This document shows, in pieces, positions 1 to 64,000 of a DNA stretch of 64,000 nucleotides. The stretch is taken from assembly GCA_036560145.1 (NCBI GenBank), contig DATBRV010000009.1:16189-80188 (forward strand), in the 5' to 3' direction. The position numbers and the translations under genes were made by a program. Numbering within the stretch: the first letter of the stretch is position 1; every line of letters starts with the position of its first letter. Below the pieces are notes generated by a model. That model saw only the letters and a program-made list of their open reading frames with translations. It did no database searches and was not told the DNA's origin. Source of the stretch: Myxococcota bacterium (GTDB taxonomy: Bacteria; Myxococcota_A; UBA9160; SMWR01).

Positions 1-427
1 CCGCGCCGAACTCGATCCACGGCTGCGAGGGGCGCGCGATCGCCGTCCACTTGCGGCCGTCGAGCAGCTCGACGCGCACCAGCACGTCGGTGATGGTCAG
101 CTCGAGTCCGGGGAACTCGATGCGGCGGCCGGCGAGGCCGTCCGGCCCGGCCGAGATCGCGCGGCGCTCGACGATCGAATCGGCCAGCTCCTGGGTGATC
201 GGCTCCCTCGCTTCCGGGAAGCCGGCCGGGAGCCGCAACGCGACCGGGAGGCGCATTCCCGAGAGGACGGGCGTGCGCCACAACACCTCGAAGTGTCCCT
301 GCGCGGTCTCCCGGATCTCGAGATACGCGGGGCGCGCTTCATGCGCCGACGCCGGCCTGGCGGCGCACGCCACCGCCAGCAGCAGTGCGGCGGACGCCAG
401 CGCGAGGCGGGGAAGCCACTCCCTCAC
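1..427 (-). CDS. HupE/UreJ-like protein, N-terminal fragment (gene continues past the window start)
   Basis: Absent from the ORF track because it is open at the window edge. My own translation from the GTG at 425-427 gives VREWLPRLALASAALLLAVACAARPASA-HEARPAYLEIRETAQGHFEVLWRTPVLSG... This is a signal peptide followed by an AHE-RPAYLEI motif that I recall from HupE/UreJ-type proteins. A GTGA overlap joins it to the stop of the upstream gene. Confidence 0.5.
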   Translation of the reverse strand, partial: MREWLPRLALASAALLLAVACAARPASAHEARPAYLEIRETAQGHFEVLWRTPVLSGMRLPVALRLPAGFPEAREPITQELADSIVERRAISAGPDGLAGRRIEFPGLELTITDVLVRVELLDGRKWTAIARPSQPWIEFGA

Positions 428-1290
428 CGCGCCGCCTGCTCCGGGGGCGCGGGCAGCAACACGGTGTACTTCGCGCGCATCTCGTCGTAGGCCTTGCGCC
501 AGGCCTGCTCCTTCTGATCGGAGAGCCACGCCGTCTTCACGTCCGCCAGGACCTCCTCGAAATCGGGGGTCCGGCCGGGGTCGAGGGAGTCGACGAAGAC
601 GAGATGCCAGCCGTAGCCCGACTCGATCGGACCCTGCCAGGAGCCGGGGGTGAGGCCCGCAACCGCCTGTGCGAACCCCGGCCCGAATTCGCTGGCCAGC
701 TGCTCCGACGTGCGATCGCCGTAGTAGTCCTGGAACATGAACGGGTCGGCGAGCGACGCGGCGAGCGGCGAGTCTTCGGGCCGGCCCGCGAGCTTCCCGA
801 GCGCCTGCGCGGCGTCTTCTCGCGTGCGCGGCCCGCGCCGATCCGGGCTGAAGTACGCGTGCCGGAAGCTCACGCGGGTCGGGATCGCGAACCCGTCGCC
901 GTTCTTCGCGTACCAGGCCTTCAGCTCCTCCTCGCCCGGCTCGTGAGCCGAAGCGACGTCCTCGGCCAGGAACTGCATCTTCTGCGCCATGCGGCGCTTC
1001 ACGATGCTGTCGTTCTCGTCGAGGCCGAGCGCGAGCGCCTCGCGGTAGAGGACCTCCTCGCGGACCCGGTCTTCCACGAGTCGCGACAGCTCTTCCGGCG
1101 TCGGCAGACGGCGCCACTGCGCCTGGAACGACAACGCGAGCTGGTTCAGATCGTCGAGGCCCAGCGCGATCTGCCGCGACGCCTCGGCTCCGCCGACCGC
1201 GGGTCGCAGGTACGCATGCACGCCGAAGATCGCGGCGCCGATCAGCAGGAAGTGGAGCAGGGGCTCGCGCAGGATCCGTCGGAAGCTCAC
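424..1290 (-). CDS. Parvulin/PpiC-type peptidyl-prolyl isomerase-like protein with an N-terminal membrane anchor
   Basis: 288-aa ORF. It has an N-terminal TM helix (LLHFLLIGAAIFGV) and a C-terminal parvulin-like motif, GPIESGYGWHLVFV. Both ends overlap the neighbouring genes by 4 nt. Confidence 0.6.
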   Translation of the reverse strand: MSFRRILREPLLHFLLIGAAIFGVHAYLRPAVGGAEASRQIALGLDDLNQLALSFQAQWRRLPTPEELSRLVEDRVREEVLYREALALGLDENDSIVKRRMAQKMQFLAEDVASAHEPGEEELKAWYAKNGDGFAIPTRVSFRHAYFSPDRRGPRTREDAAQALGKLAGRPEDSPLAASLADPFMFQDYYGDRTSEQLASEFGPGFAQAVAGLTPGSWQGPIESGYGWHLVFVDSLDPGRTPDFEEVLADVKTAWLSDQKEQAWRKAYDEMRAKYTVLLPAPPEQAAR

Positions 1291-3614
1291 CGCAGGGGAT
1301 GCAACTGTTCCACCACGGGGATGATCTCGTAGTTGGCGTAGCCGAACTCGTTGCTGCGCGCCCCGAGGTACTTGTCGCCCAGCTTGTAGACCGCGATCTC
1401 GATCGGCGTCCCGACCAGCGCGGAGACGATCTTTCCGCCGTTGATGCTGTAGGTCCGGGACTCCCCGAGGTAGCTGGCGTCGGCCGCGTCGCCCATCAGG
1501 CTGGGCATCAGCCTGTTCTTCCCCGTGTAGCGGAGCTGGAACTCGCCCTGGCCCTCCGGGAAGCGCTGCGTGACGAAGCCGGGATCGGAGGGCGTCAGCG
1601 GCTTCCGCGCCGCGCCCGCGCCGAGGGCGCTGTAGATGATCATCTGCCTGTCGCCCGTCACCGTGTTCTGGAACCAGATGGACTTCTCCGCGACGAGCGC
1701 CTTCAGCTCGGCATCACCGAGCGCGACCGCGCCCTTCTTCTTGAGGTCGGCGACCGTGATGCCCGGCGCGGCCTGCTTGCGCGCGGCGGCGTCCGGCGCA
1801 TACCAGATGGGAGAGCTCCAGGCGCGCTCCTGGAGGGTCGCGGCCACCACGTCCGGGGGAGCGATGCCGAGCTGCTTGGCCTGGATCGTGGTCCAGCGCG
1901 GGGTCGGGATCTCGAGCACGCGCGCGTAGTAGAAGGCGTGCAGGGCGGGATCGAACTCGGGATCGGTCCAGAGCGTCTTGAGCTCCACGGCGCCGATCGT
2001 GTTGGTGTAGGCCGCGTTCGCGACGTCCACCGTGCTGCCGATCGGCGGCACCACGCCGGTCCACTTGTCCGGCTTGCGGTCGCCCGCCCAGACCACGTCG
2101 AAGACCTTCTCGAAGCTCTGCCCGTTCTTCGCCCAACCCTTCACGATCTGGATCCGGTCGAGGTTGCCCGAGGTCGGGTCCTTGGCCGCCCACACCAGGA
2201 AGGTCGGCGACTTGGCCTGCGCCGGCGGCAGGTCTCCGCCCATCGGCACGCCCTTCGCGTAGCCGCTCTTCACCCAGTCCTTCTCGCCCAGCGTGGCCGC
2301 CGTGTATTCCCAGCCGCCGAACAAGCGGACCTTGATGTGCGGCCCGGTCACGGCGAAGGTCTCCTTGCGCTTCATGCCGTCGAAGAGCGAAGCGCGCGTG
2401 TTCTCCTCGGCCCACACGCCGGTCAGCCCGCTGGTGCCTTCCGTGCGCGCGTCGAACATGCCGCCGACGAGCGTGCCGGACATGCGCGCCTCGGGCGTGC
2501 CGTCCGTGAAGGTATGCCCGCCGAAGAAATTGTCCTGGCGGTAGGGGACGGCGGTGTTGTGCGAGTCCGACGCGGCCCCGAAGCCGAACTTGAACGGGTT
2601 GAAGCCCTGGCTGTCTTGCAGGGCGAGGCCGTCCTTCAAGGCCTGCCGGGCGTAGCTGCCGACGATGTGGGGAATCCGGCCGGGCGGGTTGCCCAGCAGC
2701 ACCGACATCAGCTCGAAGCTCGCGAACTCGTCGTTGGGCGAGAGCAGCGGGTGCGTCTCGGAGGTGCCCTTGAGCTGCTTGATCTCGATCAGCGGCTCGT
2801 TGCGGGTGCGCGACGCAGCGTAGGCGGCGTCGATCGGGCGGCCCTTGGTGTCGACCTCGGTCGGGAACATGCGGCCGTCGGAGAGGTTGGCGTTGTGCGA
2901 GATCGCGAGCAGCTCGTTGCCCGCCTTGCGCTGCCCGTCCATCCAGCTCCAGAGGTCGACGGGATGCTTCGAATCCAGGGCGCTGAACGGCATCGCCGGC
3001 ACCTTGGCGCATTCCCGGAAGAAGATGTTGCGGTGCAGGTTCATGTTGCTCGGCATCGAGGTCCACTCGTACGAGCAGAAGGCTGTGAACTTCCCGGGCT
3101 GGTTCGCCTGGTCGGCGAGCGCGACGTTCCGCTTCCAGACCGTTCCGGCGATCTCGGGAGCCATCAGCGCCGGGATGGGCGGTCCGCTGGCCAGGGTGTT
3201 GATGGCGTAGAGGGCGACCCGCTCCATCTCTTCCTTGGTTCGGGCCTTCAGGATCAGGGGCTCCGCCGCGGGGAGCTTGCTGACCGCGGAGCCCGGCTCG
3301 TTGGCGAGATTGACGACGCCCGCGTATTCGGAGTGATCGGTGACGCCCGCCCAGTCGAGCGGCGTGTCGATCTTGACGTCGTAGCCGAGCGGATGCTTGA
3401 TCGGCTGGCCCTGGAAGTACTGGTAGGCGTCGCCGGGGCTGGTGAGCATGTTCCCGAGCGCGAAGGCGTCGAGCGACCAGCTGGTGTGGACGTGGGTCTC
3501 GCCGAAGTACGCGTCGCGCTCGGGATTGCCCTTCGCGAAGGCCGCACCGACGGGCGCCATCAGCGCCGACACCGCAATGGAACACCAGACCCGCAGCCGC
3601 CGGATGCTCGCCAT
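1287..3614 (-). CDS. DUF3604 family secreted protein (PHP-like metal-binding motif)
   Basis: The ORF was trimmed to the ATG at 3612-3614 (MASIRRLRVW...), which is preceded by an AAGGGAGAG SD. It has a signal peptide and the motif GETHVHTSWSLDAF. The length and the C-terminal YYARVLEIPTPRW are typical of DUF3604. Confidence 0.8.
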   Translation of the reverse strand: MASIRRLRVWCSIAVSALMAPVGAAFAKGNPERDAYFGETHVHTSWSLDAFALGNMLTSPGDAYQYFQGQPIKHPLGYDVKIDTPLDWAGVTDHSEYAGVVNLANEPGSAVSKLPAAEPLILKARTKEEMERVALYAINTLASGPPIPALMAPEIAGTVWKRNVALADQANQPGKFTAFCSYEWTSMPSNMNLHRNIFFRECAKVPAMPFSALDSKHPVDLWSWMDGQRKAGNELLAISHNANLSDGRMFPTEVDTKGRPIDAAYAASRTRNEPLIEIKQLKGTSETHPLLSPNDEFASFELMSVLLGNPPGRIPHIVGSYARQALKDGLALQDSQGFNPFKFGFGAASDSHNTAVPYRQDNFFGGHTFTDGTPEARMSGTLVGGMFDARTEGTSGLTGVWAEENTRASLFDGMKRKETFAVTGPHIKVRLFGGWEYTAATLGEKDWVKSGYAKGVPMGGDLPPAQAKSPTFLVWAAKDPTSGNLDRIQIVKGWAKNGQSFEKVFDVVWAGDRKPDKWTGVVPPIGSTVDVANAAYTNTIGAVELKTLWTDPEFDPALHAFYYARVLEIPTPRWTTIQAKQLGIAPPDVVAATLQERAWSSPIWYAPDAAARKQAAPGITVADLKKKGAVALGDAELKALVAEKSIWFQNTVTGDRQMIIYSALGAGAARKPLTPSDPGFVTQRFPEGQGEFQLRYTGKNRLMPSLMGDAADASYLGESRTYSINGGKIVSALVGTPIEIAVYKLGDKYLGARSNEFGYANYEIIPVVEQLHPLR

Positions 3615-3682
3615 CGCAATCTCTCCCTTGGTACCCACCCGAGCAAACGCTACCGTGGTCCGGCGCACCGTGGAAGGCCCCG

Positions 3683-4579
3683 ATGGAAATCCTGCGCACA
3701 CCCGACGAGCGGTTCGCGAGCCTGCCCGGCTACCCGTTCGCGCCCCATTACGCGCAGGTCGACGGGCTGCGGCTCCACTACCTGGACGAGGGCCCGCGGA
3801 ACGGGCCGGTCGCGCTGCTGCTGCACGGCGAGCCGTCCTGGTCGTATCTCTACCGCAAGCTGGTGCCGATATTGACGGCCGCGGGGCTGCGCGTGGTGGC
3901 GCCCGACCTGATCGGATTCGGGCGGTCCGACAAGCCGGCGCGCCGCGAGGACTACAGCTACCAGCGGCACGTCGACTGGCTGCGCGGATTCGTGGAAGCC
4001 GTGTCGCTCCGGAACATCACACTCGTGTGTCAGGACTGGGGCGGGCTGCTCGGCCTGCGTCTGGTGGGCGAGCACCCGGATTGGTTCGCGCGGGTGATCG
4101 CGGCCAATACGTTTCTACCGATTGGCGAGGGCGCGCCGAGCCCCGCCTTTCTCGCCTGGCGCAGGTTTTCGCAGGAGACGCCGCGTTTCCACGTGGGAGG
4201 GATCGTGGCGGGCGGCTGCGCGACGAAGCTCCCGCCCGAGGTGATCGCGGCCTACGACGCGCCCTTTCCCGACGACCGCTACCTGTCCGGCGCGCGGCAG
4301 TTCCCGGTGCTGGTGCCGATCGCGCCGGACGATCCAGCTGCGGCCGCCAACCGCGCGGCCTGGACCCATCTCGAGCGCTTCGAGAAGCCCTTCCTGACCG
4401 CCTTCAGCGATCTGGACATGATCACGCGCGGACTGGAGGCCGGGCTCGAGGCGCGCATCCCCGGGGCCCGCGGCCAGCCGCACACCACGATCCGGGGCGG
4501 CGGTCATTTCCTCCAGGAGGACCGCGGCGAGGAGCTCGCGCGCGTGGTGGTGGATTTCGTGCGGCGGACGGGCGGCTGA
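3683..4579 (+). CDS. Haloalkane dehalogenase (alpha/beta hydrolase, DhlA/DhmA-like)
   Basis: The N-terminus EILRTPDERFASLPGYPFAPHYAQVDGLRLHYLDEGP...LLLHGEPSWSYLYRKLVP is characteristic of the family, followed by CQDWGG. Confidence 0.85.
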   Translation: MEILRTPDERFASLPGYPFAPHYAQVDGLRLHYLDEGPRNGPVALLLHGEPSWSYLYRKLVPILTAAGLRVVAPDLIGFGRSDKPARREDYSYQRHVDWLRGFVEAVSLRNITLVCQDWGGLLGLRLVGEHPDWFARVIAANTFLPIGEGAPSPAFLAWRRFSQETPRFHVGGIVAGGCATKLPPEVIAAYDAPFPDDRYLSGARQFPVLVPIAPDDPAAAANRAAWTHLERFEKPFLTAFSDLDMITRGLEAGLEARIPGARGQPHTTIRGGGHFLQEDRGEELARVVVDFVRRTGG

Positions 4580-4580
4580 C

Positions 4581-5615
4581 GTGTCGCGATCGCTCGAGAT
4601 GACGCTCGCCGCCGTCCTCGTGCTCACCGGATGCGACCGGCTGATCGACCGCCAGATCGAGCGCGGCCTCACGCGCGCCGACGCGAGCGTGCTGAGCTCG
4701 CCGGATCTCCAGGTGGTGCTCTGCGGCACGGGCTCGCCGCTGCCCGACGCGACGCGGGCGGGGCCCTGCACCGCGGTGATCGCGGGCGGGGTCTTCCTGC
4801 TGGTCGACGTCGGCCCCGGCTCCTGGGAGCGGGTGGATCTCGAGAACCTTCCGATCGCCGAGCTGGACGGCGTGCTGCTCACGCACTTCCACTCCGATCA
4901 CATCGGCGACCTCGGCGAGGCGATCACGCAGAGCTGGATCGCGGGGCGGACGCAGCCGCTCGACGTCTACGGTCCGCCGGGGGTCGCCCGGATCCTGGCC
5001 GGGCTGCGCGAGGTCTACGCCTTCGACGTGGAGTACCGCGTCGCCCACCACGGACAGGCCTGGATGCCGCGCGAGGCCGGATCCGCCGTGGCGCACGAGA
5101 TCGCCCTCCCGTCGGAGGGCTCCTCGGACGCGGTGACCGTGCTCGAGCGGGACGGCCTGCGCGTCAGCGCGTTCCGGGTCGATCACACTCCGGTGTCTCC
5201 CGCGGTCGGCTATCGCTTCGACTGGCGAGGGCGCACGCTGGTGATCTCGGGCGATACCGGCCGGAGCGCGAGCCTGGTGGCGAACGCGCGCGGCGCCGAC
5301 CTGCTCGTGCACGAGGCGCTCCAGCCGAAGCTGACCGGGCGCGCGTCGGACGTCGCGCGCCGGCTCGGGCGGGAGCGGATGGCGAAGCTCGCCGGCGACG
5401 TCGCGAGCTACCACACCAGCCCGCGCGACGCGGCGCAGGCGGCCCGCGAGGCGGGGGTGAAGCAGCTGGTCCTCACCCACCTGGTGCCGGGTCCGGAGGG
5501 ACCGCTCGCCGCGCGGCTCTTCCTGGACGGGGCCGGGGAGGCCTTCGAGGGCGAGATCACGCTGGGCGAAGACGGCATGCGCTTCGCCCTGCCGCCGGAG
5601 GCGGGGCTGGATTGA
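4581..5615 (+). CDS. MBL-fold metallo-hydrolase (RNase Z-like), probable lipoprotein
   Basis: Contains the LLTHFHSDHIGDL metal motif. There is a lipobox-like VLTGC near the N-terminus, and an alternative ATG start at 4599. Confidence 0.8.
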   Translation: MSRSLEMTLAAVLVLTGCDRLIDRQIERGLTRADASVLSSPDLQVVLCGTGSPLPDATRAGPCTAVIAGGVFLLVDVGPGSWERVDLENLPIAELDGVLLTHFHSDHIGDLGEAITQSWIAGRTQPLDVYGPPGVARILAGLREVYAFDVEYRVAHHGQAWMPREAGSAVAHEIALPSEGSSDAVTVLERDGLRVSAFRVDHTPVSPAVGYRFDWRGRTLVISGDTGRSASLVANARGADLLVHEALQPKLTGRASDVARRLGRERMAKLAGDVASYHTSPRDAAQAAREAGVKQLVLTHLVPGPEGPLAARLFLDGAGEAFEGEITLGEDGMRFALPPEAGLD

Positions 5616-5640
5616 AGGCTGGCGGGCGCGCCGGCCTTTT

Positions 5641-5656
5641 GTTAGTAAATACTCAC
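5641..5656. promoter_or_regulatory. Candidate TetR operator (imperfect 16-bp palindrome in the only AT-rich patch here)
   Basis: GTTAGTAAATACTCAC pairs at 6 of 8 palindromic positions. It ends 2 nt before the tetR ATG at 5659. Confidence 0.35.
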
Positions 5657-5658
5657 TT

Positions 5659-6357
5659 ATGGCGCCTCCCGCCGCCGCCGCGCCCCGTTCCCGCGCCCCC
5701 GCGCGCGCCCGTCGCACCCGCCCGGGCGGCGCCGAGCGCCGCCAGCAGATCCTGCGGGCGGCCTCGGAGTGCTTCGGCACCCGGGGCTTCCACGGGACGA
5801 CCACCCGCGACGTCGCCGCCGCCGTCGGCATCACCGAGGCGGCGCTCTATCGCTACTTCGACGGCAAGGAGGCGATCTACACCGCCATCCTGGATGCGCG
5901 CATGTCGGCGCCCGATCCGGTCGACGCGGTGGAGGCGTTCGCCGAGCGCGGCGACGACCACGCGGTCTTCAGCGGGCTGCTTGAGGCGCTGTTCGCGCGC
6001 GTGAACGCCGATCCGTCCTTCATCCGCCTGCTCTTCTACTCGGCGCTGGAAGGCCACCAGCTGGCGACCCCCTTCCGGGAGAAGCGGATCCGGCGCCTGC
6101 GCGAGTTCCTGACCGGCTACATCGCGCGCCGCGTCCGGGAGGGCGCGTTCCGGCCGATCGACCCCGCCCTCGGCGCGCGTTTCTTCATCGGCCTCTTCGT
6201 CGATTACGCGCTCGTGCGTCAGGTGTTCGGCGAGCCCGATCTCTACCCGCAGCCTGCGGAGGAGGTCGCGCGCTCCCACGTCGCGATCTTCCTGGACGGA
6301 ATGCGGGCGGCGCCGGCGGCGTCCCGGCGCAAGCCGGCGAGGCGCAAGCGTGGCTGA
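5659..6357 (+). CDS. TetR/AcrR family transcriptional regulator
   Basis: Contains the HTH region FHGTTTRDVAAAVGITEAALYRYFDGKEAIY. It is the first gene of the efflux operon. Confidence 0.9.
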   Translation: MAPPAAAAPRSRAPARARRTRPGGAERRQQILRAASECFGTRGFHGTTTRDVAAAVGITEAALYRYFDGKEAIYTAILDARMSAPDPVDAVEAFAERGDDHAVFSGLLEALFARVNADPSFIRLLFYSALEGHQLATPFREKRIRRLREFLTGYIARRVREGAFRPIDPALGARFFIGLFVDYALVRQVFGEPDLYPQPAEEVARSHVAIFLDGMRAAPAASRRKPARRKRG

Positions 6358-7360
6358 AGCGACGCTCGCAGGAGACCGGATCCGGATCGGCATCCGGCCG
6401 GTGCTGATCGGCGTGGCCGCCCTCGCGGTGGCGCTGATCGCGACCTGGTGGTTCGTCGCGCTGCGCGGCCGCGAGAGCACCGACGACGCCTTCGTCGAAG
6501 GGCATCTGGTCTTCCTCTCGTCCCGCGTCTCGGGCCACGTGCTCGAGGTGCTGGTCGGCGAGAACGAACGGGTCCGCGAGAACCAGCCGCTGGTGCGGCT
6601 CGACCCCGCCGACTTCGAGGCTCGGGTAGCGCACGCGCGGGCGGACCTGGACGCCGCGCGCAATCGCATGTCGCAGGCGAGCGCCGCCGCCGAAGCCGCC
6701 GCCGCGCAGGGACGCGCCGCGGCCGCGCGCCTGCGCCACACCGAGCAGGAGCTGGTGCGCGCCCGCGAGCTGGTCGGCAAGCACGCGGCGGCGCCGACCG
6801 CGCTGGACACCGCGCTCGCCGAGCGCGACGCCGCCGCCGCGGAGCTGCGCGCGGCCGAGCAGCGCGAGCAGGCCGAGCGCGCCGCGCTCGTGAACGAGGC
6901 CCCCGTGCGGCAGTCCGAGGCGGCCCTGCGCGAAGCCGAGCTCGCGCTCGCGTACACCGTGGTGGCGGCGCCGTTCGACGGGATCGTCGGCAAGAAGGGC
7001 GTCGAGACCGGGGCCAACGTCGCCGCCGGGCAGCCCTTGTTTGCGCTGGCGGCCGCCTCCGGCAACTGGGTGATCGCGAACTTCAAGGAGACCCAGATCG
7101 GACGCATCCGGCCGGGCGACCGCGCCGAGATCAGCGTGGACGCCTTCCCGGGGCGCAGCTGGCGCGGTCACGTGGAATCCATCTCGCCGGCGACGGGGGC
7201 CAAGTACGCGCTGCTCCCGCCCGACAACGCCACCGGGAACTTCACCAAGGTCGTGCAGCGCGTGCCCGTCAAGATCGCCATCGACGGCGTCGACGCGGAC
7301 GGCGCGGCGGACGCGCTCTCCGTCGGCCTCTCGGTCAACGTCGATGTCCGCGTCCGCTGA
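6350..7360 (+). CDS. emrA: HlyD/EmrA family efflux membrane-fusion protein
   Basis: An N-terminal TM helix is followed by DDAFVEGHLVFLSSRVSGHV, a coiled-coil region, and then the lipoyl/beta-barrel motifs YTVVAAPFDGIVG and NFTKVVQRVPVKI. Confidence 0.85.
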   Translation: MAEATLAGDRIRIGIRPVLIGVAALAVALIATWWFVALRGRESTDDAFVEGHLVFLSSRVSGHVLEVLVGENERVRENQPLVRLDPADFEARVAHARADLDAARNRMSQASAAAEAAAAQGRAAAARLRHTEQELVRARELVGKHAAAPTALDTALAERDAAAAELRAAEQREQAERAALVNEAPVRQSEAALREAELALAYTVVAAPFDGIVGKKGVETGANVAAGQPLFALAAASGNWVIANFKETQIGRIRPGDRAEISVDAFPGRSWRGHVESISPATGAKYALLPPDNATGNFTKVVQRVPVKIAIDGVDADGAADALSVGLSVNVDVRVR

Positions 7361-8936
7361 GCCCCTGACCGGGGCCCGGAGCGCAGCCGCCGACCCCCCC
7401 TCGCGCCTCTCGCTCGCCCAGCGCCTGATGCTGGTCGGCGTGATGCTGGCGACGGTCCTCGAAATCCTCGACACCTCGATCGTGAACGTGGCGCTCCCGA
7501 GCATGATGGGAAACCTGGGCGCAACCGTCGACGAGATCTCCTGGGTCGTCACCAGCTACATCATCGCCAACGTGATCGTGATCCCGATGACGAGCTGGCT
7601 CGCCGGGCGCTTCGGTCGGCGTCGATACTTCGTGACGTCGATCGCCATCTTCACGGCGGCGTCGTTCCTGTGCGGCCTCGCCAGCTCGCTTCCCGAGCTG
7701 GTGCTGTTCCGCGTGATCCAGGGCCTGGGCGGCGGCGCGCTGCTCTCGATGGCGCAGTCGATCATGATGGAGACCTTCCCGCCGCAGCGGCAGGGCACCG
7801 GCCAGGCCATCTTCGGGATGGGCGCGGCGCTCGGCCCGAGCCTGGGGCCGACGCTGGGCGGCTGGATCACCAACCAGTGGTCGTGGCCCTGGATCTTCTA
7901 CGTCAACGTCCCGCTCGGAATCGTCTCCGGCCTGCTCTGCTGGAACTACCTGCACGAGCCGCCGGCGCCCAGCGTGCGGCGCACGCAGGGCGTCGACTGG
8001 GCGGGGATCGTGCTGCTGGTGGTGGGCGTGGGGGCGCTCCAGACCGTGATCGAGCGCGGCAACCGCCTCGACTGGTTCGACAGCCGCCTGATCACGACCT
8101 TCGCGGCGTTGGCCGCCAGCTCGCTCGCGCTCTTCATCTGGCACGAGCTGCGGGTCGCGCATCCGATCGTGGATCTGCGCGTGCTGCGCCACCGCGCGCT
8201 CGCGGTGGGCTGCGTCTACGGCGCGCTGGTCGGCGTCGGCCTCTACGGCAGCGTCTTCCTGTTCCCGCTCTTCACGCAGCAGGTGCTGCACTGGAATTCC
8301 TGGCAGTCGGGGCTCGGGATCGCGCCGTCCGCGCTGATGACGGCCATCACCATGATGCTGGTAGGCAGGCTCGTCTGGCGGATCGGTCCGGCGCCGCTCT
8401 TCGCGGTCGGCGTCGTGATCTTCGTCCCGACGCTGTACGCGATGAGCCATTGGACGCTCCAGAGCAGCCGCCTGGATCTGTTCTGGCCGCAGATCGGGCG
8501 CGGGATCGCGATGGGATTCCTGTTCGTGCCCCTCTCGATGTCGGCGCTGCGCGCGCTGCCCCCGTCCGACATGCTCCAGGGCGCGGGGCTGTTCAACCTG
8601 TTCCGCCAGACGGGCGGAAGCATCGGCATCGCGGTGCTCGCGACGCTGATCGATCACCGCAGCGTCTTGCATCATGCGTATCTCTCGGAGAGCGTCTCGC
8701 CGTTCTCGGCGGCGACGCAGGAACGGCTGGCGGCGCTCGCCTCGGGCTTTGCTGCGCGCGGCCTGGACGCGACCCGCGCGCTCGATGCGGCGCGGCACGC
8801 GCTCGACGGAAGCGTCGCGGCCCAGTCCGCGGTGCTCGCCTTCCGAGACTGCTATCTGGTGATCCTGGTGCTCTTCGTGCTGCTCTCGCCGCTGATCCCG
8901 CTGATGCGAAGGCCGAACATTCCCGCCCGGCCTTAG
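7344..8936 (+). CDS. emrB: DHA2-family MFS drug efflux transporter (EmrB/QacA, 14 TM)
   Basis: The N-terminal region LDTSIVNVALPSMMGNLGATVDEISWVVTSY and the 530-aa length are typical of EmrB. Confidence 0.9.
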   Translation: MSASAEPLTGARSAAADPPSRLSLAQRLMLVGVMLATVLEILDTSIVNVALPSMMGNLGATVDEISWVVTSYIIANVIVIPMTSWLAGRFGRRRYFVTSIAIFTAASFLCGLASSLPELVLFRVIQGLGGGALLSMAQSIMMETFPPQRQGTGQAIFGMGAALGPSLGPTLGGWITNQWSWPWIFYVNVPLGIVSGLLCWNYLHEPPAPSVRRTQGVDWAGIVLLVVGVGALQTVIERGNRLDWFDSRLITTFAALAASSLALFIWHELRVAHPIVDLRVLRHRALAVGCVYGALVGVGLYGSVFLFPLFTQQVLHWNSWQSGLGIAPSALMTAITMMLVGRLVWRIGPAPLFAVGVVIFVPTLYAMSHWTLQSSRLDLFWPQIGRGIAMGFLFVPLSMSALRALPPSDMLQGAGLFNLFRQTGGSIGIAVLATLIDHRSVLHHAYLSESVSPFSAATQERLAALASGFAARGLDATRALDAARHALDGSVAAQSAVLAFRDCYLVILVLFVLLSPLIPLMRRPNIPARP

Positions 8937-9069
8937 TGAACTTCGCTCGCCTTCGGCTCGCTGCGCGCTTGGCTTGCCTGAGTGAACTGCGCTCGCCTTT
9001 GGCTCGCTGCGCGCTTCGCTTGCCTGAGTGAACTGCGCTCGCCTTCGGCTCGCTGCGCGCTTGGCTTGC
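8936..9069 (+). repeat. Tandem array (3 copies, 46-bp period) of the dispersed intergenic repeat
   Basis: GTGAAC occurs at 8936, 8982 and 9028. The unit is GTGAACT(T/G)CGCTCGCCTT(C/T)GGCTCGCTGCGCGCTT(G/C)GCTTGCCTGA. The array fills the whole gap between the convergent stops of emrB and the PLD gene. Confidence 0.9.
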
Positions 9070-10472
9070 TAGACGCCGTACTCGACGGGGTCGACCGCGT
9101 AGGCGAGGCCCGCGAGCGGCTCCCAGCAGACGCGGCGATCGGCGTTGCTGCGGGCGATCTGGTGGAAGGCGCGCAGGGCGCCGCGGCCGTCGAGCTCGCG
9201 CGTATCGAGGCCGAGGTGCTCGAGCAGCAGCTCCTGCCGCAGCGCGCGCACGCTCTCCGGGTGCCAGAAGGAGGCGTTCAGCTCGGTGTCCTGGTGGAAG
9301 GAGCGCTCGGCGACGTTGGTCGAGCCGATCGTGCACCAGGCATCGTCGACCAGCGCGAGCTTGGAGTGCACGTAGACCTCGTCGTAGCGGCCGTCTGCAT
9401 GGCTGGCGGCGATCGCCGCGAGCGTGAAGTTCTCGTGCCGGCCGAGCTGGGCGAGCTTGTCGAAGAAGAACGCGGCCCGCGGCTCCTTGCGCGCCTCCAC
9501 GAACGCCGGGTGCGCGTTGCCGGGCACCAGGAAGACCACCTCGACGCCGCGCCGCAGCGCGGCCTCCAGCGCGTCCACCACCGCCGGCGATCCGATCGCC
9601 TGGTTCTCGAGATAGAGCGAGCTGCGCGCCGCCGCGATCGCCGCCAGGTACTGCTCGAGCACGCTGGCCTCTCCGCCCGCGATCGCGAAGGGCTTCGCCC
9701 CCGGCGCGGGGGTCGCGTCCGCGTAGCGGCCGGCGAGCACGGTCCGCGTGAGCTGCACCGGAACGGGGCCGGCGGGCCTGGACAACAGCGCCGGAAACGC
9801 CAGCGAGTCCGCGCTCCGCGGATCCGGCCAGACGCCGTCCGCCTCGGCGCGGTCGCTCGCCTCGTTCCAGCGCTGCGCGAAGTTGTGATGCACGTCGCTC
9901 GCCGCGGGCCCCCGCAGCTCGAGGTAGACGTCGTGGATCTGCGGCGATCCCCGCACGGCGTGCCCGGCCGGCGCGATCGAGGGCGCGTCGAGGTTGATGC
10001 CGCCGACGAAGGCGACTTCTTCGGGCTCACCGGCGTCCACGATCCAGCTTTTTTGATGCTGGCAGAAGCCGTCCGGCAGGCGATCCCAGCGCGCGCGGAA
10101 ACGGGCCTCCCGATCGCGCAGCCAGGCGAGATCGGCGGCGTTGCCCTCGAAGTGCTCCGAGTCGGGCTCGGCCTCGCGCAGGCGCGGCTCGCGCCAGAAG
10201 AGCGCGCGCACGTCGAGACCGCGGGCGGCCGCGCGCTCCAGCAGGTCGAACACGGTCCCGTGTCCGTCGGGAAGGCGCGCTTCGCGGTCGACGTACGCGA
10301 TCGTCACCCAGACGCGGCGGCGCGCCGCGGCCACCGCCTCCCCGATCCGGCGGAAGGCGGGCTCCCCGTCGACCAGCGGGCGGACGAAGTTGCCGGGCCG
10401 CAGCGGATAGCTGGCGCTCGCGACGCTGGGAACCCGCGCGACCTCGATCTCGATCCCACCGGCCCGACTCAT
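9069..10472 (-). CDS. Phospholipase D / cardiolipin-synthase-like protein (two HKD motifs)
   Basis: The ORF was trimmed to the ATG at 10470-10472 (MSRAGGIEIE...). The HKD motifs are HQKSWIVD and HSKLALVDD. Its ATG overlaps the stop of ltaE in an ATGA. Confidence 0.85.
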   Translation of the reverse strand: MSRAGGIEIEVARVPSVASASYPLRPGNFVRPLVDGEPAFRRIGEAVAAARRRVWVTIAYVDREARLPDGHGTVFDLLERAAARGLDVRALFWREPRLREAEPDSEHFEGNAADLAWLRDREARFRARWDRLPDGFCQHQKSWIVDAGEPEEVAFVGGINLDAPSIAPAGHAVRGSPQIHDVYLELRGPAASDVHHNFAQRWNEASDRAEADGVWPDPRSADSLAFPALLSRPAGPVPVQLTRTVLAGRYADATPAPGAKPFAIAGGEASVLEQYLAAIAAARSSLYLENQAIGSPAVVDALEAALRRGVEVVFLVPGNAHPAFVEARKEPRAAFFFDKLAQLGRHENFTLAAIAASHADGRYDEVYVHSKLALVDDAWCTIGSTNVAERSFHQDTELNASFWHPESVRALRQELLLEHLGLDTRELDGRGALRAFHQIARSNADRRVCWEPLAGLAYAVDPVEYGV

Positions 10473-11491
10473 CGCACGCCCTCCGCCACGACTTCCCCGA
10501 TCCGGCCGAGCGCCTCGTCGATATCGGCCTCGCTGACGTCGAGGTGCGTCACCGCCCGGAAGACGCCGGGCGCCGCGGGGTTCACCAGCACCTCCTGCGC
10601 GCGCGTCGCGCGCAGGAAGCCCATGGTGTCCTCGACGCGGAACATCACCATGTTGGTCTCGGGGGGCGAGTCGACCGGCAGGCCGATCTTCTCGAGCCCC
10701 GCGGCCAGCCGGCGGGCGTTCGCGTGGTCTTCCGCCAGCCGCTCGACGTGGTGCTCGAGCGCGTGCAGGCCCGCCGCGGCGAGGATCCCGGCCTGGCGCA
10801 GGCCGCCGCCCAGCAGCTTGCGGGCCCGGTGCACGCGCCGGATCAGCTCGCGCGAGCCGCACACCAGCGAGCCGGCCGGCGCGCCGAGGCCCTTGGAGAG
10901 ACAGAACGTCACGGTGTCGAAGGGCTCCGCCCAGATCGCCGCGGGGGTTCCGGTCGCGACCACCGCGTTCCACAGGCGCGCGCCGTCGAGGTGCAGCGCG
11001 AGGCCGCGCTCCCTGGCCGCCTGCGCCACGTCCTTCAGCTGCGCGAGCGGGAAGACGCGCCCGCCGGCGCGGTTGTGGGTGTTCTCGACGGCGACGATCC
11101 GGGTGGGGGCGAAATGCGCCTCGTCGGGCGAGACGGCGGCGCGCACGTCGGCGCCGTCGAAGCAGCCGCCGCGCCCGAGCGTCTTGATCTGCACGCCCCA
11201 GAGCGCGGAGGCCGCGCCTCCCTCGTAGAGCAGGATGTGCGCGTCCTCGCCCGCCAGCAGCACGTCGCCCGGCTGCGAGAGCGCGCGCAGGCAGGCCTGG
11301 TTGCCCATCGTGCCGGAGGCGACGAAAAGGGCCGCCTGCTTGCCGAGCTTCTCGGCCGCCAACGCCTGGAGCCGGTTCACGGTCGGATCTTCGCCGTAGA
11401 CGTCGTCGCCGACCTCGGCGCGCGCGATCGCCTCGCGCATCGCGGGCGTGGGCCGCGTCACGGTGTCGCTGCGCAGATCGATCTTGCGCAT
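10469..11491 (-). CDS. ltaE: Low-specificity L-threonine aldolase
   Basis: The ORF was trimmed to MRKIDLRSDTVTRPTPAMREAIA...DDVYGEDPTVN...CLSKGLGAP, which is typical LtaE. The product is 340 aa. Confidence 0.9.
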   Translation of the reverse strand: MRKIDLRSDTVTRPTPAMREAIARAEVGDDVYGEDPTVNRLQALAAEKLGKQAALFVASGTMGNQACLRALSQPGDVLLAGEDAHILLYEGGAASALWGVQIKTLGRGGCFDGADVRAAVSPDEAHFAPTRIVAVENTHNRAGGRVFPLAQLKDVAQAARERGLALHLDGARLWNAVVATGTPAAIWAEPFDTVTFCLSKGLGAPAGSLVCGSRELIRRVHRARKLLGGGLRQAGILAAAGLHALEHHVERLAEDHANARRLAAGLEKIGLPVDSPPETNMVMFRVEDTMGFLRATRAQEVLVNPAAPGVFRAVTHLDVSEADIDEALGRIGEVVAEGVR

Positions 11492-12924
11492 CAAATGGAC
11501 GGCCACTCCTCGATCCAGGGGCGCGCCCGCTCGAAGGCCCAGGCCGCCTGCAACACCAGATCGTCCCGGTGCCGGGGCCCGACGATCTGGAGGCCGACGG
11601 GAAGTCCCGCGCGCGAGAAGCCGGCGCGCACGGTCGCGGCCGGGTGCCAGGAGAGATTGAAGGGGATCGTGAAGCTCCCGACGCTCGCCCACGGCTGCTT
11701 GCGTCCCTCGGTCTCCGTCGGGAACGGCCCGGCCGCGGGCGGCGGATCGAAGGGCATGGTCGGCGTGAGCAGCAGATCGAAGCGCCCGAAGACGTCGGCG
11801 CACCAGCGGTTCAGCTGCTCGCGGCGACGGCGCAGGTCGGCCCAGATCTCGGGGGTCATCTTCCTGCCGGCCTTGGCGCCGCGCAGGAAGGAGCGTCCGA
11901 ACTCGTGCTCGTGCTCGGGCAGCAGCGGCGCGAGACGCCCGATCATCTCGAAGGCGTTGCCCAGTCCCCAGTCGTAGCCGAGCTCGGGAAGCCCCGTCTT
12001 CTCTTCCTCGAAGCGGTGCCCCAGGCCCTCGAAGACGCGCGCGGCGTCGTAGGCGACTTCGCCGACGTCGCTCTGAACCACGGCGTAGCCGAGGTCCGAA
12101 GACCAGCCGATACGCAGACCCGCGGGCAGATCGCGCAGGAGCGCGCGATAGGAGAAGCCCGGGTGCGGAAGCGAGTTCGGGTCGAGCGGGTGTGCGCCCA
12201 CCGTCAGGTCGAGGTGCAGCGCCGCGTCTTCGACGCTGCGCGTGAGCGGCCCGTGCACCGCGGTGTCGCCCATGTCCCACCAGCCCTTGGATTCGTGCGG
12301 AATCCGTCCATAGCTGCACTTGAGGCCGAAGCAGCCCGTCATCGACGCGGGCAGGCGCACGGAGCCGCCGCCGTCGCTGGCGGTGGCGAGGGGAATCAGG
12401 CCGCCGGCGATCGCCGCCGAGGATCCGCCGCTGGATCCGCCCGGCGAGCGCTCCGGGTTCCACGGGTTGCGCGTTACGCCGAAGAGCAGGTTCTTGGTGA
12501 TCGCGGTGTAGCCGAACTCGGGGGCGTTGGTCTTGCCGACCACGATCGCGCCGGCCGCGCGCAGGCGCGAGACCTGTACGGAATCGCTCTCCGCCAGGTT
12601 GTCCTTGAAGGGGACGGAACCCTCGGAGGTCACCAGGCCGGCGGCGTTCTCGAGATCCTTCACGCCGAGCGGGACTCCCTCGAGCGGCCGCGCCGCGCCG
12701 CGCTCCAACCGGAGGTCGGCGGCGGCCGCGTCGGAGAGCAGTGTGTCGCGCTCGCGCAGCGCGACGAAGGCGTTCAGCGTGGGGTTCAGCGCATCGATCC
12801 GCGCGAGCGTCGCCTGCATCAGCTCGACGGCGGAGAGCTCGCGGCGCTCCAGCAGACCGCGGACCTCGGTGAGCGGGCGTTGCAGCAGTTCGGCCATCTC
12901 GTCCTCCCGATGTCCCACCAGCAT
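11491..12924 (-). CDS. Amidase family protein (amidase signature)
   Basis: Contains GGSSGGSSAAIAGG and the KDNL..S..TS motifs. An alternative start (MAELLQ) lies at 12897. Confidence 0.85.
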   Translation of the reverse strand: MLVGHREDEMAELLQRPLTEVRGLLERRELSAVELMQATLARIDALNPTLNAFVALRERDTLLSDAAAADLRLERGAARPLEGVPLGVKDLENAAGLVTSEGSVPFKDNLAESDSVQVSRLRAAGAIVVGKTNAPEFGYTAITKNLLFGVTRNPWNPERSPGGSSGGSSAAIAGGLIPLATASDGGGSVRLPASMTGCFGLKCSYGRIPHESKGWWDMGDTAVHGPLTRSVEDAALHLDLTVGAHPLDPNSLPHPGFSYRALLRDLPAGLRIGWSSDLGYAVVQSDVGEVAYDAARVFEGLGHRFEEEKTGLPELGYDWGLGNAFEMIGRLAPLLPEHEHEFGRSFLRGAKAGRKMTPEIWADLRRRREQLNRWCADVFGRFDLLLTPTMPFDPPPAAGPFPTETEGRKQPWASVGSFTIPFNLSWHPAATVRAGFSRAGLPVGLQIVGPRHRDDLVLQAAWAFERARPWIEEWPSI

Positions 12925-12944
12925 ATCAGCCGGACCGGGCCTGG

Positions 12945-13016
12945 GTGAACTTCGCTCGCCTGCGGCCGGCCTGAGTGGACTCCGCTCGCCTGCGGCTCGC
13001 TGCGCGCTTCGCTTGC
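12945..13016 (+). repeat. Dispersed intergenic repeat, 0.5 + 1 copies, composite form
   Basis: GTGAACTTCGCTCGCCTGCGGCCGGCC is followed by TGAGTGGACTCCGCTCGCCTGCGGCTCGCTGCGCGCTTCGCTTGC. A GC hairpin module extends to about 13045. The locus at 61150 has the same architecture. Confidence 0.85.
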
Positions 13017-13050
13017 GCGCGCGGGCTGCGCCCGCTTGCGGCGCGTGTCG

Positions 13051-13866
13051 CTACCCGTGCTCCAATAGAAACGGCTGGACGGCGGCGAGGAACGCCTCCG
13101 GCTGCTCCAGGTGCAGATTGTGGCCGGCCGCCTCGATCAGCGAGGTCCGCGCCCCCGGGATCTCGGCCGCGAAGGCGGCGGCTCCCTCGGCCGAGAGGAG
13201 CGGGCTCTCGGCCCCGCGCAGGATCAGCGTCGGGCAGCGGATCCCGCCGAGCGCGACGCGCTCGCTGGGGGGCAGCCCGAACCAGCGCGGATCGAACTTG
13301 AAGCCGAAGCGGCCGTCGGGGTCCCGGGCGACGGAGTGCGCGGCGATGCTCTCGCGCAGCGATTCGCTCGCGTGCGGCGCCGGCGGCAGGAAGCGGTAGC
13401 GCGCGATGGCGTCCTCCCGCGTGCGATACGTCCGACGCGCGGCGAGGGCGAGCCGCATCGCGCGGCGTTCCCGCGACGGCGCGCCGCGCACGACCTCGAT
13501 CGCGACGAGGGCGCGCACCTGGTTCTTCCGAGCCGCGTGATCCAGCGCGATGTGCCCGCCCATCGAGTGCCCCATCAGGGCGGGCTCGCGCGCGCCCAGG
13601 TGCTGGAGCAGCGCCTCGAGGTCGCGGGCGAAGGCGCCGACCTCCAGCGAGGCGGGATGGTCCGAGTCGCCATGGCCGCGAAAATCGAGCGCCACCACGT
13701 GGAAGCGATTGGCGAAGGCGGGCGCCAGGTGGTCCCACCAGTGCGCGTTCGCCCCGCCCCCGTGCAGCAGCACCAGCGGACGTCGCGACGCGTCGCCGCG
13801 GTGAAGCGCGTGAAGGAAGACGCCGGCCAGCGACGGCGTCGTGAAGCGTTCCGAGCGCGCGGTCAC
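13051..13866 (-). CDS. Alpha/beta hydrolase
   Basis: Contains LVLLHGGGANAHWW, RGHGDSD and the nucleophile elbow GHSMGG. Confidence 0.8.
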   Translation of the reverse strand: MTARSERFTTPSLAGVFLHALHRGDASRRPLVLLHGGGANAHWWDHLAPAFANRFHVVALDFRGHGDSDHPASLEVGAFARDLEALLQHLGAREPALMGHSMGGHIALDHAARKNQVRALVAIEVVRGAPSRERRAMRLALAARRTYRTREDAIARYRFLPPAPHASESLRESIAAHSVARDPDGRFGFKFDPRWFGLPPSERVALGGIRCPTLILRGAESPLLSAEGAAAFAAEIPGARTSLIEAAGHNLHLEQPEAFLAAVQPFLLEHG

Positions 13867-13914
13867 GGGGCGCGCAGCATACCCGCGGGCGGCGGCGTGT
13901 GCGAATGCCCCCCG

Positions 13915-13938
13915 ATTTCGGCCTCCCCGGGCCGAAAT
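13915..13938. promoter_or_regulatory. Perfect 9-bp inverted repeat (ATTTCGGCC-6 nt-GGCCGAAAT) in a divergent promoter region
   Basis: Read directly from the sequence. It lies between the hydrolase start (13866) and the histone-like gene. Confidence 0.4.
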
Positions 13939-13951
13939 GGCGCAGAATCCT

Positions 13952-13981
13952 TTGCATCCCCCTCGGAGGTGCGCCTATCAT
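13952..13981 (+). promoter_or_regulatory. Candidate sigma70-type promoter for the histone-fold gene
   Basis: TTGCAT (13952-13957), an 18-nt spacer, then TATCAT (13976-13981). Such hexamers are rare in this GC-rich context. Confidence 0.3.
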
Positions 13982-14084
13982 CCGCCCCGTCCGAACCATG
14001 GCGTATTCCGCGACATGGGGGTTTCCGCCGCCGTCGGCCGGTGTCTCCGGACGATGCGGCGTGTAGGGAGAGGAGAAACGGATC

Positions 14085-14291
14085 ATGGCAGCGAAGAAGT
14101 CGGCTCCGAAGAAGAAGGCGACCGGGGATCTCATCATCTCGAAGTCCCGCACCAAGGCCGCCGCCAAGAAGTGCAACGTGGGCAGCGAGTTCTACGGTGC
14201 GCTCGACCAGGCCGTACGCGGTCTGATCGCCGCGGCCGAGGGCCGCGCCGTCGGGAACAAGCGAAAGACGCTGAAGGCGGTCGATCTCTAG
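14085..14291 (+). CDS. Small histone-fold DNA-binding protein (DUF1931 / bacterial histone HBb-like) with a Lys-rich N-terminal tail
   Basis: 68 aa: MAAKKSAPKKKATGDLIISKSRTKAAAKKCNVGSEFYGALDQAVRGLIAAAEGRAVGNKRKTLKAVDL. The pattern matches remembered DUF1931/Bd0055-type sequences. A strong SD (GGAGAGGAGAA) precedes it and a terminator follows. Confidence 0.7.
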   Translation: MAAKKSAPKKKATGDLIISKSRTKAAAKKCNVGSEFYGALDQAVRGLIAAAEGRAVGNKRKTLKAVDL

Positions 14292-14313
14292 TCTCCAGCG
14301 CGTCGACGCAGTT

Positions 14314-14362
14314 TTCGCCCGTAGCGGGCGAACGGGCCCACCGGCGAGCCGCCGGTGGGCCC
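14314..14362. terminator. Two adjacent GC hairpins between convergent genes (bidirectional terminator candidate)
   Basis: TTCGCCC-GTAGC-GGGCGAA (14314-14332) and GGGCCCACCGGC-GAGC-GCCGGTGGGCCC (14334-14362), followed by CGTCGTTTCCGTT. Confidence 0.6.
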
Positions 14363-14378
14363 CGTCGTTTCCGTTCCG

Positions 14379-16007
14379 TCACGATTCCAGCAGCGACAGC
14401 CGGAGGTGCGAGGGGCGCTCGCGATCGTGGAACACGGTCTGGCGCGCCGGCGCGATCTCGCTCTCCGCGGCCGCGCCAGGCTCCACTTCCGTGTGTGAGG
14501 GGCGGTCCCAGCGCGGGAAGGCCGACGACGAGACCCTGAGGCGCAGGCGGCCACCGGTCTCGAGGCGCGCGCAGGCGGCCCCGAGATCGAGCTCGAGCCG
14601 GCGCGTCTCGCCGGGCGCGCCGCGGCTGCGCAGTACGCCGTCGCACAGCGTCTGCTGCTTCCCGTCGGGGGCGAGCGCGACCAGCGTTGCCGTGAAGTCG
14701 GTGACGGCGGCGCTCGACTCCGCGAACAGCACCGCCCCCACCGGGCCGCCGATCAGGAGGGGCTCCGGAAGCGGCTCCGTCGTGTAGCAGAGCACGTCGT
14801 GGCGGCATTCCGTCGCAGGGTCGTCTGCGAGCGCGGGATCGCGCGGGTCGTAGCTGTAGCGATCGGCGGGCTCCTCGCCGGGCGGCGCTTCACGCAGCAG
14901 GGCGCCGTCGCCGGTTCGCCCGTTGGCGCGGCCGCCGCCGCGCAGGTGCAGCGCCAGCGAGCGGGCGTTCGGAAGCGGCCACGCGGATGCTTCGCGCCAG
15001 ACGGAAGCGCCGCGCATGAACACGCGCACGGGCGCGCGCGCCGCCGGCTCGCCGCGCAGACGGCGCGCCAGGAAGTCGAGGGCGGCGCGCAGGCTCTCGG
15101 CACCCGCCCGGCTGCGGGTGCGCCGCGCCTCGCGGCGGGGCGGCTGGCCTCCGGGCCAGGGTCCGATCACGAGCTCGGGCTCCGGTGCGCCGCGCCTTCG
15201 CGCCGCCTCGCGCAGCGCCGGGAGATCCGCGAGCTGCGCGGCGAGCGCCGGGTGACGCCAACCGGCGATCAGCAGCGTCGGCGGCGGCGCCTCGGGGAGC
15301 GCGGGGCTCCGCGCCTCCCAGTACGCGTCACGGGCCGGATGCTCGATCCATTCGCGAAACCAATCGACACGCTTCAGCGTCACCCGGTCGGCTTCCCGCA
15401 GCGGGCGATGGGAGAGCCCGCGTTCGAGGTCGAGCCGGCCCGGGTCCTCGGCCTCGCGCTCGCCGACCCCGACGCCCCAGCGCAGCGCCAGCTCGAGCGC
15501 GAGCGCTCCGCCCGGGCGCAGCCAGGCGAACGGATCGCGCGCGGCGAAGGCGGCCACCAGGGCGGCCACGGGCCGGGGGCTGCGGGAGAGCGCGGCCCAG
15601 GCCGCGAAGCCGGAGTAGCCCCAGCCGAGGAGGCCGAGGCGCCCGTCGAACCATTCCTGGCTCGCGATCCAGGCGATCGCGTCGCCGCCGTCCGCCGCCT
15701 CGTTCAGGAAGGGCGCGAAGCGGCCCTCCGAGGCGTGCCGGCCCCGGCACTCCTGGAGCACGACGGCAAAACCGGACTCGGCGATCAGGCGGCCGAGCGA
15801 CGCCGCGGCGTGTCCCGGCCGGTGCGACGGCTCGGAGGTGCGCATCAGCACCGCCGGCCAGGGCCGCGCGCCGTCCTGCGGGAGCAGGACCTGGGTCGCG
15901 AGCCGGACGCCGTCCGTGAGCGCCACCCATTCCAGCCGGCGCCGGACGGCGCAGCGCCGGGGGGGAAGCGAGAGCCAGCGCCGGGTCAGCGCGGCGCCGA
16001 GGTTCAC
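14379..16007 (-). CDS. CocE/NonD family hydrolase (X-Pro dipeptidyl-peptidase S15-like)
   Basis: Contains DGVRLATQVLLP, QECRGRHASEG and GWGYSGF. The C-terminal beta-sandwich region ends with HTEVEP...FHD. Confidence 0.8.
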   Translation of the reverse strand: MNLGAALTRRWLSLPPRRCAVRRRLEWVALTDGVRLATQVLLPQDGARPWPAVLMRTSEPSHRPGHAAASLGRLIAESGFAVVLQECRGRHASEGRFAPFLNEAADGGDAIAWIASQEWFDGRLGLLGWGYSGFAAWAALSRSPRPVAALVAAFAARDPFAWLRPGGALALELALRWGVGVGEREAEDPGRLDLERGLSHRPLREADRVTLKRVDWFREWIEHPARDAYWEARSPALPEAPPPTLLIAGWRHPALAAQLADLPALREAARRRGAPEPELVIGPWPGGQPPRREARRTRSRAGAESLRAALDFLARRLRGEPAARAPVRVFMRGASVWREASAWPLPNARSLALHLRGGGRANGRTGDGALLREAPPGEEPADRYSYDPRDPALADDPATECRHDVLCYTTEPLPEPLLIGGPVGAVLFAESSAAVTDFTATLVALAPDGKQQTLCDGVLRSRGAPGETRRLELDLGAACARLETGGRLRLRVSSSAFPRWDRPSHTEVEPGAAAESEIAPARQTVFHDRERPSHLRLSLLES

Positions 16008-17140
16008 GGCTTGGCCGCTTCGGGATCGAGATTCGCGCCGATGCGGAACACGCGATCGAGCGGCGCACGGCGCAGGATCTCGATCGGATCCAGGCCGTGC
16101 TGGTCCGCCAGGAACTCGAGCCCGGCGCTCGCGAAGCGCGCCGCCTTCGCGATCGCGCGCGGCGTCGACTCGGAGTCCGAGAGCGGCAGCCGGTCGGCGA
16201 CCGCAATTTTATTGGCGAGCGCGACCAGCGCGTGGAATGCCGAGCGCCGCTCGTCTTCCTCGAGCGCGGCGATCGTGCGGAAGAGCAGTCCGCTCTCGTC
16301 CGCGTTGGCCGGCAGCCGCGGCATCGCGACCGGGAGCTGCCAGCGCGACGCCGGCGCGAGTGGAGCGGCGTCCGGCGGCAGCGCGGCGCGCTGATCGGGC
16401 GGGAGATAGCGATAGATCGCCATCGCCTCCTCCCAGGGCGGGAAGCCCAGATCCTCGAGCCTGCCGGCGCGCCAGCGCAGGGCCCACTCCTCGGTCTCCG
16501 GCTCGAGCTCCCAGATCACCGACTGGAGCAGACGGAAGTAGCTCCAGTAGTCGCGTTCGAAGAGCGTGCGCAGGAGCGAGACGATCGACGCGGCGTCGTC
16601 GCCTTCCCCCAGCGCCCGGAAGAAGAACTGACCGTCGAGCGTGTCGGCTCCGATGGGGGGCTCCCAGAAATCGTCGTTCGCGCGCAGGAAGACCTCCACG
16701 CGGCCCTTCATGAACAGCGTGAGCAGCTCGGGATCGAGCGCCTGCAACCCGCGCAGCAGCGGCTCCTCGCCGGCCTCCACCAGCGCGCCGATCCAGGCGT
16801 CGAGGCTGCGGCGGTCCGGAAGGGTGCCTTCCCAGCCGTCGAGGTCGACGCAGGCGACCAGCTGCTCCGGCGTGGCGTGCTCGAGCAGCCAGGCGGCGCT
16901 CGCGAGCCCGACCGCCTTGACGGTGAAGCACAGCTCGGCCTCGGGCAGCAGCGGGATCACGCGCTCGGGCTCGGGCAGCAGCTCGAGCAGGGCGGCGCGG
17001 CGCGCGACGGGCGCCTCGCACACGAGCTCCACCTGGACGTCGATCGGCTGCTCGGCGAGCGCCCGCTGCGCGGCGTCCCGGTCCTTTCGCGCGAGGTCGA
17101 GGATCCGCCGCGCGGCGTGGGGGGCCGGCCGTTCGAGCAT
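16004..17140 (-). CDS. Conserved hypothetical protein (DUF6178-like)
   Basis: The 950-aa ORF was trimmed to the ATG at 17138-17140 (MLERPAPHAARRILDL...). The helical-repeat region ATPEQLVACVDLDGWEG resembles my recollection of DUF6178. Confidence 0.6.
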   Translation of the reverse strand: MLERPAPHAARRILDLARKDRDAAQRALAEQPIDVQVELVCEAPVARRAALLELLPEPERVIPLLPEAELCFTVKAVGLASAAWLLEHATPEQLVACVDLDGWEGTLPDRRSLDAWIGALVEAGEEPLLRGLQALDPELLTLFMKGRVEVFLRANDDFWEPPIGADTLDGQFFFRALGEGDDAASIVSLLRTLFERDYWSYFRLLQSVIWELEPETEEWALRWRAGRLEDLGFPPWEEAMAIYRYLPPDQRAALPPDAAPLAPASRWQLPVAMPRLPANADESGLLFRTIAALEEDERRSAFHALVALANKIAVADRLPLSDSESTPRAIAKAARFASAGLEFLADQHGLDPIEILRRAPLDRVFRIGANLDPEAAKP

Positions 17141-17167
17141 GCGGGCAACGGTAGCTATCCTGTGCGC

Positions 17168-17785
17168 ATGCCGTCGATCGCCGAGATCCGCCGCCGCCTG
17201 GCCGCGCACCGCCCGGCCATGCTTCCGGTTGCGGGCCGGCGTCAGGCCGCCGTGGCGATGGTGCTGCGCGACGCCGGCCCGGCGCCCGAGGTGCTCTTCA
17301 TCGAGCGCGCGAGCCATCCCGGCGACCCCTGGTCGGGGCACATGGCCTTCCCGGGCGGCCGCGTCGACCCCGGGGATCCGGACCCGCGCGCCGCCGCCGA
17401 GCGGGAGACGCTCGAAGAGGTGGGCCTCGCGCTGGCGCACGCCGAGCCGCTCGGCCGCCTCGACGACATGAGCGGCCACCACGCCGCCGGCGCCGATTCG
17501 CTGCTGATCTCCGCCTTCGTCTACCGGACCCCGGGCGCGGGCGTGCTGGTGCCGAACCACGAGGTGCGCGAGGCCTTCTGGTTTCCGTTGGCGTCGCTGC
17601 TCGAGCCCGCCCGCTTCGTCGAGCGCTCGGTGGCTCGCGGGGAGAGCTTCCGCTTTCCCGGGATCCTCGTCGGCGAGCCCGACCGCCACGTGGTCTGGGG
17701 ACTCACCTACCGATTCCTCGAGACCTTCTTCCAGATCGTCGGCCGCCCGCTGCCGGATCGCTGGAGCGAGCGGCGAGCGGGCTAA
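17168..17785 (+). CDS. NUDIX hydrolase, CoA pyrophosphatase type
   Basis: Translation from the ATG at 17168 reads MPSIAEIRRRL... It contains FIERASHPGDPWSGHMAFPGG and the Nudix box RETLEEVGL. Confidence 0.85.
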   Translation: MPSIAEIRRRLAAHRPAMLPVAGRRQAAVAMVLRDAGPAPEVLFIERASHPGDPWSGHMAFPGGRVDPGDPDPRAAAERETLEEVGLALAHAEPLGRLDDMSGHHAAGADSLLISAFVYRTPGAGVLVPNHEVREAFWFPLASLLEPARFVERSVARGESFRFPGILVGEPDRHVVWGLTYRFLETFFQIVGRPLPDRWSERRAG

Positions 17786-18804
17786 CGCAACGCCTCCAGG
17801 AAATCGCCGAGATCGCGGATGAAGCCGCGATAGCGGCGCTCGAAGCCGCGCTGCCAGGGCAGCAGGTAGCTGCGGCGCAGCGGCAGATAGAAGAACGGAT
17901 TCGCCTCCCAGAGCACGACGCCGCCGTCCGCGGTGCTGGCGTAGTCGATGCCGCAGACGTCGAGGCCGAGCGCCTTGGCGGCGTGGCGCATCACGTCGTG
18001 ATGCTCTCCCCCCGTCCTCCACCACGCGAGGTCGGCGCGGACGCAGGCCCGCACCTCGCCGCGAAGGCCGTAGCCGGCCTTGCGCCAGCCCGTCGGCGGA
18101 CGGAATGTGCAGGTCTTGAGGCTCACGATCGGGCTCTCCGAGAACAGCACGGAGCGCGGCGAGACCAGCTCGCCCAGCACGAGCGCGCGCTTCTTGTGGA
18201 AGAAGCGCGACCACACGCTGCCGGGCCGCCGGGCGCCAAAGCCCGCCCGGGTGTCCACGAACTCGGCGATCGCGCCCGGATAGGCGATCTTCCGCCGGTC
18301 GAGACTGCGCCGCGCCTCGGCGCCCGACGCGAAGACCCACATCCCCCGCTGCGCGTGCAGGTGCTCGGCCTTGAGCAGGACCGGGCCGTCGAACCCCGCG
18401 AGCTTCTCCTCCAGCTCCGAGCGGTCCGCGAAGGCGACGTGCCGCGGTGTCGGAATGCCGGCCTCCGCCCAGCGGCGCGCCTGTTCGCTCTTGATGGTGT
18501 GCGAGAGCGCCTCTGGCGGGTTCGCGAGGCGGATGCCGCGGGCCTGCGCCCGTTGCGCGATCTCCTGCGCCTCCTCGAAGCAGGCCGGATAGCGCTCGCG
18601 CAGCGGGTCGGCGAGCCAGAAGAAGACGGCGCGAACGCCCGCGAGATCCGGCGTCGGGCCGCCGCCGGTCTCGTGGAATCGGATCGCGGCCGGCAGCTGC
18701 GGCCTCTCCACGGCCAGCCGCTGGAGCGCCGGCTCCAGCGTCACGACCTCGCGGCCGCGGCCGGGCCCGTGCCGGACGATCAGCACGTCCCCCCGGCGCG
18801 TCAT
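17782..18804 (-). CDS. ATP-grasp domain protein (ligase of unknown substrate)
   Basis: The ORF was trimmed to MTRRGDVLIVRHG... It has central ATP-grasp-like blocks (PVLLKAEHLHAQRGMWV and CGIDYASTADGGVVLWEANP). Its start lies 2 nt after the DUF3326 stop. Confidence 0.7.
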   Translation of the reverse strand: MTRRGDVLIVRHGPGRGREVVTLEPALQRLAVERPQLPAAIRFHETGGGPTPDLAGVRAVFFWLADPLRERYPACFEEAQEIAQRAQARGIRLANPPEALSHTIKSEQARRWAEAGIPTPRHVAFADRSELEEKLAGFDGPVLLKAEHLHAQRGMWVFASGAEARRSLDRRKIAYPGAIAEFVDTRAGFGARRPGSVWSRFFHKKRALVLGELVSPRSVLFSESPIVSLKTCTFRPPTGWRKAGYGLRGEVRACVRADLAWWRTGGEHHDVMRHAAKALGLDVCGIDYASTADGGVVLWEANPFFYLPLRRSYLLPWQRGFERRYRGFIRDLGDFLEALR

Positions 18805-18806
18805 GT

Positions 18807-20108
18807 TCAGATCCGCCGCGCCGTGCCGAGCGGGCGCCGGAGCGCGGCGGGCGCAATTCCCTCGCGCAGCGCCAGCAGCAGGCCGGCCGCCTCCAGGTAG
18901 GACTCCACCTCGATCACGTTCGGCATGCCGAGCCGGTCGTTGCCGACGCGGAGCACGCTCGTGTTCTCGCGCACCGCGATCAGCGGGATTCCGTTCCATT
19001 CGGCGGCCAGCGCGGGGATGCCGCCGAGCGCGCCCGCGGGCGCCACCACCGCGCCGACGTTCTCGAGCGTGATCCAGCCCGGCCGGGACGCCTCCAGCGA
19101 TTCCAGCACGCGCAGCCGCGGCGCGCGGTGCAGGCCCTTCAGCACGCAGAAGTAGTGCGGCGCCGAGAGGAACTCCGCCGCGGCGCGGGGGTTCGCGGTG
19201 TCAGGTCGTTTCAGGTCCTGGTAGTACGGAAGCGGCGCGTGGGCGGTGGGCACGCGGAAGAGCTTCGAGATCAGGTGCGTGATGATCGCCTCGACTCCGC
19301 CGGAGGGGTTCGGGGTTTCGCCGCGCTGGTGCCGCGCGAACATCTCCCCGGTGACGCCGTGGATCACGGAAACGCCGCCCACGGCGTCGCAGCCGCTCGC
19401 GAGCAGCCGCTCCACGCCCTCCACCAGCGTCTCGGGGTTCCGCAGCGTGCCGACCGCGCAGCCGGACTCCGACCACGCGATCTCGACGCCCATCTCCTGA
19501 TCCAGGACCGTGTAGGTCTCGCAATCCACGCCCTTCACGGCCAGCGCGGCGTGCAGGGCGTGGATCACCATGTCGAGGTGCTTCGCGCCCGTCGGGTCGA
19601 CGAAGCTGCCGATCCGGTTGGCGGCGACCGGGTCGAGGGCAAGGTGGCCGAGCAGGAAATCGTCGAGCGAACGGCCTTCGACGTAGAGCACGTTCGCCGC
19701 CAGCTCGTTCAGCTCCGAGGCGTTCACCGCGTTCGGGTGCGTCACCAGCAGATCCGAAGCGGCGGCGAGCAGGTTGCTGGCGGGTGCGGCGTCGCCCGCG
19801 AAGCCTCCGATCTCGCAGCCGATGCCCGTCGGCACGATCTGCACGACCGCGAACGGTCGCGCCTGCCGCTGGCGCCGGCGCGCCTCCAGGATCTCGCTGC
19901 GCGCGAGCCGCGCGAGGATCCGCTCGTCCGGGGCGCAGCGCACGACGGTGGCCTCGACGCGCGCCTCGCCGCCGTCCAGCGCGGCGATCGCGAAGCGCAG
20001 CGGGAACGCTCCGTCGCCCAGCTGCGAGGCGAGCCCGCGCGCGAGATGCGGAAGCCAGGGGCCCGCGGGCCGGCCGGGCAGGCGCAGCGAGAGGTTCTCG
20101 ATCCGCAC
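18807..20108 (-). CDS. DUF3326 domain protein with an N-terminal extension of about 95 aa
   Basis: GTG start. The core VQIVPTGIGCEIGGFAGDAAP...NPSGGVEAIITHLISK matches my memory of DUF3326. Confidence 0.7.
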   Translation of the reverse strand: MRIENLSLRLPGRPAGPWLPHLARGLASQLGDGAFPLRFAIAALDGGEARVEATVVRCAPDERILARLARSEILEARRRQRQARPFAVVQIVPTGIGCEIGGFAGDAAPASNLLAAASDLLVTHPNAVNASELNELAANVLYVEGRSLDDFLLGHLALDPVAANRIGSFVDPTGAKHLDMVIHALHAALAVKGVDCETYTVLDQEMGVEIAWSESGCAVGTLRNPETLVEGVERLLASGCDAVGGVSVIHGVTGEMFARHQRGETPNPSGGVEAIITHLISKLFRVPTAHAPLPYYQDLKRPDTANPRAAAEFLSAPHYFCVLKGLHRAPRLRVLESLEASRPGWITLENVGAVVAPAGALGGIPALAAEWNGIPLIAVRENTSVLRVGNDRLGMPNVIEVESYLEAAGLLLALREGIAPAALRRPLGTARRI

Positions 20109-20188
20109 GCGCTAGGCCCCCGGCCGGACGCCCGCGGCGAAGACGAGGCTCCACTGCATGCGCGCGCGAATGCGATCCGGAGCGGCGT

Positions 20189-20743
20189 TCACGGCTTCGG
20201 AAGCGCCGGCATCACCGCGACGTCGATCACCAGGCGGTCGGCTTCGCGTTCGAGGGCGTCGCGCAGCGCGCGTATCTCGAGTGTGTCGGGCACCTCGACG
20301 CGCAGCGACATCTCGTAGTGGGGCGAGCCGCCGGGCCCCGGGCGGCTCGTGCTCGAGAGCTCGGCGATGTTGACGCCGCGATCGGCGAGCACGCGGCAGA
20401 GCCCTGCCACGATCCCGGCGCGGTCTTCGCCGGCCGCCTCGACCCGGTAGAGCTTGGTGCCCGGGGCGGGCACGGGAGGCCGGCGCTCGCCTTCCAGCGA
20501 GCGCAGCAGGATGGTGAGGCCGTGATCGCGCTCGAGCCGCTTCGCGCCGACCGCGATCCGATCCGCCGTGTCCGGGGCGGAGGTGGAGCAGAGCAGGATC
20601 ACGGCGAAATCGGTTCCCAGGATCGTCATGCGCGAATCCTCGAGATTCGCGCCGCAGTCGTAGATCAGGCTCGCGAGCTCGGCGACCAGGCCGGGCCGGT
20701 CGCTGCCGATCGCGGAGAGGAGGATCCACCGCTTCATCGTCAC
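20189..20743 (-). CDS. Tandem ACT-domain protein (GcvR-like)
   Basis: Two ACT units are present: ILLSAIGSDRPGLVAELASLIYDCGANLEDS and VEAAGEDRAGIVAGLCRVLADRGVNIAEL. Confidence 0.8.
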   Translation of the reverse strand: MTMKRWILLSAIGSDRPGLVAELASLIYDCGANLEDSRMTILGTDFAVILLCSTSAPDTADRIAVGAKRLERDHGLTILLRSLEGERRPPVPAPGTKLYRVEAAGEDRAGIVAGLCRVLADRGVNIAELSSTSRPGPGGSPHYEMSLRVEVPDTLEIRALRDALEREADRLVIDVAVMPALPKP

Positions 20744-21038
20744 CTCGGGCCGTGTGCGGCGAGTGATACCCTCCGCCGGCGGTCCGCCGCAAGTCTCGCG
20801 TCTGCGCTCGCCGGCGGCTCGCGGCGATGTGGGCTGGGGGCTCGTCCTCGGGGTCGCCCGGGTCGAAGCCGGCGCAGCGCTGCACCGGGAGCGGCGGGTA
20901 GCGGCGATAGGCCGGGTCGGAATCGGCGCGCCGGCAGCGCCAGAAGCGCCCGCCGCGGGCGCTGCGCTGGAGCGCCGCGAAGCGGCAGCGCGTGCACAGC
21001 CCCACCCGCGCGCGCTCGCCGTTCGCGTTCGGTTCCAC
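20744..21038 (-). CDS. Cys4 mini-protein (CxxC...C...C); 3' end unresolved
   Basis: The GTG at 21036-21038 starts MEPNANGERARVGLCTRCRFAALQRSARGGRFWRCRRADSDPAYRRYPPLPVQRCAGFDPGD. Third-codon-position GC (GC3) is near 95% for the first 70 or so codons, then drops. This frame has no stop until 20112, deep inside the ACT gene. Confidence 0.35.
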
Positions 21039-21064
21039 GGGCGATCAGTCTACAATCGGCGCCG

Positions 21065-21988
21065 ATGGGACGCCTCGGCGAGATCGCGCTCCGCCTGCAA
21101 CGCGTGCTCGAGCTCGGCGAGCGGCTGCTGGCCGAGCTCGCCGGCGCCGGGCCGGATCCCGGGGCCTTCGAGCGCTGCCTCGCCTTCCGCTGGGAGGCGG
21201 ACCGCGGGCCCGGCCGGCTCGCTCCGATCGCCGAGCCGCAGCTCTTCGACCTCGACGATCTGATCGGCGTCGAACGTTCGCTCGCCAGGCTGCTCGCCAA
21301 CACGGAGCAGTTCGTGCACGGGCTGCCGGCGAACCACGTGCTCCTCTTCGGCGAGCGCGGCACGGGAAAATCCTCGGCCGTGCGGGGGCTGGTGGCGCGC
21401 TTCGGCGGCCAGGGTCTGCGCGTGGTCGAGGTGCGCAAGGAGGACCTGCTGCACCTGCCGCGCGTGCTCGAAGCGCTGCGCGGCGCGCCCTTCCGCTTCC
21501 TGCTCTTCTGCGACGATCTCTCCTTCGACGCGGGCGAGACGCGCTACCGGGAGCTCAAGGCGGCGCTGGAGGGGAGCCTGCTCTCGCCGCCGTCCAACGT
21601 GCGCATCATCGCGACCAGCAACCGCCGCCACCTGCTGCCGGAGACCGCCGCCGACAATCTTGCGGCGCGCCTCGACGAGGCGGGCGACCTGCACATGGGC
21701 GAGGTCGTCGACGAGAAGCTCGCGCTCTCGGACCGCTTCGGTCTGGTGCTCGGCTTCTACGGCTTCGACCAGGCCACCTATCTCGCGATCGTGAACCGCT
21801 ACGCGACACAGGCGGGGATCCTCGCACCACGCGAAGAGCTGCACGCGCAGGCCCTGCGCTTCGCGCTCGAGCGCTCCAGCCGCTCGGGGCGGACCGCGCG
21901 CCACTTCGTCGACGATCTCGCCGGCCGCGAGCGACTGGCGCGCGTCGTCGCGCCGACGCATGCTCCGAAGTCTTCCGACGGAGGGTGA
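21065..21988 (+). CDS. DUF815 family AAA-type ATP-binding protein
   Basis: Translation from the ATG at 21065. Contains the Walker A GERGTGKSS, FCDDLSF, ATSNRRHLLPE and EKLALSDRFGL. Confidence 0.85.
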   Translation: MGRLGEIALRLQRVLELGERLLAELAGAGPDPGAFERCLAFRWEADRGPGRLAPIAEPQLFDLDDLIGVERSLARLLANTEQFVHGLPANHVLLFGERGTGKSSAVRGLVARFGGQGLRVVEVRKEDLLHLPRVLEALRGAPFRFLLFCDDLSFDAGETRYRELKAALEGSLLSPPSNVRIIATSNRRHLLPETAADNLAARLDEAGDLHMGEVVDEKLALSDRFGLVLGFYGFDQATYLAIVNRYATQAGILAPREELHAQALRFALERSSRSGRTARHFVDDLAGRERLARVVAPTHAPKSSDGG

Positions 21989-23068
21989 ATGGAGAGCCCA
22001 GCCCTAGGACTCTCGCTGGTGGGCCTGTTCGCCGTTGCCGCGCTGCTTCTCGCCAACGCCTACTTCGTGGCGACCGAGTTCGCGCTGGTCGCGGTGCGGC
22101 GATCGCAAATCAAGGTGTGGGTCACCGAAGGGCGTCGTGGCGCCGGGGCCGTCGCGCTGGCCCTGGTCCGGCTCGACGACGCGATCGCGGCGACGCAGCT
22201 CGGAATCACGCTCGCGAGCCTCGGGCTCGGCTGGGTCGGCGAGCCCGCGCTCGCCCACCTGATCGAGCCGATGCTGGCGTCGATCGGAATCGGCAGCCCG
22301 GTCGCGGTGCACGGCGTCGCGGTCGTGCTCGCCTTCGCGGTGATCACCTTCCTGCACGTCGTGGTCGGCGAGCTGGCGCCCAAGGCGCTCGCGCTCGACC
22401 ACCCGGGACCGGTGGCGCTGGCCTGCGCCTACCCGCTGCTGATCTTCGGCCGCACCTTTCGCTGGGTCCTGTGGCTGATGAACGGCTCGGGCAACGCGCT
22501 GGTGCGATTGCTCGGCGTGCGGCCCACCGAGAAGCAGCGCATGGTGCACTCTCCCGAGGAGCTCTCGCTGCTGGTGTCGGAGGCGCACGAGGCGGGCGAG
22601 ATCCGCCCCTACGCGGGCCGCATCCTCGCCAACGTCTTCCGCGTCTCGCGCATCAAGGTGCGCGACGTGATGATCCCGCGCGAGCGCGTGTTCGCGATTG
22701 ACCGGCGGATCACCCCGGACGCGCTGCTCGACGCGATGCGCGAATCCGCCTACACGCGCATCCCGGTCTACGATGGCGATCTCGACCGCATCGTCGGGAT
22801 CCTGCACACGAAGGATCTCTTCCACGTCTACGCGGAGAAGAGCGTCGTGATCCTCGCCGATGCGGTGCGGCCGGCGGTCGACATCCGGCCCGATCTGCCG
22901 CTGATGGACGCGCTGCGCGGGTTCCGGCGCGGGCGCAAGCACCTCGCGATCGTGCGCGATCCGGGCGGGCCGGTGCTGGGCGTATGCACGCTCGAGGACA
23001 TCCTCGAGGAGATCGTCGGCGAGATCGAGGACGAGCACGACGAGCCGACCGCGGCCGGCGGGGAGTAG
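21989..23068 (+). CDS. CNNM/HlyC/CorC family transporter (DUF21 + CBS pair)
   Basis: Contains NAYFVATEFALVAVRRSQI and the CBS region VMIPRERV...IPVYDGDLDRIVGILHTKD. Its ATG directly follows the previous gene's stop. Confidence 0.85.
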   Translation: MESPALGLSLVGLFAVAALLLANAYFVATEFALVAVRRSQIKVWVTEGRRGAGAVALALVRLDDAIAATQLGITLASLGLGWVGEPALAHLIEPMLASIGIGSPVAVHGVAVVLAFAVITFLHVVVGELAPKALALDHPGPVALACAYPLLIFGRTFRWVLWLMNGSGNALVRLLGVRPTEKQRMVHSPEELSLLVSEAHEAGEIRPYAGRILANVFRVSRIKVRDVMIPRERVFAIDRRITPDALLDAMRESAYTRIPVYDGDLDRIVGILHTKDLFHVYAEKSVVILADAVRPAVDIRPDLPLMDALRGFRRGRKHLAIVRDPGGPVLGVCTLEDILEEIVGEIEDEHDEPTAAGGE

Positions 23069-23088
23069 GGGGACGGAGCAACGTCCCC
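23069..23088. terminator. GC hairpin between convergent genes
   Basis: GGGGACG-GAGCAA-CGTCCCC, followed by GCTCTTCT. Confidence 0.5.
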
Positions 23089-23094
23089 GCTCTT

Positions 23095-24282
23095 CTACCT
23101 CAGGATCCCCATCTCGCGGCCCACCTTGCGCAGGGCGGCGAGCGAGCGGTCGAGGTGCTCGCGGGTGTGGGTCGCCATGTAGGAGGTGCGGATCATGGCG
23201 CGGCCCGGCGGCACCGCCGGCGAGACGACCGGATTCGCGAAGACGCCCTCTTCCTGGAGCCGCAGGGTCATCGTGTAGGCGTCCATGTCCTCGCCGACGA
23301 CGATCGGGATCACCGGCGAGGCCGACGCGCCGGTGTCGTAGCCCATGCCGGCCAGCTCCTTCTTCATGAAGTGGGTGTTCTCCCACAGGCGCTTGCGGCG
23401 GTCGGGCTCGCGCTCGATCAGCTCGAGGGCCTTCAGGGCGGCGGCCACCGAGACGGGAGGCGGCGCGGCGGAGAAGATCTCGGCCCGCGCGTTGTGCTTG
23501 ATGTGCTCGATCACGCGCGCATTGCCGGCGACGAAGCCGCCGATCGCGGCGAGCGACTTCGAGAAGGTGCCCATCACGAGGTCGACCTCGTGCTCCAGCC
23601 CGAAGTGCTCGGGCGTGCCGCGGCCGTTCTCGCCGAAGACGCCGAGGCCGTGCGCGTCGTCGACCATCAGCCGCGCGTTGTGGCGGTTCTTGCGCTCCAC
23701 GATCGCCGGCAGGTCCGCGAGATCCCCCTCCATCGAGAACACGCCGTCGATCACGATCAGCTTGCCCTTGTCCGGGCCCGCCACCCGCAGCTTCTTCTCG
23801 AGATCGTCCATGTCGTTGTGGCGGTACTTGTAGGTCTTGCCGAAGCCGAGGCGGCAGCCGTCTATGATGCAGGCGTGGTCGAGCGCGTCGAGGATCGCGA
23901 CGTCCGAGCGATCGAGCAGGCAGGAGAGGACGCCCAGGTTGACCTGGAAGCCGGTGGAGAAGGTGAGCGCCGCTTCGCGCCCCATGAACTCCGCCAGGCG
24001 CTCCTCGAGCTGGACGTGGATCTCGAGCGTGCCGTTCAGCAGCCGGGAGCCCGCACAGCCGGTGCCGTAGAGCGCGAGGGCCGCGGCCGCCGCCGCCTTG
24101 ACCTCGGGATGGTTCGTGAGGCCCAGGTAGTTGTTCGACCCCAGCATCACCAGCTCGCGCCCCTCGTGGAGCACGACCGGATCCTGCGCCGACTGGATCA
24201 CCCGGTAGTAGGGATAGACGCCCGCCGCCCGCATTTCGTCGGTACGGATCGCCGACTCGGAGCACTTCTGGAAAACGTCCAC
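23095..24282 (-). CDS. Alpha-oxoamine synthase family PLP enzyme, serine-palmitoyltransferase-like
   Basis: Contains GSNNYLGL, GSRLLNGT, the PLP lysine motif GTFSKSLAAIGG and DDAHGLG. Overall it is collinear with the remembered Sphingomonas SPT, and with Kbl and BioF. Confidence 0.75.
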   Translation of the reverse strand: MDVFQKCSESAIRTDEMRAAGVYPYYRVIQSAQDPVVLHEGRELVMLGSNNYLGLTNHPEVKAAAAAALALYGTGCAGSRLLNGTLEIHVQLEERLAEFMGREAALTFSTGFQVNLGVLSCLLDRSDVAILDALDHACIIDGCRLGFGKTYKYRHNDMDDLEKKLRVAGPDKGKLIVIDGVFSMEGDLADLPAIVERKNRHNARLMVDDAHGLGVFGENGRGTPEHFGLEHEVDLVMGTFSKSLAAIGGFVAGNARVIEHIKHNARAEIFSAAPPPVSVAAALKALELIEREPDRRKRLWENTHFMKKELAGMGYDTGASASPVIPIVVGEDMDAYTMTLRLQEEGVFANPVVSPAVPPGRAMIRTSYMATHTREHLDRSLAALRKVGREMGILR

Positions 24283-24580
24283 GCCGTCGCCTCCCTCGAG
24301 CTGTTGCTGGCCTGGCCTACGGGGGGTTGTTTCGTCGAGCAGGGGGCTCGGATTGATGTCGTCGAGCTGGGGGCCCGACTTGAAGCCAGCGATGAGCGGG
24401 CCGAGTTTACCTCACGCCGGTCGGGCCCGTCACGGGGCTTCGTGCCCCGCGGGAAATCAGGATCCAGCTGGGATGGCGTCTGGTCAGGCCGGGATCCGGC
24501 TCGTAGACTCCGCGCCTTGCTGCGGCGATCGCCCGGGTGCGGCGATGTCCACCTTATTCCGTACCGGGGGCGGAGGCAGG

Positions 24581-25384
24581 ATGCGCGTGACGATCGGCCG
24601 GGCCGCGCACGCCGCCCTGCTCGGCCTCGCGCTGCTCGCCGCGCCCGCGTCGGCGGACGACCTCGATCCCGCCGCCGACCCCCTCCTGGGCGATGATTTC
24701 GCCGAGGAGTACCGCGCCGAGCTGGGCGCCTCCGTCCCCGACCCGATCGAGCCGCTGAATCGCAAGTTCTTCGTCTTCAACGATCAGCTCGACCAGCACA
24801 TCCTGCTGCCGGTGACGAAGGCCTACCAGTTCGTGGTCCCCTCACCGGTCCGCGCCAGCATCCGGCGCGCCTTCCGCAATCTCCAGGCCCCGGTCTACTT
24901 CGTGAACAACCTGCTCCAGCTGCGCTTCCTCGACGCCGCCCAGACGGCCGGGGCCTTCGCGCTGAACACGACCGCCGGCTTCGGGGGGTTCTTCAACGCC
25001 GGCATCGAAGCCGGCCTCGAGATGCACCCCGCCGACTTCGGCCAGACGCTGGGAATGTTCGGCGTGCAGAGCGGCCCCTATCTGGTCATCCCGGTGCTCG
25101 GCCCGAGCACCCTGCGCGACGGCTTCGGAGACCTGGTCGACCGCGCCTTCGACCCGCTCACCTACCTGCTCGGGATGGGCGACCTGATCTTCCTCGGCGG
25201 CAGCAGCGGGTTCGTGACGCGCGAGGCCAACGCCAAGGCGATCGAGGCGCTGCGCGGCTCGTCGGTGGACTACTACGCGGCGATGCGCAGCGCGTTCACC
25301 CAGAACCGCGAGTCCCGCATCGCGGAGCTGCGCGCGCAACTGTGCTGGAACCAGAAGCCGGAAGAGCCCGCGGCCGCCGAGTGA
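24581..25384 (+). CDS. mlaA: MlaA/VacJ family lipoprotein
   Basis: The ATG at 24581 follows a GGAGG SD. Contains EPLNRKFFVFND, FRNLQAPVYFVNNLLQ and GPYLVIPVLGPST. Confidence 0.85.
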   Translation: MRVTIGRAAHAALLGLALLAAPASADDLDPAADPLLGDDFAEEYRAELGASVPDPIEPLNRKFFVFNDQLDQHILLPVTKAYQFVVPSPVRASIRRAFRNLQAPVYFVNNLLQLRFLDAAQTAGAFALNTTAGFGGFFNAGIEAGLEMHPADFGQTLGMFGVQSGPYLVIPVLGPSTLRDGFGDLVDRAFDPLTYLLGMGDLIFLGGSSGFVTREANAKAIEALRGSSVDYYAAMRSAFTQNRESRIAELRAQLCWNQKPEEPAAAE

Positions 25385-25388
25385 TCGA

Positions 25389-26054
25389 TCAGAGGCTGTG
25401 ATCGGCGGGGGCGGTCGCGAGGCCCTGGATGCGCTGATCGAGGGCGGCGATCACCGCGTTCCACCCCTCGCGCTTGATCAGCGACGCGTACTCCGACCGG
25501 CGCAGCGCGAGCTCGCTCACCGTGCCGTTCAGATAGACGTCGATGATCTTCCAGTTGCCGTTCTCCGAGCGCAGGCGGTAGTTGAGCTGCACGCCCTCGC
25601 CTTGCGGCTCGATCAGGCGGGTGCGCACCAGCACGGTGCCCTGCGCCGAGGGCTCCTCCCCGAGGGTCTCGAAGCTCTGGCCCGAGTAGCCGTCGAAGCG
25701 CCCGGCGTAGTTCGCGATCATGAAGCGCGAGAAGGTCGCGACCAGCTCCACCTGCTCGGCCGGAGTGGCCTGCTTCCAGTGCCGGCCGACCGACTTCTCG
25801 GCCATGAAGGGCGTGTCGTAGGTCTCCTTCAGGACGGGCGCGAGCTTCTCGTAGCGCCCCTGGTAGCCGAGCTTCTCGGCGTCCTTCATCACCCCGAGCA
25901 GCGCGGCGTGCAGCTTCTCGACGATCTGGGTGGGGGGCGAAGCGGGCGCGACCGCCTCCGCGCCGGCCGAAGCCGCGAGGCAGAGCGTGGCGCAGACAGC
26001 CGCGAGCAGGGCGCAGAGCCCGCTCTTCGGCGACAGACGGCTGGGCAACGGCAT
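25389..26054 (-). CDS. MlaC/Ttg2D (HpnM-like) periplasmic lipid-binding protein
   Basis: Has a signal peptide and the family-typical block FSRFMIANYAGRFDGYSGQSFE...NGNWKIIDVYLNGTVSE. Confidence 0.8.
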   Translation of the reverse strand: MPLPSRLSPKSGLCALLAAVCATLCLAASAGAEAVAPASPPTQIVEKLHAALLGVMKDAEKLGYQGRYEKLAPVLKETYDTPFMAEKSVGRHWKQATPAEQVELVATFSRFMIANYAGRFDGYSGQSFETLGEEPSAQGTVLVRTRLIEPQGEGVQLNYRLRSENGNWKIIDVYLNGTVSELALRRSEYASLIKREGWNAVIAALDQRIQGLATAPADHSL

Positions 26055-26177
26055 CGATTTCCCCCCACGGCGAAGCGGCAGAGTCTAGCGAAACCGCATC
26101 CGGCCGGCGCGCCCATGTGCTAACCAATCGCCGCGCCCGAGCCCGGCCCCCCGAGCCCCGCCCGGCGCGGTGTATCC

Positions 26178-28904
26178 ATGCAGCAAGACCCCGAAACCCC
26201 GTCGAACGGGTCTCCCCACAGCCGGCTCGAGGATCTCGTCGCGCGCGGCGTCGCCTGGATGGTCGGCGTCTCCTGCCGACACGCCTGGCTCGTCACGATC
26301 GCGGTGCTGGCCGCGACCGCCGGCATCCTGGTGTACGCGGGCCAGAACCTCGGCATCCACGGCGACACCGAATCGCTCTTCTCGCCCGACCTGCCGTTCA
26401 AGCAGCGCGAGCACCGCTACCTCGAGGTGTTCCCCGCCCAGAACGACAACCTGTTCATCGTCGTCGACGCCACCACCCCCGAGCGCGCCGGCGAGGCCGC
26501 GGCGGCCCTCGCGGCCCGCATGCAGGCGATGCCCGAGCGCTTCCACGACGTCTACCTCCCGGGCGGCGGCGAGTTCTTCGAGCGCCACGCCTTCCTCTAC
26601 CTGAAGACCGAGGAGCTCGAGAAGCTCGCGGACCAGCTCGCCGAGGTGCAGCCCTACATCGCCGAGCTGGCGCTCGACGGAAGCCTGCGCGGTCTCGCGT
26701 CCATGACCGCGCGCGGTGTCCGCGCGGTGCGGGATGGCGACATCGGCGGCGAGCGGCTGGCGTCGATCTTCCAGCACATGGACGAGGCGGTGCGCGCGCG
26801 CAGCGATGGCCGGCACTACGAGCTGTCGTGGGCCGAAGTGCTCGCGAGCGCGGACTTCCCGGGCGATCCGCGGCGGCGCTTCCTGATGGCGCAGCCCGTC
26901 CTCGATCGCAACGACCTTCAGCCCGGCAAGCGGGCGATCCTCGAGGTGCGCCGGGTGGCGGAGGAGCTGGGCCTGACACCGGGCAGCGGCGTCCAGGTCC
27001 GCATCACCGGCGACGTCGCGCTCTCCTACGAGGAGATGGAGGTCGTGCGCGGTCAGGCGGCCAGCTCCGCGATCGGATCGATCGTGCTGGTCGCCCTGCT
27101 TCTCGTGCACAGCCTGCGCTCCGTCCGGCTCTTCCTGGCGACGCTGCTCCTGCTGCTGGTCGGCCTGGTCTGGACCGCCGGGTTCGCGACCCTCTCGGTG
27201 GGGCGTCTCAACCTGATCTCCTCGTCGTTCGCCGTGATCTTCATCGGGCTCGGCGTCGACTTCGGCATCCATCTCTGTCTCCGCTACAACGAGCTGCTCT
27301 CGCAGGTCCGTTCCCACACGCATGCGATGCGCGGAGCCGCCTACGACGTCGGGACGTCGATCGTGCTGGGCGGAGCTACGACGGCGATCGGATTCCTGGC
27401 ATTCATCGGGACCGGCTTCGTCGGCGTCGCCGAGCTCGGCATCATCTCGGCGGGCGGCCTGGTGGTGAGCGTCTTCCTCACCTTCACGCTGCTGCCCGCG
27501 CTGATGAGTCTGCGGCCGCGGCCGGCGGACGCCGTCGACCGCTCGGAGGCTGGCTGGTCGGGGGCGCGCCTCTCCGCGCTGCCCATCCGCCACCCGCGCT
27601 TCGTGCGCACCGCCGCGCTCGCGTTAGGGGTCGGCTCCATCCTGCTGCTCCCGCTCGCGCGCTTCGACAACAACCCGCTCAACGTTCGCGATCCCTCGAG
27701 CGAATCCGTGCGCACCTTCAACGATCTGCTCGAGAAGGGCGGCACCTCGCCCTGGACGCTGGACGGCGTGGCGCCGGATCTGGCCACCGCGGAGGCGATC
27801 GCCCAGCGTGTGCGCGGCCTCGACGTGGTCGACCGCGTGGTGACCGTCGCCGACTACATCCCGTCGGACCAGGACGAGAAGCTCGACATCATCGGCGACG
27901 TCCGGCTCTTCATGGCGCCGACGCCCGGCCCCGGTGGCCTGCCCGAGCCCGCCACCCAACAGGAGCAGATCGACGCGCTGAAGCAGCTCGAGGCGGAGAT
28001 CGGCGCGCTGGTCGCCAGCGGCGCGCCGCCGGCGCTCGCGGCGCCCTCGCAGCGGCTCCACGAGAGCCTGGGCGCCTATCTCGCGAAGCTCGCGTCGGAC
28101 CAGCTGCCGGTCTCGTCCGTCGGGGATCTCGAGGCGAGCCTGATGGGCACGCTGCGCGAGCAGCTGCGCATCCTCGACGCCGCGCTCACGGCGGGGCACG
28201 TCACGCTCCAGAACCTTCCCGGCGCGCTGCGGGAGCGGATGATCACCGCGGACGGGCGCGTGCGCGTGCAGATCTTCCCCCGCTACGACATCGGGGACCG
28301 CAAGAACCTGGCCGCCTTCGTCGACCAGGTGCGCGAGGTGATGCCCGAGGTGGCCGGCAGCGCGGCCGAGGTGCTCGAATCGGGCCGCGCGGTGGTGCGC
28401 TCGCTCCAGCAGGCGCTGCTGGGAGCGGTGGTCGCGATCACGATCGTCCTGCTGCTCGTCTGGCGCCGGATCGACGACACCGCGCTGGTGCTGATCCCGC
28501 TCTTCCTGGCGGCCGCGCTGACGGTCGCGACCACGGTGCTCTTCGACATCCCGTTCAACTTCGCGGACGTGATCGTGCTGCCGCTGCTGCTCGGCATGGG
28601 CGTCGACAGCTGCGTCCACCTGATCCACCGCGCGCGCTTCCCGATCGCGCACGACCAGGGCATCCTGGGGACGAGCACGGCCAGGGCGGTCTTCTACAGC
28701 GCGCTCACCAGCATCTTCGGCTTCGGCACGATGGGCTTCGCGTCGCACGTGGGGCTGGCGACGCTCGGCCAGATGCTCACGCTCGGCGTCACCTACTCGA
28801 TGCTGTGCAACATGGTGGTGCTGCCGGCGCTGATCTCGCTGCGCAGCGAACGCCAGCGCAGGATCGCGGGGCCGAGCGCGCCGGCGCAGGCCGACGGCGC
28901 CTAG
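26178..28904 (+). CDS. hpnN: MMPL/RND-superfamily lipid transporter, HpnN-like
   Basis: 908 aa. The N-terminal region ESLFSPDLPFKQREHRYLEVFPAQNDNLFIVVDATTPE...FFERHAFLYL and its two 6-TM MMPL halves match remembered HpnN proteins. Confidence 0.8.
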   Translation: MQQDPETPSNGSPHSRLEDLVARGVAWMVGVSCRHAWLVTIAVLAATAGILVYAGQNLGIHGDTESLFSPDLPFKQREHRYLEVFPAQNDNLFIVVDATTPERAGEAAAALAARMQAMPERFHDVYLPGGGEFFERHAFLYLKTEELEKLADQLAEVQPYIAELALDGSLRGLASMTARGVRAVRDGDIGGERLASIFQHMDEAVRARSDGRHYELSWAEVLASADFPGDPRRRFLMAQPVLDRNDLQPGKRAILEVRRVAEELGLTPGSGVQVRITGDVALSYEEMEVVRGQAASSAIGSIVLVALLLVHSLRSVRLFLATLLLLLVGLVWTAGFATLSVGRLNLISSSFAVIFIGLGVDFGIHLCLRYNELLSQVRSHTHAMRGAAYDVGTSIVLGGATTAIGFLAFIGTGFVGVAELGIISAGGLVVSVFLTFTLLPALMSLRPRPADAVDRSEAGWSGARLSALPIRHPRFVRTAALALGVGSILLLPLARFDNNPLNVRDPSSESVRTFNDLLEKGGTSPWTLDGVAPDLATAEAIAQRVRGLDVVDRVVTVADYIPSDQDEKLDIIGDVRLFMAPTPGPGGLPEPATQQEQIDALKQLEAEIGALVASGAPPALAAPSQRLHESLGAYLAKLASDQLPVSSVGDLEASLMGTLREQLRILDAALTAGHVTLQNLPGALRERMITADGRVRVQIFPRYDIGDRKNLAAFVDQVREVMPEVAGSAAEVLESGRAVVRSLQQALLGAVVAITIVLLLVWRRIDDTALVLIPLFLAAALTVATTVLFDIPFNFADVIVLPLLLGMGVDSCVHLIHRARFPIAHDQGILGTSTARAVFYSALTSIFGFGTMGFASHVGLATLGQMLTLGVTYSMLCNMVVLPALISLRSERQRRIAGPSAPAQADGA

Positions 28905-28910
28905 CTCGAT

Positions 28911-28950
28911 GAGCTTCGCTCGCCTGCGGCTCGCTGCGCGCTTGGCTCGC
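28911..28950 (+). repeat. Dispersed intergenic repeat, single copy
   Basis: GAGCTTCGCTCGCCTGCGGCTCGCTGCGCGCTTGGCTCGC, between the convergent stops at 28902-28904 and 28957-28959. Confidence 0.8.
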
Positions 28951-28956
28951 TGACGG

Positions 28957-29817
28957 CTAGCCCTCTCCCAGCACGAAGGCGGCAACGGCATCGCGGAAGC
29001 CGTCGGGATTGTCCGTCATCACCGAGTGCCCGGCGCGCGCCACCACCGCGAGCGAGCCCTTGGGCAGCACCTCGTGCGCCATCCGCTCCGCGACGTCCGC
29101 CGAGAGCACGTCCGAGGCCGCGCCGCGCACGACCAGCGTCGGACACGGGATCTTCGCCAGCGCCTCCCACTGGGCGCGCGTGAGGTCCTCCTCGGACGAG
29201 GTGCGCGCGGGCTGGCCGCGCGCGGCGCCGCGCAGCGCGGGATCCAGCTTGGGGGCGAAGCGCCCGTTCTCGAGCTTGCGCAGGCCGTGCCGCGCCATGC
29301 GCTGGAGCGCGTGCGGCTGCGCGGCCGGGTAGTTCAGCGAGAGCAACCGCGCGAACTCGTCCACCGATCCGAAGCTTGGCTCCCGGTTCGACTCGATCTC
29401 CATCTTGATCCGGGTGGTGCCGCGCGGGTCGAGCTCGGGCCCGATGTCGACCAGCACCAGCCCCGCCATGCGCTCAGGGTGGCGGCCGGCGAACAGCGTC
29501 GCGACGCGCCCGCCGAGCGAGTGGGCCACCAGCACCAGACGCTGGATCCCGAGCGCGTCGGTGACCGCTTCGACGTCGCGCACCAGGCTGTCGTGGTCGT
29601 AGCGGCCCTGCGCGTCCCAGGCCGAGTCGCCGTGTCCGCGGTGGTCGAGGGCGAGCGTGCGGTAGAAGGGCGCGACGGTGGGCGCGAAGTCGTCCCAGAT
29701 GTGGGCCTCGTTGCCGAAGCCGTGCAGCAGGAGCAGCGGGACGCCCTGCGCGCTCCATTCGAGCAGATGCAGGTCGATGCCCCCGTCGCCGCGCACGCGT
29801 TTCGAGACCGGCTGCAT
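28957..29817 (-). CDS. Alpha/beta hydrolase
   Basis: The ORF was trimmed to MQPVSKRVRG... Contains LLLLHGFGNEAHIW, RGHGDS and AHSLGG. Confidence 0.8.
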   Translation of the reverse strand: MQPVSKRVRGDGGIDLHLLEWSAQGVPLLLLHGFGNEAHIWDDFAPTVAPFYRTLALDHRGHGDSAWDAQGRYDHDSLVRDVEAVTDALGIQRLVLVAHSLGGRVATLFAGRHPERMAGLVLVDIGPELDPRGTTRIKMEIESNREPSFGSVDEFARLLSLNYPAAQPHALQRMARHGLRKLENGRFAPKLDPALRGAARGQPARTSSEEDLTRAQWEALAKIPCPTLVVRGAASDVLSADVAERMAHEVLPKGSLAVVARAGHSVMTDNPDGFRDAVAAFVLGEG

Positions 29818-29828
29818 GGCGGAAGATC

Positions 29829-30623
29829 CTAACCGATCCGCGCGCTCTGCCCTCCGTCGACCGGCAGCATCACGCCCGTGATGAACCTCGCCTCGTCGGA
29901 GGCGAGGAACAAGGCCGCGAAGGCCACGTCCCAGGCCGTCCCCATCTTCGCGCCCAGCGGAACGCTCTTGTCCCGCTTGCGGATGATCTCCTCCCTGGGA
30001 ATCCCGCGCGCCTGCGAGATGCCCTCGATCGCCATCGGCGTGTTCATCAGGCCCGGCAGGATCGCGTTGGCGCGGATGTTGTACTTCGCGTTCTCCATGG
30101 CGATCTGGTGCGTGAGCGCGTTGACGCCCGCCTTGGAGGTCTTGTAGGCCACGATGCCGGTCGAGCAGACCGACGCGATCGAGGAGATGTTGAGGATGCA
30201 GCCGCTGCGCTGCTCCCGCATCACGGGCAGCGCGCTGCGCGACGAGAAGAAGATCCCCTTGAGGTTCACGTCCATGATCCGGTCCCAGGACTCCTCGCTG
30301 AGGCTCAGGATCTCGTCGTCGCTCCCGCCGATGCCGACGTTGTTGTGCAGGACGTCGAGGCGTCCGTAGGCGTCGACGGCGGCCCGGACGAAGGCGTGGC
30401 AATCCTCTTCGCGGGTCACGTCGGCCCGGACCGCGAAGCACGTCCCGCCTTCGGCTTCGACCAGACGCTGCGTCTCGCTCGCCGACTCGAAATCGCGGTC
30501 GACCAGCACGACGCGGGCGCCCTCGCGCGCAAACAGGAGCGCGGTCGCGCGGCCGTTGCCGATGGTCTCGCCGGGCGTCTGCCCGGCTCCCACCACGACC
30601 GCCACCTTGTCCTTCAGTCTCAT
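29829..30623 (-). CDS. SDR family oxidoreductase
   Basis: Contains VVGAGQTPGETIG, NNVG and the catalytic Y-x3-K (YKTSKAG). Confidence 0.85.
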   Translation of the reverse strand: MRLKDKVAVVVGAGQTPGETIGNGRATALLFAREGARVVLVDRDFESASETQRLVEAEGGTCFAVRADVTREEDCHAFVRAAVDAYGRLDVLHNNVGIGGSDDEILSLSEESWDRIMDVNLKGIFFSSRSALPVMREQRSGCILNISSIASVCSTGIVAYKTSKAGVNALTHQIAMENAKYNIRANAILPGLMNTPMAIEGISQARGIPREEIIRKRDKSVPLGAKMGTAWDVAFAALFLASDEARFITGVMLPVDGGQSARIG

Positions 30624-30671
30624 CGCCGGATCTTAAGCCCCCGGGCGACGGGACTGCTAGCGTGAGGCCCC

Positions 30672-32084
30672 GTGCCGGCTCCCGAGAAGGTGATGGCTGC
30701 GCTCGAGCGCGGCTTCGACCAGGCGCTCGCCGACCTGGTCGAGCTGGCGCGGATCCCCGGCGTCTCGGCGCCCGGCTTCGACCCCGAGCAGGTCGAGCGC
30801 TCCGCGGAATGCGTGGCGCGGCTGCTCGAGCGCTCGGGGCTGGACGCGGTCGAGCTGCTGCGGCTCCCGGGCGCGCACCCCTACGTGGTGGCCGAGAAGC
30901 GCGCGGCGCGCGAGGGCGCGCCCAGCGTGCTGGTGTACGCGCACCACGACGTGCAGCCCCCCGGCCGCGCCGATCGCTGGCGGACGCCGGCCTTCGAGCC
31001 GACGCTGCGCGGCGACGGCCGCCTCTACGGCCGCGGCGTGGTCGACGACAAGGCGGGCCTGCTGCTCCACCTCGCGGCGCTGCGGGCCTGGCTCGCGGCC
31101 GAGGGCGCGCCGCCCGTGCACGTGAAGCTGATCGTCGAGGGCGAGGAGGAGATCGGTTCGGGACACCTGGCCGAGTTCCTGCGCCGTCACCACGGGAGGC
31201 TGGCGGCCGACGTGGTGGTGCTCTCGGACACCGCGAACCTCGCCACCGGTGTGCCCGCCCTCACCACCAGCCTGCGCGGACTGGTCGCGATCGACGTGAC
31301 GGTGCGCGCGCTCGACCATCCCATCCACAGCGGCTTCTGGGGAGGCCCGGTGCCGGATGCGGCGACGGCGCTCGCGCGGCTGCTGGCGCGGCTGCTCGAC
31401 GACGGCGGCGTGATCCAGGTGCCCGGCCTGCTGGACGACGTCCCGGTGCTCGACGCGGGCGAGCGCGCCGCGCTGGCGGCGCTGCCCTGCGACGAAGCGG
31501 CCTTTCGCGCCGACGCCGGGATGCTGCCCGGCACGCGCTTCACGGGCGAGCCGGAGCGCAGCCTCTACGAACGCCTGTGGTACCGGCCGAGCCTCGCCTT
31601 CACCGCGCTCGAGGGGATGCCGCTCGCGACTGCCGCCAACCAGCTGATCGCCGAGGCCAGCGCGCGGGTCGGCGTGCGCCTCGCGCCCGGACAGGACGCC
31701 GAGCGCGCGGCGCGCCTGGTCCTCGAGGCGCTGCGCCGGGATCCGCCCGCCGGCGTCGAGGTCCGCACGCACGTGGTGACGGCGACGCCCGGCTGGAAGA
31801 CCGCGGCGCGCAGCCCCGCGTTCGCCGCCGCCCGCCGTGCGCTCGCCGCCGGCTACGGCCGCGACGCGGTCGAGATCGGCTGCGGCGCCTCGATCCCGTT
31901 CGTCGGGCCGTTCTGCGAGGTGCTGGGCGGCGCGCCGGCGCTGCTGCTGGGGCTCGAGGATCCGCCCTGCAACGCCCACGGCGAGAACGAGAGCCTCGAC
32001 CTCGACGATTTCCGCCGCGCCGCGCGCGCTTCCGCCCACCTGCTCGCGGAGCTCGCGGCGATTCCGCGCGCGGAGCTGCGCTAG
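30672..32084 (+). CDS. M20 family dipeptidase
   Basis: Contains VYAHHDVQP, GRGVVDDKAG and IVEGEEEIGS. An alternative ATG start lies at 30693. Confidence 0.8.
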   Translation: MPAPEKVMAALERGFDQALADLVELARIPGVSAPGFDPEQVERSAECVARLLERSGLDAVELLRLPGAHPYVVAEKRAAREGAPSVLVYAHHDVQPPGRADRWRTPAFEPTLRGDGRLYGRGVVDDKAGLLLHLAALRAWLAAEGAPPVHVKLIVEGEEEIGSGHLAEFLRRHHGRLAADVVVLSDTANLATGVPALTTSLRGLVAIDVTVRALDHPIHSGFWGGPVPDAATALARLLARLLDDGGVIQVPGLLDDVPVLDAGERAALAALPCDEAAFRADAGMLPGTRFTGEPERSLYERLWYRPSLAFTALEGMPLATAANQLIAEASARVGVRLAPGQDAERAARLVLEALRRDPPAGVEVRTHVVTATPGWKTAARSPAFAAARRALAAGYGRDAVEIGCGASIPFVGPFCEVLGGAPALLLGLEDPPCNAHGENESLDLDDFRRAARASAHLLAELAAIPRAELR

Positions 32085-32108
32085 ATTCGAAGCATCCCAG
32101 GAGGAGCC

Positions 32109-34379
32109 ATGCCTGCCATCGAGACGACGCCGGAGCTGGTCCGGTCGGTCTACGCACGGCTCGCGCGCAACCTCTCGAGCCTGCGCGCGCGCCTAGGTCG
32201 TCCGCTCACCTACGCCGAGAAGGTCTTCCTCGGCCACCTCGCCGATCCCGAGCACGCCGAGATCGCTCCCGGCCGAAGCTACATGGACACGCGCCCCGAC
32301 CGGGTCGCGATGCAGGATGCCACGGCGCAGATGGCGCTGATGCAGTTCATGCTGACCGAGCGCGACGAGACCGCCGTCCCCACCACCGTGCACTGCGATC
32401 ACCTGATCCAGGCGTATTCCGGGGCGGCCGCCGACATGCGCACGGCGCAGAACACGAACCGCGAGGTCTACGAGTTCCTGCGCACCGCGTCGGCGCGGCA
32501 CGGCATCGGCTTCTGGGGCCCCGGCGCGGGGATCATCCACCAGGTCGTGCTCGAGAAGTACGCATTCCCCGGCGGCATGATGATCGGCACCGACTCGCAC
32601 ACGCCCAACGCGGGCGGCCTCGCGATGTTCGCCTGCGGCGTGGGCGGCGCCGACGCGGTCGACGTGATGGCGGGCTTTCCGTGGGAGGTGCTCTGCCCGA
32701 CGCTGGTGGGTGTACGCCTGACCGGCAAGCTCGGCGGCTGGACGGCGCCCAAGGACGTGATCCTCAAGGTCTGCGAGATCCTCACGGTGCAGGGCGGCAC
32801 CAACCGCGTGATCGAGTACTTCGGCCCCGGCACGCGCAGCATCTCCTGCACGGGCAAGGGCACCATCACCAACATGGGCGCCGAGCTGGGGGCGACCACG
32901 TCGATCTTCCCGTACGACGAGCGGATGGCGGTCTATCTCGGCGCGACCGGCCGCGAGGCGATCGCGAAGCTCGCGGGGGCGAACGCGGAGCTGCTCTGCG
33001 CCGATCCCGAGGTCGAGGCGCACCCCGAGCGCTTCTTCGAGCAGGTGATCGAGATCGACCTCGCCAGGCTCGAGCCCCACATCGTCGGGCCGCATACCCC
33101 CGATCTGGCGCGGCCGGTCTCGCGGATGGCGGCGGACGCGAAGGAGCACGGCTACCCGGATCACCTGAGCTCGACCCTGATCGGGAGCTGTACCAACTCC
33201 TCCTACGAGGACCTCGAGCGCGCCGCCGACGTCGCGCGCCAGGCCCGCGCGCACGGCGTCCGCGCGAAGACGGCGCTGTGGGTCACGCCGGGCTCCGAGC
33301 AGATCCACCAGACGATCCGCCGCGATGGACAGCTGGCGGACTTCGAGGCGGTGGGCGCCACCGTGCTCGCGAACGCCTGCGGGCCCTGCATCGGCCAGTG
33401 GAAGCGCGACGACGTGAAGGAAGGCGACGCGAACTCGATCCTGAATTCCTACAACCGGAACTTCAAGCGCCGCAACGACGGCAACGCGAGCACCTACTCG
33501 TTCATCGGCAGCCCCGAAATCGTGGTGGCCTACGCGCTCGCGGGTCGCCTCTCGTTCGACCCGCTGCACGACGAGCTGGAGGGCGGGGACGGCAAGCGCT
33601 TCAAGCTCGCGCCGCCCGCGCCGGCGCCGGAGATCCCGGCGCGCGGCTTCGTGATGAGCGAGGCCGGCTACGCGGCGCCGCCGGCCGATCGCCGCGGGGT
33701 TCGCGTCGAGGTCGCGCCGGACAGCCAGCGCCTCCAGCGCCTGACGCCCTTCCCGGCCTGGGACGGCGCCGACTTCCTGCGCCTGCCGCTGCTGCTCAAG
33801 GCCAAGGGCAAGTGCACGACAGACCACATCTCGCCCGCCGGCCCCTGGCTGCGCTTCCGCGGCCACCTCGAGAACATCAGCGACAACCTCTTCAGCGGGG
33901 CCGTGAACGCCTTCACGGGCAAGTCGGGCGAGGGGCTCGACCAGCTCTCCGGGCAGGCCGGCGAAGGCTTCTCGAAGATCGCGCGTCACTACCGCGCGGA
34001 AGGCCTGCGCTGGGTCGTCGTCGGCGACGACAACTACGGCGAGGGATCGAGCCGCGAGCACGCGGCGATGTCGCCGCGCCTGCTCGGCTGCGCGGCGGCG
34101 ATCGTGCGGAGCTTCGCGCGCATCCACGAATCGAACCTCAAAAAACAGGGCGTGCTGCCGCTGGTGTTCGCGAATCCCGCGGATTACGACGCGGTGCGCG
34201 AGACCGACCGCGTGAGCGTGACGGGGCTGGCGGGGCTCGCCCCCGGCCGGCCGCTGCGCGTGATCTTTCACCACGCGGACGGGAGCGAGAGCCCGGTCGA
34301 GACGCGCCACACGCTCTCGGCCGAGCAGATCGCCTGGTTCCGCGCCGGCTCGGCGCTGAACCTGCTGAGGCAGAAGTAG
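32109..34379 (+). CDS. acn: Aconitate hydratase (756-aa, mitochondrial-type length)
   Basis: An AGGAGG SD precedes the start. Contains HCDHLI, GTDSHTPNAGGL, GSCTNSSYEDL, NACGPCIGQW and GEGSSREHAA. Confidence 0.95.
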   Translation: MPAIETTPELVRSVYARLARNLSSLRARLGRPLTYAEKVFLGHLADPEHAEIAPGRSYMDTRPDRVAMQDATAQMALMQFMLTERDETAVPTTVHCDHLIQAYSGAAADMRTAQNTNREVYEFLRTASARHGIGFWGPGAGIIHQVVLEKYAFPGGMMIGTDSHTPNAGGLAMFACGVGGADAVDVMAGFPWEVLCPTLVGVRLTGKLGGWTAPKDVILKVCEILTVQGGTNRVIEYFGPGTRSISCTGKGTITNMGAELGATTSIFPYDERMAVYLGATGREAIAKLAGANAELLCADPEVEAHPERFFEQVIEIDLARLEPHIVGPHTPDLARPVSRMAADAKEHGYPDHLSSTLIGSCTNSSYEDLERAADVARQARAHGVRAKTALWVTPGSEQIHQTIRRDGQLADFEAVGATVLANACGPCIGQWKRDDVKEGDANSILNSYNRNFKRRNDGNASTYSFIGSPEIVVAYALAGRLSFDPLHDELEGGDGKRFKLAPPAPAPEIPARGFVMSEAGYAAPPADRRGVRVEVAPDSQRLQRLTPFPAWDGADFLRLPLLLKAKGKCTTDHISPAGPWLRFRGHLENISDNLFSGAVNAFTGKSGEGLDQLSGQAGEGFSKIARHYRAEGLRWVVVGDDNYGEGSSREHAAMSPRLLGCAAAIVRSFARIHESNLKKQGVLPLVFANPADYDAVRETDRVSVTGLAGLAPGRPLRVIFHHADGSESPVETRHTLSAEQIAWFRAGSALNLLRQK

Positions 34380-34418
34380 CAAGCGAAGCGCGCAGCGAGC
34401 CGCAGGCGAGCGGAGTTC
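34379..34418 (-). repeat. Dispersed intergenic repeat, single copy, inverted orientation
   Basis: GCAAGCGAAGCGCGCAGCGAGCCGCAGGCGAGCGGAGTTC. It starts on the G of the aconitase TAG stop. Confidence 0.85.
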
Positions 34419-34456
34419 GGGTGGCGCGCGGCCGCCCGCGCGCCGGGACCCAATGG

Positions 34457-35380
34457 CTAGGAGCTCTTCCGCGGGGGATCGAGCAGCACGAGCTGGCCGG
34501 CTTCGCGGCCGGCCGAGCGCACGGGCGCGCTCTCGAAGCGGAGCGCCGCGTCCGCCTGCGCCAGCACCGATTCGAGATTGCGGCCGAGGGCCTGTTTCTC
34601 GGAGATGCCGAGGCGGCGCTGCGCGGCGGGGTTCACGTCGATCACGGTGCCGCGCCGGTCGGTCAGCAGCACGCCGAAGGGCAGGTGCTCGATCAGATCG
34701 TGCTGCGAGACGGGCAGCGCCTGGAGGATGCCGCCGGAGAAGACCGCGCTGCGCAGCGCGAGCAGGGTGAAGGCGAGTAGCAGGGGCGAGGGATCGACCG
34801 GCCAGGTTCGGCCGGCCGCGATCCAGGCCGCGTTGCCGAGCACCGGCACCAGGCCCATCGCGCCCACCCCGACCAGCCAGCGCGCGTGCGGGACGCGGCG
34901 CCGCTTGATCCCGGCCCAGATGAAGACGATCGAGCCCGTGGTGGCGATCACCAGCGAGTAGGCCCAGCTCACCAACCAGAGCGGCCCCGGCATCTGGGTC
35001 CCGTCCGGCCCATACGAGACGAAGAGGCTGCTCCAGACGCCGGCCCAGAGCAGCGAGTAGATGGCGAGGTGGGGTGCGATCAGCACAGCCGGGAACCAGG
35101 GCACCCGGCGCGCGAGGTCGAGCTCGCCCACGCGCGCCGCCGCCGCCAGCCAGAGGGGCGGAAGCGCCAGGATTCCGAGCACCTGGATGCGGTCGCCGTT
35201 CAGGGGGCCGACCACGCCGCGCAGCTCGAGGATCTCCCCCAGGCACCAGACGACGATCGCGAGGTTGAGGCCAAAAAAGGTTCGCCGCCCGGGGGTGACG
35301 TGGTCCCGCTGCCAGACCCCCAGCGCAATCCAGGCGGCCAGCAGCAGCACCAGCTCGAGCATCAGCGCGTGGAGCCACAT
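34457..35380 (-). CDS. 7TM membrane sensor domain + PAS domain protein with no output domain
   Basis: About 7 hydrophobic helices resemble the histidine-kinase N-terminal 7TM module. They are followed by the PAS-like DLIEHLPFGVLLTDRRGTVIDVNPAAQRRLG. The protein ends without HisKA, HATPase or GGDEF. Confidence 0.6.
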   Translation of the reverse strand: MWLHALMLELVLLLAAWIALGVWQRDHVTPGRRTFFGLNLAIVVWCLGEILELRGVVGPLNGDRIQVLGILALPPLWLAAAARVGELDLARRVPWFPAVLIAPHLAIYSLLWAGVWSSLFVSYGPDGTQMPGPLWLVSWAYSLVIATTGSIVFIWAGIKRRRVPHARWLVGVGAMGLVPVLGNAAWIAAGRTWPVDPSPLLLAFTLLALRSAVFSGGILQALPVSQHDLIEHLPFGVLLTDRRGTVIDVNPAAQRRLGISEKQALGRNLESVLAQADAALRFESAPVRSAGREAGQLVLLDPPRKSS

Positions 35381-35440
35381 CCGGCCTCAACTCCCGCAGG
35401 GCTTATCGTCCGCCCGCGGCAAGGCGTGAGGCCGAGTAAC

Positions 35441-36376
35441 ATGCGCGCCGTGCTGACCCGGACCCTGGTGATCGTGAACCCCTTCAGCCGGGACGGCGCC
35501 ACCGGCCGCCGTTTCTCCGGGGTCGAGCGCCGGCTGCGCGAGGCGCTCGGCCCGCTCGAGGTCGAGCGGACCCGGGCTCCGCGGGACGCCGAACGGCTGG
35601 CGCGGGAAGCGGTGCGCGCGGGGGTGGAGCGGCTGATCGTCGCGGGCGGCGACGGGACCCTCTCGGAGGTCGCGTCCGGCCTGCTCGGCGCGGGGCTCGG
35701 CGCCTACGCGCGGATCGGTGTGCTGCCGTTCGGCACCGGCGGCGATTTCGTCAAGACGCTCGGCATCCCGCGCGATCTCGATCGCGCGATCGCGTGCATC
35801 GCCGAGGGCAAGGTGCGCAGGATCGACGCGAGCCGGGTGACCCTGCGCGGTGACGACGGCCGCCCGCGCGTCTACTACGGCGTCAACATCACGAGCCTCG
35901 GCATCAGCGCGCTGGTGGTGACGCTGGCGGAGCGCTCGCCGCGCTTCGTGGGAGGCAGCGGCGCCTTCCTGCTCGGGACGGTGCGCGCGATCCTGCGCCA
36001 CCGCAGCTACCCGGTGACGCTGAGCGTGGACGGAGAGGTCGTGCACGAGGGCCCGCTGATCCTCGCCACGGCCGGCAACGGCCGCTGGTTCGGCGGCGGC
36101 ATGCTGGTCTGCCCGCAGGCCTGGTGCGACGACGGCAAGCTCGACGTGGTGGTGGTCGCCGGCCTCTCGCGGGCCCAGCTGCTCGCGAAGCTCTACAGCA
36201 TCTACCGCGGCACCCATCTGAAGGACCCCGCGGTGCAGTCGTTCCGCGGCCGCGTGATCGAGGCGCTGGGGCCCGCGGCGGTGCGCCTCGAGATCGACGG
36301 CGAGCCGCTCGGTTCGCTGCCGGCCCGGATCGAGGTCCTCGAGGGCGCGCTCTCGATGCTCGCGCCCGCGCCGTGA
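35441..36376 (+). CDS. Diacylglycerol kinase family lipid kinase (YegS/BmrU-like)
   Basis: Translation from the ATG at 35441. Contains IVNPFSRDG, AGGDGTLSEV and GVLPFGTGGDF. Confidence 0.85.
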   Translation: MRAVLTRTLVIVNPFSRDGATGRRFSGVERRLREALGPLEVERTRAPRDAERLAREAVRAGVERLIVAGGDGTLSEVASGLLGAGLGAYARIGVLPFGTGGDFVKTLGIPRDLDRAIACIAEGKVRRIDASRVTLRGDDGRPRVYYGVNITSLGISALVVTLAERSPRFVGGSGAFLLGTVRAILRHRSYPVTLSVDGEVVHEGPLILATAGNGRWFGGGMLVCPQAWCDDGKLDVVVVAGLSRAQLLAKLYSIYRGTHLKDPAVQSFRGRVIEALGPAAVRLEIDGEPLGSLPARIEVLEGALSMLAPAP

Positions 36377-37332
36377 ACGTCTTCGCGAGGATCCGCGCGG
36401 CCTGCGCCGAGGTGGCCCGCCGCGCCCAGCAGGTGCGCATCGATCCGGAGCGCCTGCGCGCGTTCTGCGCGGAGCTGCTCGCCGAGTCCGGCCGGCCGGC
36501 CGGGCTGGATCCCGCGCATCACCTGCTCGGCCGCGGCGGCGACACGCTCGCCTACGTGATCACCCTCGACGCAATCAATTTTGGCTCGGGCTGGTTCCCC
36601 TACCTCGAGAAGCGACCCGGCCTCTCGGGCTACTTCACGGTCGCGAGCGCGCTGCGCGAGCGCTTCGAGGCGAAGGGGCCCTGGTCCGCCTCCGAGCTCG
36701 CGAGCCTGGACGCCGCCGAGCTGGCCCGGGTGCTCGGCCAGCCGCCGGGCTCCCCGGACCGGACCGAGTTGATGGAGCTCTTCGCGCGCGCGCTCCGCGA
36801 TCTGGGCCGCTTCCTCGAGGAGCGCCACGGGGGCCGCTTCGAGGGGGTGGTCGAGCGCGCCGGCGGCTCCTGCGCAGCGCTCGTGCAGGAGCTCACCGTG
36901 ATGCCGCTCTATCGCGACGTGGAGCGGTACGAGGAGCTCGAGGTCCCCTTATACAAGCGCGCCCAGCTGACGGCGGCGGACCTCGCCGCCGCCTTCGGCG
37001 GCGAAGGCCCCGGCCGCTTCCGCGATCTGGCCGAGCTCACGCTCTTCGCCGACAACCTGGTCCCCCACGTCCTGCGGCGCGAAGGCGTCCTTCGCTACGC
37101 GCCGTCGCTGGCGGAGCGCATCGACCGCGGCGAGGCGATCGAAGCCGGGGCGCCCGAGGAGGTGGAGCTGCGCGCGGCCTCGGTGCACGCGGTCGAGTGC
37201 TGCGTCGCCGAAGCCCGCCGCCTGGGAGAGGACCTGACCGCGCAGCAGCTCGACTACCGGCTCTGGACCCGCGGGCAGCGCCCCGAGTACAAGGCGCATC
37301 CGAGGCATCGCACCCGCACCTCCTTCTACTGA
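36373..37332 (+). CDS. Queuosine salvage family protein (DUF2419/Qng1-like)
   Basis: The GTG start overlaps the upstream TGA (GTGA). Contains LDAINFGSGWFP, LYKRAQLTAADL and LTLFADNLVPHVLR. Confidence 0.75.
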   Translation: MNVFARIRAACAEVARRAQQVRIDPERLRAFCAELLAESGRPAGLDPAHHLLGRGGDTLAYVITLDAINFGSGWFPYLEKRPGLSGYFTVASALRERFEAKGPWSASELASLDAAELARVLGQPPGSPDRTELMELFARALRDLGRFLEERHGGRFEGVVERAGGSCAALVQELTVMPLYRDVERYEELEVPLYKRAQLTAADLAAAFGGEGPGRFRDLAELTLFADNLVPHVLRREGVLRYAPSLAERIDRGEAIEAGAPEEVELRAASVHAVECCVAEARRLGEDLTAQQLDYRLWTRGQRPEYKAHPRHRTRTSFY

Positions 37333-37862
37333 TGGCCCGGAGCGCCCGCATGCTCGACTCGAGTCTCTGGATCGTTCTCGGGTTGTGCACGCTGCTCGCC
37401 CTGCTCGCCTACGCGCGCGGTGGGGCGCCCCTCGTGCAGCAGGGGTTCGAGGTCGGCGGGCGACAGATCCTTCGCTTCGCGCTCGTGATGGCGCTGTCCT
37501 TCCTGGCCGCCGGCTTCGCCGAGGTGCTGCTGCCGCAGGCCTGGATGCGCGAATCATTCGGCGAGAGCGCAGGGTTTCGCGGCATCCTGCTCGCTACCGG
37601 TCTGGGCGCGCTCACGCCGGCGGGTCCCTTCGTCGCGATGCCGATCGCGGCCGTGATGGTGCGCGCAGGAGCCTCCGTCGGTCCCGTGATCGCCTTCCTC
37701 ACCGCCTGGTCGCTGCTCGCTCTACACCGTTTCGTGGCGTGGGAGATCCCGATCCTGGGCTGGAGACTGGCCGCGCTGCGCTACGCGGTGAGCCTCGTGG
37801 TCCCGGTGCTCGTGGGGCTGGCGGCGCGCTGGCTGCGGGGGGTTGCGATCTCGGGGGGGTGA
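37332..37862 (+). CDS. Small integral membrane permease-like protein
   Basis: The ATG overlaps the upstream TGA. There are 4-5 hydrophobic helices. An alternative start lies at 37350. Confidence 0.55.
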   Translation: MARSARMLDSSLWIVLGLCTLLALLAYARGGAPLVQQGFEVGGRQILRFALVMALSFLAAGFAEVLLPQAWMRESFGESAGFRGILLATGLGALTPAGPFVAMPIAAVMVRAGASVGPVIAFLTAWSLLALHRFVAWEIPILGWRLAALRYAVSLVVPVLVGLAARWLRGVAISGG

Positions 37863-37987
37863 TGACGTGCGGCGCGCGCAGGGCGATCCGGCGCCTTCGA
37901 AGAGGGTTTTGAGGGAGGGAGCGCTGAGGCTTCCAACCAGGGCGAGGCCCGCTTCAGCAGGTCTGGGGACACTCCGATACCCGTTGC

Positions 37988-38437
37988 ATGCGCCTCACGC
38001 TTTATCTTGTTGCGTGCGCTTGTCTTTCGTGCTCGTCCGCGCCGGAGCAGCGTCTGCTTGGCGCGTGGCGATCGGACAGGGACTTGACGCTCGCCTCCAT
38101 CGAACAGGTCGACGACCTCTCGAGTGAAGAGCGGGCCTCACTTTACGAGCCGGGCTTCTTCGGGCAATTGATTCATGTTTGGGGGAGTCGCCAGGGCATC
38201 TCCATATTCGAGGGTGAATGCGGATCGCCTACTCCGTACACGATCAGCGACTCCACCTCCAACTCGATCACGGTCCAATACTACGACGAATTTTACGAAG
38301 CAGCTCAGTCGAGAGTCATCTACCTCGGACACAAGCAGATCGCTTTGCCGATCCTCGACGGGAGAGCTCGGGAGATTTTCGTCCGCGCTGACCTCGATGT
38401 GCTCAAGGCTCAGTTTCCCTGCTTGGCATCGTTCTGA
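37988..38437 (+). CDS. Hypothetical lipoprotein in a low-GC islet
   Basis: 149 aa with an LVAC lipobox near the N-terminus. Local GC is visibly lower (low 50s percent by eye) than the flanks. I recognise no family. Confidence 0.55.
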   Translation: MRLTLYLVACACLSCSSAPEQRLLGAWRSDRDLTLASIEQVDDLSSEERASLYEPGFFGQLIHVWGSRQGISIFEGECGSPTPYTISDSTSNSITVQYYDEFYEAAQSRVIYLGHKQIALPILDGRAREIFVRADLDVLKAQFPCLASF

Positions 38438-38573
38438 TTGCTCTCAGCGGCAGCCGCCTGGCACGGCGCTGCAGCTGACACTGATCAGATCGCTTCGAAC
38501 ATCGCGACAATCAAGATCGCTCGCTCGGATCGCGTGACCGGATCTGACACAACGCTGTGCGAATATCGCGAAC

Positions 38574-39281
38574 ATGGCGTTGCGATCTCGACAGCTGCAA
38601 TTGAAACTCGAGGCGCGGTCGCGGTGGGGTGGTGCGCGGGCCGGTGCGGGGCGGAAGCCGGGACCGCTTAGACGCGATCCGCACCGACGGAGAGCGCCGC
38701 TCGTTTCGCGGCATCCATGTCACGTCACGTTCAAGGTCGGCAAGGACGTTCCCCCGCTGCGGACTGCGAAGCTGGTGGCCGAGCTGGAGCAGAGCTGGCG
38801 CAAGGTGAGTGAGCGCGAGCGATTTCGGCTCGTTCACAACTCCGTGCAGAACGATCACGTGCACATGATCGTCGAGGCGAGCAGCGCACGCGATCTCGCG
38901 TGCGGGCTCAAGGCGGTCGCCGCGCGCTTTGCGCGCGGCGTGAACCGGGTCTTTTGCCGCGCCGGCCGCGTTCTCGCCGATCGCTGCCACGTTCACGTGC
39001 TGCGGACGCCGCGCGAGGTGCGGAATGCGATCGCCTATGTGCTCTTGAATGCGCGTCGCCACCTGGCCAAACAGGGCCGCCGACCGCCTGCGATCGCGCG
39101 GGTCGATCCGGCATCGTCGGGGCGGTGGTTCTCAGGCTGGCGATTGGGCGCGGCTACCGCCCACGATCCACCGTCGGTCGCAGCGCCTCGGACCTGGCTG
39201 CTCAGCGTCGGCTGGCGAATGCGGGGGCTGATCGACTCCAGCGAGGTTCCCGGCCGCGGTCCGGTTGCGCGCCTCCGCTGA
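38574..39281 (+). CDS. IS200/IS605-type Y1 (HUH) transposase, RAYT-like, stand-alone
   Basis: Contains WGGARAGAGRKPG, the HUH motif NDHVHMIVE and the catalytic Tyr region NAIAYVLLNARRH. There is no tnpB and no recognisable element ends. Confidence 0.8.
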   Translation: MALRSRQLQLKLEARSRWGGARAGAGRKPGPLRRDPHRRRAPLVSRHPCHVTFKVGKDVPPLRTAKLVAELEQSWRKVSERERFRLVHNSVQNDHVHMIVEASSARDLACGLKAVAARFARGVNRVFCRAGRVLADRCHVHVLRTPREVRNAIAYVLLNARRHLAKQGRRPPAIARVDPASSGRWFSGWRLGAATAHDPPSVAAPRTWLLSVGWRMRGLIDSSEVPGRGPVARLR

Positions 39282-39290
39282 GCAACCCGC

Positions 39291-40607
39291 TCAGCGCGCC
39301 GCCGGCTTCGCCCCCCTCGCGTGCGAGAGCTTCACCAGCGCCTCGGCGATCGACGCCGACGAATCGCGCGAGAGGTTCGGCGTGCGCAGGCCGTCGCGGG
39401 TCGCGGCGCGCAGGACGTCGTCGTCGAGATCCTGCGGGAGCGCGACCAGCAGCGCGGCGATCCGCTCGCCGATCCGGAGCAGCGCGGGGCGGAGCTGCTT
39501 CTCGAGATCCGGGACGGGCTCCTCCACCGCGAAGCCGGAGTCGCGCAGGATCTGCCACTGGACCTGCTTGGCGGCCTCCACCTGCGCCGCGAAGACCGCG
39601 CGCACGGCGTCCTCCGGGGGCGGCTCGACCTTCGCCTGTGTCGCGGCGGCGCGGGTGGCGGCGACGGCCGCGTCCAGCACCTCCGCCTCGCGCTCGGGCG
39701 CCTCGATCGGAAGCCCGGCCCGTCGCTTCGCCACCCCGACCCACGGCATCAGCGAGAGGCGCTCGTCGATCGCGGCCAGCAGCGAGCCCAGGGGAGTCGC
39801 GACGGGCGCCCCCGCCGCGCCGAGCTGGGCCTCGCGCAGCTTCTCGAGGCTTCCGTCGCGCTCGCGCTCGAGCAGCCAGGCGTCCAGGTCGGCGGCGAGG
39901 TCGGGGCGATCGGCGCGCACGAGGTAGGCCTTGCGGTCGCGGGTGAAGGGCGCCGACTCGCCGAGCTCTTCGGCCTCGTCGGATCCGCGCCGCCAGCGCG
40001 GAGCCTCCAGGGTGTCCGTCACCGCGGCGTCGAGGCTGCCGGCGAGCAGCGCCTCGCGCACCGCCTGGTTGTCGGGGATCGCGAGCAGCGTGGCGTGCGG
40101 GAAGCGCTGCCGGGCCACCCGCTCGAGATGGCCGCCGGCGTTCACGCCGATCCGCAGCTCGGGGTGGTCCAGCTCCTCCGGCGCGCGCCAGCGCTGGGGC
40201 TCCCGCAGCAGCAGCACCGCGCCGGTCTCCACCACCGGAACGCTGAAGCGCCCCGCGACCGAGCGCTGCGGCGCCACCGTGACGCCGCTCATGGCGACGT
40301 CGAAGCGCCCCGCCGCGAGGTCCTGCACCAGCTCCGGCCAGCGGAAGCGGACCAGCTCGATCTCGAGACCACGCTCCTTCGCGTAGGTCCGGGCCAGCGT
40401 GACGTCGAAGCCGGTCGGCGTGCCGCCCTCCTCGGCCAGGCTGAAGGGGGCGTAGTCTCCGCTGGTCCCGACCCGCAGGCGCCGGGCACCGGGCTCCTTG
40501 CCGCCGGCGCCCACGGTCAGCAGCAGGGCCGCGAGCGCCGTGGCGAGCGCCCGCCACCCCCGGGCGGGCGACCCCCGAGGCTTCCGGGCGGGCCGGGGCG
40601 GCGGCAT
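39291..40607 (-). CDS. Exported fusion: cyclohexadienyl dehydratase-like SBP domain + AroQ-type chorismate mutase domain
   Basis: A signal peptide is followed by the PheC-like LRVGTSGDYAPFS...RFDVAMSGVTV. The C-terminal 160 or so aa are CM-like: LLAAIDERLSLMPWVGVAKRRAGLPIEAPEREAEVL...QVEAAKQVQ. Confidence 0.75.
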   Translation of the reverse strand: MPPPRPARKPRGSPARGWRALATALAALLLTVGAGGKEPGARRLRVGTSGDYAPFSLAEEGGTPTGFDVTLARTYAKERGLEIELVRFRWPELVQDLAAGRFDVAMSGVTVAPQRSVAGRFSVPVVETGAVLLLREPQRWRAPEELDHPELRIGVNAGGHLERVARQRFPHATLLAIPDNQAVREALLAGSLDAAVTDTLEAPRWRRGSDEAEELGESAPFTRDRKAYLVRADRPDLAADLDAWLLERERDGSLEKLREAQLGAAGAPVATPLGSLLAAIDERLSLMPWVGVAKRRAGLPIEAPEREAEVLDAAVAATRAAATQAKVEPPPEDAVRAVFAAQVEAAKQVQWQILRDSGFAVEEPVPDLEKQLRPALLRIGERIAALLVALPQDLDDDVLRAATRDGLRTPNLSRDSSASIAEALVKLSHARGAKPAAR

Positions 40608-40848
40608 GCGTTCTCCTCTCGGGGGCGATGGCGCAGCGTAGCCGAGCGGGGCGCCGGGCGGCGCCGTTTGACCGGGCTGGCGGGATCGTCTAAGTTATCG
40701 GCTTCCCAGCGTTTCTGGCCGCCGCCCTCGCGAGAGCGATCCCCCGAAGCATCCGGCGGCTCCGAGCGGAGCCCTCGTACGGGCGGACGCGGCGCCGGGA
40801 AGTCGCTGCCAGGCCCCGCCGCCTCGGCGGCGCTGCGAGGTCGCTGTC

Positions 40849-41316
40849 ATGCTCGAAATGGAAGACGTCGAAGCGGGTGCCCACGTCACCCATCGCAACA
40901 CCGGATTGCGTTACGCCGTCGTCGACAAGGGCGAGGAGGAGGTGCTCCTCTCGCCGGAGTCCACGGATCTCCAGGACCTGGTGGTTCCCACCCGGCTGTT
41001 CCGCGAGGAGTTCGTGCTCTCGGATCGCTACAGCACGGGCCGCGGCCGCGCGCGCGGCGGTCGCCCGCGACGCCCGCCGGTGGCGCGCGCGCTCCCGAGC
41101 GGGCCGAAGGTGCAGGGCAAGATCAAGAAGCTGGTGCGCGAGCGGGGCTTCGGCTTCGTGCGCGGCGACGACGGCAAGGAGGTCTTCTTCCACCGTTCGG
41201 GCCTCGGCTCGACCGACTACGACGCCCTCTCCGAGGGCGACACGGTCGAGTACGTCGTGCAGGAGGGCCCGCGCGGGGCCCGCGCCGAGAACGTCCGCGC
41301 CATCAGCGAGGCGTAG
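40849..41316 (+). CDS. Cold-shock-domain protein with an N-terminal extension and an Arg/Gly-rich linker
   Basis: The C-terminus carries the CSD: GKIKKLVRERGFGFVRGDDGKEVFFHRSGL...GDTVEYVVQEGPRGARAENV. The N-terminal 60 or so aa are unassigned. The linker is GRGRARGGRPRRPP. Confidence 0.7.
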   Translation: MLEMEDVEAGAHVTHRNTGLRYAVVDKGEEEVLLSPESTDLQDLVVPTRLFREEFVLSDRYSTGRGRARGGRPRRPPVARALPSGPKVQGKIKKLVRERGFGFVRGDDGKEVFFHRSGLGSTDYDALSEGDTVEYVVQEGPRGARAENVRAISEA

Positions 41317-42972
41317 CTAGGGGATCCCGCCCCGGTAGCGCTGGGCGATCGGGAGACGGCGGCCCGGGCCGAAGGCCTTGGGCGAGGTGCGCAGCACCAG
41401 CGGCGCCTGCCGCCGCTTGTACTCGTTGCGATCGACGCGCGCCATCACGCGCCCGACCAGCGCCGCATCGGCGCCGGGCGGAAGCGCGATCCCCGAGGCT
41501 CCGCGCTGGCCCTCGATGATCTGTTCGAGGATCGGGTCGAGGATCTCGTAGGCGGGCAGGTCGTCGCTGTCCAGCTGCCCCGGCGCGAGCTCGGCGGAGG
41601 GCGCCTTCTCGAGGCTCCCGCGCGGGATGCGCTCGCCACGGGCGTTCGCGCGCCGCGCGAGCGCGTAGACGTCGCGCTTGTAGACGTCGCCCAGCACCGC
41701 GAGCCCGCCCACGGTGTCGCCGTAGAGCGTGCTGTAGCCGACCGAGAGCTCGCTCTTGTTCCCGGTCGCGAGCACCAGCCGCCCCTCGGCGTTCGAGACC
41801 GCCATCAGCAACGCGCCGCGGATGCGCGCCTGGATGTTCTGCTGCGTGAGGCCGTAGTCGTCGCGCGGCCCGAAGAGCGCGCGGAAGGCGTCGAGGTAGG
41901 CCTGGTAGATCGGCCGGATGTCGAGCCGCCGCACCTCGATCGCGAGATTGCGCCCCAGCGCGAGGGCGTCGCTCAGGCTGTGATCCGAGGAGAAGGGCCC
42001 GGGCATCGCGAGCCCCACCACGCGCTCCGCTCCGAGCGCCTCCACCGCGAGCCAGGCCGTCACGGCCGAATCGATGCCGCCGGAGAGGCCGATCACCGCG
42101 CCGGGCGGCAGGTCCAGCTTGCGGAAGTAGTCGCGGATGCCGAGCACCAGCCCGCTCTCGAGCTGGTCGACCCCGTCGGGGTCGACGACGGCCTCGGGCG
42201 CCAGCCCGGGTTCGGCCGCCTCGAGATCCACCACCGCGAAGCCCGGCTCGAAGTGCGGCAGCGCGGCGAGCACCCGCCCGCGCGCGTCCACCACGAAGGA
42301 GGCACCGTCGAAGATCAGCTCGTCGTTGCCGCCCACCTGGTTCACGAAGACGCAGGCGACGCGGTGACGCGCGGCGAGATCCGCGACCATGCGCCGCCGC
42401 TGCACGGCCTTGCCCACGTGCCAGGGCGACGCCGAGAGGTTCAGCACGACGCGCGCGCCCGCCCGCGCCAGCTCGCCCGCCGGGTCGATGGGATACCCCA
42501 GCTCGTGTACCCAGACGTCCTCGCAGACGGTCAAGCCGAGCGGCTCGCCGCCCGGGCGCAGCGAAGCGGTCTCGCGCTTGCCGGCGGGCTGGAACCAGCG
42601 CTTCTCGTCGAAGACGTCGTAGGTCGGAAGCAGCGTCTTGGCGCGCACCGCGCGGCGCTCGCCGCCGGCGAGCAGCACCGCGGCGTTGACCAGCCGCTGC
42701 GGCCCCGCGCCCTCCGCCGGGAGCACGGCGCCGAGCGCGATCGCCACCCTGGCGGAGGCCGGCGCGAGCAGATCCAGCTCGCGCAGCTGATCGCGCACGA
42801 AGCCCTCGCGTTCGAGCAGGTCCATCGGCGGGTAGCCGGTGAGGACCAGCTCCGGCAGGACCACCAGGTCCGCCTTCTCGCTGGCGGCCTTGGCGGCCGC
42901 CTCCTCGACGAGCCATCGGTTGCCGCGGAGGTCGCCGATGGTGGGGTTCACCTGGGCCAGCGCGACGCGCAT
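41317..42972 (-). CDS. nadE: Glutamine-dependent NAD+ synthetase
   Basis: The ORF was trimmed to MRVALAQVNPTIGD... It has an N-terminal nitrilase/CN-hydrolase domain and a C-terminal synthetase domain with GLSGGIDSAV. Confidence 0.9.
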   Translation of the reverse strand: MRVALAQVNPTIGDLRGNRWLVEEAAAKAASEKADLVVLPELVLTGYPPMDLLEREGFVRDQLRELDLLAPASARVAIALGAVLPAEGAGPQRLVNAAVLLAGGERRAVRAKTLLPTYDVFDEKRWFQPAGKRETASLRPGGEPLGLTVCEDVWVHELGYPIDPAGELARAGARVVLNLSASPWHVGKAVQRRRMVADLAARHRVACVFVNQVGGNDELIFDGASFVVDARGRVLAALPHFEPGFAVVDLEAAEPGLAPEAVVDPDGVDQLESGLVLGIRDYFRKLDLPPGAVIGLSGGIDSAVTAWLAVEALGAERVVGLAMPGPFSSDHSLSDALALGRNLAIEVRRLDIRPIYQAYLDAFRALFGPRDDYGLTQQNIQARIRGALLMAVSNAEGRLVLATGNKSELSVGYSTLYGDTVGGLAVLGDVYKRDVYALARRANARGERIPRGSLEKAPSAELAPGQLDSDDLPAYEILDPILEQIIEGQRGASGIALPPGADAALVGRVMARVDRNEYKRRQAPLVLRTSPKAFGPGRRLPIAQRYRGGIP

Positions 42973-43010
42973 CCCGCGCAGCATCGGGGCGACTCCTTGC
43001 TCCGTCAAGG

Positions 43011-43073
43011 CAGCCGCCCGCAAGCGGGCGAAGCCCGCGCGCAGCGAGCCGAAGGCGAGCGGAGTTCACTCAG
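43011..43073 (-). repeat. Dispersed intergenic repeat, single copy with a hairpin module, inverted orientation
   Basis: ...CGCCCGCAAGCGGGCG...GCGCGCAGCGAGCCGAAGGCGAGCGGAGTTCACTCAG. Its terminal TCA supplies the MaoC stop codon. Confidence 0.8.
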
Positions 43074-43540
43074 ACCGGGTAGTAGACGTAGGTGACGTTC
43101 GCGATCAGGGCGGGCCGCGAGCCGCCCTCGACTTCGACGCGGACCGTGAAGGTGACGCGCAGCGCGCTGGGGGGAACCTCGCGCGCGTCCTTGATCTCCG
43201 CGTGCAGGCGCACGCGCGATCCCGACGGCACGGGCGCCGAGAAGCGCAGCTTGTCGACGCCGGTGTTGACCGCCGTCCCGACGCCGAGGACCACGAGCAG
43301 CCGCGAGAGCAGCTCGGGGATCAGCGCGAGCGTGAGGTAGCCGTGGGCGATGGTCTGCTTCCAGGGCGCCTCGCGGCGGGCGCGTTCGACGTCGACGTGG
43401 ATCCACTGGCGGTCCTCCGTCGCATCTGCGAAGCGGTCGATCCTTGCTTGGTCGACCGTCACCCAATCGCTGACACCCAGTGGTGTCGAAACCCAGTATT
43501 TCATCGCCGCGAGGCCGGGGATGACGACGGGCAGGTCCAT
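43070..43540 (-). CDS. MaoC-like (R)-specific enoyl-CoA hydratase/dehydratase
   Basis: The ORF was trimmed to MDLPVV..., with a GGAGG SD. Contains the hot-dog fold motif FADATEDRQWIHVD...IAHGYLT. Confidence 0.8.
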   Translation of the reverse strand: MDLPVVIPGLAAMKYWVSTPLGVSDWVTVDQARIDRFADATEDRQWIHVDVERARREAPWKQTIAHGYLTLALIPELLSRLLVVLGVGTAVNTGVDKLRFSAPVPSGSRVRLHAEIKDAREVPPSALRVTFTVRVEVEGGSRPALIANVTYVYYPV

Positions 43541-43577
43541 GGGCGCCTCCGAGGAGACGCTACGGCCCCGCGAGGGA

Positions 43578-44096
43578 TCATGCACGCTCGATGTCGAGGA
43601 TCTCGTGCCAGCGTTCGCTTTCGGTGCGATGCCGGATCAGGGCCGTGCGCTCGAAGCGCAGCGGGAAGCGCCCGCGGAAGCGGCGAACCAGGTAGGCGTC
43701 CCCCTCCACGACCACGTCTTCGACGTCGTGCACCGTCTCGACGCCGCGTTCCGTCCAGGCCAGGAAGCGCACGCGGGTGCGCGGGCGCAGCGTGAGCCGG
43801 ACCTCGGTCCCGACGGCGCGCAACAGCAGCTCCGCGGCGTGGTCTTCCCGACCCACCAGACCGAGCGGGTCGCGGGGAGCGGCGATTCGCGCCGCGCGCA
43901 GCAGCCGCAGCACCTTTCCGAGGCCCTGCACGGCGGGGACCGTGAGGGCCGGCCCCAGATCCGCCCAATCCTCGATGCGTCCCTCGTCCGGCCGCGGACG
44001 CATCGGCTCGAAGTGGAGCCAGACGCCGACGCCCGACTCGCGACGCCCGGCCGCCGCCTCGACGAAGCGCGAGTGGAGGCGGCGCGTCGTGGTCAT
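43578..44096 (-). CDS. Hypothetical protein
   Basis: 172-aa ORF. The C-terminal half looks protein-like but I recognise no family. The start is uncertain. Confidence 0.4.
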   Translation of the reverse strand: MTTTRRLHSRFVEAAAGRRESGVGVWLHFEPMRPRPDEGRIEDWADLGPALTVPAVQGLGKVLRLLRAARIAAPRDPLGLVGREDHAAELLLRAVGTEVRLTLRPRTRVRFLAWTERGVETVHDVEDVVVEGDAYLVRRFRGRFPLRFERTALIRHRTESERWHEILDIERA

Positions 44097-44180
44097 CCGG
44101 GTGCAGGATATCGCGACTCCGGATCCCGGGCGTCGCGCGCCAGCGTATAATGCGGCGGAGCGCCCCGCGGCGCGTCCGGT

Positions 44181-44218
44181 GAGCCAGGAGCGCTGAGCCA
44201 GGAGCGCTGAGCCAGGAG
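44181..44218 (+). repeat. 14-bp tandem repeat (GAGCCAGGAGCGCT x 2.7) in a 5' leader
   Basis: Read directly from the sequence. Each unit contains AGGAG. It lies between TATAAT (44146-44151) and the ATG at 44225. Confidence 0.8.
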
Positions 44219-44224
44219 GGATGG

Positions 44225-45796
44225 ATGTTCGATCGGCCCCGCAACACCGCGTTCGCGTGCCTGCTCTTCGCCGCCGTCGCCGGATACTTCGTGGTCGGCC
44301 ACTACTTCTACAAGGTCCCGATCGGTCTCGACGAGAGCGCCTTCCTGTTCGGGGCGCCGCTCCAGAGGTTCGCGGTGTGGCTGGCCCCGAATCTCCACAA
44401 CGCCGCGTCGGGCGGCATCCTGCTCGGGCTCTGGCTGATCGCGATCGCAGCCATCGCGTTCCTCGCGATGCGCCGCTCGGTGCGCGCCCGGGCCGCCCGG
44501 GTCGACCCGGACCGGCGGAAGTTCCTGACCGGCGCCGGCTCGGGCGCGGGCATCGCGCTCGGCTCGCTGGTGGTCGCGGGCGGAGCCGGCGCGGCGCGCG
44601 GCCTGTTCGGCGTCGGGCTCGGACACGGCGGCTGGAGCGGCGTGAGCTCGAACATCGCGAGCGGCGAAGGGATCGTGACCACGAACCCCGATTGGAAGCA
44701 GGAATGGAAGAACGCGCGGGTGAAGGGGTACCGCCGGCTCGGGCGCACCGGCTGGAACGTGTCGGACATCGTGCTCGGCACCGGAAAGATCGAGGGGAAG
44801 GACGGCGAGCAGATCGCGCGCCTCGCGATCGAGCGCGGCGTCAACTACTTCGACACCTCGCCGGACTACTCGGGCAGCGGCAGCGAGCAGGCCATGGGCC
44901 GCGCGATCCGCGGGGTGCGCGACAAGCTCTTCATCGCCACCAAGTTCTGCACGCCGATCGGACACCTGCCGCCGGGAACGCCGGTCGCGAAGTACATGGA
45001 AGCGGTCGAGGGCAGCCTCGGTCGCCTCGGCACGGATTACGTCGACCTCTGTCACGTGCATTCCTGCGACGAGGTCGAGCGCTTGATGGACGAGAACGTC
45101 CACGAGGCCTTCGACCGCCTCGAGCAGCAGGGCAAGGTGCGCTTTCTCGGCTTCTCGACGCATACGCCGAACCTGGTGGAGGTGGCGAACACCGGGATCG
45201 CCTCGGGCCGCTTCGACGTGATGATGCTCGCCTACCACCACGGGCTGTGGGCGCCGCTGCCCGAGATCATGCGGCGCGCGCGCAGCGAGCAGGACATGGG
45301 CGTGGTCGCGATGAAGACGTTGAAGGGCGCCAAGCACGACGGACTGGCCGGCTTCCGCGACGAGGCCGGCGCGTATTCCCAGGCGGCGCTCAAGTGGGTG
45401 CTCTCGAATCCGGACGTCTCCTGCGCCGTGATCTCGTTCTTCCAGCTCCAGCACGTGGACGAGTATCTGTTCGCTTCCGGGCAGAAGCCGACGGCCGCCG
45501 ACGTCGCGGTCCTCGAGAAGTACGACGAGCTGATCCGGGGCACGCACTGCGCGCCGCACTGCGGCGTCTGCCTGGACAGCTGCCCCGAGCAGCTGCCGAT
45601 CCACGACGTGCTCCGCCACCGCATGTACTTCGAGGATTACGGCTGGGAGAAGGAAGGCATGCGGCTCTACTCGAAGCTCGGCAAGAACGCCTCGGTGTGC
45701 GCTTCGTGCAGCGCCCCCTGCCTGGGGAGCTGTCCGCTCGAGATCCGGATCCAGGAGCGGATGAGCGAAGCGCACGAGCTGCTCACGCTGTCGTGA
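44225..45796 (+). CDS. Aldo/keto reductase with a Tat-like motif and a C-terminal Cys-rich (Fe-S-like) region
   Basis: Contains the AKR blocks GVNYFDTSPDYSGSGSEQAMG and DYVDLCHVHS, the C-terminal CAPHCGVCLDSCP...CASCSAPCLGSCP, and DRRKFLTGAG at residues 95-104. An alternative start lies at 44468 (MRRSVRARAARVDPDRRKFL). Confidence 0.75.
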   Translation: MFDRPRNTAFACLLFAAVAGYFVVGHYFYKVPIGLDESAFLFGAPLQRFAVWLAPNLHNAASGGILLGLWLIAIAAIAFLAMRRSVRARAARVDPDRRKFLTGAGSGAGIALGSLVVAGGAGAARGLFGVGLGHGGWSGVSSNIASGEGIVTTNPDWKQEWKNARVKGYRRLGRTGWNVSDIVLGTGKIEGKDGEQIARLAIERGVNYFDTSPDYSGSGSEQAMGRAIRGVRDKLFIATKFCTPIGHLPPGTPVAKYMEAVEGSLGRLGTDYVDLCHVHSCDEVERLMDENVHEAFDRLEQQGKVRFLGFSTHTPNLVEVANTGIASGRFDVMMLAYHHGLWAPLPEIMRRARSEQDMGVVAMKTLKGAKHDGLAGFRDEAGAYSQAALKWVLSNPDVSCAVISFFQLQHVDEYLFASGQKPTAADVAVLEKYDELIRGTHCAPHCGVCLDSCPEQLPIHDVLRHRMYFEDYGWEKEGMRLYSKLGKNASVCASCSAPCLGSCPLEIRIQERMSEAHELLTLS

Positions 45797-45844
45797 TCGC
45801 GGGCTGATCCCGACCCGGATCGCATGCCCTGCGGAGGAACCCCG

Positions 45845-47353
45845 ATGCGAACGCCCTGGCTCCCGCTGTCGCTGCTCCTGCTCGCCCTCGCGGGCCCCGC
45901 CGCCGCGCAGACCGGAAGCGCGGCCGCTCCGCCCGCCGAGGGCGGCTCCTCTGCGCCGCCCTGGGCGCTGCCGCCGCCGAGCGCGTGCAGCCCGCCCGGC
46001 GGGCTCGCCGGCTGGCCCCCCGGAGAGGACGCCGCCGGCGTGCCGTTCCAGGCGGGCGACAGCTTCCAGCTCTCGCAGCTCGAGACGCTCCGGAACTTCG
46101 TGCCGCCCGAGCTGTGGAGCTACCGCGAGCGCTTCTTCCACGAAGGCATGCGGCTCGAGATCGGCGCCTGCTTCGCCGACTACGGCCCGCCCGAGTTCTA
46201 CCGCGCCGCCACCGAGACCTTTCGGGGGCGCACGCGGCTGCTTCCGAACGGCGGCATCGAGAACTACACCGCCGGGCAGCCCTTCCCGATGCTCGAGATC
46301 TCCCCGGACGATCCCCTGGCGGGGCTCAAGTGGGCGTGGAACTCCGAGCTCCGCTACCAGGGCGCGGGTTTCTGGACTCCGTTCCGCACCGTCGACATGG
46401 TCGGACGCGACGGCAAGGGCGAGCCGTTCGAGGGCGAGACGTTCAAGGCGCAGCTCTCCTTCCGCGCCGACCGCGCGAACGACGGCTACACCACACCGGG
46501 TGCGCGCGGGAACCACTGGGTGTCCGGCGGGAAGCTCCTCGAGCCGACCGACGCGCGCGAGCACGCCTGGCGGCAGTACCGCAATCTCGATCACCTGAAG
46601 GAGCCCGGGCGCAGCGACGATCTGCACGCCTACCTCCCGAACTATCGCCGCGTCCGGCGCGTGAGCGGGGTGGACGTCGAAGGCGTCTACATGCCCTCGT
46701 TCAGCGTGGGCGTCGTCAAGCCGGGCGTGATCGCCGGGCTGGGCGGGGGCCTCGACGGCGGCGCCGCGGGCGGCGCGGCGTCCGGCGCGGCGGCGACCAG
46801 CATCACCACCAAGCGCAGCGGCTTCGAGGTGCTGGAGACGCGGCCGCTGCTCTACGAATACCGCGTCGCCGGCGCCCGCGACGTGCTCACCCCGATCAAC
46901 GCCTCGCGCCCCAGCTACCCGGAGGTGAAGGACCGGGACTTCGGGCCGTGGGGGCTCTCGTTCGCGACCGACCGCTGGGACCTGCGCCGCGCGGTCGTGA
47001 TCGAAGGCCGTTACAAGGGGCACACCGGCGGCACCCAGGTGGCCCGCTTCGTGCTCTACATCGACGCCCAGACGGCGATGCCGCTCTACTACATGTCCTT
47101 CGATTCGCGCGACGAGCGGATCGACGTGGGGATGTTCGTCGGCCGCTGGAGCGAGGACCGCAGCGACTATCGCCGCTGGCCCGGGGATCCCAAGCTCCCC
47201 GTGCGCGTGATCGATTCGGTGGGAGAATCCTTCGCGAACATCGCCGAGGACGGCGGCTGGCGCCGCGAATCGTGGACCAGCATGTCGACACCGCCCGACG
47301 ACAAGACGCTCCAGCGGGAGCTGTCGGTCAACAACCTCGGCAAGGGACACTGA
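45845..47353 (+). CDS. DUF1329 domain protein (LolA-like fold), secreted
   Basis: Translation from the ATG at 45845 gives a signal peptide. TAGQPFP, LKWAWN and YRRVRRVSG are typical of DUF1329. Confidence 0.7.
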   Translation: MRTPWLPLSLLLLALAGPAAAQTGSAAAPPAEGGSSAPPWALPPPSACSPPGGLAGWPPGEDAAGVPFQAGDSFQLSQLETLRNFVPPELWSYRERFFHEGMRLEIGACFADYGPPEFYRAATETFRGRTRLLPNGGIENYTAGQPFPMLEISPDDPLAGLKWAWNSELRYQGAGFWTPFRTVDMVGRDGKGEPFEGETFKAQLSFRADRANDGYTTPGARGNHWVSGGKLLEPTDAREHAWRQYRNLDHLKEPGRSDDLHAYLPNYRRVRRVSGVDVEGVYMPSFSVGVVKPGVIAGLGGGLDGGAAGGAASGAAATSITTKRSGFEVLETRPLLYEYRVAGARDVLTPINASRPSYPEVKDRDFGPWGLSFATDRWDLRRAVVIEGRYKGHTGGTQVARFVLYIDAQTAMPLYYMSFDSRDERIDVGMFVGRWSEDRSDYRRWPGDPKLPVRVIDSVGESFANIAEDGGWRRESWTSMSTPPDDKTLQRELSVNNLGKGH

Positions 47354-47363
47354 GCCTCGCCGC

Positions 47364-48203
47364 TCACGCGCTCGAGATCAGCGCCTCCTGCGCCGTCGAG
47401 GCGATCAGCCGTCCGTCGCGCGTGTAGATACGGCCGCGGGAGAGGCCGCGCCCGGCGTGCGCCACCTCGCTGCTCATCTCGAGCAGCCACCAATCGTCCC
47501 AGCGCGCGGGCTGGTGGACCCAGAGCGAAAGGTCGAGGGTCTGGAAGCGATCGACCGCGAACCCGCGTCCGACGCGCCGCTCGAAGGGCCAGTGCGAGTA
47601 GAAGTCCGCCAGGAAGACCAGCGCCGCCATCTGGAGGCGTGGATCGTCGCCCAGCGGCGCGCGCGGAAGCACCCACTCGACGTGCGGGCCCGAGGTGTCC
47701 CCGGTCGGATCCGGCCAGATGCGGGGACGCGCCCTCCGGAACTCGATCGGCCCCCGCGCGTAGTCGGCCCAGCCCTCGGCCCGCGCCTGCTCGAGCGTGC
47801 TGGGCAGGGCCTCGGGCGGCGGTAGCTCGGCCGTCGGCTGCGCGTCCTGGTAGGCGAGGCCCTTCTCCGGCGGGGCGAAGCTCGCCACCACCTGGCAGAG
47901 CAGCAGGCCGTCGCCCTCGATCCGCACCTGCCTGCGCGCCCCGCTCGCGTCGTCGGCGAGCGGCTCGACGCGCAGCGCGAGGCGGCGTCCCGGCGGGGCC
48001 GGGCGCAGGAAGCCCGCGTGCAGCGAGCGGAGCGCGAGCCTCTCGCAGCTGGAGGCCGCCGCGAGCGCGGCGCGCGCCAGCAGGTCGCCGCCCAGCACGG
48101 AGCCCCAGAAGCTCTCGCAGCAGGCGGAGAATTCACCCTCGCGCACGCGCTCGACGCGAAGCATCTCGGCCAGGTTCTCGCGCGGGCTGGCAGCGCCGCT
48201 CAT
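47364..48203 (-). CDS. Acyl-CoA thioesterase II (TesB-like)
   Basis: A double hot-dog protein, collinear with the remembered E. coli TesB (SLHAGFLRP...LDLSLWVHQP...GRIYTRDGRLIASTAQE). Confidence 0.8.
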   Translation of the reverse strand: MSGAASPRENLAEMLRVERVREGEFSACCESFWGSVLGGDLLARAALAAASSCERLALRSLHAGFLRPAPPGRRLALRVEPLADDASGARRQVRIEGDGLLLCQVVASFAPPEKGLAYQDAQPTAELPPPEALPSTLEQARAEGWADYARGPIEFRRARPRIWPDPTGDTSGPHVEWVLPRAPLGDDPRLQMAALVFLADFYSHWPFERRVGRGFAVDRFQTLDLSLWVHQPARWDDWWLLEMSSEVAHAGRGLSRGRIYTRDGRLIASTAQEALISSA

Positions 48204-48349
48204 GCTCCGCCCTCCGGATTCCCCCCGGATCCAAGACGTCCGACCGCCCCCGCAGGATACGTTTCGCGTCTCGCCACCGCCCGGCTGCGGGCGTTGTAGA
48301 CTCGGGCCTCACCCCGGTGAGAAGCGAGCTGAGTTCTCCGAGGCAGGGC

Positions 48350-49501
48350 ATGAACGCGGTGATCGACTCCGATCAACATCTGTTCGAGTACCGCGGCCTC
48401 TGGGAGGAGCAGATCGACCCGGCCCGGCGCGGGGACGCGATCCGCTTCGTCGACGATTCCCTCGGCCACGTGCGCGTGGTCTGGCGCGACAAGCTGCTGG
48501 CAGTCGCCGACGTGCAGATGCCGGGCGAGACCGATGCGATCGGCGAGCGGCGGCGGCGCGAGCGCTCCGGCGCTCCCCCGCTCGCGCGCTACGACGAGAT
48601 CCTGCCGCGGGACTACTGGGACCCGGCCGCGCGCCGCGATCGGCTCGCGACGCTCGGGGTCGACGAGGCGATCTGCTTCCCGAACTACGGGCTCGTCTGG
48701 GAGCGCGCGCTGCAAGGCGACCTGCCCGCCCTCACGGCCAACATGGCGGCCTGGAATCGCTGGTGCGAGACGGTGGCCGTCGAGGGCCGCGGGCGGCTGC
48801 ACCCCGTGGCCCACCTCACGCTGCGCGATCTCGGCTGGCTCGAGGCACAGCTCGCGCGGCTCTCGGCGGCCGGCGTGCGCACGGCGATGATCGCGCCGGC
48901 GCTGGTGGACGGGAAGCCGCTCTCGCACCCCGCGCTCGAGCCCGCCTGGGCGGCCTTCGCGCACCACGGGATCTCGCCCGTCTTCCACGTCGCCGATCAG
49001 CCCAAGGTCTTCGACGACGCCTGGTACACCGACCGCGCGGACCTCGGTGTATTCGCGATCGACAGCGTGCTGCTCTACGTGCCCGCGGCGCTCGCCTGCA
49101 CCGACCTGATCCTGAACGGCGTGCTCGCGCGCCACCCCGATCTGCGGCTCGGCATCGTGGAGCTCTCCGCCGTCTGGGTGCCGCTCTTCCTGATGATGCT
49201 CGACGGGGGCAGCCGGTTCGTCCAAAGGCTCAACGGGCGCGAGCCGGGGCTCGAGCTGCGGCCGAGCGAGTACTTCAAGCGCCAGGTGCGCGTCTCGTCC
49301 TTCGCCTACGAGCTTCCCGCGAAGATCCAACGCCAGCTCGGGGGCGCCGAGCTGCTGATGTGTTGCAGCGATTACCCCCACTCGGAGGGCACGGCGCGTC
49401 CGCTCGAGGACTACGCCGCTCCGGGCAAGCTCGCGCTGCGCCCGGCCGGCGCGCCGGGCTTGTTTCACGACAATGCAGCCTTCCTGCTGCGGAAGGGCTG
49501 A
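48350..49501 (+). CDS. Amidohydrolase family protein (amidohydrolase_2-like)
   Basis: Translation from the ATG at 48350. Begins MNAVIDSDQHLFE and ends with CCSDYPHSEG. Confidence 0.75.
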   Translation: MNAVIDSDQHLFEYRGLWEEQIDPARRGDAIRFVDDSLGHVRVVWRDKLLAVADVQMPGETDAIGERRRRERSGAPPLARYDEILPRDYWDPAARRDRLATLGVDEAICFPNYGLVWERALQGDLPALTANMAAWNRWCETVAVEGRGRLHPVAHLTLRDLGWLEAQLARLSAAGVRTAMIAPALVDGKPLSHPALEPAWAAFAHHGISPVFHVADQPKVFDDAWYTDRADLGVFAIDSVLLYVPAALACTDLILNGVLARHPDLRLGIVELSAVWVPLFLMMLDGGSRFVQRLNGREPGLELRPSEYFKRQVRVSSFAYELPAKIQRQLGGAELLMCCSDYPHSEGTARPLEDYAAPGKLALRPAGAPGLFHDNAAFLLRKG

Positions 49502-49504
49502 CCT

Positions 49505-50443
49505 TTGCCTCGACCGCCCCGTTTCCCGGATTTCTTCGTGGTCGGCGCCCCGCGCTGCGGCACCACCGCGTTCTGCAAGTACCTCGCCCGCAACCCCCAG
49601 GTCTGCTTCTCGAAGCCCAAAGAGCCGCACTACTTCACGAGGCTCGACCGGGATCCGTCCGAGGCCGAGCTGAAGCGGGACTATCTTGAACGCTGCTTCT
49701 GGCACCACGACGACGCGCACCGGGCCGTGGGGGAGGGATCCGTCTCGTATCTCTACCTGCCCGAGGTGATCGAGCGGATCCGGCGCATCCATCCGGAGGC
49801 GCGCTTCATCGCGCTGGTTCGCAACCCGCTCCAGATGTTGCCATCGTATCACCTGAAGATGTTGTACCTGCTCCAGGAGGACGAGCCGGATCTCGCGAAG
49901 GCGTGGGCGCTACAGCCCGTACGCGCGCGCGGAAGCCGGGTCCCGAAGCTCTGCCTGGATCCCCGGCTGCTGATGTACGGAGAGGTCGCGAAGCTCGGCG
50001 CGCAGGTGCAGCGGCTCTACGACGTCGCGGGGCGGGCGCGCTCGCACGTGGTGGTCTTCGACGACCTCGTGAGCGACCCGCTCGGCGTCTACCGGCGCGC
50101 GCTCGAGTTCATCGGAGTCGACTACGACGGCCAGACCGTGTTCGAGCCGAAGTACGCGAGCCGCATCTATCGCCATCGCTGGCTCCAGCGGATGCTCTAC
50201 GTGCCCGCGACGAAGGGCGGCAAGGTGGTCGACACGCTCCAGCGACGGACGCGCCAGTACAACCCGGATGGCACGCGCCGGAAGAGCTGGATCAAGCGGC
50301 TCGCCTCCTGGAACAAGATCCCGGCGTCGCCGGCGCCGCTCACGCCGCAGATGCGGGTCGTCGTGCGCGATGCGCTGATGCCGGACGTCGAACATCTGTC
50401 GAAGCTGCTGGACCGGGATCTTCGCCACTGGCTGGCAGGTTGA
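49505..50443 (+). CDS. Sulfotransferase family protein
   Basis: TTG start. Contains the PAPS-binding loop FFVVGAPRCGTTAF and KEPHYF. Confidence 0.8.
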   Translation: MPRPPRFPDFFVVGAPRCGTTAFCKYLARNPQVCFSKPKEPHYFTRLDRDPSEAELKRDYLERCFWHHDDAHRAVGEGSVSYLYLPEVIERIRRIHPEARFIALVRNPLQMLPSYHLKMLYLLQEDEPDLAKAWALQPVRARGSRVPKLCLDPRLLMYGEVAKLGAQVQRLYDVAGRARSHVVVFDDLVSDPLGVYRRALEFIGVDYDGQTVFEPKYASRIYRHRWLQRMLYVPATKGGKVVDTLQRRTRQYNPDGTRRKSWIKRLASWNKIPASPAPLTPQMRVVVRDALMPDVEHLSKLLDRDLRHWLAG

Positions 50444-50451
50444 GGATCGAA

Positions 50452-51321
50452 ATGCAGATCGCATTCCTGGTGGGATCGCTGCTGCTCCTCGGCGTCTTCG
50501 CCTGGCTGGTCAAGCGACGGCTGGATGCGCTGCCGACCAAGGCCAAGAAGCAGCTCCTCAAGCGGAAGCTGAACGGCGTCTTCGTCTACTGCGAGGATCG
50601 CGGCTGGATCCCGCGCAATCCGGCCTTCCAACGGGACTACCTGGGCGATTTTCCCGCGCTCGCGAAGCTCGAGGCCGGATATCCGGCGGTCCGCTCGGAA
50701 TGCCTCGCGCTCCTCGAGCACAAGGAGCGGCTCACGAACGCCTCGGCGCTCGGCGGGAGCTTCACCACCGCCGGCATCCACACGATCAGCTGGAAGACCT
50801 TCGTCTTCAAATCCGGCGACTTCATCGAGGAGAACTGCGCGCGCTGTCCGCGCACGGCCGCTCTGCTGCGCGAGATCCCCGGCCTCTACACCGCCTTCTT
50901 CTCGGTGCTCGAGCCGCGCCAGGTGATCGCGCCGCACTGGGGCTACTACAAGGGCATCCTCCGCTATCACCTGGGCGTCTTGATCCCGAACGACAACGCC
51001 GACGAGGCGTGCTGGCTGCGGGTCCACGCCGACCCCTACGACAACGCGCTGGAACGCGACAAGAAGAACAAGCAGCGCGACACCAGCTCGATCGTGAAGG
51101 GGGAGATCTATCACTGGCACGACGGGGAGGGGATCGTCTTCGACGACAACTACCTGCACGACGCCGGGAACAACTCGGACCAGGTGCGCGTGGTGCTCTG
51201 GCTGGACCTGAAGCGCCCGCTGCCGCTCCCCCTGGATCTCTTCAACCGCCTGGTGGGCTGGGTCGCCAGCCGGGACGCGTCGATGCGGAAGATCCGCAGC
51301 AACGTGATCGTGCACGACTAG
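50452..51321 (+). CDS. Aspartyl/asparaginyl beta-hydroxylase family protein (LpxO/OlsC-like), membrane-anchored
   Basis: Translation from the ATG at 50452. Has an N-terminal TM helix, then IAPHWGYYKGILRYHLGVLIP and FDDNYLHDAGN. Confidence 0.8.
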   Translation: MQIAFLVGSLLLLGVFAWLVKRRLDALPTKAKKQLLKRKLNGVFVYCEDRGWIPRNPAFQRDYLGDFPALAKLEAGYPAVRSECLALLEHKERLTNASALGGSFTTAGIHTISWKTFVFKSGDFIEENCARCPRTAALLREIPGLYTAFFSVLEPRQVIAPHWGYYKGILRYHLGVLIPNDNADEACWLRVHADPYDNALERDKKNKQRDTSSIVKGEIYHWHDGEGIVFDDNYLHDAGNNSDQVRVVLWLDLKRPLPLPLDLFNRLVGWVASRDASMRKIRSNVIVHD

Positions 51322-51327
51322 CCGGTT

Positions 51328-51384
51328 GGCAGGATCCGAGGGATCAATGTCATTGCAGACAGATCCCGCGCTTGCCATCCTGCC
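51328..51384 (+). terminator. Long interrupted hairpin between the hydroxylase gene and the glxA-type regulator (terminator or operator)
   Basis: GGCAGGAT...GGGATC-loop-GATCCC...ATCCTGCC. It ends 3 nt before the ATG at 51388. Confidence 0.4.
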
Positions 51385-51387
51385 GGC

Positions 51388-52425
51388 ATGGCACGTGCGA
51401 AAGCGACCCAGCGAGAGGCGCGGGAGCCCCGGCGGGTGGCGCTGCTGGCCTTCCCGGAGGCCCAGAGCCTCGACGTGATCGGGCCGCTCGAGGTCTTCTC
51501 GAGCGCGACCCGCCTGCTGCTCCGCGGCGCCGATCCCCGCGCGCCCGGCTACCGGATCGAGCTGCTCTCCTCGTCCGGAGAGGGCCCCGTGCGGATGTCC
51601 TGCGGGGTGCCGCTCTTCGCGCAGGGGCTGCCGCCGCGCTCGGCGCCGGCGCCCGACACGCTGATCGTCGCCGGCGGCGAAGGCACCCGCGCGGCGCTGG
51701 CGGACCCGGCGCTGATCGCGTGGCTGCGCGCGACCGCGCCCCGCGTGCGCCGTCTCGCCAGCGTCTGCACGGGCGCCTTCCTGCTGGCGGAGGCCGGCCT
51801 GCTCGACGGGCGCCGTGCGACCACGCATTGGTCGGCCTGCGAGGCGCTCGCGCGCCGGCATCCGCGGGTCCGCGTCGACCCGGATCCGATCTTCGTGCGC
51901 GACGGCGCCGTCTATACGTCCGCGGGTGTCACATCCGGGATGGACCTCGCTCTGGCGCTGGTCGAGGAGGACCACGGACGCGAGCTGGCGCTCTCCGTGG
52001 CGCGCTGGCTGGTGCTGTTCCTGAAGCGCCCCGGCGGCCAGTCGCAGTTCAGCGCGCAGCTCTCCTCCCAGCTGGCTTCGCGCCAGCCGATCCAGGAGCT
52101 TCAGGCCTGGATCGTCGAGAACGTGCACGCCGACCTCTCGGTGGACGCGCTGGCGGCGCGCGCCGGCATGAGCCCGCGAAACTTCGCCCGCGTGTTCACG
52201 CGCGAGGTAGGGGCGACGCCCGCGCTCTTCGTCGAGATCGCGCGCGTGGAAGCCGCGCGGCGCCGGCTCGAAGAAGAGGGCGGACGCGGGATCGAGGCGG
52301 TCGCCGCCGATTGCGGCTTCGGGAGCGCCGAGACCATGCGGCGCGCGTTCCTGCGGCGGGTGCGGGTCAGCCCCTCGGACTACCGCACCCGATTCCAGGC
52401 AAGCGGAGCGCGCAGCGAGCCGTAG
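51388..52425 (+). CDS. GlxA family transcriptional regulator (DJ-1/PfpI domain + AraC HTH)
   Basis: Contains SVCTGAFLLAEAGLLDGRRATTHW, and the C-terminal AraC HTH (SPRNFARVFTRE...GFGSAETMRRAF). The last 10 or so codons and the TAG stop lie inside the repeat array. Confidence 0.85.
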   Translation: MARAKATQREAREPRRVALLAFPEAQSLDVIGPLEVFSSATRLLLRGADPRAPGYRIELLSSSGEGPVRMSCGVPLFAQGLPPRSAPAPDTLIVAGGEGTRAALADPALIAWLRATAPRVRRLASVCTGAFLLAEAGLLDGRRATTHWSACEALARRHPRVRVDPDPIFVRDGAVYTSAGVTSGMDLALALVEEDHGRELALSVARWLVLFLKRPGGQSQFSAQLSSQLASRQPIQELQAWIVENVHADLSVDALAARAGMSPRNFARVFTREVGATPALFVEIARVEAARRRLEEEGGRGIEAVAADCGFGSAETMRRAFLRRVRVSPSDYRTRFQASGARSEP

Positions 52426-52536
52426 GCGAGCGGAGTTCATTCAGGCAAGCGGAGCGCGCAGCGAGCCGTAGGCGAGCGGAGTTCATTCAGGCCTGCGGAG
52501 CGCGCAGCGAGCCGTAGGCGAGCGGAGTTCACTCAG
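52397..52536 (-). repeat. Tandem array (3 copies, 46-bp period) of the dispersed repeat, inverted orientation
   Basis: GC(A/C)(A/T)GCGGAGCGCGCAGCGAGCCGTAGGCGAGCGGAGTTCA(T/C)TCAG begins at 52399, 52445 and 52491. Confidence 0.9.
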
Positions 52537-52556
52537 GCTGAGCAGGAGGAATTTCG

Positions 52557-53153
52557 ATGGGCATCACGACCGGAATCCTGTTGTTCGAAGACGCCGAGGA
52601 GCTCGACTTCGCGGGCCCCTGGGAGGTGTTCACGCTGGCCGCGCGCAAGGAGCAGGGCGACCGGGTGGTGACGATCGCGCCCATGCCGGGGCCCGTGCGC
52701 TGCGCGAAGGGGCTGCGCGTGATCCCCGATCACGGCTTCGAGGGCGCGCCCGCGCTGGACGTCCTGCTGGTGCCCGGAGGCCAGGGCACGCGCCGGGAGG
52801 TCTCGAACCCGGTCGTGATCGACTGGCTGCGCAAGACGGCTGCGCGCTGCCGTTTCGTGACCAGCGTCTGCACCGGCTCGCTGCTGGTGGCCGGCGCCGG
52901 CCTCGCCGTGGGCAAGCGCATCACCACGCACTGGGCGTTTGTCGAGACGCTTCGCCAGCGGGGCGACGGCGCCACCGTGGTGGACGGCGTGCGCTACGTG
53001 CGCGACGGCAACCTGGTGACGGCCGCGGGCGTCTCCGCCGGCATCGACATGTCGCTCTGGCTGGTGGGCCAGCTCTACGACGTGGCGCACGCGCGCAACG
53101 TGCAGCGGCTGATGCAATACGATCCGGCGCCCCCCTACGCCGCGGACGTCTGA
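52557..53153 (+). CDS. DJ-1/PfpI family protein
   Basis: An AGGAGGA SD precedes the start. Contains SVCTGSLLVAGAGLAVGKRITTHW. Confidence 0.85.
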   Translation: MGITTGILLFEDAEELDFAGPWEVFTLAARKEQGDRVVTIAPMPGPVRCAKGLRVIPDHGFEGAPALDVLLVPGGQGTRREVSNPVVIDWLRKTAARCRFVTSVCTGSLLVAGAGLAVGKRITTHWAFVETLRQRGDGATVVDGVRYVRDGNLVTAAGVSAGIDMSLWLVGQLYDVAHARNVQRLMQYDPAPPYAADV

Positions 53154-53172
53154 AGCAGGGCGGCCGGGGTCT

Positions 53173-53664
53173 TCATCCGCGCGCGCGCACCCGCTTCGCC
53201 AGCTCCCGCCAGAGCTCCGGGTCCCAGGCGCCGTTCGCGGCGCCGCTCGTCGAGGGGGCCGCGAAGATGCGCGTCGCGCCGATCCGCTCGGCCTGGAGGC
53301 CGGGCTCGATGGCGCGGCGCCCGAGGAATTCGCCGGCGGCGCGCTTGCCGTTGAAGCAGAGGACGCCCGGCTGCAGGCGCGCGATCTTGCGCTCGAGCTC
53401 GCGCCGGCCCGCGCTCCGGAAGTCGATCTCGGCGTCGCCCCCCGACTGGTGCTTGACGAGATCCGTGAGGCCGATCTCGAAGGCGAGCAGCTGCCGGTAC
53501 TCGGAGGGCGCGAGCCGCCGCGGCGTGAGCCCGGTCTCCGCGAGGATCCGCCAGAACTTGTTGCCGGGGCCCGCGTAGTACTGCCGCAGCTGGGCCGAGC
53601 GCGTTCCCGCCGCCGACCCGCAGAAGACGACCGCGAGGCCCGGCGCGAGCAGGTCGTCGAGCAC
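53173..53664 (-). CDS. mug: G/U mismatch-specific uracil-DNA glycosylase (Mug, UDG family 2)
   Basis: The GTG start at 53662-53664 gives VLDDLLAPGLAVVFCG...GNKFW...GLTDLV, collinear with the remembered E. coli Mug. The product is 163 aa. Confidence 0.75.
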   Translation of the reverse strand: MLDDLLAPGLAVVFCGSAAGTRSAQLRQYYAGPGNKFWRILAETGLTPRRLAPSEYRQLLAFEIGLTDLVKHQSGGDAEIDFRSAGRRELERKIARLQPGVLCFNGKRAAGEFLGRRAIEPGLQAERIGATRIFAAPSTSGAANGAWDPELWRELAKRVRARG

Positions 53665-53672
53665 GGGCGCGG

Positions 53673-55241
53673 CTAGTCCGTCTCGCCGTGGATCGCGTGC
53701 ACGAAGGCCGCGCGCAGGGCGGCGCGGATGTGCGTCTGCGAGGCGCCCCCGTAGACCTTGCGGAAGGCCCGCAGCGGGATGATGCCCTTGGCCATCGAGC
53801 GATGGCCGCCGCCCACGCCGAGGCCTTCGACCACCGCGCGGACCACGTCGCCCGCGGCGCGCACGTAGCCGACGTTGCGCACCGAGAAGACCAGATCCGA
53901 GCCGACGATGCCGGCGGCGATCGCCCACTCGGCGCCCTCCGCCTGGAGGCCCATGTCGGCGACCTGCGGGATCACGTCCTCGCGCACGCGGCCGAGCACC
54001 AGCAGATGGATGCCGTCCTCCACGTGGCTGGTGGCGAGCGCGCGCCCGAGCGCGCGCAGGCCGTCGGCCGGGAGCGCGGGGCGCTCGATCCGGCGCAGCA
54101 GCGCGGGGCTGTGACACGCGTGCAGGTAGGCGAAGGCGGCGATGTCCTGGCGGCTCGTCTCGCGGCCGAGGAGCTGGGTATCGCTCTTGATGCCGTAGAC
54201 GAGCGCGGTGGCGAGACGCGGGCGGAGCTCGATCTCGGAGGCGCGCACGTACTCGGTGAGGATCGTCGAGGTGGCGCCATAAGTAGGCCTGATGTCCTTG
54301 ATCACGGCGTCGTACCCCGGGCGCTCCGGATGGTGGTCGATCACCAGATCGACCGAGCGCAGCCGCGCCGGCGGATCCTCGCCGAACACCGTGGGCTGTA
54401 CGTCGAGCAGCGCCAGCGCGTCGAACTCGACGAACTCCTCGGCCGTGATGGTGCGCACGTCGATCCCGAGCGCGGCCACCATCGCGCGGTTCTCCGGGCG
54501 CGTCACCTCGCCGAAGGAGATCAGCGGCGCGGTCGGGCGCTTGCGGCCGAGCAGCGCGCGCAGCGCATAGCCGCAGGCGATCCCATCCGGGTCCGGATCG
54601 GGCTGGAGCAGGATGCCGAGCTTCTCGCGCGGCTCCATCAGCGCGCGCAGCTCCACCACCCGGCGCAGGTTCTCGAGGTGCGCGAACTCCTCTTCGATGT
54701 CGTCCCGGATCAGGGAGCGCAGGCCCGTGCGCAGCAAACAACGGTCGGAGGGCAGCTCCTCGTCGTCGACCCGATCCGAGAGCAGCAGCACGGGGGCTTC
54801 CGGCGCCGCCTCACGCACCGCCACCAGCGCGGCGCGCACGAAGGCGAGATCCTCGCTCACGATCGCGAAGCCGTCGCCGGTCTTGAAATCGAGCTTCGCG
54901 ATCGCCTCGGCCGAGAGGCCGCCCGGAAGCGCGTGGAATCCCGGCGGACGGAAGCGCGATTCCTTCTCGCGAGGCACCCAGCTCAGCACCTCGTCGGGGC
55001 TGGAGCCGATCTGGCTCCACAGGCGCGCGTGCTCCGCCCCATCGCACAGGATGACGCGACTCGACAAGTGACCCCCGAGCTCGATCGGCGCCTCGGCAGG
55101 CGCAGGCCCTGGAGGGGGAGCCCGCCTGGGTGGCGGCAGTGTAGCCGGATCGGCGGGTGGACGAGAAAGCTGTTGTCCCCGCGGGGTAGCGACGGCCGCG
55201 GCCGCGCCGGTGGTTATGCTTGGGCATCTCATGCAACCCAT
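53673..55241 (-). CDS. DHH/DHHA1 family phosphoesterase (NrnA-like) with an extra N-terminal domain
   Basis: Contains DPDPDGIACG, VIDHHP and GGGHRSMAKG. The ATG at 55241 would overlap the divergent apaH gene, so a TTG at 55067 (LSSRVILCDG) is a plausible true start. Confidence 0.75.
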   Translation of the reverse strand: MGCMRCPSITTGAAAAVATPRGQQLSRPPADPATLPPPRRAPPPGPAPAEAPIELGGHLSSRVILCDGAEHARLWSQIGSSPDEVLSWVPREKESRFRPPGFHALPGGLSAEAIAKLDFKTGDGFAIVSEDLAFVRAALVAVREAAPEAPVLLLSDRVDDEELPSDRCLLRTGLRSLIRDDIEEEFAHLENLRRVVELRALMEPREKLGILLQPDPDPDGIACGYALRALLGRKRPTAPLISFGEVTRPENRAMVAALGIDVRTITAEEFVEFDALALLDVQPTVFGEDPPARLRSVDLVIDHHPERPGYDAVIKDIRPTYGATSTILTEYVRASEIELRPRLATALVYGIKSDTQLLGRETSRQDIAAFAYLHACHSPALLRRIERPALPADGLRALGRALATSHVEDGIHLLVLGRVREDVIPQVADMGLQAEGAEWAIAAGIVGSDLVFSVRNVGYVRAAGDVVRAVVEGLGVGGGHRSMAKGIIPLRAFRKVYGGASQTHIRAALRAAFVHAIHGETD

Positions 55242-56073
55242 CTTCGTCGGCGACGTTCAGGGCTGCTCCGAGGAGCTCGCCGAGCTGGTCGCGCGCGCGC
55301 GGGCCGCCTACGGCGAGGGCTTCGAGCTGTGGCTGGTGGGGGACCTGATCAACCGGGGACCCGGAAACCTCGCGGTGCTGCGGGAGGTGCGCGCGCTGGT
55401 CGACGCCGGCCGCGCGCGCTGCGTGCTCGGCAACCACGAGATCGGCCTGCTGCTGACGGCGGCCGGCCTGCGCGAGCGCAAGCCGCTCGACAGCTTCGTG
55501 GATGTGCTGGGCGCGCCGGACGCCGGGGATTGGCTCTCCTGGTTGCGGAAGCGGCCGCTGCTCGAGACCGGCCAGCTCGGCGGCCAGCGCTTCGCCATGG
55601 TCCACGCCTCCGTGCATCCGGACTGGAGCCTCGCCGAGCTCGAGCGCCGCGCGCGGCGGGTCGAGGCGCGCCTTGCTGCGGAAGACCCGCGCGAGGCCGC
55701 CGCGCTGCTGGCCGCGGATCCGGGGCGCGATCCGGACCGCGATCTGCTCGGCCGGCTGACGCAGGCGCGCAGCGTCACGCGCGCGGGCGGCTGGTCGTCC
55801 GAGCTTCCCGGCGGCGAGCTCGAGCCGTGGCACCAGCGCTGGTCGGCGCGCGGCCATGACTACTGCGTGGTGTATGGCCACTGGGCCTTGCAGGGGCTGC
55901 ACGTCGAGCCGCGGCTGCGCGGGCTCGACACCGGATGCGTGCACCACGGTCGCGGGCGCGAAGGAGCGCTGACGGCGTGGATCCCGGATCCGAGCCAGCC
56001 TGCGCCGTTCGACGTTCCCGACGGCCGCTTCTGGCACATCCCCGCGCGCCGCATGTATTACCAGGCGCCTTGA
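55231..56073 (+). CDS. apaH: Symmetrical bis(5'-nucleosyl)-tetraphosphatase
   Basis: MQPIFVGDVQGC...WLVGDLINRGP...LGNHE...GHWA...LDTGC is collinear with the remembered E. coli ApaH. Confidence 0.85.
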   Translation: MQPIFVGDVQGCSEELAELVARARAAYGEGFELWLVGDLINRGPGNLAVLREVRALVDAGRARCVLGNHEIGLLLTAAGLRERKPLDSFVDVLGAPDAGDWLSWLRKRPLLETGQLGGQRFAMVHASVHPDWSLAELERRARRVEARLAAEDPREAAALLAADPGRDPDRDLLGRLTQARSVTRAGGWSSELPGGELEPWHQRWSARGHDYCVVYGHWALQGLHVEPRLRGLDTGCVHHGRGREGALTAWIPDPSQPAPFDVPDGRFWHIPARRMYYQAP

Positions 56074-56579
56074 AGCCTAGATTTTTCTTGCCGCACCGAC
56101 GGAACGGGCGTAGCATCGACGGCGTACGCGATGCGCGGTGTGGAGGAAGCCGAGGTCTCGTTCCCGCCGACCCCATGACCCGCCGCGAGGGTCGCGTACC
56201 GATGGTCGTGTCGGAGGGAGCGAGCAGAGGTCCGCACGGCAAACGGAGCCGATGAGCCCGAATGCCCGCGGACACAGGCGCGGGAAGCCTTCCCGGACCC
56301 GGGAGCTTCCAACGTACATGCGGAGACCGAGGGTAGGGATCATCGGTTGACGCTTGCGGCGGCGCCCTCGTCGACATGACGAGAGCCGGCTCGCCCTGGT
56401 GGTCGACGAACCCCCCCGAGGCCGCGTGCGGCGCGCGTTGCTCGCGGGCTTCGTCCCACGGAGTGACATGCGCGCGCCGTTCGACGCTCCGCTGAACCCA
56501 ATGGGCCTGCCCCGTCGGAGGCCCGGGAAGGGCCCGCGACCTCGGTGATCTCACACGCCCCTCGGATCCGAGCACCACG

Positions 56580-56969
56580 ATGACCAGGCAGTTCATCAAT
56601 CCGCCGGGGATGCCGGCGCCGCGCGGCTACTCGTACGCGGTCAAGAAGACCGGGACGCCCGTCTTCATCTCCGGCCAGGTCGCCATCGACGGGCGCGATC
56701 AGGTGGTGGGCGAGGGCGACGCGGCCGCCCAGGTCGAGCAGGTGTTTCGCAACCTGCGCACGGTCGTCGAGGCGAGCGGCGGGACGCTCGACGACATCGT
56801 CAAGCTCAACGTCTACGTCACGGACGCCGCCTACCGGCCGGCGGTGGTGGCGGCGCGACAGCGGCACTTCCAGGAAGGCCGCTATCCCGCCAGCACCTAC
56901 GTCGTGGTCACCGCGCTGGCGATCCCCCAGCTGCTGGTGGAGATCGAAGCGGTCGCGATGATCGGCTGA
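56580..56969 (+). CDS. ridA: RidA family protein
   Basis: 129 aa. Contains YSYAVKKTGTPVFISGQVA, KLNVYVTD and the C-terminal LLVEIEAVA. Confidence 0.9.
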   Translation: MTRQFINPPGMPAPRGYSYAVKKTGTPVFISGQVAIDGRDQVVGEGDAAAQVEQVFRNLRTVVEASGGTLDDIVKLNVYVTDAAYRPAVVAARQRHFQEGRYPASTYVVVTALAIPQLLVEIEAVAMIG

Positions 56970-56972
56970 GGC

Positions 56973-57344
56973 TCAGGGCGCGGGCGTCGGCGCGGGCTCG
57001 TGCGGGTCGTTCCCCATGCCGTGGCCCGGGTGCTTGCGCTCGCGCATCTGCTGCTTCATCTCCTGGCACCTGGCCGGATCCGCCTCGCACTTCGCCTTCA
57101 TCTCCGCCCGGCGCTGCTTCATCTGAGCCCGCTGTTCCTGGCACTTCTCGGGGTTCTGCTTGCAGAACTCGCGGCGCTTGGCGCGGGCTTCCTCGCACTT
57201 GCCCGGGTTCTCCTTGCAGAATTGCCACGCTGGCCTGGGGCCGGGCGACGACGGGGGCGGGGCGTCCTCCGCGAACGCGATCGCCGCGCCGAGCAGCAGG
57301 CCGGCGACGCCGGCGAGTCCAAGAACGGTCCGATGACGATGCAT
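56973..57344 (-). CDS. Secreted Cys-repeat protein (3x C-x2-[ND]-P-x2-C-[EQ]-E) with a His-rich tail
   Basis: A signal peptide ends in AFA-ED. The repeats are CKENPGKCEE, CKQNPEKCQE and CEADPARCQE, followed by HPGHGMGNDPHEP. The gene starts 48 nt downstream of modC on the same strand. Confidence 0.6.
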   Translation of the reverse strand: MHRHRTVLGLAGVAGLLLGAAIAFAEDAPPPSSPGPRPAWQFCKENPGKCEEARAKRREFCKQNPEKCQEQRAQMKQRRAEMKAKCEADPARCQEMKQQMRERKHPGHGMGNDPHEPAPTPAP

Positions 57345-57392
57345 GCGGCTTCTCCTCGAGGATACGAACCCGCGAGCGGGGCGGAGGTTGCG

Positions 57393-58469
57393 TCAGGCGA
57401 TCCGCCGCAGCGCCTGCGCCTTGATCAGCGCGTGCACCTGGCTTCCCGGGCGCAGCCCCAGCCTCTCGACCGCGCCGGCCGTCAGCCGGGCGACCAGCCG
57501 TTCGCCGGCGTCGAGCGTAACCGAAGCGTCGCCCTGCGCGAGTTCGATCTTGTCCACCCGCGCCGCCAGCACGTTGCGCGCGGAGACGCGGCCGGGGGGA
57601 TCGGCGCTCAGCAGCACGTCGTGGGCGCGCAGGGAGAGACACACGCGCTCGCCGATCGGGAGCGCCACCGGCAGCACCAGGCGCAGACCGCGGGGGGTCT
57701 CGACGCTGCACTCGAGAGCGCTGGTCGAGACCACGCGCGCGTCGATCGAGTTCTCGAGCCCGAGCGCCTCGGAGAGGGGGAGCACCGCCCGGCTCCAGAG
57801 CACCTCGCGCGGCGGACCCGTCGCGACCAGGCGTCCACGCTCGATGACGACCGCGATCTCGCCCGCCACCTGCGCTTCGTCCGGGTCGTGCGTGATCCAC
57901 AGGATCGGGATCTCCAGCTCGTCGCGCATCCGCAGCAGATGGCGCAGCACGCGGGCCCGCAGCGGCAGGTCGAGCGAGGCGAGCGGCTCGTCGAGCAGCA
58001 GCGCGCGGGGTCGGGAGGCGAGCGCGCGGGCGATCGCGACGCGCTGGCGCTCGCCGCCCGAGAGCTCGTGCGCGCGGCGTCCCAGCAGGTCCCCGATCTC
58101 GAGCGCCTCGATCGCGCGCGCGAGCGTTCCGTCCCCGGAGAGATCGGCGCCACGTCCGGCGGCGAAGCGCAGATTGCCTTCCACGCCGAGGTGCGGGAAG
58201 AGCAGCGCGTGTTGCGGAACCCAGCCGAGGCGACGCGCCTCCGGGCGCAGGCGCAGACCCCGCTCGGCGTCGTCGAGCCAGCTGCCCCCCACGCGGATCC
58301 GGGCGGCGCCCGCGGGCAGCAGGCCGAGCACCGCCTCCAGCAGGGTCGACTTTCCCGAGCCGCTCGGGCCGAAGATCACGGCCACCCGGGCGTCCCAAGA
58401 CAAATTGACGTCGAGCGAGAACGCTCCGCGCGAGATCGCGACGCGGATCTGCGTAGCTGCCTCGCTCAT
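57393..58469 (-). CDS. modC: Molybdate ABC transporter ATP-binding protein
   Basis: The ORF was trimmed to MSEAATQIRV... Contains the Walker A GPSGSGKST, the signature LSGGERQRV and a C-terminal TOBE-like domain. Confidence 0.9.
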   Translation of the reverse strand: MSEAATQIRVAISRGAFSLDVNLSWDARVAVIFGPSGSGKSTLLEAVLGLLPAGAARIRVGGSWLDDAERGLRLRPEARRLGWVPQHALLFPHLGVEGNLRFAAGRGADLSGDGTLARAIEALEIGDLLGRRAHELSGGERQRVAIARALASRPRALLLDEPLASLDLPLRARVLRHLLRMRDELEIPILWITHDPDEAQVAGEIAVVIERGRLVATGPPREVLWSRAVLPLSEALGLENSIDARVVSTSALECSVETPRGLRLVLPVALPIGERVCLSLRAHDVLLSADPPGRVSARNVLAARVDKIELAQGDASVTLDAGERLVARLTAGAVERLGLRPGSQVHALIKAQALRRIA

Positions 58470-59140
58470 CGGCTCCTGCCCTGGGGCCGCAGCCAGCTCT
58501 CGGCGATCAACATCGCCGCGAGCGCGATCGCGAAGGAGATGGCGCAGAGCGCGAGCGCGCCGCCGTCTTCGCCCAGCTGCACCCGCGCGTAGATCCCGAG
58601 CGCGAGCGTCTCGGTGCGCCCCGGCAGGATGCCGGCGACCAGCGCGGTGGCGCCGAACTCGCCGAGCGCGCGCGTGAAGGCGAGCAGCGCGCCGTAGATC
58701 ACGCCGCGGCGCGCGAGCGGGAGCGTCACGCGCAAAAAGGCTTGCAGCGGCGAGAGCCCGAGCGTGCGCGCGAGCCGCTCGTAGCCGGGATCCACCGCGG
58801 CGAAGGCCTGCTCGCAGGCGCGCGCCAGCAGCGGGAAGCCCACCGCGGCCGCCGCGATCGCGGCGGCCCACCAGGTGAAGACCAGCTCGACCCCGAGCGC
58901 GGACCAGAGCGGGCCGAGCGGACCGCGGCGGCCGAGCAGCAGCAGCAGCGCGAGGCCCACCGCGACCGGCGGAAGCACCATCGGCAGCGCGATCACGGCC
59001 TGCACCAGGGCCTTGCCGCGAAAGCTCCGGCGCGCGAGCAGCAGCCCCGTCGCGATCCCGGGCAGCAGGATCGCGGCGGTCGCGACGGCGCCGACGCGCA
59101 GCGTGAGGCCGGTGATCTCCGCGATCTCGGCGCCGCTCAA
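58466..59140 (-). CDS. modB: Molybdate ABC transporter permease
   Basis: The TTG start overlaps the modA TGA. Contains the EAA-loop region ARTLGLSPLQAFLRVTLPLARRG and the family block RALGEFGAT. Confidence 0.85.
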   Translation of the reverse strand: MSGAEIAEITGLTLRVGAVATAAILLPGIATGLLLARRSFRGKALVQAVIALPMVLPPVAVGLALLLLLGRRGPLGPLWSALGVELVFTWWAAAIAAAAVGFPLLARACEQAFAAVDPGYERLARTLGLSPLQAFLRVTLPLARRGVIYGALLAFTRALGEFGATALVAGILPGRTETLALGIYARVQLGEDGGALALCAISFAIALAAMLIAESWLRPQGRSR

Positions 59141-59901
59141 GGCGCCGGATCGCCGGGCGGCGGCGGGAAGCCCGCGGCCTCGAAGTCCCGGCGCGCGGCG
59201 GGATCGCCGAGCTCGGCGAGGAATGCACCCGCCAGAGCGGGCGCGCGGCCGCTCGTGAGCAGGGCCGCGACGTAGACGATGCGCGGCTGCTCCGCCTCCG
59301 GCGGCGTGAAGGCGACCCGCGCCGAGCGCGCGGCCTTCACGTCGGTGGCGTAGACGATGCCGGCGTCGGCGTTTCCCGCGTCCACCGCCGCCAGCGTCGC
59401 GCGCGCGTGCTCGGTGGCGACGAAGCGCGGCGCGAGAGCCTCCAGGATTCCCCTGCCGGCCAGCCACTCGCGCGCGTAATGACCCACCGGCACCGCGCGC
59501 TCCGCGAGCGCGATCCGGCGCACCTCGGGCCGCGCGAGGTCGGCGGCGCTCTCGATCGGCGCCTTCAGATCCGCCGAGGCGACCACGACCAGCCGATTGC
59601 CGGCGATCGTCTTGCGGCTGCCCGCGCGCACCAGACCCGCCGCCGCGAGCGCGTCGATGCTCTCCTCGTCGGCCGCGAGGAAGACGTCGAACGGCGCGCC
59701 TGCCCTCGCCTGCGCGGAGAGCGCGCTGGAGGCGCCGAAGGCGAGCTGCACCTGCGCGCCCGCGTGCGCCGCCTCGAAGCGCTCGGCGATCGCCTCCAGC
59801 GGCCCGCGCAGGCTCACCGCCGCCGCGACCAGCAGCTCCTCGGCGGCGGCCGGCTTCGCCGCGATCGCGGCCAGAGCCAGGCTGATGCAGAGCCTTCGCA
59901 T
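59137..59901 (-). CDS. modA: Molybdate ABC transporter substrate-binding protein
   Basis: Has a signal peptide, then LLVAAAVSLRGPLEAI...FGASSALSAQ...DVFLAAD...AGIVYATD. Confidence 0.9.
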   Translation of the reverse strand: MRRLCISLALAAIAAKPAAAEELLVAAAVSLRGPLEAIAERFEAAHAGAQVQLAFGASSALSAQARAGAPFDVFLAADEESIDALAAAGLVRAGSRKTIAGNRLVVVASADLKAPIESAADLARPEVRRIALAERAVPVGHYAREWLAGRGILEALAPRFVATEHARATLAAVDAGNADAGIVYATDVKAARSARVAFTPPEAEQPRIVYVAALLTSGRAPALAGAFLAELGDPAARRDFEAAGFPPPPGDPAP

Positions 59902-59981
59902 GCGAGCCCTCCGGCCAGCGCGTGGCCGCGCGGCAGCGACGTGCGAGGATAGGCGAGGCAGGCATCCAGGGGAGGGCGGGC

Positions 59982-61133
59982 GTGGAATCCGTCGAGCTGC
60001 GGATCGACGAGCTCGCGGCAGGCGGAGACGGCGTCGGGCGCGGGCCCGACGGACGCGTCGTCTTCGTCCCGTTCACCGCGCCCGGAGACTTCGTCCGCGT
60101 GCGCGTGACGGAGAGCCGAGCGCGCTTCGCGCGCGCCCGCGTGGAGGCCCTGCTCGAGCCAGGCCCGCAGCGCTGCGACCCCGTCTGCCCCGTCTTCGGC
60201 TCCTGCGGCGGCTGCGCCTGGCAACACGTCGCCTATCCCGCGCAGCTCGCCGCCAAGGCGCGGATCCTCGAGGACGCCCTGCGCCGGCTCGGCCGCCTCG
60301 AGCCGCCCGGAAGCGTCGAGGTGATGGCGTCGCCCTCCGCCTACGGCTACCGCAGCCGCGCTCGCGTGCTCGTGCAAGCCGGGCGGGTCGGGTTCCGGCG
60401 GCTGCGCTCGCACGCCGTCTGCGCCACCAGCCGGTGTCCCGTGCTGCTCCCCGCGCTCGACGAGAAGCTGCACGAGCTCGCGCAGCGGCCGCCTTCCCGC
60501 GACGGCGAGTGGGAGCTGGCGTGGGGCGACGGCTCGGCGCGCGCCGTGCCGCTGGCGGCGCCCGGCCTCGAGCGGATCGCGATGCAGGTGGCGGGCGAGC
60601 GGATCGGCATCTCGCCGGGCGTCTTCGCGCAGGCGAACGCGCTGCTGCTGCCGGCGCTGGCGGCGCGGCTGCTCGCCCTCGCCGGAGCCGGCGGCCGCGC
60701 GCTCGAGCTCTACTCTGGAGCCGGCTGCTTCACGCTGCCGCTCGCGCGCCGCTTCGAGCAGCTGGTCGCGCTGGAAGCGAGCCCGGACGCGGCGCGCGAC
60801 CTGCGCGCGAACCTCACGGACGCCCGGATTGAGAACGTCGAGGTGCTCGCCGAGACGCTCGAGAGCGCGCTCGCGCGGGGGGGCTTCGCCGCGCTCGCGC
60901 CCGAGGCGCTGGTGCTCGATCCGCCGCGCGCCGGGTTGCCGGAGGGAGCGGCCGAGACGCTGGCGGGGCTCGCCCCCGCGCGCGTCGTCTACCTCTCCTG
61001 CGACCCGGCCACGCTGGCACGCGATCTCGCGTCATTCGCGCTGCGCGGCTACGCGCTGCGCAGCCTGGAGGGCTTCGACCTGTTTCCGCAGACGCCTCAC
61101 GTCGAGGCGCTGGCGCTGCTCGAACGGGATTGA
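59982..61133 (+). CDS. TRAM-domain, Fe-S, SAM-dependent RNA (uracil-5)-methyltransferase (RlmD/TrmA family)
   Basis: The GTG at 59982 follows a GGGGAGGG SD. Contains the Cys cluster CPVFGSCGGCAWQH, FAQAN, LDPPRAGL and YLSCDPATLARD. The ORF track starts it at 59922. Confidence 0.8.
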   Translation: MESVELRIDELAAGGDGVGRGPDGRVVFVPFTAPGDFVRVRVTESRARFARARVEALLEPGPQRCDPVCPVFGSCGGCAWQHVAYPAQLAAKARILEDALRRLGRLEPPGSVEVMASPSAYGYRSRARVLVQAGRVGFRRLRSHAVCATSRCPVLLPALDEKLHELAQRPPSRDGEWELAWGDGSARAVPLAAPGLERIAMQVAGERIGISPGVFAQANALLLPALAARLLALAGAGGRALELYSGAGCFTLPLARRFEQLVALEASPDAARDLRANLTDARIENVEVLAETLESALARGGFAALAPEALVLDPPRAGLPEGAAETLAGLAPARVVYLSCDPATLARDLASFALRGYALRSLEGFDLFPQTPHVEALALLERD

Positions 61134-61149
61134 CTCCGGCCCGGCCTGG

Positions 61150-61221
61150 GTGAACTCCGCTCGCCTGCGGCCGGCCCGAATGAACTCCGCTCGCCTTCGG
61201 CTCGCTGCGCGCTTCGCTTGC
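61150..61221 (+). repeat. Dispersed intergenic repeat, 0.5 + 1 copies, composite form
   Basis: GTGAACTCCGCTCGCCTGCGGCCGGCC, then CGAATGAACTCCGCTCGCCTTCGGCTCGCTGCGCGCTTCGCTTGC. The flank GCGCGCGGGCTCCGCC resembles the locus at 12945. Confidence 0.85.
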
Positions 61222-61281
61222 GCGCGCGGGCTCCGCCGCGCTTGCCGGACTCTTCGGCGATTGCTTGCTACGGTATCGACC

Positions 61282-61908
61282 GTGTCGCGGGATCCCCACC
61301 TTGGCGGTGGCGAATCTCCCGAGCCCTTCCTGCTCTTCGTGGAGGGCGCTCGGGATCGCGGCATTCTCGAGGGCTGGTCGCAGCGGCACTTTCCGTCGCT
61401 CACGCGCCCCCTCTCGCATGCCTCCGTGATCCTCGGCGGGCGCCAGCCGGCCCGCGCGGTCGAGCGCTTCCGCCGCCTGAGCTCCCAGAGAGAGGGGGCG
61501 CGCGCGCTGTGCGTGCTCGACCGCGACGACGGCAGCGCGCCCAGCCCGCCGGACGCGAGCCTGCCCGGGCTCGAGTTCTTCACCTGGAGCCGGCGGCACA
61601 TCGAGAGCTACCTGCTCGTCCCCGCCGCGATCCGCCGCGCCCTGCGGCTGCGTGACGCCGACCCGAGGATCGATCGCGTCCTGCGCGACCACCTCCCGGC
61701 CGCCGGCGACGAGTCTGCTTATCGCGCGCTCGACGCCAAACGCCTGCTCGGTTCGAACGGAGTCTTGCCCCGGGCGCTCGGCTGCGCCATCCCGCTCGGC
61801 CAGGTCGCGCGCGCGACCCGCGCCGAGGAGTTGCACGCCGACGTGCATGCCCTCTTCGTCCGCCTGCGCGGAAAGCTCGCGAGCGCGGGCGTCCGCGGCC
61901 TATCCTGA
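61282..61908 (+). CDS. Stand-alone Toprim-like DUF4435 domain protein
   Basis: The GTG at 61282 is the first in-frame start. Contains LLFVEGARD (Toprim Glu), CVLDRDD (DxD) and WSRRHIESYLL, matching my memory of DUF4435. The product is about 208 aa. Confidence 0.6.
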   Translation: MSRDPHLGGGESPEPFLLFVEGARDRGILEGWSQRHFPSLTRPLSHASVILGGRQPARAVERFRRLSSQREGARALCVLDRDDGSAPSPPDASLPGLEFFTWSRRHIESYLLVPAAIRRALRLRDADPRIDRVLRDHLPAAGDESAYRALDAKRLLGSNGVLPRALGCAIPLGQVARATRAEELHADVHALFVRLRGKLASAGVRGLS

Positions 61909-61913
61909 GCCGG

Positions 61914-64000
61914 ATGCTGCGCAGCACCGCCCGCCTGCTCGGTCTCGCGCTGATCGTCGGCTGCGGCGGCGATCAATCGGTCGGCGTGATCGAGGGCGAG
62001 CGCCTCCCGGAGACCGTGCTCGAGCAGGAGCGCGGTGCGCAGCAGGCCGCGCGCCGCGAGATCGATCGCCGCGCCGGCGGCCTGCGCCCCGCGGTCGGCA
62101 AGCGCATCCTGTTCGGCGATCTCCACGTGCATACCACCTACTCGATCGACGCCTTCCTGATGGCGCTTCCGATCATGGCCGGCGAGGGCGCGCATCCTCC
62201 CGCGGACGCCTGCGACTTCGCGCGCTACTGCGCGCAGCTCGACTTCTTCTCGCTCAACGATCATTCCGAGGCGATCACGCCCGCCCACTGGAAGGAGACC
62301 AAGGAGAGCTTGCGCGAGTGCAACGAGCGCGCGGGCGACCCGAGCGATCCCGACCTGGTCGCCTTCGTCGGCTTCGAGTGGACCCAGGTGGGCCAGACGC
62401 CGGAGACCCACTACGGACACAAGAATGTGATGTACCCGGGGCTCGCCGAGGAGGAGCTCCCCAAGCGCCCGATCACCGCGCTCGAAGACGACGGCGATCT
62501 GAGGCTCTTCCAGGGGATCGACCGGATCGGCCGCGCGCGCCTGATCGATCCGCTCGGCTGGCGCGCCTACTCGGACTTCCTGTGGCTCGGTGATCAGCTC
62601 ACCGCGGTTCCGAACTGCCCGGCCGGCGTCGACACCCGCGAGCTGCCGGCGGATTGCCGCGAGAACGCCGCCACGCCGAAGGTGCTCTTCGAGAAGCTCG
62701 CGCAGTCGGGGCTCGAGACGCTCGTGATCCCGCACGGAACCACCTGGGGCTTCTACACGCCCCCGGGCACCAGCATGGACAAGGCGCTGGGCCGCGAGCA
62801 GCACGATCCCGAGCGGCAGCGCCTGATCGAGATCCACTCGGGCCACGGCAACTCCGAGGAGTACCGCTCCTGGCGCGAGTTCGAGGTGGCGGAGGACGGC
62901 TCGAAGATCTGCCCCGCCCCCACTCCGGACCATCTGCCCTGCTGCTGGCGGGCCGGCGAGATCATGCGCGAGCGCTGCGGCGATCTGGATCCCGCCGAGT
63001 GCGACGCCCGGGTCGAGGAGGCGAAGCGGATCGCGCTCGAATCCGGCGTCGCGTCGCACCTGCTCTTCCCCGACACCACGGGCGACGACTGGCTCGACTG
63101 TGGGCAGTGTCGGGACTGTTTCAAGCCCACGCTCGCGCTGCGGCCGCGGGAATCCGTGCAGTACACGATGGCGCTCTCGAACTTCGACGAGCCCGAGTCG
63201 GACGGCTCGCCGCTGCGCTTCCGCTACGGCTTCATCGCCTCCAGCGACAACCACAAGGCGCGGCCCGGCACCGGCTACAAGCAGTACCAGCGGCGCCGGA
63301 TGACGGAGGCGACCGGCCCGCGCTCCGAGTTCTACCGCAACGCGCTGGTCCGCAACCTGCGCACGATGCTGCCCGAGGATCTGGATCCCCGGCGGGCCTT
63401 CGCGCCGACGCCGGAGCTGGTGGGCCTGCTCACGCTCGACACCGAGCGGATCGCGAGCTTCCTCTACCCCGGCGGCCTGGTGGCGGTGCACTCCGAGGGG
63501 CGCACGCGCAAACAAATCTGGGACGCACTCGAGCGGCGCGAGGTCTACGGCACCAGCGGTCCGCGCATGCTGCTCTGGTTCGATCTGCTGAACGGGCCGG
63601 AGGGGCCGGTGCCGATGGGCGGCGGCGCCAGCCTCGCCTGGGCGCCGCGCTTCGAGGTGCGCGCGGTCGGCGCGCTCGAGCAGAAGCCCGGCTGCGCGGA
63701 GTTCGCCGAGCAGGCGCTCGGCGCGGATCGGCTCGACTATCTCTGCCGCGGCGAGTGCTACAACCCGAGCGACGTGCGCCATCCGGTGGTCGCGATCGAG
63801 GTGGTGCGGATCCGCCCGCAGCAAACCAAAGGCGAGCCGATCGATCCCCTGATCGAGGATCCCTGGCGGCGCTTCGAATGCCGCCCCGACCCGAACGGCT
63901 GCGTCGTCAGCTTCGAGGATCCCGAGTTCGTGGACGCCGGGCGCGACGTCGTCTACTACGTCCGAGCGCTCCAGGAGGAGACCCCGGCCGTGAACGGCGC
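61914..64000 (+). CDS. DUF3604 family lipoprotein, 5' partial (runs past the window end)
   Basis: Absent from the ORF track because it has no stop in the window. My own translation reads MLRSTARLLGLALIVGCGG...ILFGDLHVHTTYSIDAF...FEWTQVG...VVYYVRALQEETPAVNG. It is a paralog of the gene at 1287-3614. Confidence 0.8.
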   Translation, partial: MLRSTARLLGLALIVGCGGDQSVGVIEGERLPETVLEQERGAQQAARREIDRRAGGLRPAVGKRILFGDLHVHTTYSIDAFLMALPIMAGEGAHPPADACDFARYCAQLDFFSLNDHSEAITPAHWKETKESLRECNERAGDPSDPDLVAFVGFEWTQVGQTPETHYGHKNVMYPGLAEEELPKRPITALEDDGDLRLFQGIDRIGRARLIDPLGWRAYSDFLWLGDQLTAVPNCPAGVDTRELPADCRENAATPKVLFEKLAQSGLETLVIPHGTTWGFYTPPGTSMDKALGREQHDPERQRLIEIHSGHGNSEEYRSWREFEVAEDGSKICPAPTPDHLPCCWRAGEIMRERCGDLDPAECDARVEEAKRIALESGVASHLLFPDTTGDDWLDCGQCRDCFKPTLALRPRESVQYTMALSNFDEPESDGSPLRFRYGFIASSDNHKARPGTGYKQYQRRRMTEATGPRSEFYRNALVRNLRTMLPEDLDPRRAFAPTPELVGLLTLDTERIASFLYPGGLVAVHSEGRTRKQIWDALERREVYGTSGPRMLLWFDLLNGPEGPVPMGGGASLAWAPRFEVRAVGALEQKPGCAEFAEQALGADRLDYLCRGECYNPSDVRHPVVAIEVVRIRPQQTKGEPIDPLIEDPWRRFECRPDPNGCVVSFEDPEFVDAGRDVVYYVRALQEETPAVNG

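Follow-up and report, generated by a model that had tools for sequence, protein, structure and literature searches.

Repeat units in the window

In the 64-kb stretch of DNA that we analyzed (the window), an MFS/EmrB-like transporter gene and a convergent PLD-family gene are separated by three tandem units of a short repeat (Table 1). An earlier reading of this DNA from its letters alone (the sequence-only reading) had proposed that the array spans the gap between the two stop codons, and it does; each stop codon also shares at least one base with the array. In assembly GCA_044449805.1, the head of unit 1 reads TGAGTGA, and the transporter gene ends one codon further on, at the TGA.

A profile search identified 11 full units and 2 half units (matched at 12941-12966 and 61146-61171) at 7 intergenic loci, and the next-best profile match had E = 0.14. 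With up to 3 mismatches, a 26-nt core occurs 11 times at the 7 loci, versus 0.00 times expected (100 shuffles). The head, GCCTGAGTGAACT, occurs 11 times in the window versus 1.0 expected. Tandem Repeats Finder reported a 46-bp period at 8930-9069 (3.0 copies, 93% matches) and at 52396-52538 (3.1 copies, 96% matches). The sequence-only reading had described an abundant repeat at 7 loci with 46-bp-period triplets on both strands; all of this held up, and its orientations were right at all 7 loci. The window loci are either singlets or direct tandems, and REPIN-type inverted pairs are not among them.

Table 1. Repeat features and overlapping stop codons, in positions of the window.
Feature	Position	Strand	Details
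Three-unit tandem array	8930-9069	+	Units 8930-8975, 8976-9021, 9022-9069; cores 8940-8968, 8986-9014, 9032-9060; each unit: 10-nt head (GCCTKAGTGA); 29-nt core carrying hairpin 1; hairpin 2 in minimal form, GCGCGC-TTG/TTC-GCTTGC
Stop TAG of MFS/EmrB-like transporter gene	8934-8936	+	Inside the head of unit 1
Stop TAG of convergent PLD-family gene	9069-9071	-	One-base overlap with the end of the last GCTTGC in the array
Half unit	12935-12968	+	Head and hairpin 1 only, CCGGGCCTGGGTGAACTTCGCTCGCCTGCGGCCG
Full unit	12969-13016	+	Minimal hairpin 2; core 12979-13007
Additional hairpin-2 module	13017-13039	+	Extended stem, GCGCGC-GGGC-TGC-GCCC-GCTTGC
Single unit	28903-28950	+	Degenerate head; core 28913-28941
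Single unit	34379-34426	-	Core 34388-34416
Single unit	43020-43079	-	11-nt hairpin-2 insert, gggc-TTC-gccc; core 43037-43065
Three-unit tandem array	52396-52538	-	Cores 52500-52528, 52454-52482, 52408-52436
Half unit	61140-61173	+	Head and hairpin 1 only
Full unit	61174-61221	+	Core 61184-61212; downstream of a TRAM/U5 RNA methyltransferase gene
Additional hairpin-2-like module	61222-61245	+	GCGCGCGGGCTCCGCCGCGCTTGC

Three of the loci (8930, 28903, and 34379) lie between convergent stop codons, as had been claimed. The unit at 28903 is flanked by the stop of an MMPL gene (28902-28904) and the stop of a convergent hydrolase gene (28957-28959). At 34379, the stop TAG of the plus-strand aconitase gene (34377-34379) overlaps the unit's tail (TAG-CAAGC). 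A MaoC-dehydratase gene ends at the first TGA (43070-43072) of the head of the unit at 43020. The full unit at 12969 is antisense to both of its neighbors (an amidase and an alpha/beta-hydrolase), and the array at 52396 is antisense to an AraC/DJ-1 regulator gene on one side and a DJ-1/PfpI gene on the other. The sequence-only reading placed every copy in intergenic DNA. All of them do lie between genes, but the AraC/DJ-1 gene (51388-52425) extends 30 nt into the array, and its stop TAG (52423-52425) is created by a base in a hairpin loop of the repeat (the A at position N of hairpin 1; see below). Finally, the composites at 61140-61237 and 12935-13032 are 93% identical, which implies that an entire composite was copied between loci 48 kb apart.

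Two small hairpins with a common loop code

Each unit is built from a head of about 10 nt that varies, a 29-nt core (ACTYCGCTCGCCTNCGGCTCGCTGCGCGC) that is invariant and holds hairpin 1, and hairpin 2. Units had been said to contain three GCTCGC motifs; in fact there are two, which begin 11 bp apart, and one GCTTGC. The core is mostly not self-complementary, a T-rich stretch lies upstream of it rather than 3' of the hairpins, and single units have no terminal inverted repeats. Subfamilies of heads cluster within genomes (permutation test, 0/2000).

Hairpin 1 is GCC-TNC-GGC: a 3-bp stem flanked by a 2x2 mismatch and then by two further pairs. At the middle pair, 174 copies have C-G and 15 have G-C, a compensatory swap; in 4 copies the pair is broken. 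The first loop position is almost always T (T12, 186/193 copies) and the third almost always C (C14, 184/193), while N13 takes all four bases. One copy turns both mismatches into pairs (GCGCGCC..GGCGCGC).

Hairpin 2 is GCGCGC, a stem of 0 to about 13 bp with a triloop, and GCTTGC. The sequence and length of the stem vary freely, but pairing is kept. There are 71 distinct inserts, mostly of odd length (3, 7, 9, 11, 13, or 15); 55 of 95 are perfectly symmetric, with 68% pairing versus 34% in shuffles. In a formal test, pairing was 97.6% versus 88.9%, and none of 500 shuffles reached the observed value. Covariation was 0.192 versus 0.054 (0/500 shuffles), and the test gave 27-48% with the partners slid. 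The loops are TNC in 87 of 102 cases and never GNA on the strand of the sequence-only reading, and the closing pair is C-G in 97 of 102.

Both loops have fixed first and third positions (T..C, or G..A on the opposite strand), a free middle position, and a C-G closure. Judging from sequence, both hairpins appear to be GNA mini-hairpins, a motif defined by C-G closure, G1, A3, and a free middle. Read on the purine-rich strand, hairpin 2 in its minimal form is GCGAAGC or GCGGAGC, and hairpin 1 is GCC-GNA-GGC. DNA mini-hairpins of the GNA/GCGAAGC type are ultra-stable (Tm of about 76 C), while hairpins with TTC loops are ordinary.

The sequence-only reading had described the repeat as not palindromic and without a clean hairpin. 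This is correct for the minimal units in the window but not for the family, which has two hairpins supported by covariation. The window units are the minimal-stem form of a two-hairpin element. Nearest-neighbor folding of the window units was unremarkable (z of about 0 to +1.6), and units and arrays folded as RNA or as DNA did no better than shuffles, except for one strand of one array. Because the stability of GNA mini-hairpins is missed by standard energy parameters, we consider thermodynamic folding to be uninformative here.

Spread and turnover of copies

The 29-nt core is present in at least 45 species-level Myxococcota-type metagenome-assembled genomes (MAGs). The family is natural, abundant, intergenic, REP/BIME-like, and genome-wide, as the sequence-only reading had suspected, and not confined to the window: at least 45 species-representative assemblies carry it. 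We fetched loci from other genomes by exact match to a 25-mer, and outside the window we counted roughly 1 additional cluster for every 22 kb. A Hamming-distance scan of the fetched loci (at most 6 mismatches) found 202 copies, and shuffles gave 0. A caveat is that exact matching builds in some of the core's invariance, but secondary copies within the fetched loci are likewise near-perfect in the core. A profile search showed no decayed relics of the repeat. Viral contigs gave a single match. Two MAGs have unusual copies. In CAZUYC alone, we found inverted REPIN-like doublets, and there the core lies inside long inverted-doublet elements of roughly 300 bp; in L087, one array with a 42-nt period lies inside a long ORF.

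As had been argued, the repeat is not an assembly artifact: several assemblies made independently contain the same loci. The family is restricted to a clade of Myxococcota that are uncultured and high in GC (soil myxobacteria). It is apparently new to description: the motif was absent from the literature that we searched, and the surveys of REP, RAYT, and HUH elements that we searched made no mention of Myxococcota.

Individual copies turn over quickly. We compared six orthologous sites between species, and none of the six retains a copy in the same orientation: four are filled in one species and empty in the other, and two have copies in opposite orientations. The species that differ by gain, loss, or re-orientation of copies share 75-81% nucleotide identity. 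The site of the unit at 43020, for example, is empty in a relative (L111). Among short-read assemblies of the same species, in which tandem repeats may collapse, the array at 52396-52538 has 2, 3, or 4 units and the array at 8930-9069 has 3 or 4. We found no target-site duplication or target motif at the copies. Stop codons of neighboring genes account for the TAG or CTAG triplets at the flanks (34% versus 7%). A CTAG target site was ruled out, as the flanking TAG/TGA triplets track the incoming genes.

Placement relative to genes

Gene context at the repeat loci was assigned with a local GC-position frame test. Almost all copies (195/202) lie outside candidate ORFs, and one of the 7 inside is a chance match, so this is not a repeat within coding sequence. 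Copies often abut stop codons or the 3' ends of tRNAs, and they sometimes supply the stop codon. Most are at the 3' ends of genes and not at promoters; divergent genes flank 16 of 108 clusters.

Orientation follows the local coding strand (41:21, p = 0.015; p = 0.004 in a second test), with the purine-rich strand preferentially on the mRNA-like strand. Beside tRNAs, the orientation is opposite to the bias beside protein-coding genes. The coding-strand bias could equally reflect a lagging-strand template or a function in mRNA. A GC-skew test of replication-strand bias gave a weak trend that was not significant (p = 0.15). This weak trend, and the mixed orientation of the loci within 64 kb (4 plus and 3 minus), argue against a strict lagging-strand mechanism.

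Scans for sigma-70 promoters and intrinsic terminators found nothing at the repeat loci, and a tRNA/tmRNA scan of the window found nothing. No part of the window matched Rfam at the gathering score, and three loci with long forms of hairpin 2 had no relevant Rfam match at E up to 1. A sigma-54 promoter in the GCTTGC tail was ruled out by eye, as there is no GG at the required spacing. No T-tract follows the hairpins, so the termination role that had been suggested is not supported in its classical form.

A mosaic element that may be copied by a trans-acting enzyme

We propose that the family is a mosaic, non-autonomous, REP/BIME-like repeat that is read as single-stranded DNA (ssDNA) by a putative trans-acting enzyme, with an overall probability of about 0.6. 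The more general part of this proposal, that this is a proliferating non-coding element of the REP/BIME kind, is quite likely. The specific HUH/ssDNA mechanism is tentative, and we would not give it even odds.

In the proposed mechanism, the folded molecule would be ssDNA of the purine-rich strand, on which both hairpins would become C(GNA)G mini-hairpins and hairpin 1 would gain a tandem G.A pair. A conserved, vertically inherited enzyme would make new copies by reading the core and the hairpins. The likeliest candidate is a single-strand HUH/Y1 transposase, of the RAYT or IS200/IS605 kind, that would work on DNA exposed at replication. (IS200/IS605 enzymes recognize ssDNA hairpins of the lagging-strand template.) Selection would leave copies chiefly at the 3' ends of genes, and arrays would expand or contract by slippage or unequal recombination. 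Effects on the host would be limited to the supply of stop codons and to stable hairpins at the ends of transcripts or genes. Conservation of the 29-nt core exceeds that of the neighboring genes even though the copies turn over, which implies a trans-acting partner. No transposase was found among the genes that are bracketed by inverted copies; by eye, from their translations, these genes look metabolic. A tblastn search of about 0.9 Mb of fragments with approximate Y1 transposase queries, a weak negative, had no matches.

A related idea is that the elements are a strand-specific ssDNA signal, made of two adjacent C(GNA)G mini-hairpins in a fixed 29-nt context, and that a conserved enzyme, inherited vertically within this Myxococcota clade, reads it. 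We consider this doubtful, but if true it would account for a core that does not differ among at least 45 species despite the turnover of copies. The enzyme could then be part of a new REPIN/RAYT-like partnership whose recognition code is not GTAG. More radically, a host ssDNA process (such as priming or a hairpin promoter, as in G4, ssiA, and N4) could be copied around the chromosome.

It is also possible, if rather unlikely, that the repeat is a cis-acting RNA element of the host in 3' UTRs or intercistronic regions. In the transcript, its hairpins would block 3' exonucleases, provide a processing site, or serve as a factor-dependent terminator. Selection would preserve every copy, and copies would spread by duplication or recombination without a dedicated mobilizing enzyme. 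Copies at the 3' ends of genes and tRNAs, the strong covariation of the stem, the purine-rich strand being mostly on the mRNA-like strand, and the lack of visible relics would all fit, and REPs have been proposed to terminate transcription or to stabilize mRNA in one account of them (PMC3733652). But 0/6 orthologous sites have a copy in the same orientation, and site-level selection leaves an identical 29-nt core amid this turnover unexplained. Both orientations are common, copies occur between divergent genes, and the orientation beside tRNAs is the reverse of that beside protein-coding genes. The absence of a 3' T-tract and of Rfam matches also counts against an RNA element, and the C-G-closed GNA loop is known for its exceptional stability in DNA.

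Another view is that the repeat provides double-stranded binding sites for a nucleoid-associated or regulatory protein that reads the three GCTYGC hexamers. The core is invariant across species, the first two hexamers start about one helical turn apart, and tandem arrays adjoin genes (one is directly upstream of the DJ-1/PfpI gene). However, the compensatory swap in hairpin 1 indicates base pairing and not base-specific contacts with a duplex, as does the free variation of stem sequence and length between the second and third hexamers. Given also the placement away from promoters and the fast turnover of individual sites, we consider this improbable.

Less probable still is a classical MITE, that is, a deletion derivative of an insertion sequence with a DDE transposase that moves by cut-and-paste via terminal inverted repeats. 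The long inverted doublets in CAZUYC resemble this, and CTAG or TA is frequent near the ends. But single units and arrays lack terminal inverted repeats, modules are found alone and in direct tandem, there is no target-site duplication, and the TAG/CTAG triplets belong to the neighbors' stop codons. Lastly, a repeat in a protein or peptide, a CRISPR-like array, or an assembly artifact is effectively ruled out for the window: no stop interrupts any of the three antisense frames and the array in L087 does lie in a long ORF, but the period of 46 nt is not divisible by 3, the units are contiguous without spacers, nearly all copies are outside candidate ORFs, and the loci recur in independent assemblies.

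Comparison with known systems

Like REP, BIME, and REPIN elements, the repeat is short, high-copy, extragenic, probably hairpin-forming, and mosaic, with modules that combine, duplicate, and invert. As in those families, most copies are found where neighboring genes converge or run in the same direction, related genomes differ in what they carry at a given intergenic site, and the sequence of the family is long-lived while its copies turn over. (REPIN/RAYT systems have been described as non-autonomous, vertically inherited, and long-lived.) There are also several differences. REP palindromes are described as having a conserved tetranucleotide tag, GTAG or CGTC, at one end (PMC3733652). In contrast, neither tag flanks either hairpin in our consensus, and GTAG appears only when the loop's N is A. 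A REP is one imperfect palindrome of 20-40 bp that can form a stem-loop, whereas this repeat has two small hairpins with GNA-type triloops, and most of its conserved 29-nt block lacks self-complementarity. Unlike REPINs, which replicate as two inverted REPs with a short spacer, the window units are not in inverted pairs. REPs flank a single-copy RAYT (Y1/HUH) gene in their genome; no RAYT gene was found with the repeat, either among the bracketed genes or by tblastn with approximate queries against about 0.9 Mb. And unlike in REP, BIME, or REPIN families, at least 45 species-level genomes share one unchanged core.

The repeat also resembles the ends of IS200/IS605 elements and of their miniature derivatives, which have subterminal imperfect hairpins read on ssDNA. 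It too has no inverted terminal repeats and no target duplication, and its orientation data are compatible with the link that these elements have to the lagging-strand template. But it has no associated TnpA or TnpB and no conserved target tetranucleotide, and its orientation is mixed within 64 kb. The loop code is the same as in the GCGAAGC/GNA mini-hairpins of phage G4-type origins, ssiA, and N4 early promoters. Those are single functional sites on phage or plasmid ssDNA, whereas this repeat is dispersed, with hundreds of copies expected.

MIRU-type VNTRs of Mycobacterium are high-GC, intergenic direct tandems of 40-100 bp that overlap stop codons and whose number of units differs from strain to strain, and our repeat shares these features. 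MIRUs are oriented with the operon and contain an in-frame small ORF that overlaps the flanking stop and start codons. The 46-nt unit, in contrast, is not a multiple of 3 and has no small coupling ORF. It is found in both orientations to genes, with 3 of the 7 window loci (including the array at 8930) between convergent genes; most loci are single-copy; and its hairpin modules covary. BOX elements of Streptococcus pneumoniae are modular and intergenic, with one tandem-variable module and no transposase of their own. All of this is true of our repeat as well, but it has no sequence relation to BOX, follows another module logic, and has a high-GC host, and what varies in it is the length of a stem.

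The tandem arrays are ready VNTR markers for typing strains in metagenomes. The elements break short-read assemblies, and they alter the last codons and stops of neighboring genes, which is relevant to annotation. The implied trans-acting partner can now be sought.

Overall, we regard the family as a cousin of the E. coli REP/BIME repeats and not as an element of a wholly new kind. It extends the REP-like class to the phylum Myxococcota (here from metagenome bins only), which was outside the surveys that we searched. Its architecture differs as well, with two GNA mini-hairpins side by side, a stem that can expand, and no GTAG tag.

Copies in the window and in other genomes

The sequence-only reading described an abundant repeat family at seven loci in the window (72% G+C). 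A search with a 26-nt core (up to 3 mismatches) gave 11 matches, with 0 expected, and all of them lie at those seven loci. The head motif was also found 11 times in the window, versus 1.0 expected. A profile made from many family copies identified 11 full units and two half units in the window; the next match has E = 0.14, so the window is without decayed relics. (The three GCTCGC motifs that had been read in each unit are actually two GCTCGC and one GCTTGC.)

The copies in the window are intergenic in general, as had been claimed, but one gene extends 30 nt into an array. Three loci do lie between convergent stops; of the others, two are antisense and two are sense to co-directional genes. 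The genes next to the repeats are unremarkable (MFS/EmrB-like transporter, PLD, amidase, alpha/beta-hydrolases, MMPL, aconitase, PAS histidine kinase, MaoC dehydratase, NAD synthase, AraC/DJ-1 regulator, DJ-1/PfpI, TRAM/U5 RNA methyltransferase, and DUF3604). A histone-fold protein had been proposed at 14085, but neither ORF 13841-14539 (+) nor ORF 14134-14808 (-) has a Pfam match at E ≤ 0.001.

Positions of the repeats and related features (window coordinates, or positions in fetched loci outside the window, L016 and so on)
Position	Feature	Observation
8930-9069 (+)	Array	46-bp period, x3.0 (Tandem Repeats Finder, window); 3 units, versus 4 in one same-species assembly; in GCA_044449805.1, the stop of the MFS gene is the following TGA instead of TAG (each inside the element's head)
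12935-13032 (+)	Half unit, full unit and extra hairpin 2	Recurs at 61140-61237 with 93% identity
12941-12966; 61146-61171	Half units	Head and first hairpin only (profile search)
28903 (+)	Repeat locus	
34379 (-)	Orthologous site	Opposite orientation in L105
41314-41319	Orthologous site, empty (~41316)	Convergent stops abut with a 0-nt spacer (CCCTAGCTACG): gene 40672-41316 (+; called as cold-shock-domain in the same species) and that of NAD synthase (-). Filled at L111:244, with a ~200-nt spacer
43020-43079 (-)	Orthologous site, filled	L111 empty, its gene ~5 codons longer; window gene stops at the element's head TGA
44180-44218	Perfect 14-nt tandem repeat TGAGCCAGGAGCGC, x2.8, 100% matches	Unrelated to the family; just upstream of ORFs starting at 44221/44225
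52396-52538 (-)	Array	46-bp period, x3.1 (Tandem Repeats Finder, window); 2, 3 or 4 units among same-species assemblies (A-B, A-B-B, A-A-B-B)
52423-52425	Stop codon (TAG) of the AraC/DJ-1 regulator gene	Formed by the rare hairpin-1 loop variant N=A, which is in all units of the array
L054 vs. L042	Orthologous site	Filled vs. empty
L019 vs. L016	Orthologous site	Filled vs. empty
L059 vs. L095	Orthologous site	Opposite orientation
L021:2990-3260, 6360-6600; L104:2740-3010, 5050-5320	~300-bp inverted doublets of the core, MAG CAZUYC01	Tails face each other; conserved G-rich/CCCGATTTT sequence outside the heads

An exact core 25-mer (with one N) matched at least 111 stretches from at least 45 species-representative assemblies. 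Among the matches listed, nearly all of these assemblies are high-GC MAGs of uncultured bacteria that carry a Myxococcota or Deltaproteobacteria label, and the few other taxon labels are probably wrong. This includes the "uncultured Spirochaetales" labels (CAZUYC01, CAYPSI01, CAZCTH01, CAYTJA01, CAZQYK01, CAZZFT01, and CAYWRY01): G+C is 71-74% in the three assemblies that we checked, and CAZUYC01 shares synteny with a MAG labelled Deltaproteobacteria (for example, L021 vs. L081, ~70% identity). The sole match in a viral collection is an exact core in a 51-kb IMG/VR contig (L122:7533-7557, IMGVR_UViG_3300045051_000371). It is intergenic, downstream of a 356-aa ORF, and the contig has 48% G+C, versus 67-74% at nine motif-bearing genomic loci that we checked.

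The window and 782 kb of fetched loci contain 202 copies with at most 6 mismatches (172 of them with at most 2), and shuffled sequence contains none. Besides the copies that led us to fetch these loci, there are ~35 further clusters, or roughly one per 22 kb. Just 7 of the 202 copies lie within a candidate ORF; one matches by chance, and most of the rest arise because the antisense strand has no stops and is read through. Thus, the family is neither confined to the window nor a protein repeat in conserved coding sequence. In a MAG labelled Candidatus Eisenbacteria (L087:697-851, VBPB01000035.1), four core units repeat in tandem every 42 nt (a multiple of 3) inside a ~2-kb open frame with a coding-like GC pattern, and the antisense strand repeats SFAQRAEGERRPAA. 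This may be an element taken into coding sequence, or a mis-binned contig.

Two hairpins with compensatory changes

With all copies anchored on the core, conservation stops abruptly. A variable, T-rich head of ~10 nt precedes the core, (A/G/T/C)CTY-CGCTCGCC-TNC-GGCTCGC-TGCGCGC, which is followed by an insert of 3 to ~40 nt and then by GCTTGC. The shortest insert (TTC, TCC, or TTG) gives the 46-nt unit of the window.

Hairpin 1 reads GCC-TNC-GGC. At its middle pair, 174 copies have C-G, 15 have G-C, and 4 have a broken pair. The G-C copies come from at least five MAGs, and some of them form tandems with standard copies. The first and third bases of the loop are fixed, and the middle base can be any of the four. 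Beyond a 2x2 mismatch (TC/TC), the arms form another two pairs, and one copy turns both mismatches into pairs.

Hairpin 2 is GCGCGC-[insert]-GCTTGC. Odd insert lengths dominate (3 nt in 54 copies, 7 in 10, 9 in 16, 11 in 18, 13 in 6, and 15 in 5) and even lengths are rare (4 nt in 1, 6 in 1, 10 in 4, and 12 in 1), as expected for a triloop on a symmetric stem. The 95 inserts of 5-45 nt include 71 different sequences, and 55 of the 95 have perfect Watson-Crick symmetry; 68% of positions pair, versus 34% in shuffles. We tested covariation formally in the fixed-length class with 11-nt inserts, using 500 shuffles. In this class, 97.6% of cells are paired (88.9% in shuffles) and the covariation score is 0.192 (0.054 in shuffles), and no shuffle reached either value. 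Pairing falls to 27-48% with slid partners, and four pairs show two-sided changes. Because the stems are compensatory and covarying, the earlier description of the repeat as not palindromic fits the window's minimal units, but not the family. These comparisons show that the element is non-coding and modular, with two structure-constrained hairpins.

Heads are more similar within genomes (0.355) than between them (0.316; no permutation of 2,000 reached the observed value), and recognisable head subfamilies are common to several MAGs. Other MAGs carry extra modules. In some genomes, conserved modules lie downstream of GCTTGC (L032, L037, L102, and L108; in CAVPRM01, L022, L025, L083, L099, and L110), including a third hairpin, GCGGCTTCTCGAGCCGC, and, in another MAG, CTCGCTCGGGRCGGCCCTCGCTC; these form a wider mosaic repertoire. 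The long inverted doublets of CAZUYC01 are REPIN- or MITE-like composites that are absent from the window. In this mosaic make-up, the family resembles BIMEs.

The folded strand

On the strand on which the unit was first written, the loop of hairpin 2 is TNC in 87 of 102 cleanly paired copies and GNA in none, and it is closed by C-G in 97. Hairpin 1 has the same loop and closure. It follows that each hairpin is a C(GNA)G triloop when read on the complementary, purine-rich strand, where the minimal hairpin 2 reads GCGAAGC or GCGGAGC and the mismatch of hairpin 1 becomes tandem G.A/A.G. According to the published literature, GCGAAGC and C-G-closed GNA loops form extraordinarily stable, nuclease-resistant DNA mini-hairpins (Tm ~76 C), while TTC-loop hairpins behave like ordinary DNA. 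Because of this difference, we infer from the sequences that the purine-rich strand is the one that folds, probably as DNA. Nearest-neighbour folding of the units gave z-scores near zero because standard energy parameters do not reproduce this stability, which comes from a sheared G-A pair.

Placement and turnover

Both neighbouring genes were called for 108 clusters. Next to co-directional genes, the element is antisense in 41 clusters and sense in 21 (p = 0.015); another 30 clusters lie between convergent genes and 16 (15%) between divergent ones. Orientation correlates with local coding-strand bias (p = 0.004) and shows a weak trend with GC skew (p = 0.15). The stops of incoming genes cluster in two places, -11 to -2 relative to the core and -5 to -2 relative to the tail, with a TAG|CAAGC junction at seven tails. 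We considered a target-site duplication or a terminal stop in the element itself, but a TAG accompanies 34% of the heads that have an incoming gene, against 7% of those that have none and 4% in background. Since TAG tracks incoming genes, these triplets are the neighbouring genes' stops. Among 20 tRNA genes in the sampled DNA, there are seven element-tRNA pairs at most 50 nt apart; in three MAGs, the core begins 11-12 nt past the tRNA's CCA end and the head adjoins the tRNA's 3' end.

At six orthologous sites that could be evaluated between species (70-81% nucleotide identity), no copy was kept in the same orientation. Four sites are filled in one species and empty in the other. At the other two, both species have a copy directly after the same stop codon, in opposite orientations.

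Independent same-species assemblies (NCBI GCA_044449805.1 and JGI metagenomes 33000351xx) are 99.4-99.9% identical to the window. Among them, both arrays vary in length and the single-copy loci are invariant. A caveat is that short-read collapse could distort the counts, but the unit patterns argue that the variation is real; 46-nt units that slip or exchange unequally would be its simplest cause. All units of the 52396 array carry the N=A variant that gives the stop codon at 52423-52425, which suggests that this variant was selected and then amplified. Also, a short-read contig with the MFS gene (L121, Logan SRR11672841_317917, 1750 nt) ends 20 nt past the stop, just inside the first unit, which suggests that arrays break short-read assemblies. 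Overall, the copies show an element that multiplies within genomes but turns over from species to species, sits preferentially at gene ends, and makes arrays that are unstable.

What maintains the core?

The puzzle is that a 29-nt core is invariant in at least 45 species, while single copies are short-lived and leave no relics. Site-by-site selection cannot explain this, so some family-level filter is needed. The best-known kind would be a trans-acting enzyme that copies only the elements it recognises, as in REPIN/RAYT systems, which the literature describes as non-autonomous, vertically inherited, and persisting for millions of years. We put the probability of a REP/BIME-like proliferating element at roughly 0.75.

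We are more tentative about the mechanism, and somewhat short of even odds. An HUH/Y1-type enzyme would recognise the element on single-stranded DNA, with the IS200/IS605 family as the precedent. Several observations point this way: the stems are free in sequence but the loops and the internal mismatch are fixed; there are no inverted termini; there is no target duplication; the mini-hairpins have a DNA-type signature; and the orientation bias favours the strand that, where genes are co-oriented, also serves as lagging-strand template. Against it, orientation is mixed within 64 kb and we found no tag or target motif at the element. We also found no such gene, which is a weak negative.

An RNA element of the host, acting at 3' ends, would account for where the copies lie, for the covarying stems, and for the coding-strand bias. 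We consider it unlikely, since it fits poorly with copies that turn over and occur in both orientations, with the clusters between divergent genes, with an orientation bias that is reversed at tRNAs, and with the DNA-type loops. The missing T-tract does not suit it either. Scans of the window's repeat loci found no hairpin-plus-T-tract terminator and no sigma-70-type promoter. A protein-binding site in duplex DNA is quite improbable: the invariant core and 11-bp phasing suit it, but the compensatory changes and the variable-length stem do not. A classical MITE with terminal inverted repeats is more improbable still, given the lack of a target-site duplication or inverted termini. A coding repeat (given how few copies lie in ORFs), a CRISPR, or an artefact is the least probable of all.

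Comparison with known systems

Neither the window nor three loci with a long hairpin 2 matched an Rfam family, our literature search found no paper containing the motif, and, as far as the literature was searchable, surveys of REPs, RAYTs, and HUH enzymes do not mention Myxococcota. An invariant core without a known partner is a real puzzle, and to a specialist the finding should be solid rather than revolutionary. The element works like REP/BIME/REPIN sequences, but it lacks their defining GTAG/CGTC tag and, in the window's genome, their inverted doublets. MIRUs combine VNTR behaviour and stop-codon overlap with an in-frame ORF logic; our element shares the first two but not the third. Finally, its hairpins match the GNA mini-hairpin motif of phage and plasmid single-strand origins and promoters.

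Follow-up and report, generated by a model that had tools for sequence, protein, structure and literature searches.

Bacterial histones have been recognised recently, and few of them have been studied: HBb, the Leptospira protein HLp and a homolog in L. interrogans. The alpha3-truncated histones, in which alpha3 has only 3–4 residues and the chain stops shortly after the clamp Asp, comprise the face-to-face (FtF) histones and the 'bacterial dimers' of the HBb type (Schwab et al. 2024, PMC11390915). FtF histones are ring-shaped tetramers defined by R48 and N52 of the family logo, and the bacterial dimer histones are without both residues (Schwab et al. 2024, PMC11390915). [quoted passage not shown] Later papers describe prokaryotic histones as generally without tails, a remark that is a generalisation and does not conflict with the 2024 description.

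The closest described systems are two FtF histones with solved structures. HLp of Leptospira perolatii (PDB 9QT0, 9QT1 and 9QT2) is a tetrameric bacterial FtF histone whose dimers contact each other through R49, S52, N53 and R55, with a clamp between R55 and D62; the residues giving most of its DNA-binding energy or persistent hydrogen bonds are S14, K15, K17, K21, K54 and R59 (Hu et al. 2025, PMC12701072). In HTkC, from the archaeon Thermococcus kodakarensis (PDB 9F2C; PMC11390915), a salt bridge links R45 to the C-terminal carboxylate of the other dimer, and the R45A mutation turns the tetramer into an HBb-like dimer; HTkC is reported to differ from the bacterial HLp in its higher-order compaction (bioRxiv 10.64898/2025.12.06.692711). 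HBb, or Bd0055, of Bdellovibrio bacteriovorus (PDB 8CMP, 8FVX and 9EZZ) is a dimer that bends DNA, without the tetramer-interface Arg and Asn and without a basic tail. More distantly related are the DUF1931 proteins (PF09123; for example Aq_328 of Aquifex aeolicus), in which each chain has two histone folds and the customary DNA-binding residues are missing.

Here we describe a 68-residue protein encoded on the plus strand at positions 14085–14291 of the window, by which we mean the whole 64-kb stretch of DNA analysed. With a probability of about 0.7, it is a bacterial FtF alpha3-truncated histone, kin to HLp and HTkC. Its conserved residues and its homologs suggest that it forms tetramers and wraps DNA, and the particle is probably a four-subunit ring with the DNA around it. 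A large, uncultured, mostly Myxococcota clade would then encode a highly conserved FtF histone, with a basic tail in every copy checked and, in most, a near-consensus promoter, a strong Shine-Dalgarno (SD) sequence and a terminator, features that would suit a main nucleoid protein. The locus leaves the current understanding of bacterial chromatin unchanged, adding an uncharacterised FtF histone and not a new kind of protein. What it adds to the literature is the tail's composition and length range within the clade, the layout of promoter, palindrome and leader, a synteny with DUF6178, and a culturable long-tailed relative.

Reading frame and histone fold

The gene and its two protein segments are located as follows.

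14085–14291, plus strand: histone open reading frame (ORF) with an ATG start, 68 residues
14085–14126, plus strand: Lys/Ala-rich tail, codons 1–14 (MAAKKSAPKKKATG), net charge +5, based on AlphaFold2 (AF2) coil and conservation
14127–14291, plus strand: alpha3-truncated histone fold, codons 15–68 and the stop, based on conservation, profile matches, AF2 and Foldseek

The translation is identical to that of the first-pass annotation of this DNA. The surrounding region has 72% G+C and is crowded, in all six frames, with spurious ORFs that overlap one another, and the coding status of the 68-residue frame was therefore tested. When 79 species copies are compared together with the window copy, the differences per site at codon positions 1, 2 and 3 are 0.136, 0.111 and 0.388, a third-position variation three times that of the other two. 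Relative to the window copy, the codons of the 79 species copies differ by 1224 synonymous and 638 non-synonymous changes. A chance ORF in GC-rich DNA would fit with the crowd of spurious frames and with the empty Pfam and NCBIfam searches described below, but it would have neither homologs in 2140 protein clusters and relatives in 418 species-representative genomes, nor conserved SD, promoter and terminator signals, nor significant matches, by profile and by fold, to histones of solved structure. That reading is already refuted by conservation, with next to no probability left to it, and 14085–14291 is a real gene.

The length of the protein is also settled. An in-frame TAG at 14064–14066, upstream of the ATG, excludes a longer N-terminus. 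Consequently, the database entries of 84–138 residues for close homologs (P0001–P0004 and P0121–P0133) are miscalls of an upstream start. The ATG at 14015, the counterpart of the start used in those long versions, is out of frame here. The correct length is 68 residues.

Sequence searches with the protein alone recover very little. A direct hmmscan found no match in Pfam, including DUF1931 and the histone families, or in NCBIfam, even at E ≤ 10, and a single-sequence phmmer search of all PDB sequences returned one marginal match, to HTkC (9F2C, E = 0.01). The Pfam search was the check that the first-pass annotation had set beforehand for its proposal of a histone fold, and for the single protein it came back empty. 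We attribute this negative result to the narrow reach of the Pfam models. Among 59 relatives that form a diverse family alignment, with identity down to 34%, 27 match DUF1931 weakly (best E-value 4.2e-5), 26 match CBFD_NFYB_HMF and 9 match Histone, and the query itself matches none of the three.

Family profiles reach considerably further. A profile of 54 close homologs matches HTkC at 9.2e-6 and HLp (9QT0) at 0.043 in the PDB; the HBb entries are unmatched at E ≤ 10 both by this close-clade profile and by the single protein. The profile built from the 59 diverse sequences matches HTkC at 4.2e-17, HLp at 2.2e-13, HBb at 5.4e-11 and 2.1e-10, and HmvA at 2.8e-5, followed by a weak tail of matches to HPhA, HMfA/B and NF-YB at about 0.05–0.3.

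The predicted structure agrees with these matches. A first AF2 run on a shallow alignment (at least 76% identity) reached a pLDDT of 62.9 and built loop 2 as a helix; it was replaced by a run on the diverse alignment, with a mean pLDDT of 73.6 (moderate confidence) and 76–87 over the core. The replacement model has coil at residues 1–19, alpha1 at 20–26, loop 1, alpha2 at 34–57, loop 2 and a single-turn alpha3 at 65–67. In a Foldseek search of the PDB, the top 8 matches, and 9 of the top 10, are chains of HTkC, HLp and HBb. HLp gives the best superposition (TM 0.81–0.82, rmsd 1.8–2.0 Å), the HBb structures superpose at TM 0.71–0.76 and an rmsd of about 2 Å, and eukaryotic histones and NF-Y rank after the prokaryotic histones, mostly at TM < 0.5. 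The Foldseek E-values are modest (best 4.6e-3) because the domain is so small. The C-terminal part also holds the RxTxxxxD motif (R60-K-T62-L-K-A-V-D67) with its Arg-Asp clamp, which in histone folds stabilises loop 2.

Family profiles and fold comparison establish that the 68-residue protein has a histone fold, and they overturn the reading, suggested by the empty hmmscan, that no histone is present. The first-pass annotation had called a protein with a single histone fold and had named a predicted structure as a further check; the profile matches bear out the call, and the AF2 monomer shows the fold, superposing on HLp with a TM of 0.82 at 1.8 Å.

Subfamily and proposed assembly

We now consider the subfamily to which this fold belongs. 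Residue correspondences were taken from HMMER alignments of the 59-sequence profile, and the positions that distinguish tetrameric from dimeric histones are the following.

Tetramer Arg: R49 in HLp, R45 in HTkC, Ser in HBb, R54 in the query
Interface Asn: N53 in HLp, E49 in HTkC, Asp in HBb, N58 in the query
Interface and clamp Arg: R55 in HLp, R51 in HTkC, Arg in HBb, R60 in the query
Clamp Asp: D62 in HLp, H58 in HTkC, Asp in HBb, D67 in the query

In an alignment of 54 clade sequences, R54, N58, R60, T62 and D67 are invariant. In the diverse alignment, which extends down to 34% identity, R54, T62 and D67 never vary, and at least 90% of the sequences retain N58 and R60. No gap interrupts the alignment with HLp and HTkC across alpha2, loop 2 and alpha3, and the chain terminates with D67, L68 and the stop, one residue past the clamp Asp as in HLp; the position of the carboxylate that the Arg contacts is thereby retained. 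The Glu that HTkC carries at the N58 position implies that Asn is not strictly needed across FtF histones. The DNA-contact positions are preserved as well: S14, K15, K17, K21, K54 and R59 of HLp correspond to S21, R22, K24, K28, K59 and K64 of the query, which vary little or not at all among the 54 aligned clade sequences. By alignment, then, the DNA-contact residues of HLp are retained as basic or polar residues. Together, R54, N58, R60, the R60–D67 clamp and the kept DNA contacts place the protein with the FtF histones, and with the bacterial, HLp-like kind.

HLp is the best structural match, sharing with the query the single alpha3-truncated fold, the tetramer residues, the Arg-Asp clamp, the DNA contacts and the end position. 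The two proteins have 28% identity, and loop 1 of the query is two residues shorter. The N-terminal extension of HLp is short, with its first 6–7 residues disordered in the crystals, and is not Lys-rich, whereas that of the query has 14 residues and a charge of +5. Their lineages also differ (Spirochaetota for HLp, mostly Myxococcota metagenome-assembled genomes (MAGs) here), and no SMC or MAP gene lies beside the query gene. HTkC is the best sequence match, at 33–34% identity, and has in common with the query a truncated alpha3 and the tetramer-required Arg (R45, here R54). In contrast to the query, HTkC is archaeal and tailless, with Glu at the N58 position and His in place of the clamp Asp. 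HBb resembles the query in its alpha3-truncated fold, its RKT...D motif and its size, and is the weaker match in sequence.

The first-pass annotation had placed the protein with DUF1931 and HBb, and this part of its proposal does not hold. The DUF1931 proteins have two folds per chain; the query has one fold in 68 residues, no PF09123 match at E ≤ 10, and the DNA-contact residues that DUF1931 proteins lack. The HBb group is defined by missing R48 and N52; the query has R54 and N58, where HBb has Ser and Asp, and its best matches are HTkC and HLp. The annotation is corrected to an FtF histone, neither DUF1931 nor HBb-like.

Two other readings of the protein need to be weighed against an FtF tetramer. 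It might be a 'bacterial dimer' histone of the HBb/Bd0055 type, acting as a dimer that binds DNA and bends it sharply, with no wrapping tetramer. Such a dimer would have the same alpha3-truncated fold; HBb superposes well on the predicted structure, the diverse family profile matches HBb at 5e-11, and the HTkC R45A mutant demonstrates that a single residue separates the tetrameric and dimeric modes. However, that residue and its companion, R54 and N58, are kept in the query and invariant in its clade, at E ≤ 10 the protein alone and its close-clade profile find the FtF entries (HTkC and HLp) and no HBb entry, and identity in structural alignments is 22–24% to HBb versus 28–34% to the FtF proteins. 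We consider the dimer unlikely.

The fold might instead serve a job outside general chromatin organisation, as a specific regulator or a protein-protein adaptor, with the tail used for RNA binding or localisation. Such roles have been suggested for DUF1931-type proteins and for certain other histone-fold proteins of prokaryotes, and Schwab et al. (PMC11390915) caution that prokaryotic histone-fold proteins need not all be genome organisers. Some homologs carry the NCBI name 'DUF1931 domain-containing protein', in line with the weak DUF1931 matches of 27 of the 59 relatives; the conserved DUF6178 synteny would also suit such a role, and a locus-specific palindrome hints at dedicated regulation (both described below). 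In contrast, the protein is a single 68-residue fold and not a double one, the query has no DUF1931 match at E ≤ 10, the main DNA-contact residues of HLp are all kept as basic or polar residues, and those members of the subfamily that have been characterised (HLp, HTkC and the L. interrogans histone) are abundant proteins that organise DNA non-specifically. DUF6178, for its part, is convergent and not co-transcribed, and is missing beside the Planctomycetota homolog. A job outside general chromatin organisation is therefore very unlikely, and we continue with the FtF histone.

By analogy with its homologs, two chains would pair into the usual histone-fold handshake dimer, and two dimers would join into a ring-shaped homotetramer through the end of alpha2, loop 2 and the truncated alpha3. 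In this assembly, R54 would contact the C-terminal carboxylate of the opposing dimer, and N58 and R60 would take part in a hydrogen-bond network. About 60 bp of DNA would be wrapped around the ring without sequence specificity, held by K20, S21, R22, K24 and K28 at the N-terminus of alpha1 and by K59, T62 and K64 in the loops. The disordered 14-residue tail would add a charge of +5 per chain, or +20 per tetramer, most likely raising the affinity for DNA and helping to neutralise or compact neighbouring DNA. A conserved sigma-70-type promoter would drive transcription of this gene alone, and a strong SD sequence its translation; such signals would suit an abundant nucleoid protein of a bacterium that is uncultured and probably belongs to the Myxococcota. 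The FtF histone of Leptospira interrogans has been published as highly abundant and essential, and this precedent, together with the expression signals, suggests that the present protein may be abundant too, in line with the first-pass annotation's proposal of an abundant nucleoid protein.

The basic N-terminal tail

The 14 residues that precede the fold are modeled by AF2 as low-confidence coil (pLDDT about 51 over residues 1–10). The fold begins with a conserved [DE]LIISK, and all 120 of the closest clusters and all 79 complete species copies have an N-terminal extension ahead of it. Across these 79 copies the tail varies from 8 to 22 residues (median 15) and consists of 37% K, 33% A, 14% G and 5% R; its net charge lies between +3 and +10 (median +6), and only one copy has an acidic residue. 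Although 75 of the 79 tails start with MAA[KR][KR], 71 of the 79 sequences are distinct, whereas the 54-residue core has a mean identity of 82%. A conserved composition with variable sequence and length fits a disordered tail that acts electrostatically.

The first-pass annotation had noted a basic tail and had suggested that its presence be surveyed in homologs; the tail stands as described (14 residues, +5, coil in AF2), and the survey finds it in 79 of 79 species copies and 120 of 120 closest clusters. It had also regarded the tail as unfamiliar among bacterial histones, which it is not, such tails having already been published by Schwab et al. 2024. The FtF family and its tails were described in 2024–2025, and a basic tail is not new.

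Tails are not universal in the wider family. Many members of 55–56 residues are tailless, including acidic, haloarchaeal-looking ones, and relatives from Planctomycetota (P0144, P0146, P0154 and P0162) have K/R-rich tails of about 35–47 residues. One of these long-tailed Planctomycetota homologs belongs to a cultured species, Engelhardtia mirabilis Pla133 (CP036287.1; tail of about 36 residues), which is a culturable relative suited to work on tail function.

Like the tails of eukaryotic and Asgard histones or of H1, this one sits at the N-terminus, is disordered and rich in Lys, and keeps its composition while its sequence varies. There is no evidence that they are homologous. The resemblance of AAKKSAP and AARKSAP to residues 24–30 of H3 is found in the closest subclade only. 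In some close homologs the AARKSAP sequence is identical to these H3 residues over all seven positions, and it occurs in 9 of 268 proteins; we treat this H3 K27-like motif as chance, given its confinement to that subclade.

A bolder proposal is that the tail is a functional, tunable chromatin module, through which a DNA-wrapping FtF tetramer would come to form fibres or bridges, in the manner of H1 and core-histone tails. Tail length could then be set by lineage (none in archaea, 8–22 residues in the present clade and about 35–47 in Planctomycetota), with lysine modification and control through the palindrome as possible further layers, making it a bacterial counterpart of tail-dependent chromatin regulation. 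We consider this proposal rather unlikely. No acetyltransferase, methyltransferase or deacetylase gene adjoins the histone gene, and we know of no modification enzymes for the tails of bacterial FtF histones.

Expression signals, neighbours and distribution

The histone gene is flanked by the following signals.

13915–13923 and 13930–13938, no strand: perfect 9-bp inverted repeat ATTTCGGCC-N6-GGCCGAAAT, from a pattern search
13952–13981, plus strand: candidate sigma-70-type promoter, TTGCAT (13952–13957), an 18-nt spacer and TATCAT (13976–13981), from sequence and position in orthologs
13996–14021, plus strand: conserved leader motif CCATGGCGTATTCCGCGACATGGGGG in a 5′ UTR of roughly 95 nt, from a cross-species comparison of leaders
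14067–14077, plus strand: SD sequence GGAGAGGAGAA, with a GAGGAG core at 14070–14075, 9 nt before the ATG, from sequence
14314–14332, plus strand: GC-rich hairpin 1 with an 8-bp stem, from a hairpin search
14329–14367, plus strand: GC-rich hairpin 2 with arms 14329–14346 and 14350–14367, from a hairpin search

The candidate promoter matches the consensus at 3 of 6 and 5 of 6 positions, and a simple consensus scan of the window for promoters returns no site. We compared it with 77 orthologous loci, each anchored on its best hexamer pair. TATGAT is present in 45 of the 77 and TTGACT or TTGACA in 38, giving a conserved promoter of the form TTGAC[TA]-N16/17-TATGAT, with a spacing of mostly 16–17 nt and up to 19 nt and, usually, a T-rich stretch upstream. 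The window's TTGCAT-N18-TATCAT lies at the position of this conserved promoter, which supports the candidate as a weaker ortholog of a strong promoter. Its hexamers are weaker than the clade consensus, however, and high expression in the host organism is consequently uncertain.

The last base of the palindrome lies 14 nt before the -35 hexamer. The 64-kb window contains the pattern a single time, where chance predicts 0.01 occurrences. Across 437 kb of related loci, all five strict matches are located 60–260 nt upstream of a histone ATG, and 27 of the 73 half-site matches fall within that same zone, which makes up 3.6% of the sequence. A generic repeat or REP element is rejected on these grounds: one occurrence in 64 kb, and strict matches exclusively upstream of the histone gene. 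A tie to the divergent hydrolase gene is likewise rejected, as the half-site accompanies a hydrolase neighbour in 16 loci and occurs without one in 18. In our view, the palindrome may serve the histone promoter as an operator or UP-like element.

Within the leader, [AT]TGGGGG is found in 30 of 79 loci, and a longer motif, CCATGSCGTA...GCGACATGGGGG, recurs in a subset of those 30, comprising the window and loci L007, L015, L017, L020, L025, L036, L039, L045, L053, L054, L056 and L074. Matches of the leader to Rfam are all far below the gathering scores, and shuffled sequences fold at least as well as the whole leader (z = +0.71). A structured or riboswitch-like leader is not supported on either count.

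Of 79 orthologous loci, 72 have a GGAG, GAGG or AGGA motif no more than 20 nt from the start. Downstream of the gene, hairpin 2 has an 18-nt stem at 89% pairing with a 13-bp perfect core, and GTCGTTTCCGTT follows it; in 70 of 80 loci, the first 107 nt after the stop include a GC-rich hairpin of 8 bp or longer. The two hairpins (14314–14367) likely form a terminator common to the gene and its convergent downstream neighbour. Promoter, SD sequence and terminator are conserved across the orthologous loci.

The gene is flanked upstream by an alpha/beta-hydrolase (13051–13866) and downstream by an S15/CocE-type hydrolase (14379–16007), the latter convergent. Both are on the minus strand, and the histone gene is thus monocistronic. 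This is what the first-pass annotation had called, and its strong SD sequence, its perfect upstream 9-bp inverted repeat and its terminator hairpin are likewise found at the positions listed above. Its TTGCAT-18-TATCAT promoter survives in part: the hexamers are present, and at the conserved ortholog position, but they match the consensus at only 3 of 6 and 5 of 6 positions and fail the consensus scan.

In 69 of 79 clade loci DUF6178 is a convergent neighbour. A convergent gene is not co-transcribed with the histone gene, and both the neighbourhood of the Planctomycetota homolog and 7 divergent MAGs lack DUF6178. We therefore reject it as a functional partner and retain the association as synteny only. 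In tblastn searches, the 64-kb window shows no significant match to HU, IHF, Dps or another histone.

An identical protein is encoded on 11 JGI metagenome contigs with conserved neighbours, and the closest genome copy, at 99%, is in the MAG 'uncultured delta proteobacterium MFD05942.bin.2.221'. Relatives are present in 418 species-representative genomes. The best 80 of these 418 are all MAGs, labelled mostly Myxococcota, Myxococcales or Deltaproteobacteria, a distribution that agrees with the published occurrence of bacterial FtF histones in Myxococcota, mostly from uncultured organisms. A few of the best 80 genomes have ill-fitting labels (Spirochaetales, Eisenbacteria, Latescibacteria and Opitutales). 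Among 1.84 billion cluster representatives searched, only 329 clusters reached E ≤ 1e-3, which marks the family as small. Related clusters in the large protein database number 2140, and some entries among them are named 'histone H3/H4' (JGI) and others 'DUF1931 domain-containing protein [Myxococcota bacterium]' (NCBI).

Promoter and leader of the histone gene

The palindrome upstream of the candidate promoter's -35 element and a motif in the 5' leader are located, together with the region of misassigned starts, as follows.

13915-13938, palindrome ATTTCGGCC-N6-GGCCGAAAT, upstream of the -35
13996-14021, leader motif CCATGGCGTATTCCGCGACATGGGGG, in the 5' leader of the histone gene
14015-14084, upstream-start region, where the ATG of long database versions is out of frame

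The palindrome occurs once in the window, compared to an expected 0.01 occurrences. Related loci totalling 437 kb contain five strict matches to it, every one of them upstream of the histone gene. Across the window and these loci it is specific to the histone locus, its occurrence does not depend on the divergent hydrolase gene, and it could serve as the operator for a regulator. The leader motif recurs in orthologous leaders, where [AT]TGGGGG is found in 30 of 79, roughly ten times a rough expectation. The leader matched no Rfam family, and no unusual structure was found when it was taken as a whole.

Database versions of the histone are often 84-138 aa long (P0001-P0004, P0006, P0010, P0121-P0133) because gene callers picked upstream starts, for example MGVSAAVGRC... 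The recurrent 'MGV' peptide of these long entries is a translation of the conserved leader motif GACATGGGGG. In the window, an in-frame TAG (14064-14066) bars any N-terminal extension of the histone ORF.

Genomic neighbourhood

In 69 of the 79 species loci (L007-L086), the histone gene has a convergent DUF6178 gene as its downstream neighbour.

16004-17140, minus strand, DUF6178 gene (PF19676)

It directly adjoins the histone gene, with a gap of less than 400 nt, in 45 loci, and an S15-type hydrolase gene separates the two in 16 loci, an arrangement shared by the window. Identity among the DUF6178 proteins is only about 55%. No DUF6178 gene accompanies the Planctomycetota histone homologue or the histone genes of seven divergent MAGs.

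Near-identical histones (76-91%) are also encoded by MAGs that carry the labels Spirochaetales, Eisenbacteria, Latescibacteria, Opitutales and Geobacter (L012, L016, L035, L042, L064, L072, L084), reflecting either mislabelled or contaminated bins or horizontal transfer.

Tails and tandem folds among relatives

The short tail of the histone contains a segment reminiscent of histone H3.

14088-14108, tail segment AAKKSAP, residues 2-8 of the histone

This segment, and its version AARKSAP in the closest homologues (P0004, P0005), are identical or nearly so to H3 residues 24-30, around K27/S28. It is restricted to 9 of 268 family proteins, and the resemblance is therefore probably due to chance in low-complexity sequence.

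In relatives that carry FtF-type residues (L087, P0144, P0146, P0154, P0162, P0170, P0195), the K/R-rich tail is far longer, at about 35-47 aa, and resembles histone H1; the relatives with an identifiable source are from Planctomycetota.

L087 6001-6270 (CP036287.1), long-tailed histone homologue of Engelhardtia mirabilis Pla133

This cultured species has a complete genome, its histone gene is also monocistronic with minus-strand genes on both sides, and it would offer a tractable system in which to study what the tail does.

Other proteins of about 117-130 aa contain two tandem FtF-like histone folds (P0174, P0176, P0189, P0196, P0198, P0213, P0214, P0227, P0238, P0259, P0267), each terminating with an N-x-R-x-T...D motif; they would be single-chain pseudodimers related to the FtF histone family.

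Follow-up and report, generated by a model that had tools for sequence, protein, structure and literature searches.

The window analysed here, a stretch of 64,000 nucleotides from a Myxococcota MAG with a GC content of 72%, carries four co-directional genes on the minus strand at 17782-21038, as the preliminary description had stated. In reading order they encode a Cys4 mini-protein, whose conserved core (20861-21038) contains the motif CxxC...WRC...RYPPLPVxxC; a tandem-ACT protein of about 182 aa (20189-20737) with the domains PF13740 (ACT_6) and PF01842 (ACT); a DUF3326 protein of 433 aa (18807-20108), assigned by PF11805; and an ATP-grasp ligase of 340 aa (17782-18804) that belongs to an uncharacterised family. 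The row is flanked by two plus-strand genes, a DUF815 AAA-type ATPase gene (21080-21988; PF05673, 318.8 bits), which is divergent from the Cys4-ACT genes, and a convergent NUDIX hydrolase gene (17120-17785; PF00293), whose stop overlaps the ATP-grasp stop. The tight spacing previously described for the row holds for DUF3326 and ATP-grasp, where direct reading places the DUF3326 stop TGA at 18809-18807, followed by 'ac' and the ATP-grasp ATG at 18804, a gap of 2 nt. However, not every junction is tight, because a minus-strand spacer of 80 nt (20109-20188, read directly) separates the ACT stop from the DUF3326 start, at the junction of what we call module A (Cys4 and ACT) and module B (DUF3326 and ATP-grasp). 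No promoter or terminator consensus was detected in this spacer by a scan that is uninformative at 72% GC, and the spacer in the close relative L004 is shorter and different from that of the window. Considering the common strand, the 80-nt gap and the lack of a detected terminator, co-transcription of all four genes in the host is possible.

The Cys4 frame of the window meets its first stop only at 20112; the resulting ORF of 308 aa overlaps the ACT gene, which is read in a different frame, while the 43 close small homologues are much shorter (59-102 aa). Two of these homologues terminate just past the residues AASRRRA, where the window has CAG. The earlier proposal of a Cys4 gene is thus upheld as to the gene itself, by its homologues and codon pattern, and not as to its extent, since the open frame runs into the ACT gene. 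The Cys4 profile is matched by 2254 clusters at 50% identity, and C15, C18, C35, C55 and RYPPLPV are invariant in the family alignment (A3), in which the C-terminal tail lacks conservation. As judged from the comparison with L004, which revealed eight synonymous and three non-synonymous codon changes, the core is under purifying selection.

The ACT gene, which always comes after the Cys4 gene in the relatives examined, probably starts at ATG 20737 rather than at GTG 20743, by homology. Like GcvR and the UPF0237 tandem-ACT proteins, its product holds two ACT domains in about 180 aa. However, it reaches only 60.1 bits against the GcvR model PRK11589, far under the equivalog cut-off of 267, and by this sequence comparison it is GcvR-like in architecture only. 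A further difference is that a Cys4 mini-protein gene always precedes ACT genes of the window type, which to our knowledge is not a feature of GcvR.

In four of four more distant relatives (L146, L147, L148 and L151), Cys4-ACT occurs without DUF3326 and without ATP-grasp, and in L146-L148 both of the latter were absent by tblastn. The order in L146, L147 and L148 is DUF815(-), Cys4-ACT(+) and NUDIX(-), with ACT and NUDIX directly adjoining, and the Cys4 and ACT genes share a 4-nt overlap in L146 and L147. A divergent DUF815 arrangement like that of the window is present in L004, L148 and L151, while a GH31 gene intervenes between DUF815 and Cys4 in L146 and L147. The ACT-NUDIX interval, which in L151 is filled by a MoxR-like AAA gene and a 648-aa gene, is a variable slot whose content differs between loci. 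Module A is a conserved, translationally coupled Cys4-ACT pair of this Myxococcota lineage, divergent to the DUF815 ATPase gene.

The DUF3326 protein matches PF11805 with 296.6 bits (gathering score 25) over aa 88-424, covering profile positions 2-337 of 337, and its N-terminal stretch of about 87 aa lies outside the Pfam model. This stretch had been taken for an extra N-terminal domain. However, query coverage is 96-100% in all 120 homologues listed, including those of cyanobacteria, Binatia and Bryobacteraceae, so that the stretch, being present in every full-length homologue listed, belongs to the normal architecture and is no addition. DUF3326 is about 60% identical across phyla at full coverage, and 97 columns are invariant in an alignment of 45 sequences. 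The AlphaFold2 model (pLDDT 85.6) predicts a beta-alpha-beta-beta domain (aa 1 to about 87) followed by two alpha/beta domains, and no relative was found in the PDB by fold or by sequence. DUF3326 is probably an enzyme.

The ATP-grasp protein has no Pfam match at E <= 0.01 (PF02222 scores 15.6 bits, with a cut-off of 27), and its membership in the ATP-grasp superfamily is recognised only by its predicted fold, which has the three domains typical of these enzymes. Its AlphaFold2 model (pLDDT 92.5, pTM 0.91) gave 614 PDB matches at E <= 0.001 in Foldseek, and the best 50 of them are almost all ATP-grasp ligases, including PsnB, LysX/ArgX, Ddl, DcsG and RimK at a probability of 1.0 and E of about 1e-12. 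All 32 homologues compared keep residues D287, E300 and N302, which lie within the motif IDY...LWEANP. The three are spaced like the Mg-binding residues D257, E270 and N272 in DdlB of E. coli. With a confident predicted fold and an invariant D/E/N triad, the protein looks catalytically competent. Identity to the solved ATP-grasp enzymes is 11-18%, and TIGR00768 (the RimK/LysX family, rimK_fam), for which the cut-off is 143.4 bits, gives 24.3; the protein does not group with RimK, cyanophycin synthetase or Ddl. Nearly all of the 141 homologues found are without an assigned name. In a neighbour-joining tree, those linked to DUF3326 and to a methyltransferase form one subclade, to which the window protein belongs, and GNAT and PhyH genes lie downstream at 13 loci of the family.

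In the window, L004, L006, L066 and L067, the DUF3326 and ATP-grasp genes agree in order and orientation, and 1-5 nt separate the two. The same gene order was found in L137 and L144 with gaps of 143 nt and 89 nt, where a full-length ATP-grasp, 41-42% identical, is directly downstream of DUF3326; the DUF3326 proteins of L137, L141 and L144 show 53-56% identity, and the ATP-grasp of L141 is a partial match of 46 aa only. A SAM methyltransferase gene, of the family Methyltransf_11/25 in the sister cassettes, is often upstream of the pair, as in L006, where the methyltransferase-DUF3326-ATP-grasp row stands in a context unlike that of the window. Among accessory genes, this methyltransferase goes with cassettes of the ATP-grasp or C6 type, and PPTase or MbtH with those of the NRPS type. 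The cassette of the window clade is without the methyltransferase, and a search of all 64 kb of the window (E <= 1e-3) detected no homologues of the methyltransferase, PPTase, MbtH, NRPS, C6 or AMP-binding-like genes. In the DUF3326 tree, the proteins of the window and of the other ATP-grasp-linked loci fall outside the NRPS-linked part, in the one associated with the methyltransferase; together with the ATP-grasp subclade, this speaks for co-evolution of the pair. Module B is a separate, recurrent, tightly coupled two-gene cassette found in unrelated genomic contexts.

The commonest gene downstream of DUF3326 encodes a single-module NRPS (C-A-T-TE), present on the same strand at 44 of 80 metagenomic DUF3326 loci, the median distance being 3 nt; its Condensation, AMP-binding, PP-binding and Thioesterase domains were confirmed. 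In a stricter tally of 63 DUF3326 loci with room, there were at least 32 NRPS genes, six ATP-grasp genes, three AMP-binding-like genes (with only weak resemblance to AMP-binding) and four to six unannotated C6 genes, and 16 loci had none of the tested partners. A ligase-type gene (NRPS, ATP-grasp or AMP-binding-like) is thus immediately downstream at at least 41 of the 63 loci, a pattern that the window fits and that we define here, with no curated family behind it, as the DUF3326-ligase cassette. At other loci, the partner is a TupA-like ATP-grasp (PF14305; L121 clade) or, in the cultured cyanobacterium LEGE 11480, a C-A-T NRPS followed by a methyltransferase of an unrelated family, while L150 has no ligase near DUF3326. 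The specificity code DDW(F/L)TGGI(A/G/S)K is common to 25 of 38 DUF3326-adjacent NRPSs, which suggests that they use a single conserved substrate.

Considering these gene identities, folds and neighbourhood statistics, we favour, with moderate confidence, the reading that the four-gene row consists of two unrelated modules and that the product of the DUF3326-ATP-grasp cassette is most likely a small metabolite with an amide linkage, the ATP-grasp standing where the NRPS is usually found. DUF3326 would make or tailor a building block, and the ATP-grasp, by analogy with its superfamily, would turn a carboxylate into an acyl-phosphate and couple it to an amine. In other phyla, most DUF3326 genes are followed immediately by the single-module NRPS, and we infer that the ATP-grasp corresponds to it; the window would then represent a widespread orphan pathway in a minimal form that uses an ATP-grasp. 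The preliminary description had proposed a ligation module outside any described pathway; since the tight pair is recurrent and DUF3326 stands beside a ligase-type enzyme in most loci examined, this label is fair for these two genes. More tentatively, DUF3326 might represent a new enzyme class that supplies the core of widespread undiscovered small amide-linked metabolites, for which evolution would have arrived at several independent ways of attaching the amino acid: the C-A-T-TE NRPS with DDWxTGGIxK, this ATP-grasp family, the TupA-like ATP-grasp and perhaps an enzyme resembling the adenylate-forming ones. If this is true, the window would hold the smallest two-gene version for reconstitution.

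An unrelated, chance neighbourhood of DUF3326 and ATP-grasp seems improbable. Most members of the ATP-grasp family have other neighbours, being located away from DUF3326, so that the family chemistry is not bound to DUF3326, and this ATP-grasp is missing at many DUF3326 genes. However, order and orientation are kept in the window, L004, L006, L066 and L067, and the order also in L137 and L144, while the paired ATP-grasps diverge to 41% identity and the flanking contexts differ; moreover, the linked ATP-grasps group as a subclade, and a ligase-type enzyme adjoins DUF3326 in most loci examined.

We also consider it unlikely that the four genes form a single operon in which ACT senses an amino acid and regulates DUF3326/ATP-grasp ligation with Cys4 as an accessory, as was initially suggested, and as a conserved module this model is largely refuted. 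The common strand, the short spacer without a detectable terminator and the arrangement kept in L004 are consistent with it. However, L004 is so near a relative (neighbouring proteins are 81-96% identical) that its synteny carries little weight, and module B is absent beside Cys4-ACT in all four more distant relatives mentioned above. Conversely, L006, L137, L141 and L144 carry module B (in L141 with the partial ATP-grasp) without ACT; neither ACT nor Cys4 adjoins DUF3326 at any of the 58 loci with enough upstream sequence, and none of DUF3326, ACT and Cys4 occurs within 10 kb at any of 59 genomic (species-representative) ATP-grasp loci. Outside close relatives of the window, the gene set is thus not co-localised as one unit, and, since Cys4-ACT and DUF3326/ATP-grasp are found apart, ligand regulation through ACT is without comparative support.

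The least probable alternative is that the ATP-grasp modifies a protein or peptide, either LysX/ArgX-like with the zinc-ribbon protein Cys4 as a LysW-type carrier or RimK-/PsnB-like on a peptide or on DUF3326: PsnB (a graspetide macrocyclase), LysX/ArgX and RimK are among its best Foldseek matches and Cys4 is small, with four Cys and then an acidic tail (DPGDPEDE) that superficially resembles LysW, but Ddl and DcsG score about equally at the low identities given above, Cys4 accompanies the ATP-grasp family only in close relatives of the window, the conserved neighbours of the family, clustered with systematic coverage of ORFs down to 60-70 aa, are enzymes (methyltransferase, DUF3326, GNAT and PhyH) and not short precursor ORFs, and the NRPS in the equivalent position favours small-molecule chemistry. 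The LysW-LysX carrier-protein system was rejected as a candidate, given the lack of Cys4 at the 59 ATP-grasp loci, the Cys4-ACT pairs without ATP-grasp and, in place of the conserved acidic C-terminus of such a carrier, the variable tail.

Compared with known systems, the window ATP-grasp shares with the RimK, LysX-ArgX and D-Ala-D-Ala ligase group the fold and the invariant D...ExN triad, and by analogy it would be expected to form an acyl-phosphate and then an amide bond. However, it differs in its low identity and sub-threshold rimK_fam and Pfam ATP-grasp scores, and the window locus is without LysW, S6 or peptidoglycan context. With the DUF3326 and C-A-T-TE NRPS clusters of the filamentous cyanobacterium LEGE 11480 and of many Acidobacteriota and Binatia MAGs, on which our literature search found no paper, the window shares a related DUF3326 (about 60% identical) whose gene immediately precedes, in the same direction, that of an ATP-dependent ligase, but its ligase is a 340-aa ATP-grasp instead of an NRPS of about 1300 aa, PPTase and MbtH genes are lacking, and in the family tree its DUF3326 is placed away from the NRPS-linked members, among those associated with a methyltransferase.

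DUF3326 has also been found in ligase-free contexts, namely the fed3-duf650-duf3326 cluster of Synechocystis (PMC4284462) and pavABC, the only functional context for DUF3326 in the searchable literature (bioRxiv 10.64898/2026.06.12.731819). PavB, likened here to the window DUF3326 by family name and cluster context and not by sequence, is a member of DUF3326 encoded in a cluster for the biosynthesis of a small amine (pavettamine is a hydroxylated polyamine); unlike in the window, it is accompanied by a Rieske/decarboxylase fusion and a JmjC protein, with no ligase partner (bioRxiv 10.64898/2026.06.12.731819).

In the mycosporine-like amino acid clusters (MysA-MysB-MysC with MysD or MysE), the same step is performed either by the ATP-grasp MysD or by the NRPS-like MysE (A-T-TE, in some cases with an additional C domain); in both cases an amino acid is joined to a core that a neighbouring enzyme supplies, and a methyltransferase is often present (PMC10666671). 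However, no DHQS-like sugar-phosphate cyclase (MysA) is next to the ligase among the four genes of the window and their immediate flanks (ATP-grasp, DUF3326, ACT, Cys4, DUF815 and NUDIX), and the core enzyme of the window, DUF3326, has an unrelated fold. MysB is an O-methyltransferase of a type other than the Methyltransf_11/25 of the sister cassettes. The parallel is one of logic only, an analogy in which an ATP-grasp and an NRPS-like enzyme would be alternative means of adding an amino acid to the product of a neighbouring enzyme.

The window possesses a DUF3326 gene (18807-20108, minus strand; PF11805) followed, 2 nt past its stop (TGA-ac-ATG), by an ATP-grasp gene (17782-18804, minus strand; 340 aa), whose own stop overlaps that of a convergent NUDIX gene when the junction is read directly. 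Upstream on the same strand, beyond a spacer of 80 nt (20109-20188), lie a tandem-ACT gene (20189-20743 as listed) and, most upstream of the four, an ORF for a mini-protein with four cysteines, Cys4 (GTG start at 21038, frame open to 20112), from which a DUF815 AAA-type ATPase gene is divergent. For the ACT gene, ATG 20737 appears likelier than the listed start, because GAGGTG lies just 5' of it and the resulting N-terminus, MKRWILLS, is common to the close relative L004. At about 72% GC, the promoter and terminator scan of the window was uninformative.

The 340-aa protein is 100% identical to the NCBI entry 'MAG TPA: hypothetical protein VII72_00955 [Myxococcota bacterium]'. No Pfam family matched it above threshold, NCBIfam matched it weakly to PurK and RimK, and a sequence search of PDB chains returned only marginal PurD matches (E 0.008). 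Its AlphaFold2 model, built from a 32-sequence family alignment (A1), has a pLDDT of 92.5 and was matched by Foldseek to ATP-grasp ligases at probability 1.0 and E ~1e-12, including PsnB, LysX/ArgX, DdlA/B, DcsG, and RimK, with just 11-18% identity. D287, E300, and N302 (IDY...LWEANP) do not vary across the family, and we take them to correspond to the Mg-ATP ligands D257/E270/N272 of DdlB. Because of the confident fold and these invariant residues, the protein looks like a catalytically competent ATP-grasp enzyme; it falls outside every characterised subfamily. The Foldseek match list points to a protein or peptide ligase, and thus suggests a LysW/LysX-like or graspetide-like function. Against this reading, Cys4 never accompanies the ATP-grasp family in 59 species-representative loci, its C-terminal tail is unconserved, unlike what a LysW-type carrier would require, and the conserved neighbours recovered by clustering around the ATP-grasp genes are enzymes.

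The 433-aa DUF3326 protein matches PF11805 from end to end of the model (296.6 bits; protein aa 88-424). It had been described as carrying an extra N-terminal domain, but all of its best 120 homologues, which are 428-492 aa long, share 59-100% identity, and include Binatia, Anaerolineae, Bryobacteraceae, and cyanobacteria, cover 96-100% of the query. The N-terminal stretch, with invariant N5, W18, L37, and E52, is therefore no addition in this genome, since the Pfam model just stops short of it. In the AF2 model (pLDDT 85.6), this stretch forms a beta-alpha-beta-beta unit that packs on two alpha/beta domains, and a Gly-rich loop, PTGIxCExGGFAGDA, comes after the first strand of the central domain. 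Nearly 100 residues are invariant, including C98, C217, and several His. No PDB chain was matched with either the single sequence or the profile, and Foldseek of the model against the PDB had no hit with E <= 0.001; its top TM-scores (0.15-0.21), to GT-B glycosyltransferases, LacI-type proteins, and lumazine synthase, indicate generic alpha/beta domains only. The searchable literature assigns no function to DUF3326 / PF11805 and offers no context for it beyond the fed3-duf650-duf3326 ferredoxin neighbourhood of the cyanobacterium Synechocystis (PMC4284462) and PavB in the pavettamine toxin cluster (bioRxiv 10.64898/2026.06.12.731819). The DUF3326 gene of L004 (5694-6995), the closest relative with DNA, is broken across four reading frames and called as pieces of 178 and 112 aa, with intact neighbours, owing either to indels in the assembly or to decay of the gene.

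The preliminary description treated all four genes as a single ACT-regulated operon, a reading that fails on co-localisation in other genomes. With one genome per species, an ATP-grasp-seeded scan gave 59 loci spread over many phyla, cultured Hyphomonas among them, and tblastn detected no DUF3326, ACT, Cys4, DUF815, or NUDIX within 10 kb of them. One example of an orphan ATP-grasp member is L043, from Hyphomonas jannaschiana VP2. Likewise, of 80 metagenomic DUF3326-seeded loci, 58 had enough room upstream, and all 58 lacked ACT and Cys4. From the ATP-grasp side, DUF3326 adjoins ATP-grasp only in L004, where the ATP-grasp is 81% identical and the entire neighbourhood is syntenic with the window, and in L006 (57%). 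Cys4-ACT is also found without the other two genes: relatives L146, L147, and L148 (Cys4 44-57% identical overall, ACT ~72%) are arranged as DUF815(-) / Cys4-ACT(+) / NUDIX(-), with ACT directly abutting NUDIX, and in L151 a MoxR-type AAA gene and a 648-aa gene (insert in L151:5764-8551) stand between Cys4-ACT and NUDIX. In L146 and L147, DUF815 and Cys4 are separated by a GH31 glycosidase gene (2560-5004). The surroundings of Cys4-ACT take up different insertions in different relatives, and the slot 3' of ACT is variable, because it is empty in L146-L148, holds the MoxR and 648-aa genes in L151, and holds DUF3326-ATP-grasp in the window clade. The latter content is due to either insertion in the window clade or loss elsewhere, and, to judge from gene order, the two pairs are separable either way. 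The four genes may still be co-transcribed in this organism. The original observation was thus real and partly mis-described, and its interpretation was half right. An orphan DUF3326-ATP-grasp cassette is left; for annotation, the ACT and Cys4 genes are best kept out of its pathway. Within the block common to the window and L004, ATP-grasp is the fastest-evolving gene (81% amino acid identity, vs 92-96% for ACT, DUF815, and NUDIX).

By gene order across relatives, Cys4 and tandem-ACT are a conserved pair divergent from DUF815 (window 20189-21038; ~5001-5767 in L146, L147, L148, and L151), with a 4-nt overlap of their coding sequences in L146 and L147. The ACT protein has two ACT domains and scores 60 against the GcvR equivalog cut-off of 267 bits. 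Cys4 is a real gene, because it has 43 close homologues (59-102 aa) with invariant C15, C18, C35, C55, and RYPPLPV motif, because its profile found 2254 clusters (50% identity, E <= 0.001), nearly all of small stand-alone proteins, among 1.84 billion representatives, and because its 59-codon core differs from that of L004 by eight synonymous and three non-synonymous codon changes. None of these relatives bears a functional name, all being 'hypothetical protein' or unnamed. The open frame in the window amounts to a 308-aa ORF running across the ACT gene in a different frame. Two homologues stop directly after ...AASRRRA; at the corresponding codon (~20816-20814) the window has CAG, so the stop codon appears to have been lost, either in a true extension by read-through or by an error in the MAG consensus. 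As well, the window (~21001-21064) and L004 (~4785-4850) are 100% identical over ~60 nt that cover the spacer between DUF815 and Cys4 and the opening codons of the Cys4 ORF as annotated, with diverged coding DNA on the flanks. This stretch could represent a divergent promoter or 5' leader common to both, and the true Cys4 start may be a later GTG just before GLC.

For the 80 metagenomic DUF3326 loci, non-overlapping ORFs were chosen by cross-locus conservation and then clustered, because clustering of stop-to-stop ORFs was swamped by high-GC shadow ORFs. In 44 loci, a ~1300-aa single-module NRPS, with Condensation, AMP-binding, PP-binding, and Thioesterase domains in Pfam, lies immediately 3' of DUF3326 on the same strand, at a median gap of 3 nt. 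Other neighbours are a PPTase (eight loci), an MbtH-like protein (three), a class-I SAM methyltransferase just 5' of DUF3326 (seven), a protein encoded 3' of DUF3326 that weakly matches AMP-binding (three; 29.5 bits vs a cut-off of 29.9), C6, an unannotated ~370-aa protein (four to six), and, again recurrently, the ATP-grasp family of the window. In a stricter tally of 63 loci with >= 600 nt downstream, the NRPS followed in at least 32, ATP-grasp in six, C6 in four to six, the AMP-binding-like protein in three, and none of the tested partners in 16; three loci with the methyltransferase, DUF3326, and nothing downstream have a convergent TupA-like ATP-grasp (PF14305). DUF3326 therefore adjoins a ligase-type enzyme in most loci examined, the kind of ligase varying.

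Among the NRPSs, 25 of 38, from many phyla, share the adenylation code DDW(F/L)TGGI(A/G/S)K (L068-L145, e.g., L108:3274-7368, and L149:3370-6663), at positions presumed from GrsA numbering. To our knowledge, this code matches no nameable substrate specificity, and for both reasons no substrate was assigned. HHxxxDG is intact in all 25 sequences reaching the condensation domain; one has HHIIADA, and 12 fall short of the motif. In the cultured filamentous cyanobacterium LEGE 11480, assembly GCA_015207035.1, contig JADEXQ010000061.1, a C-A-T NRPS comes after DUF3326, and after it a methyltransferase of an unrelated family. A single methyltransferase common to NRPS-type and ATP-grasp-type clusters was also considered and rejected, because the cyanobacterial one in L149 is unrelated to that of the ATP-grasp cassettes (MT).

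On the ATP-grasp side, the DUF3326-type methyltransferase lies directly 5' of ATP-grasp in 7/65 loci (L005, L006, L053, L060-L062, L065). C6 recurs 3' of MT-DUF3326 and 5' of MT-ATP-grasp (L101, L102, L142, L143 at 9496-10614, L061, and L062, the last two in the order C6-MT-ATP-grasp), and may serve the DUF3326 pathway as a further alternative partner enzyme. Neither Pfam nor the PDB gave a match to it, permissive thresholds included, and its TRGIDS-like motif and C-terminal CxxCxxC prompt a guess at a PP-loop ATPase. In the NJ tree, the DUF3326- or MT-linked ATP-grasps (window, L004, L067, L006, L005, L137, L144) fall in one subclade, which also takes in L003, L007, and L009. The DUF3326 proteins linked to ATP-grasp split into two clades of the DUF3326 tree, both in the methyltransferase-associated part and outside the large NRPS-linked clade. 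By gene neighbourhood, MT, DUF3326, C6, and ATP-grasp constitute a small network of recombining neighbours, of which the window carries only DUF3326 and ATP-grasp; no homologue of MT, NRPS, PPTase, MbtH, C6, or the AMP-binding-like protein was found anywhere in the 64 kb. In addition, ATP-grasp is followed by GNAT-like and PhyH (Fe/2-oxoglutarate dioxygenase family) genes in 12-13 loci (L002, L013, L017-L021, L025, L027, L034, L036, L050; ATP-grasp mostly at ~10001-11000), L031 has GNAT alone beside it, and L001 has PhyH and a phosphoribosyltransferase. Loci of this type, from several phyla including Gemmatimonadota, Eisenbacteria, Acidobacteriota, and Pirellulaceae, probably represent another orphan small-molecule pathway using the same ligase family, and the Hyphomonas clade has neither MT nor GNAT/PhyH.

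Chance adjacency of DUF3326 and ATP-grasp is unlikely, because their order recurs across diverged lineages, with ATP-grasps 41-57% identical and different flanking genes. DUF3326-ATP-grasp is a recurrent, tightly coupled pair, in which an enzyme with the predicted fold and metal-binding residues of an active ligase holds the position that the NRPS holds in most DUF3326 loci. We propose that DUF3326 produces or modifies a small building block, and that ATP-grasp would couple a carboxylate to an amine via an acyl-phosphate, to give a small amide-linked metabolite. The cassette represents, in minimal form, a widespread DUF3326-plus-ligase gene cluster family undescribed in the searchable literature. 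It offers a clean, testable handle on a highly conserved domain and, if the proposal is true, its two genes in 2.3 kb are a tractable way into the function of DUF3326, a family present in many phyla. Genome mining would then also gain, since searches aimed at NRPS/PKS may miss ATP-grasp cassettes of this type. A documented precedent for the proposed swap is found in mycosporine-like amino acid clusters, where MysD (ATP-grasp) and MysE (NRPS-like) are alternatives (PMC10666671); if true, DUF3326 clusters would be the second natural case, after MysD/MysE, of ATP-grasp and NRPS being interchangeable for one core enzyme.
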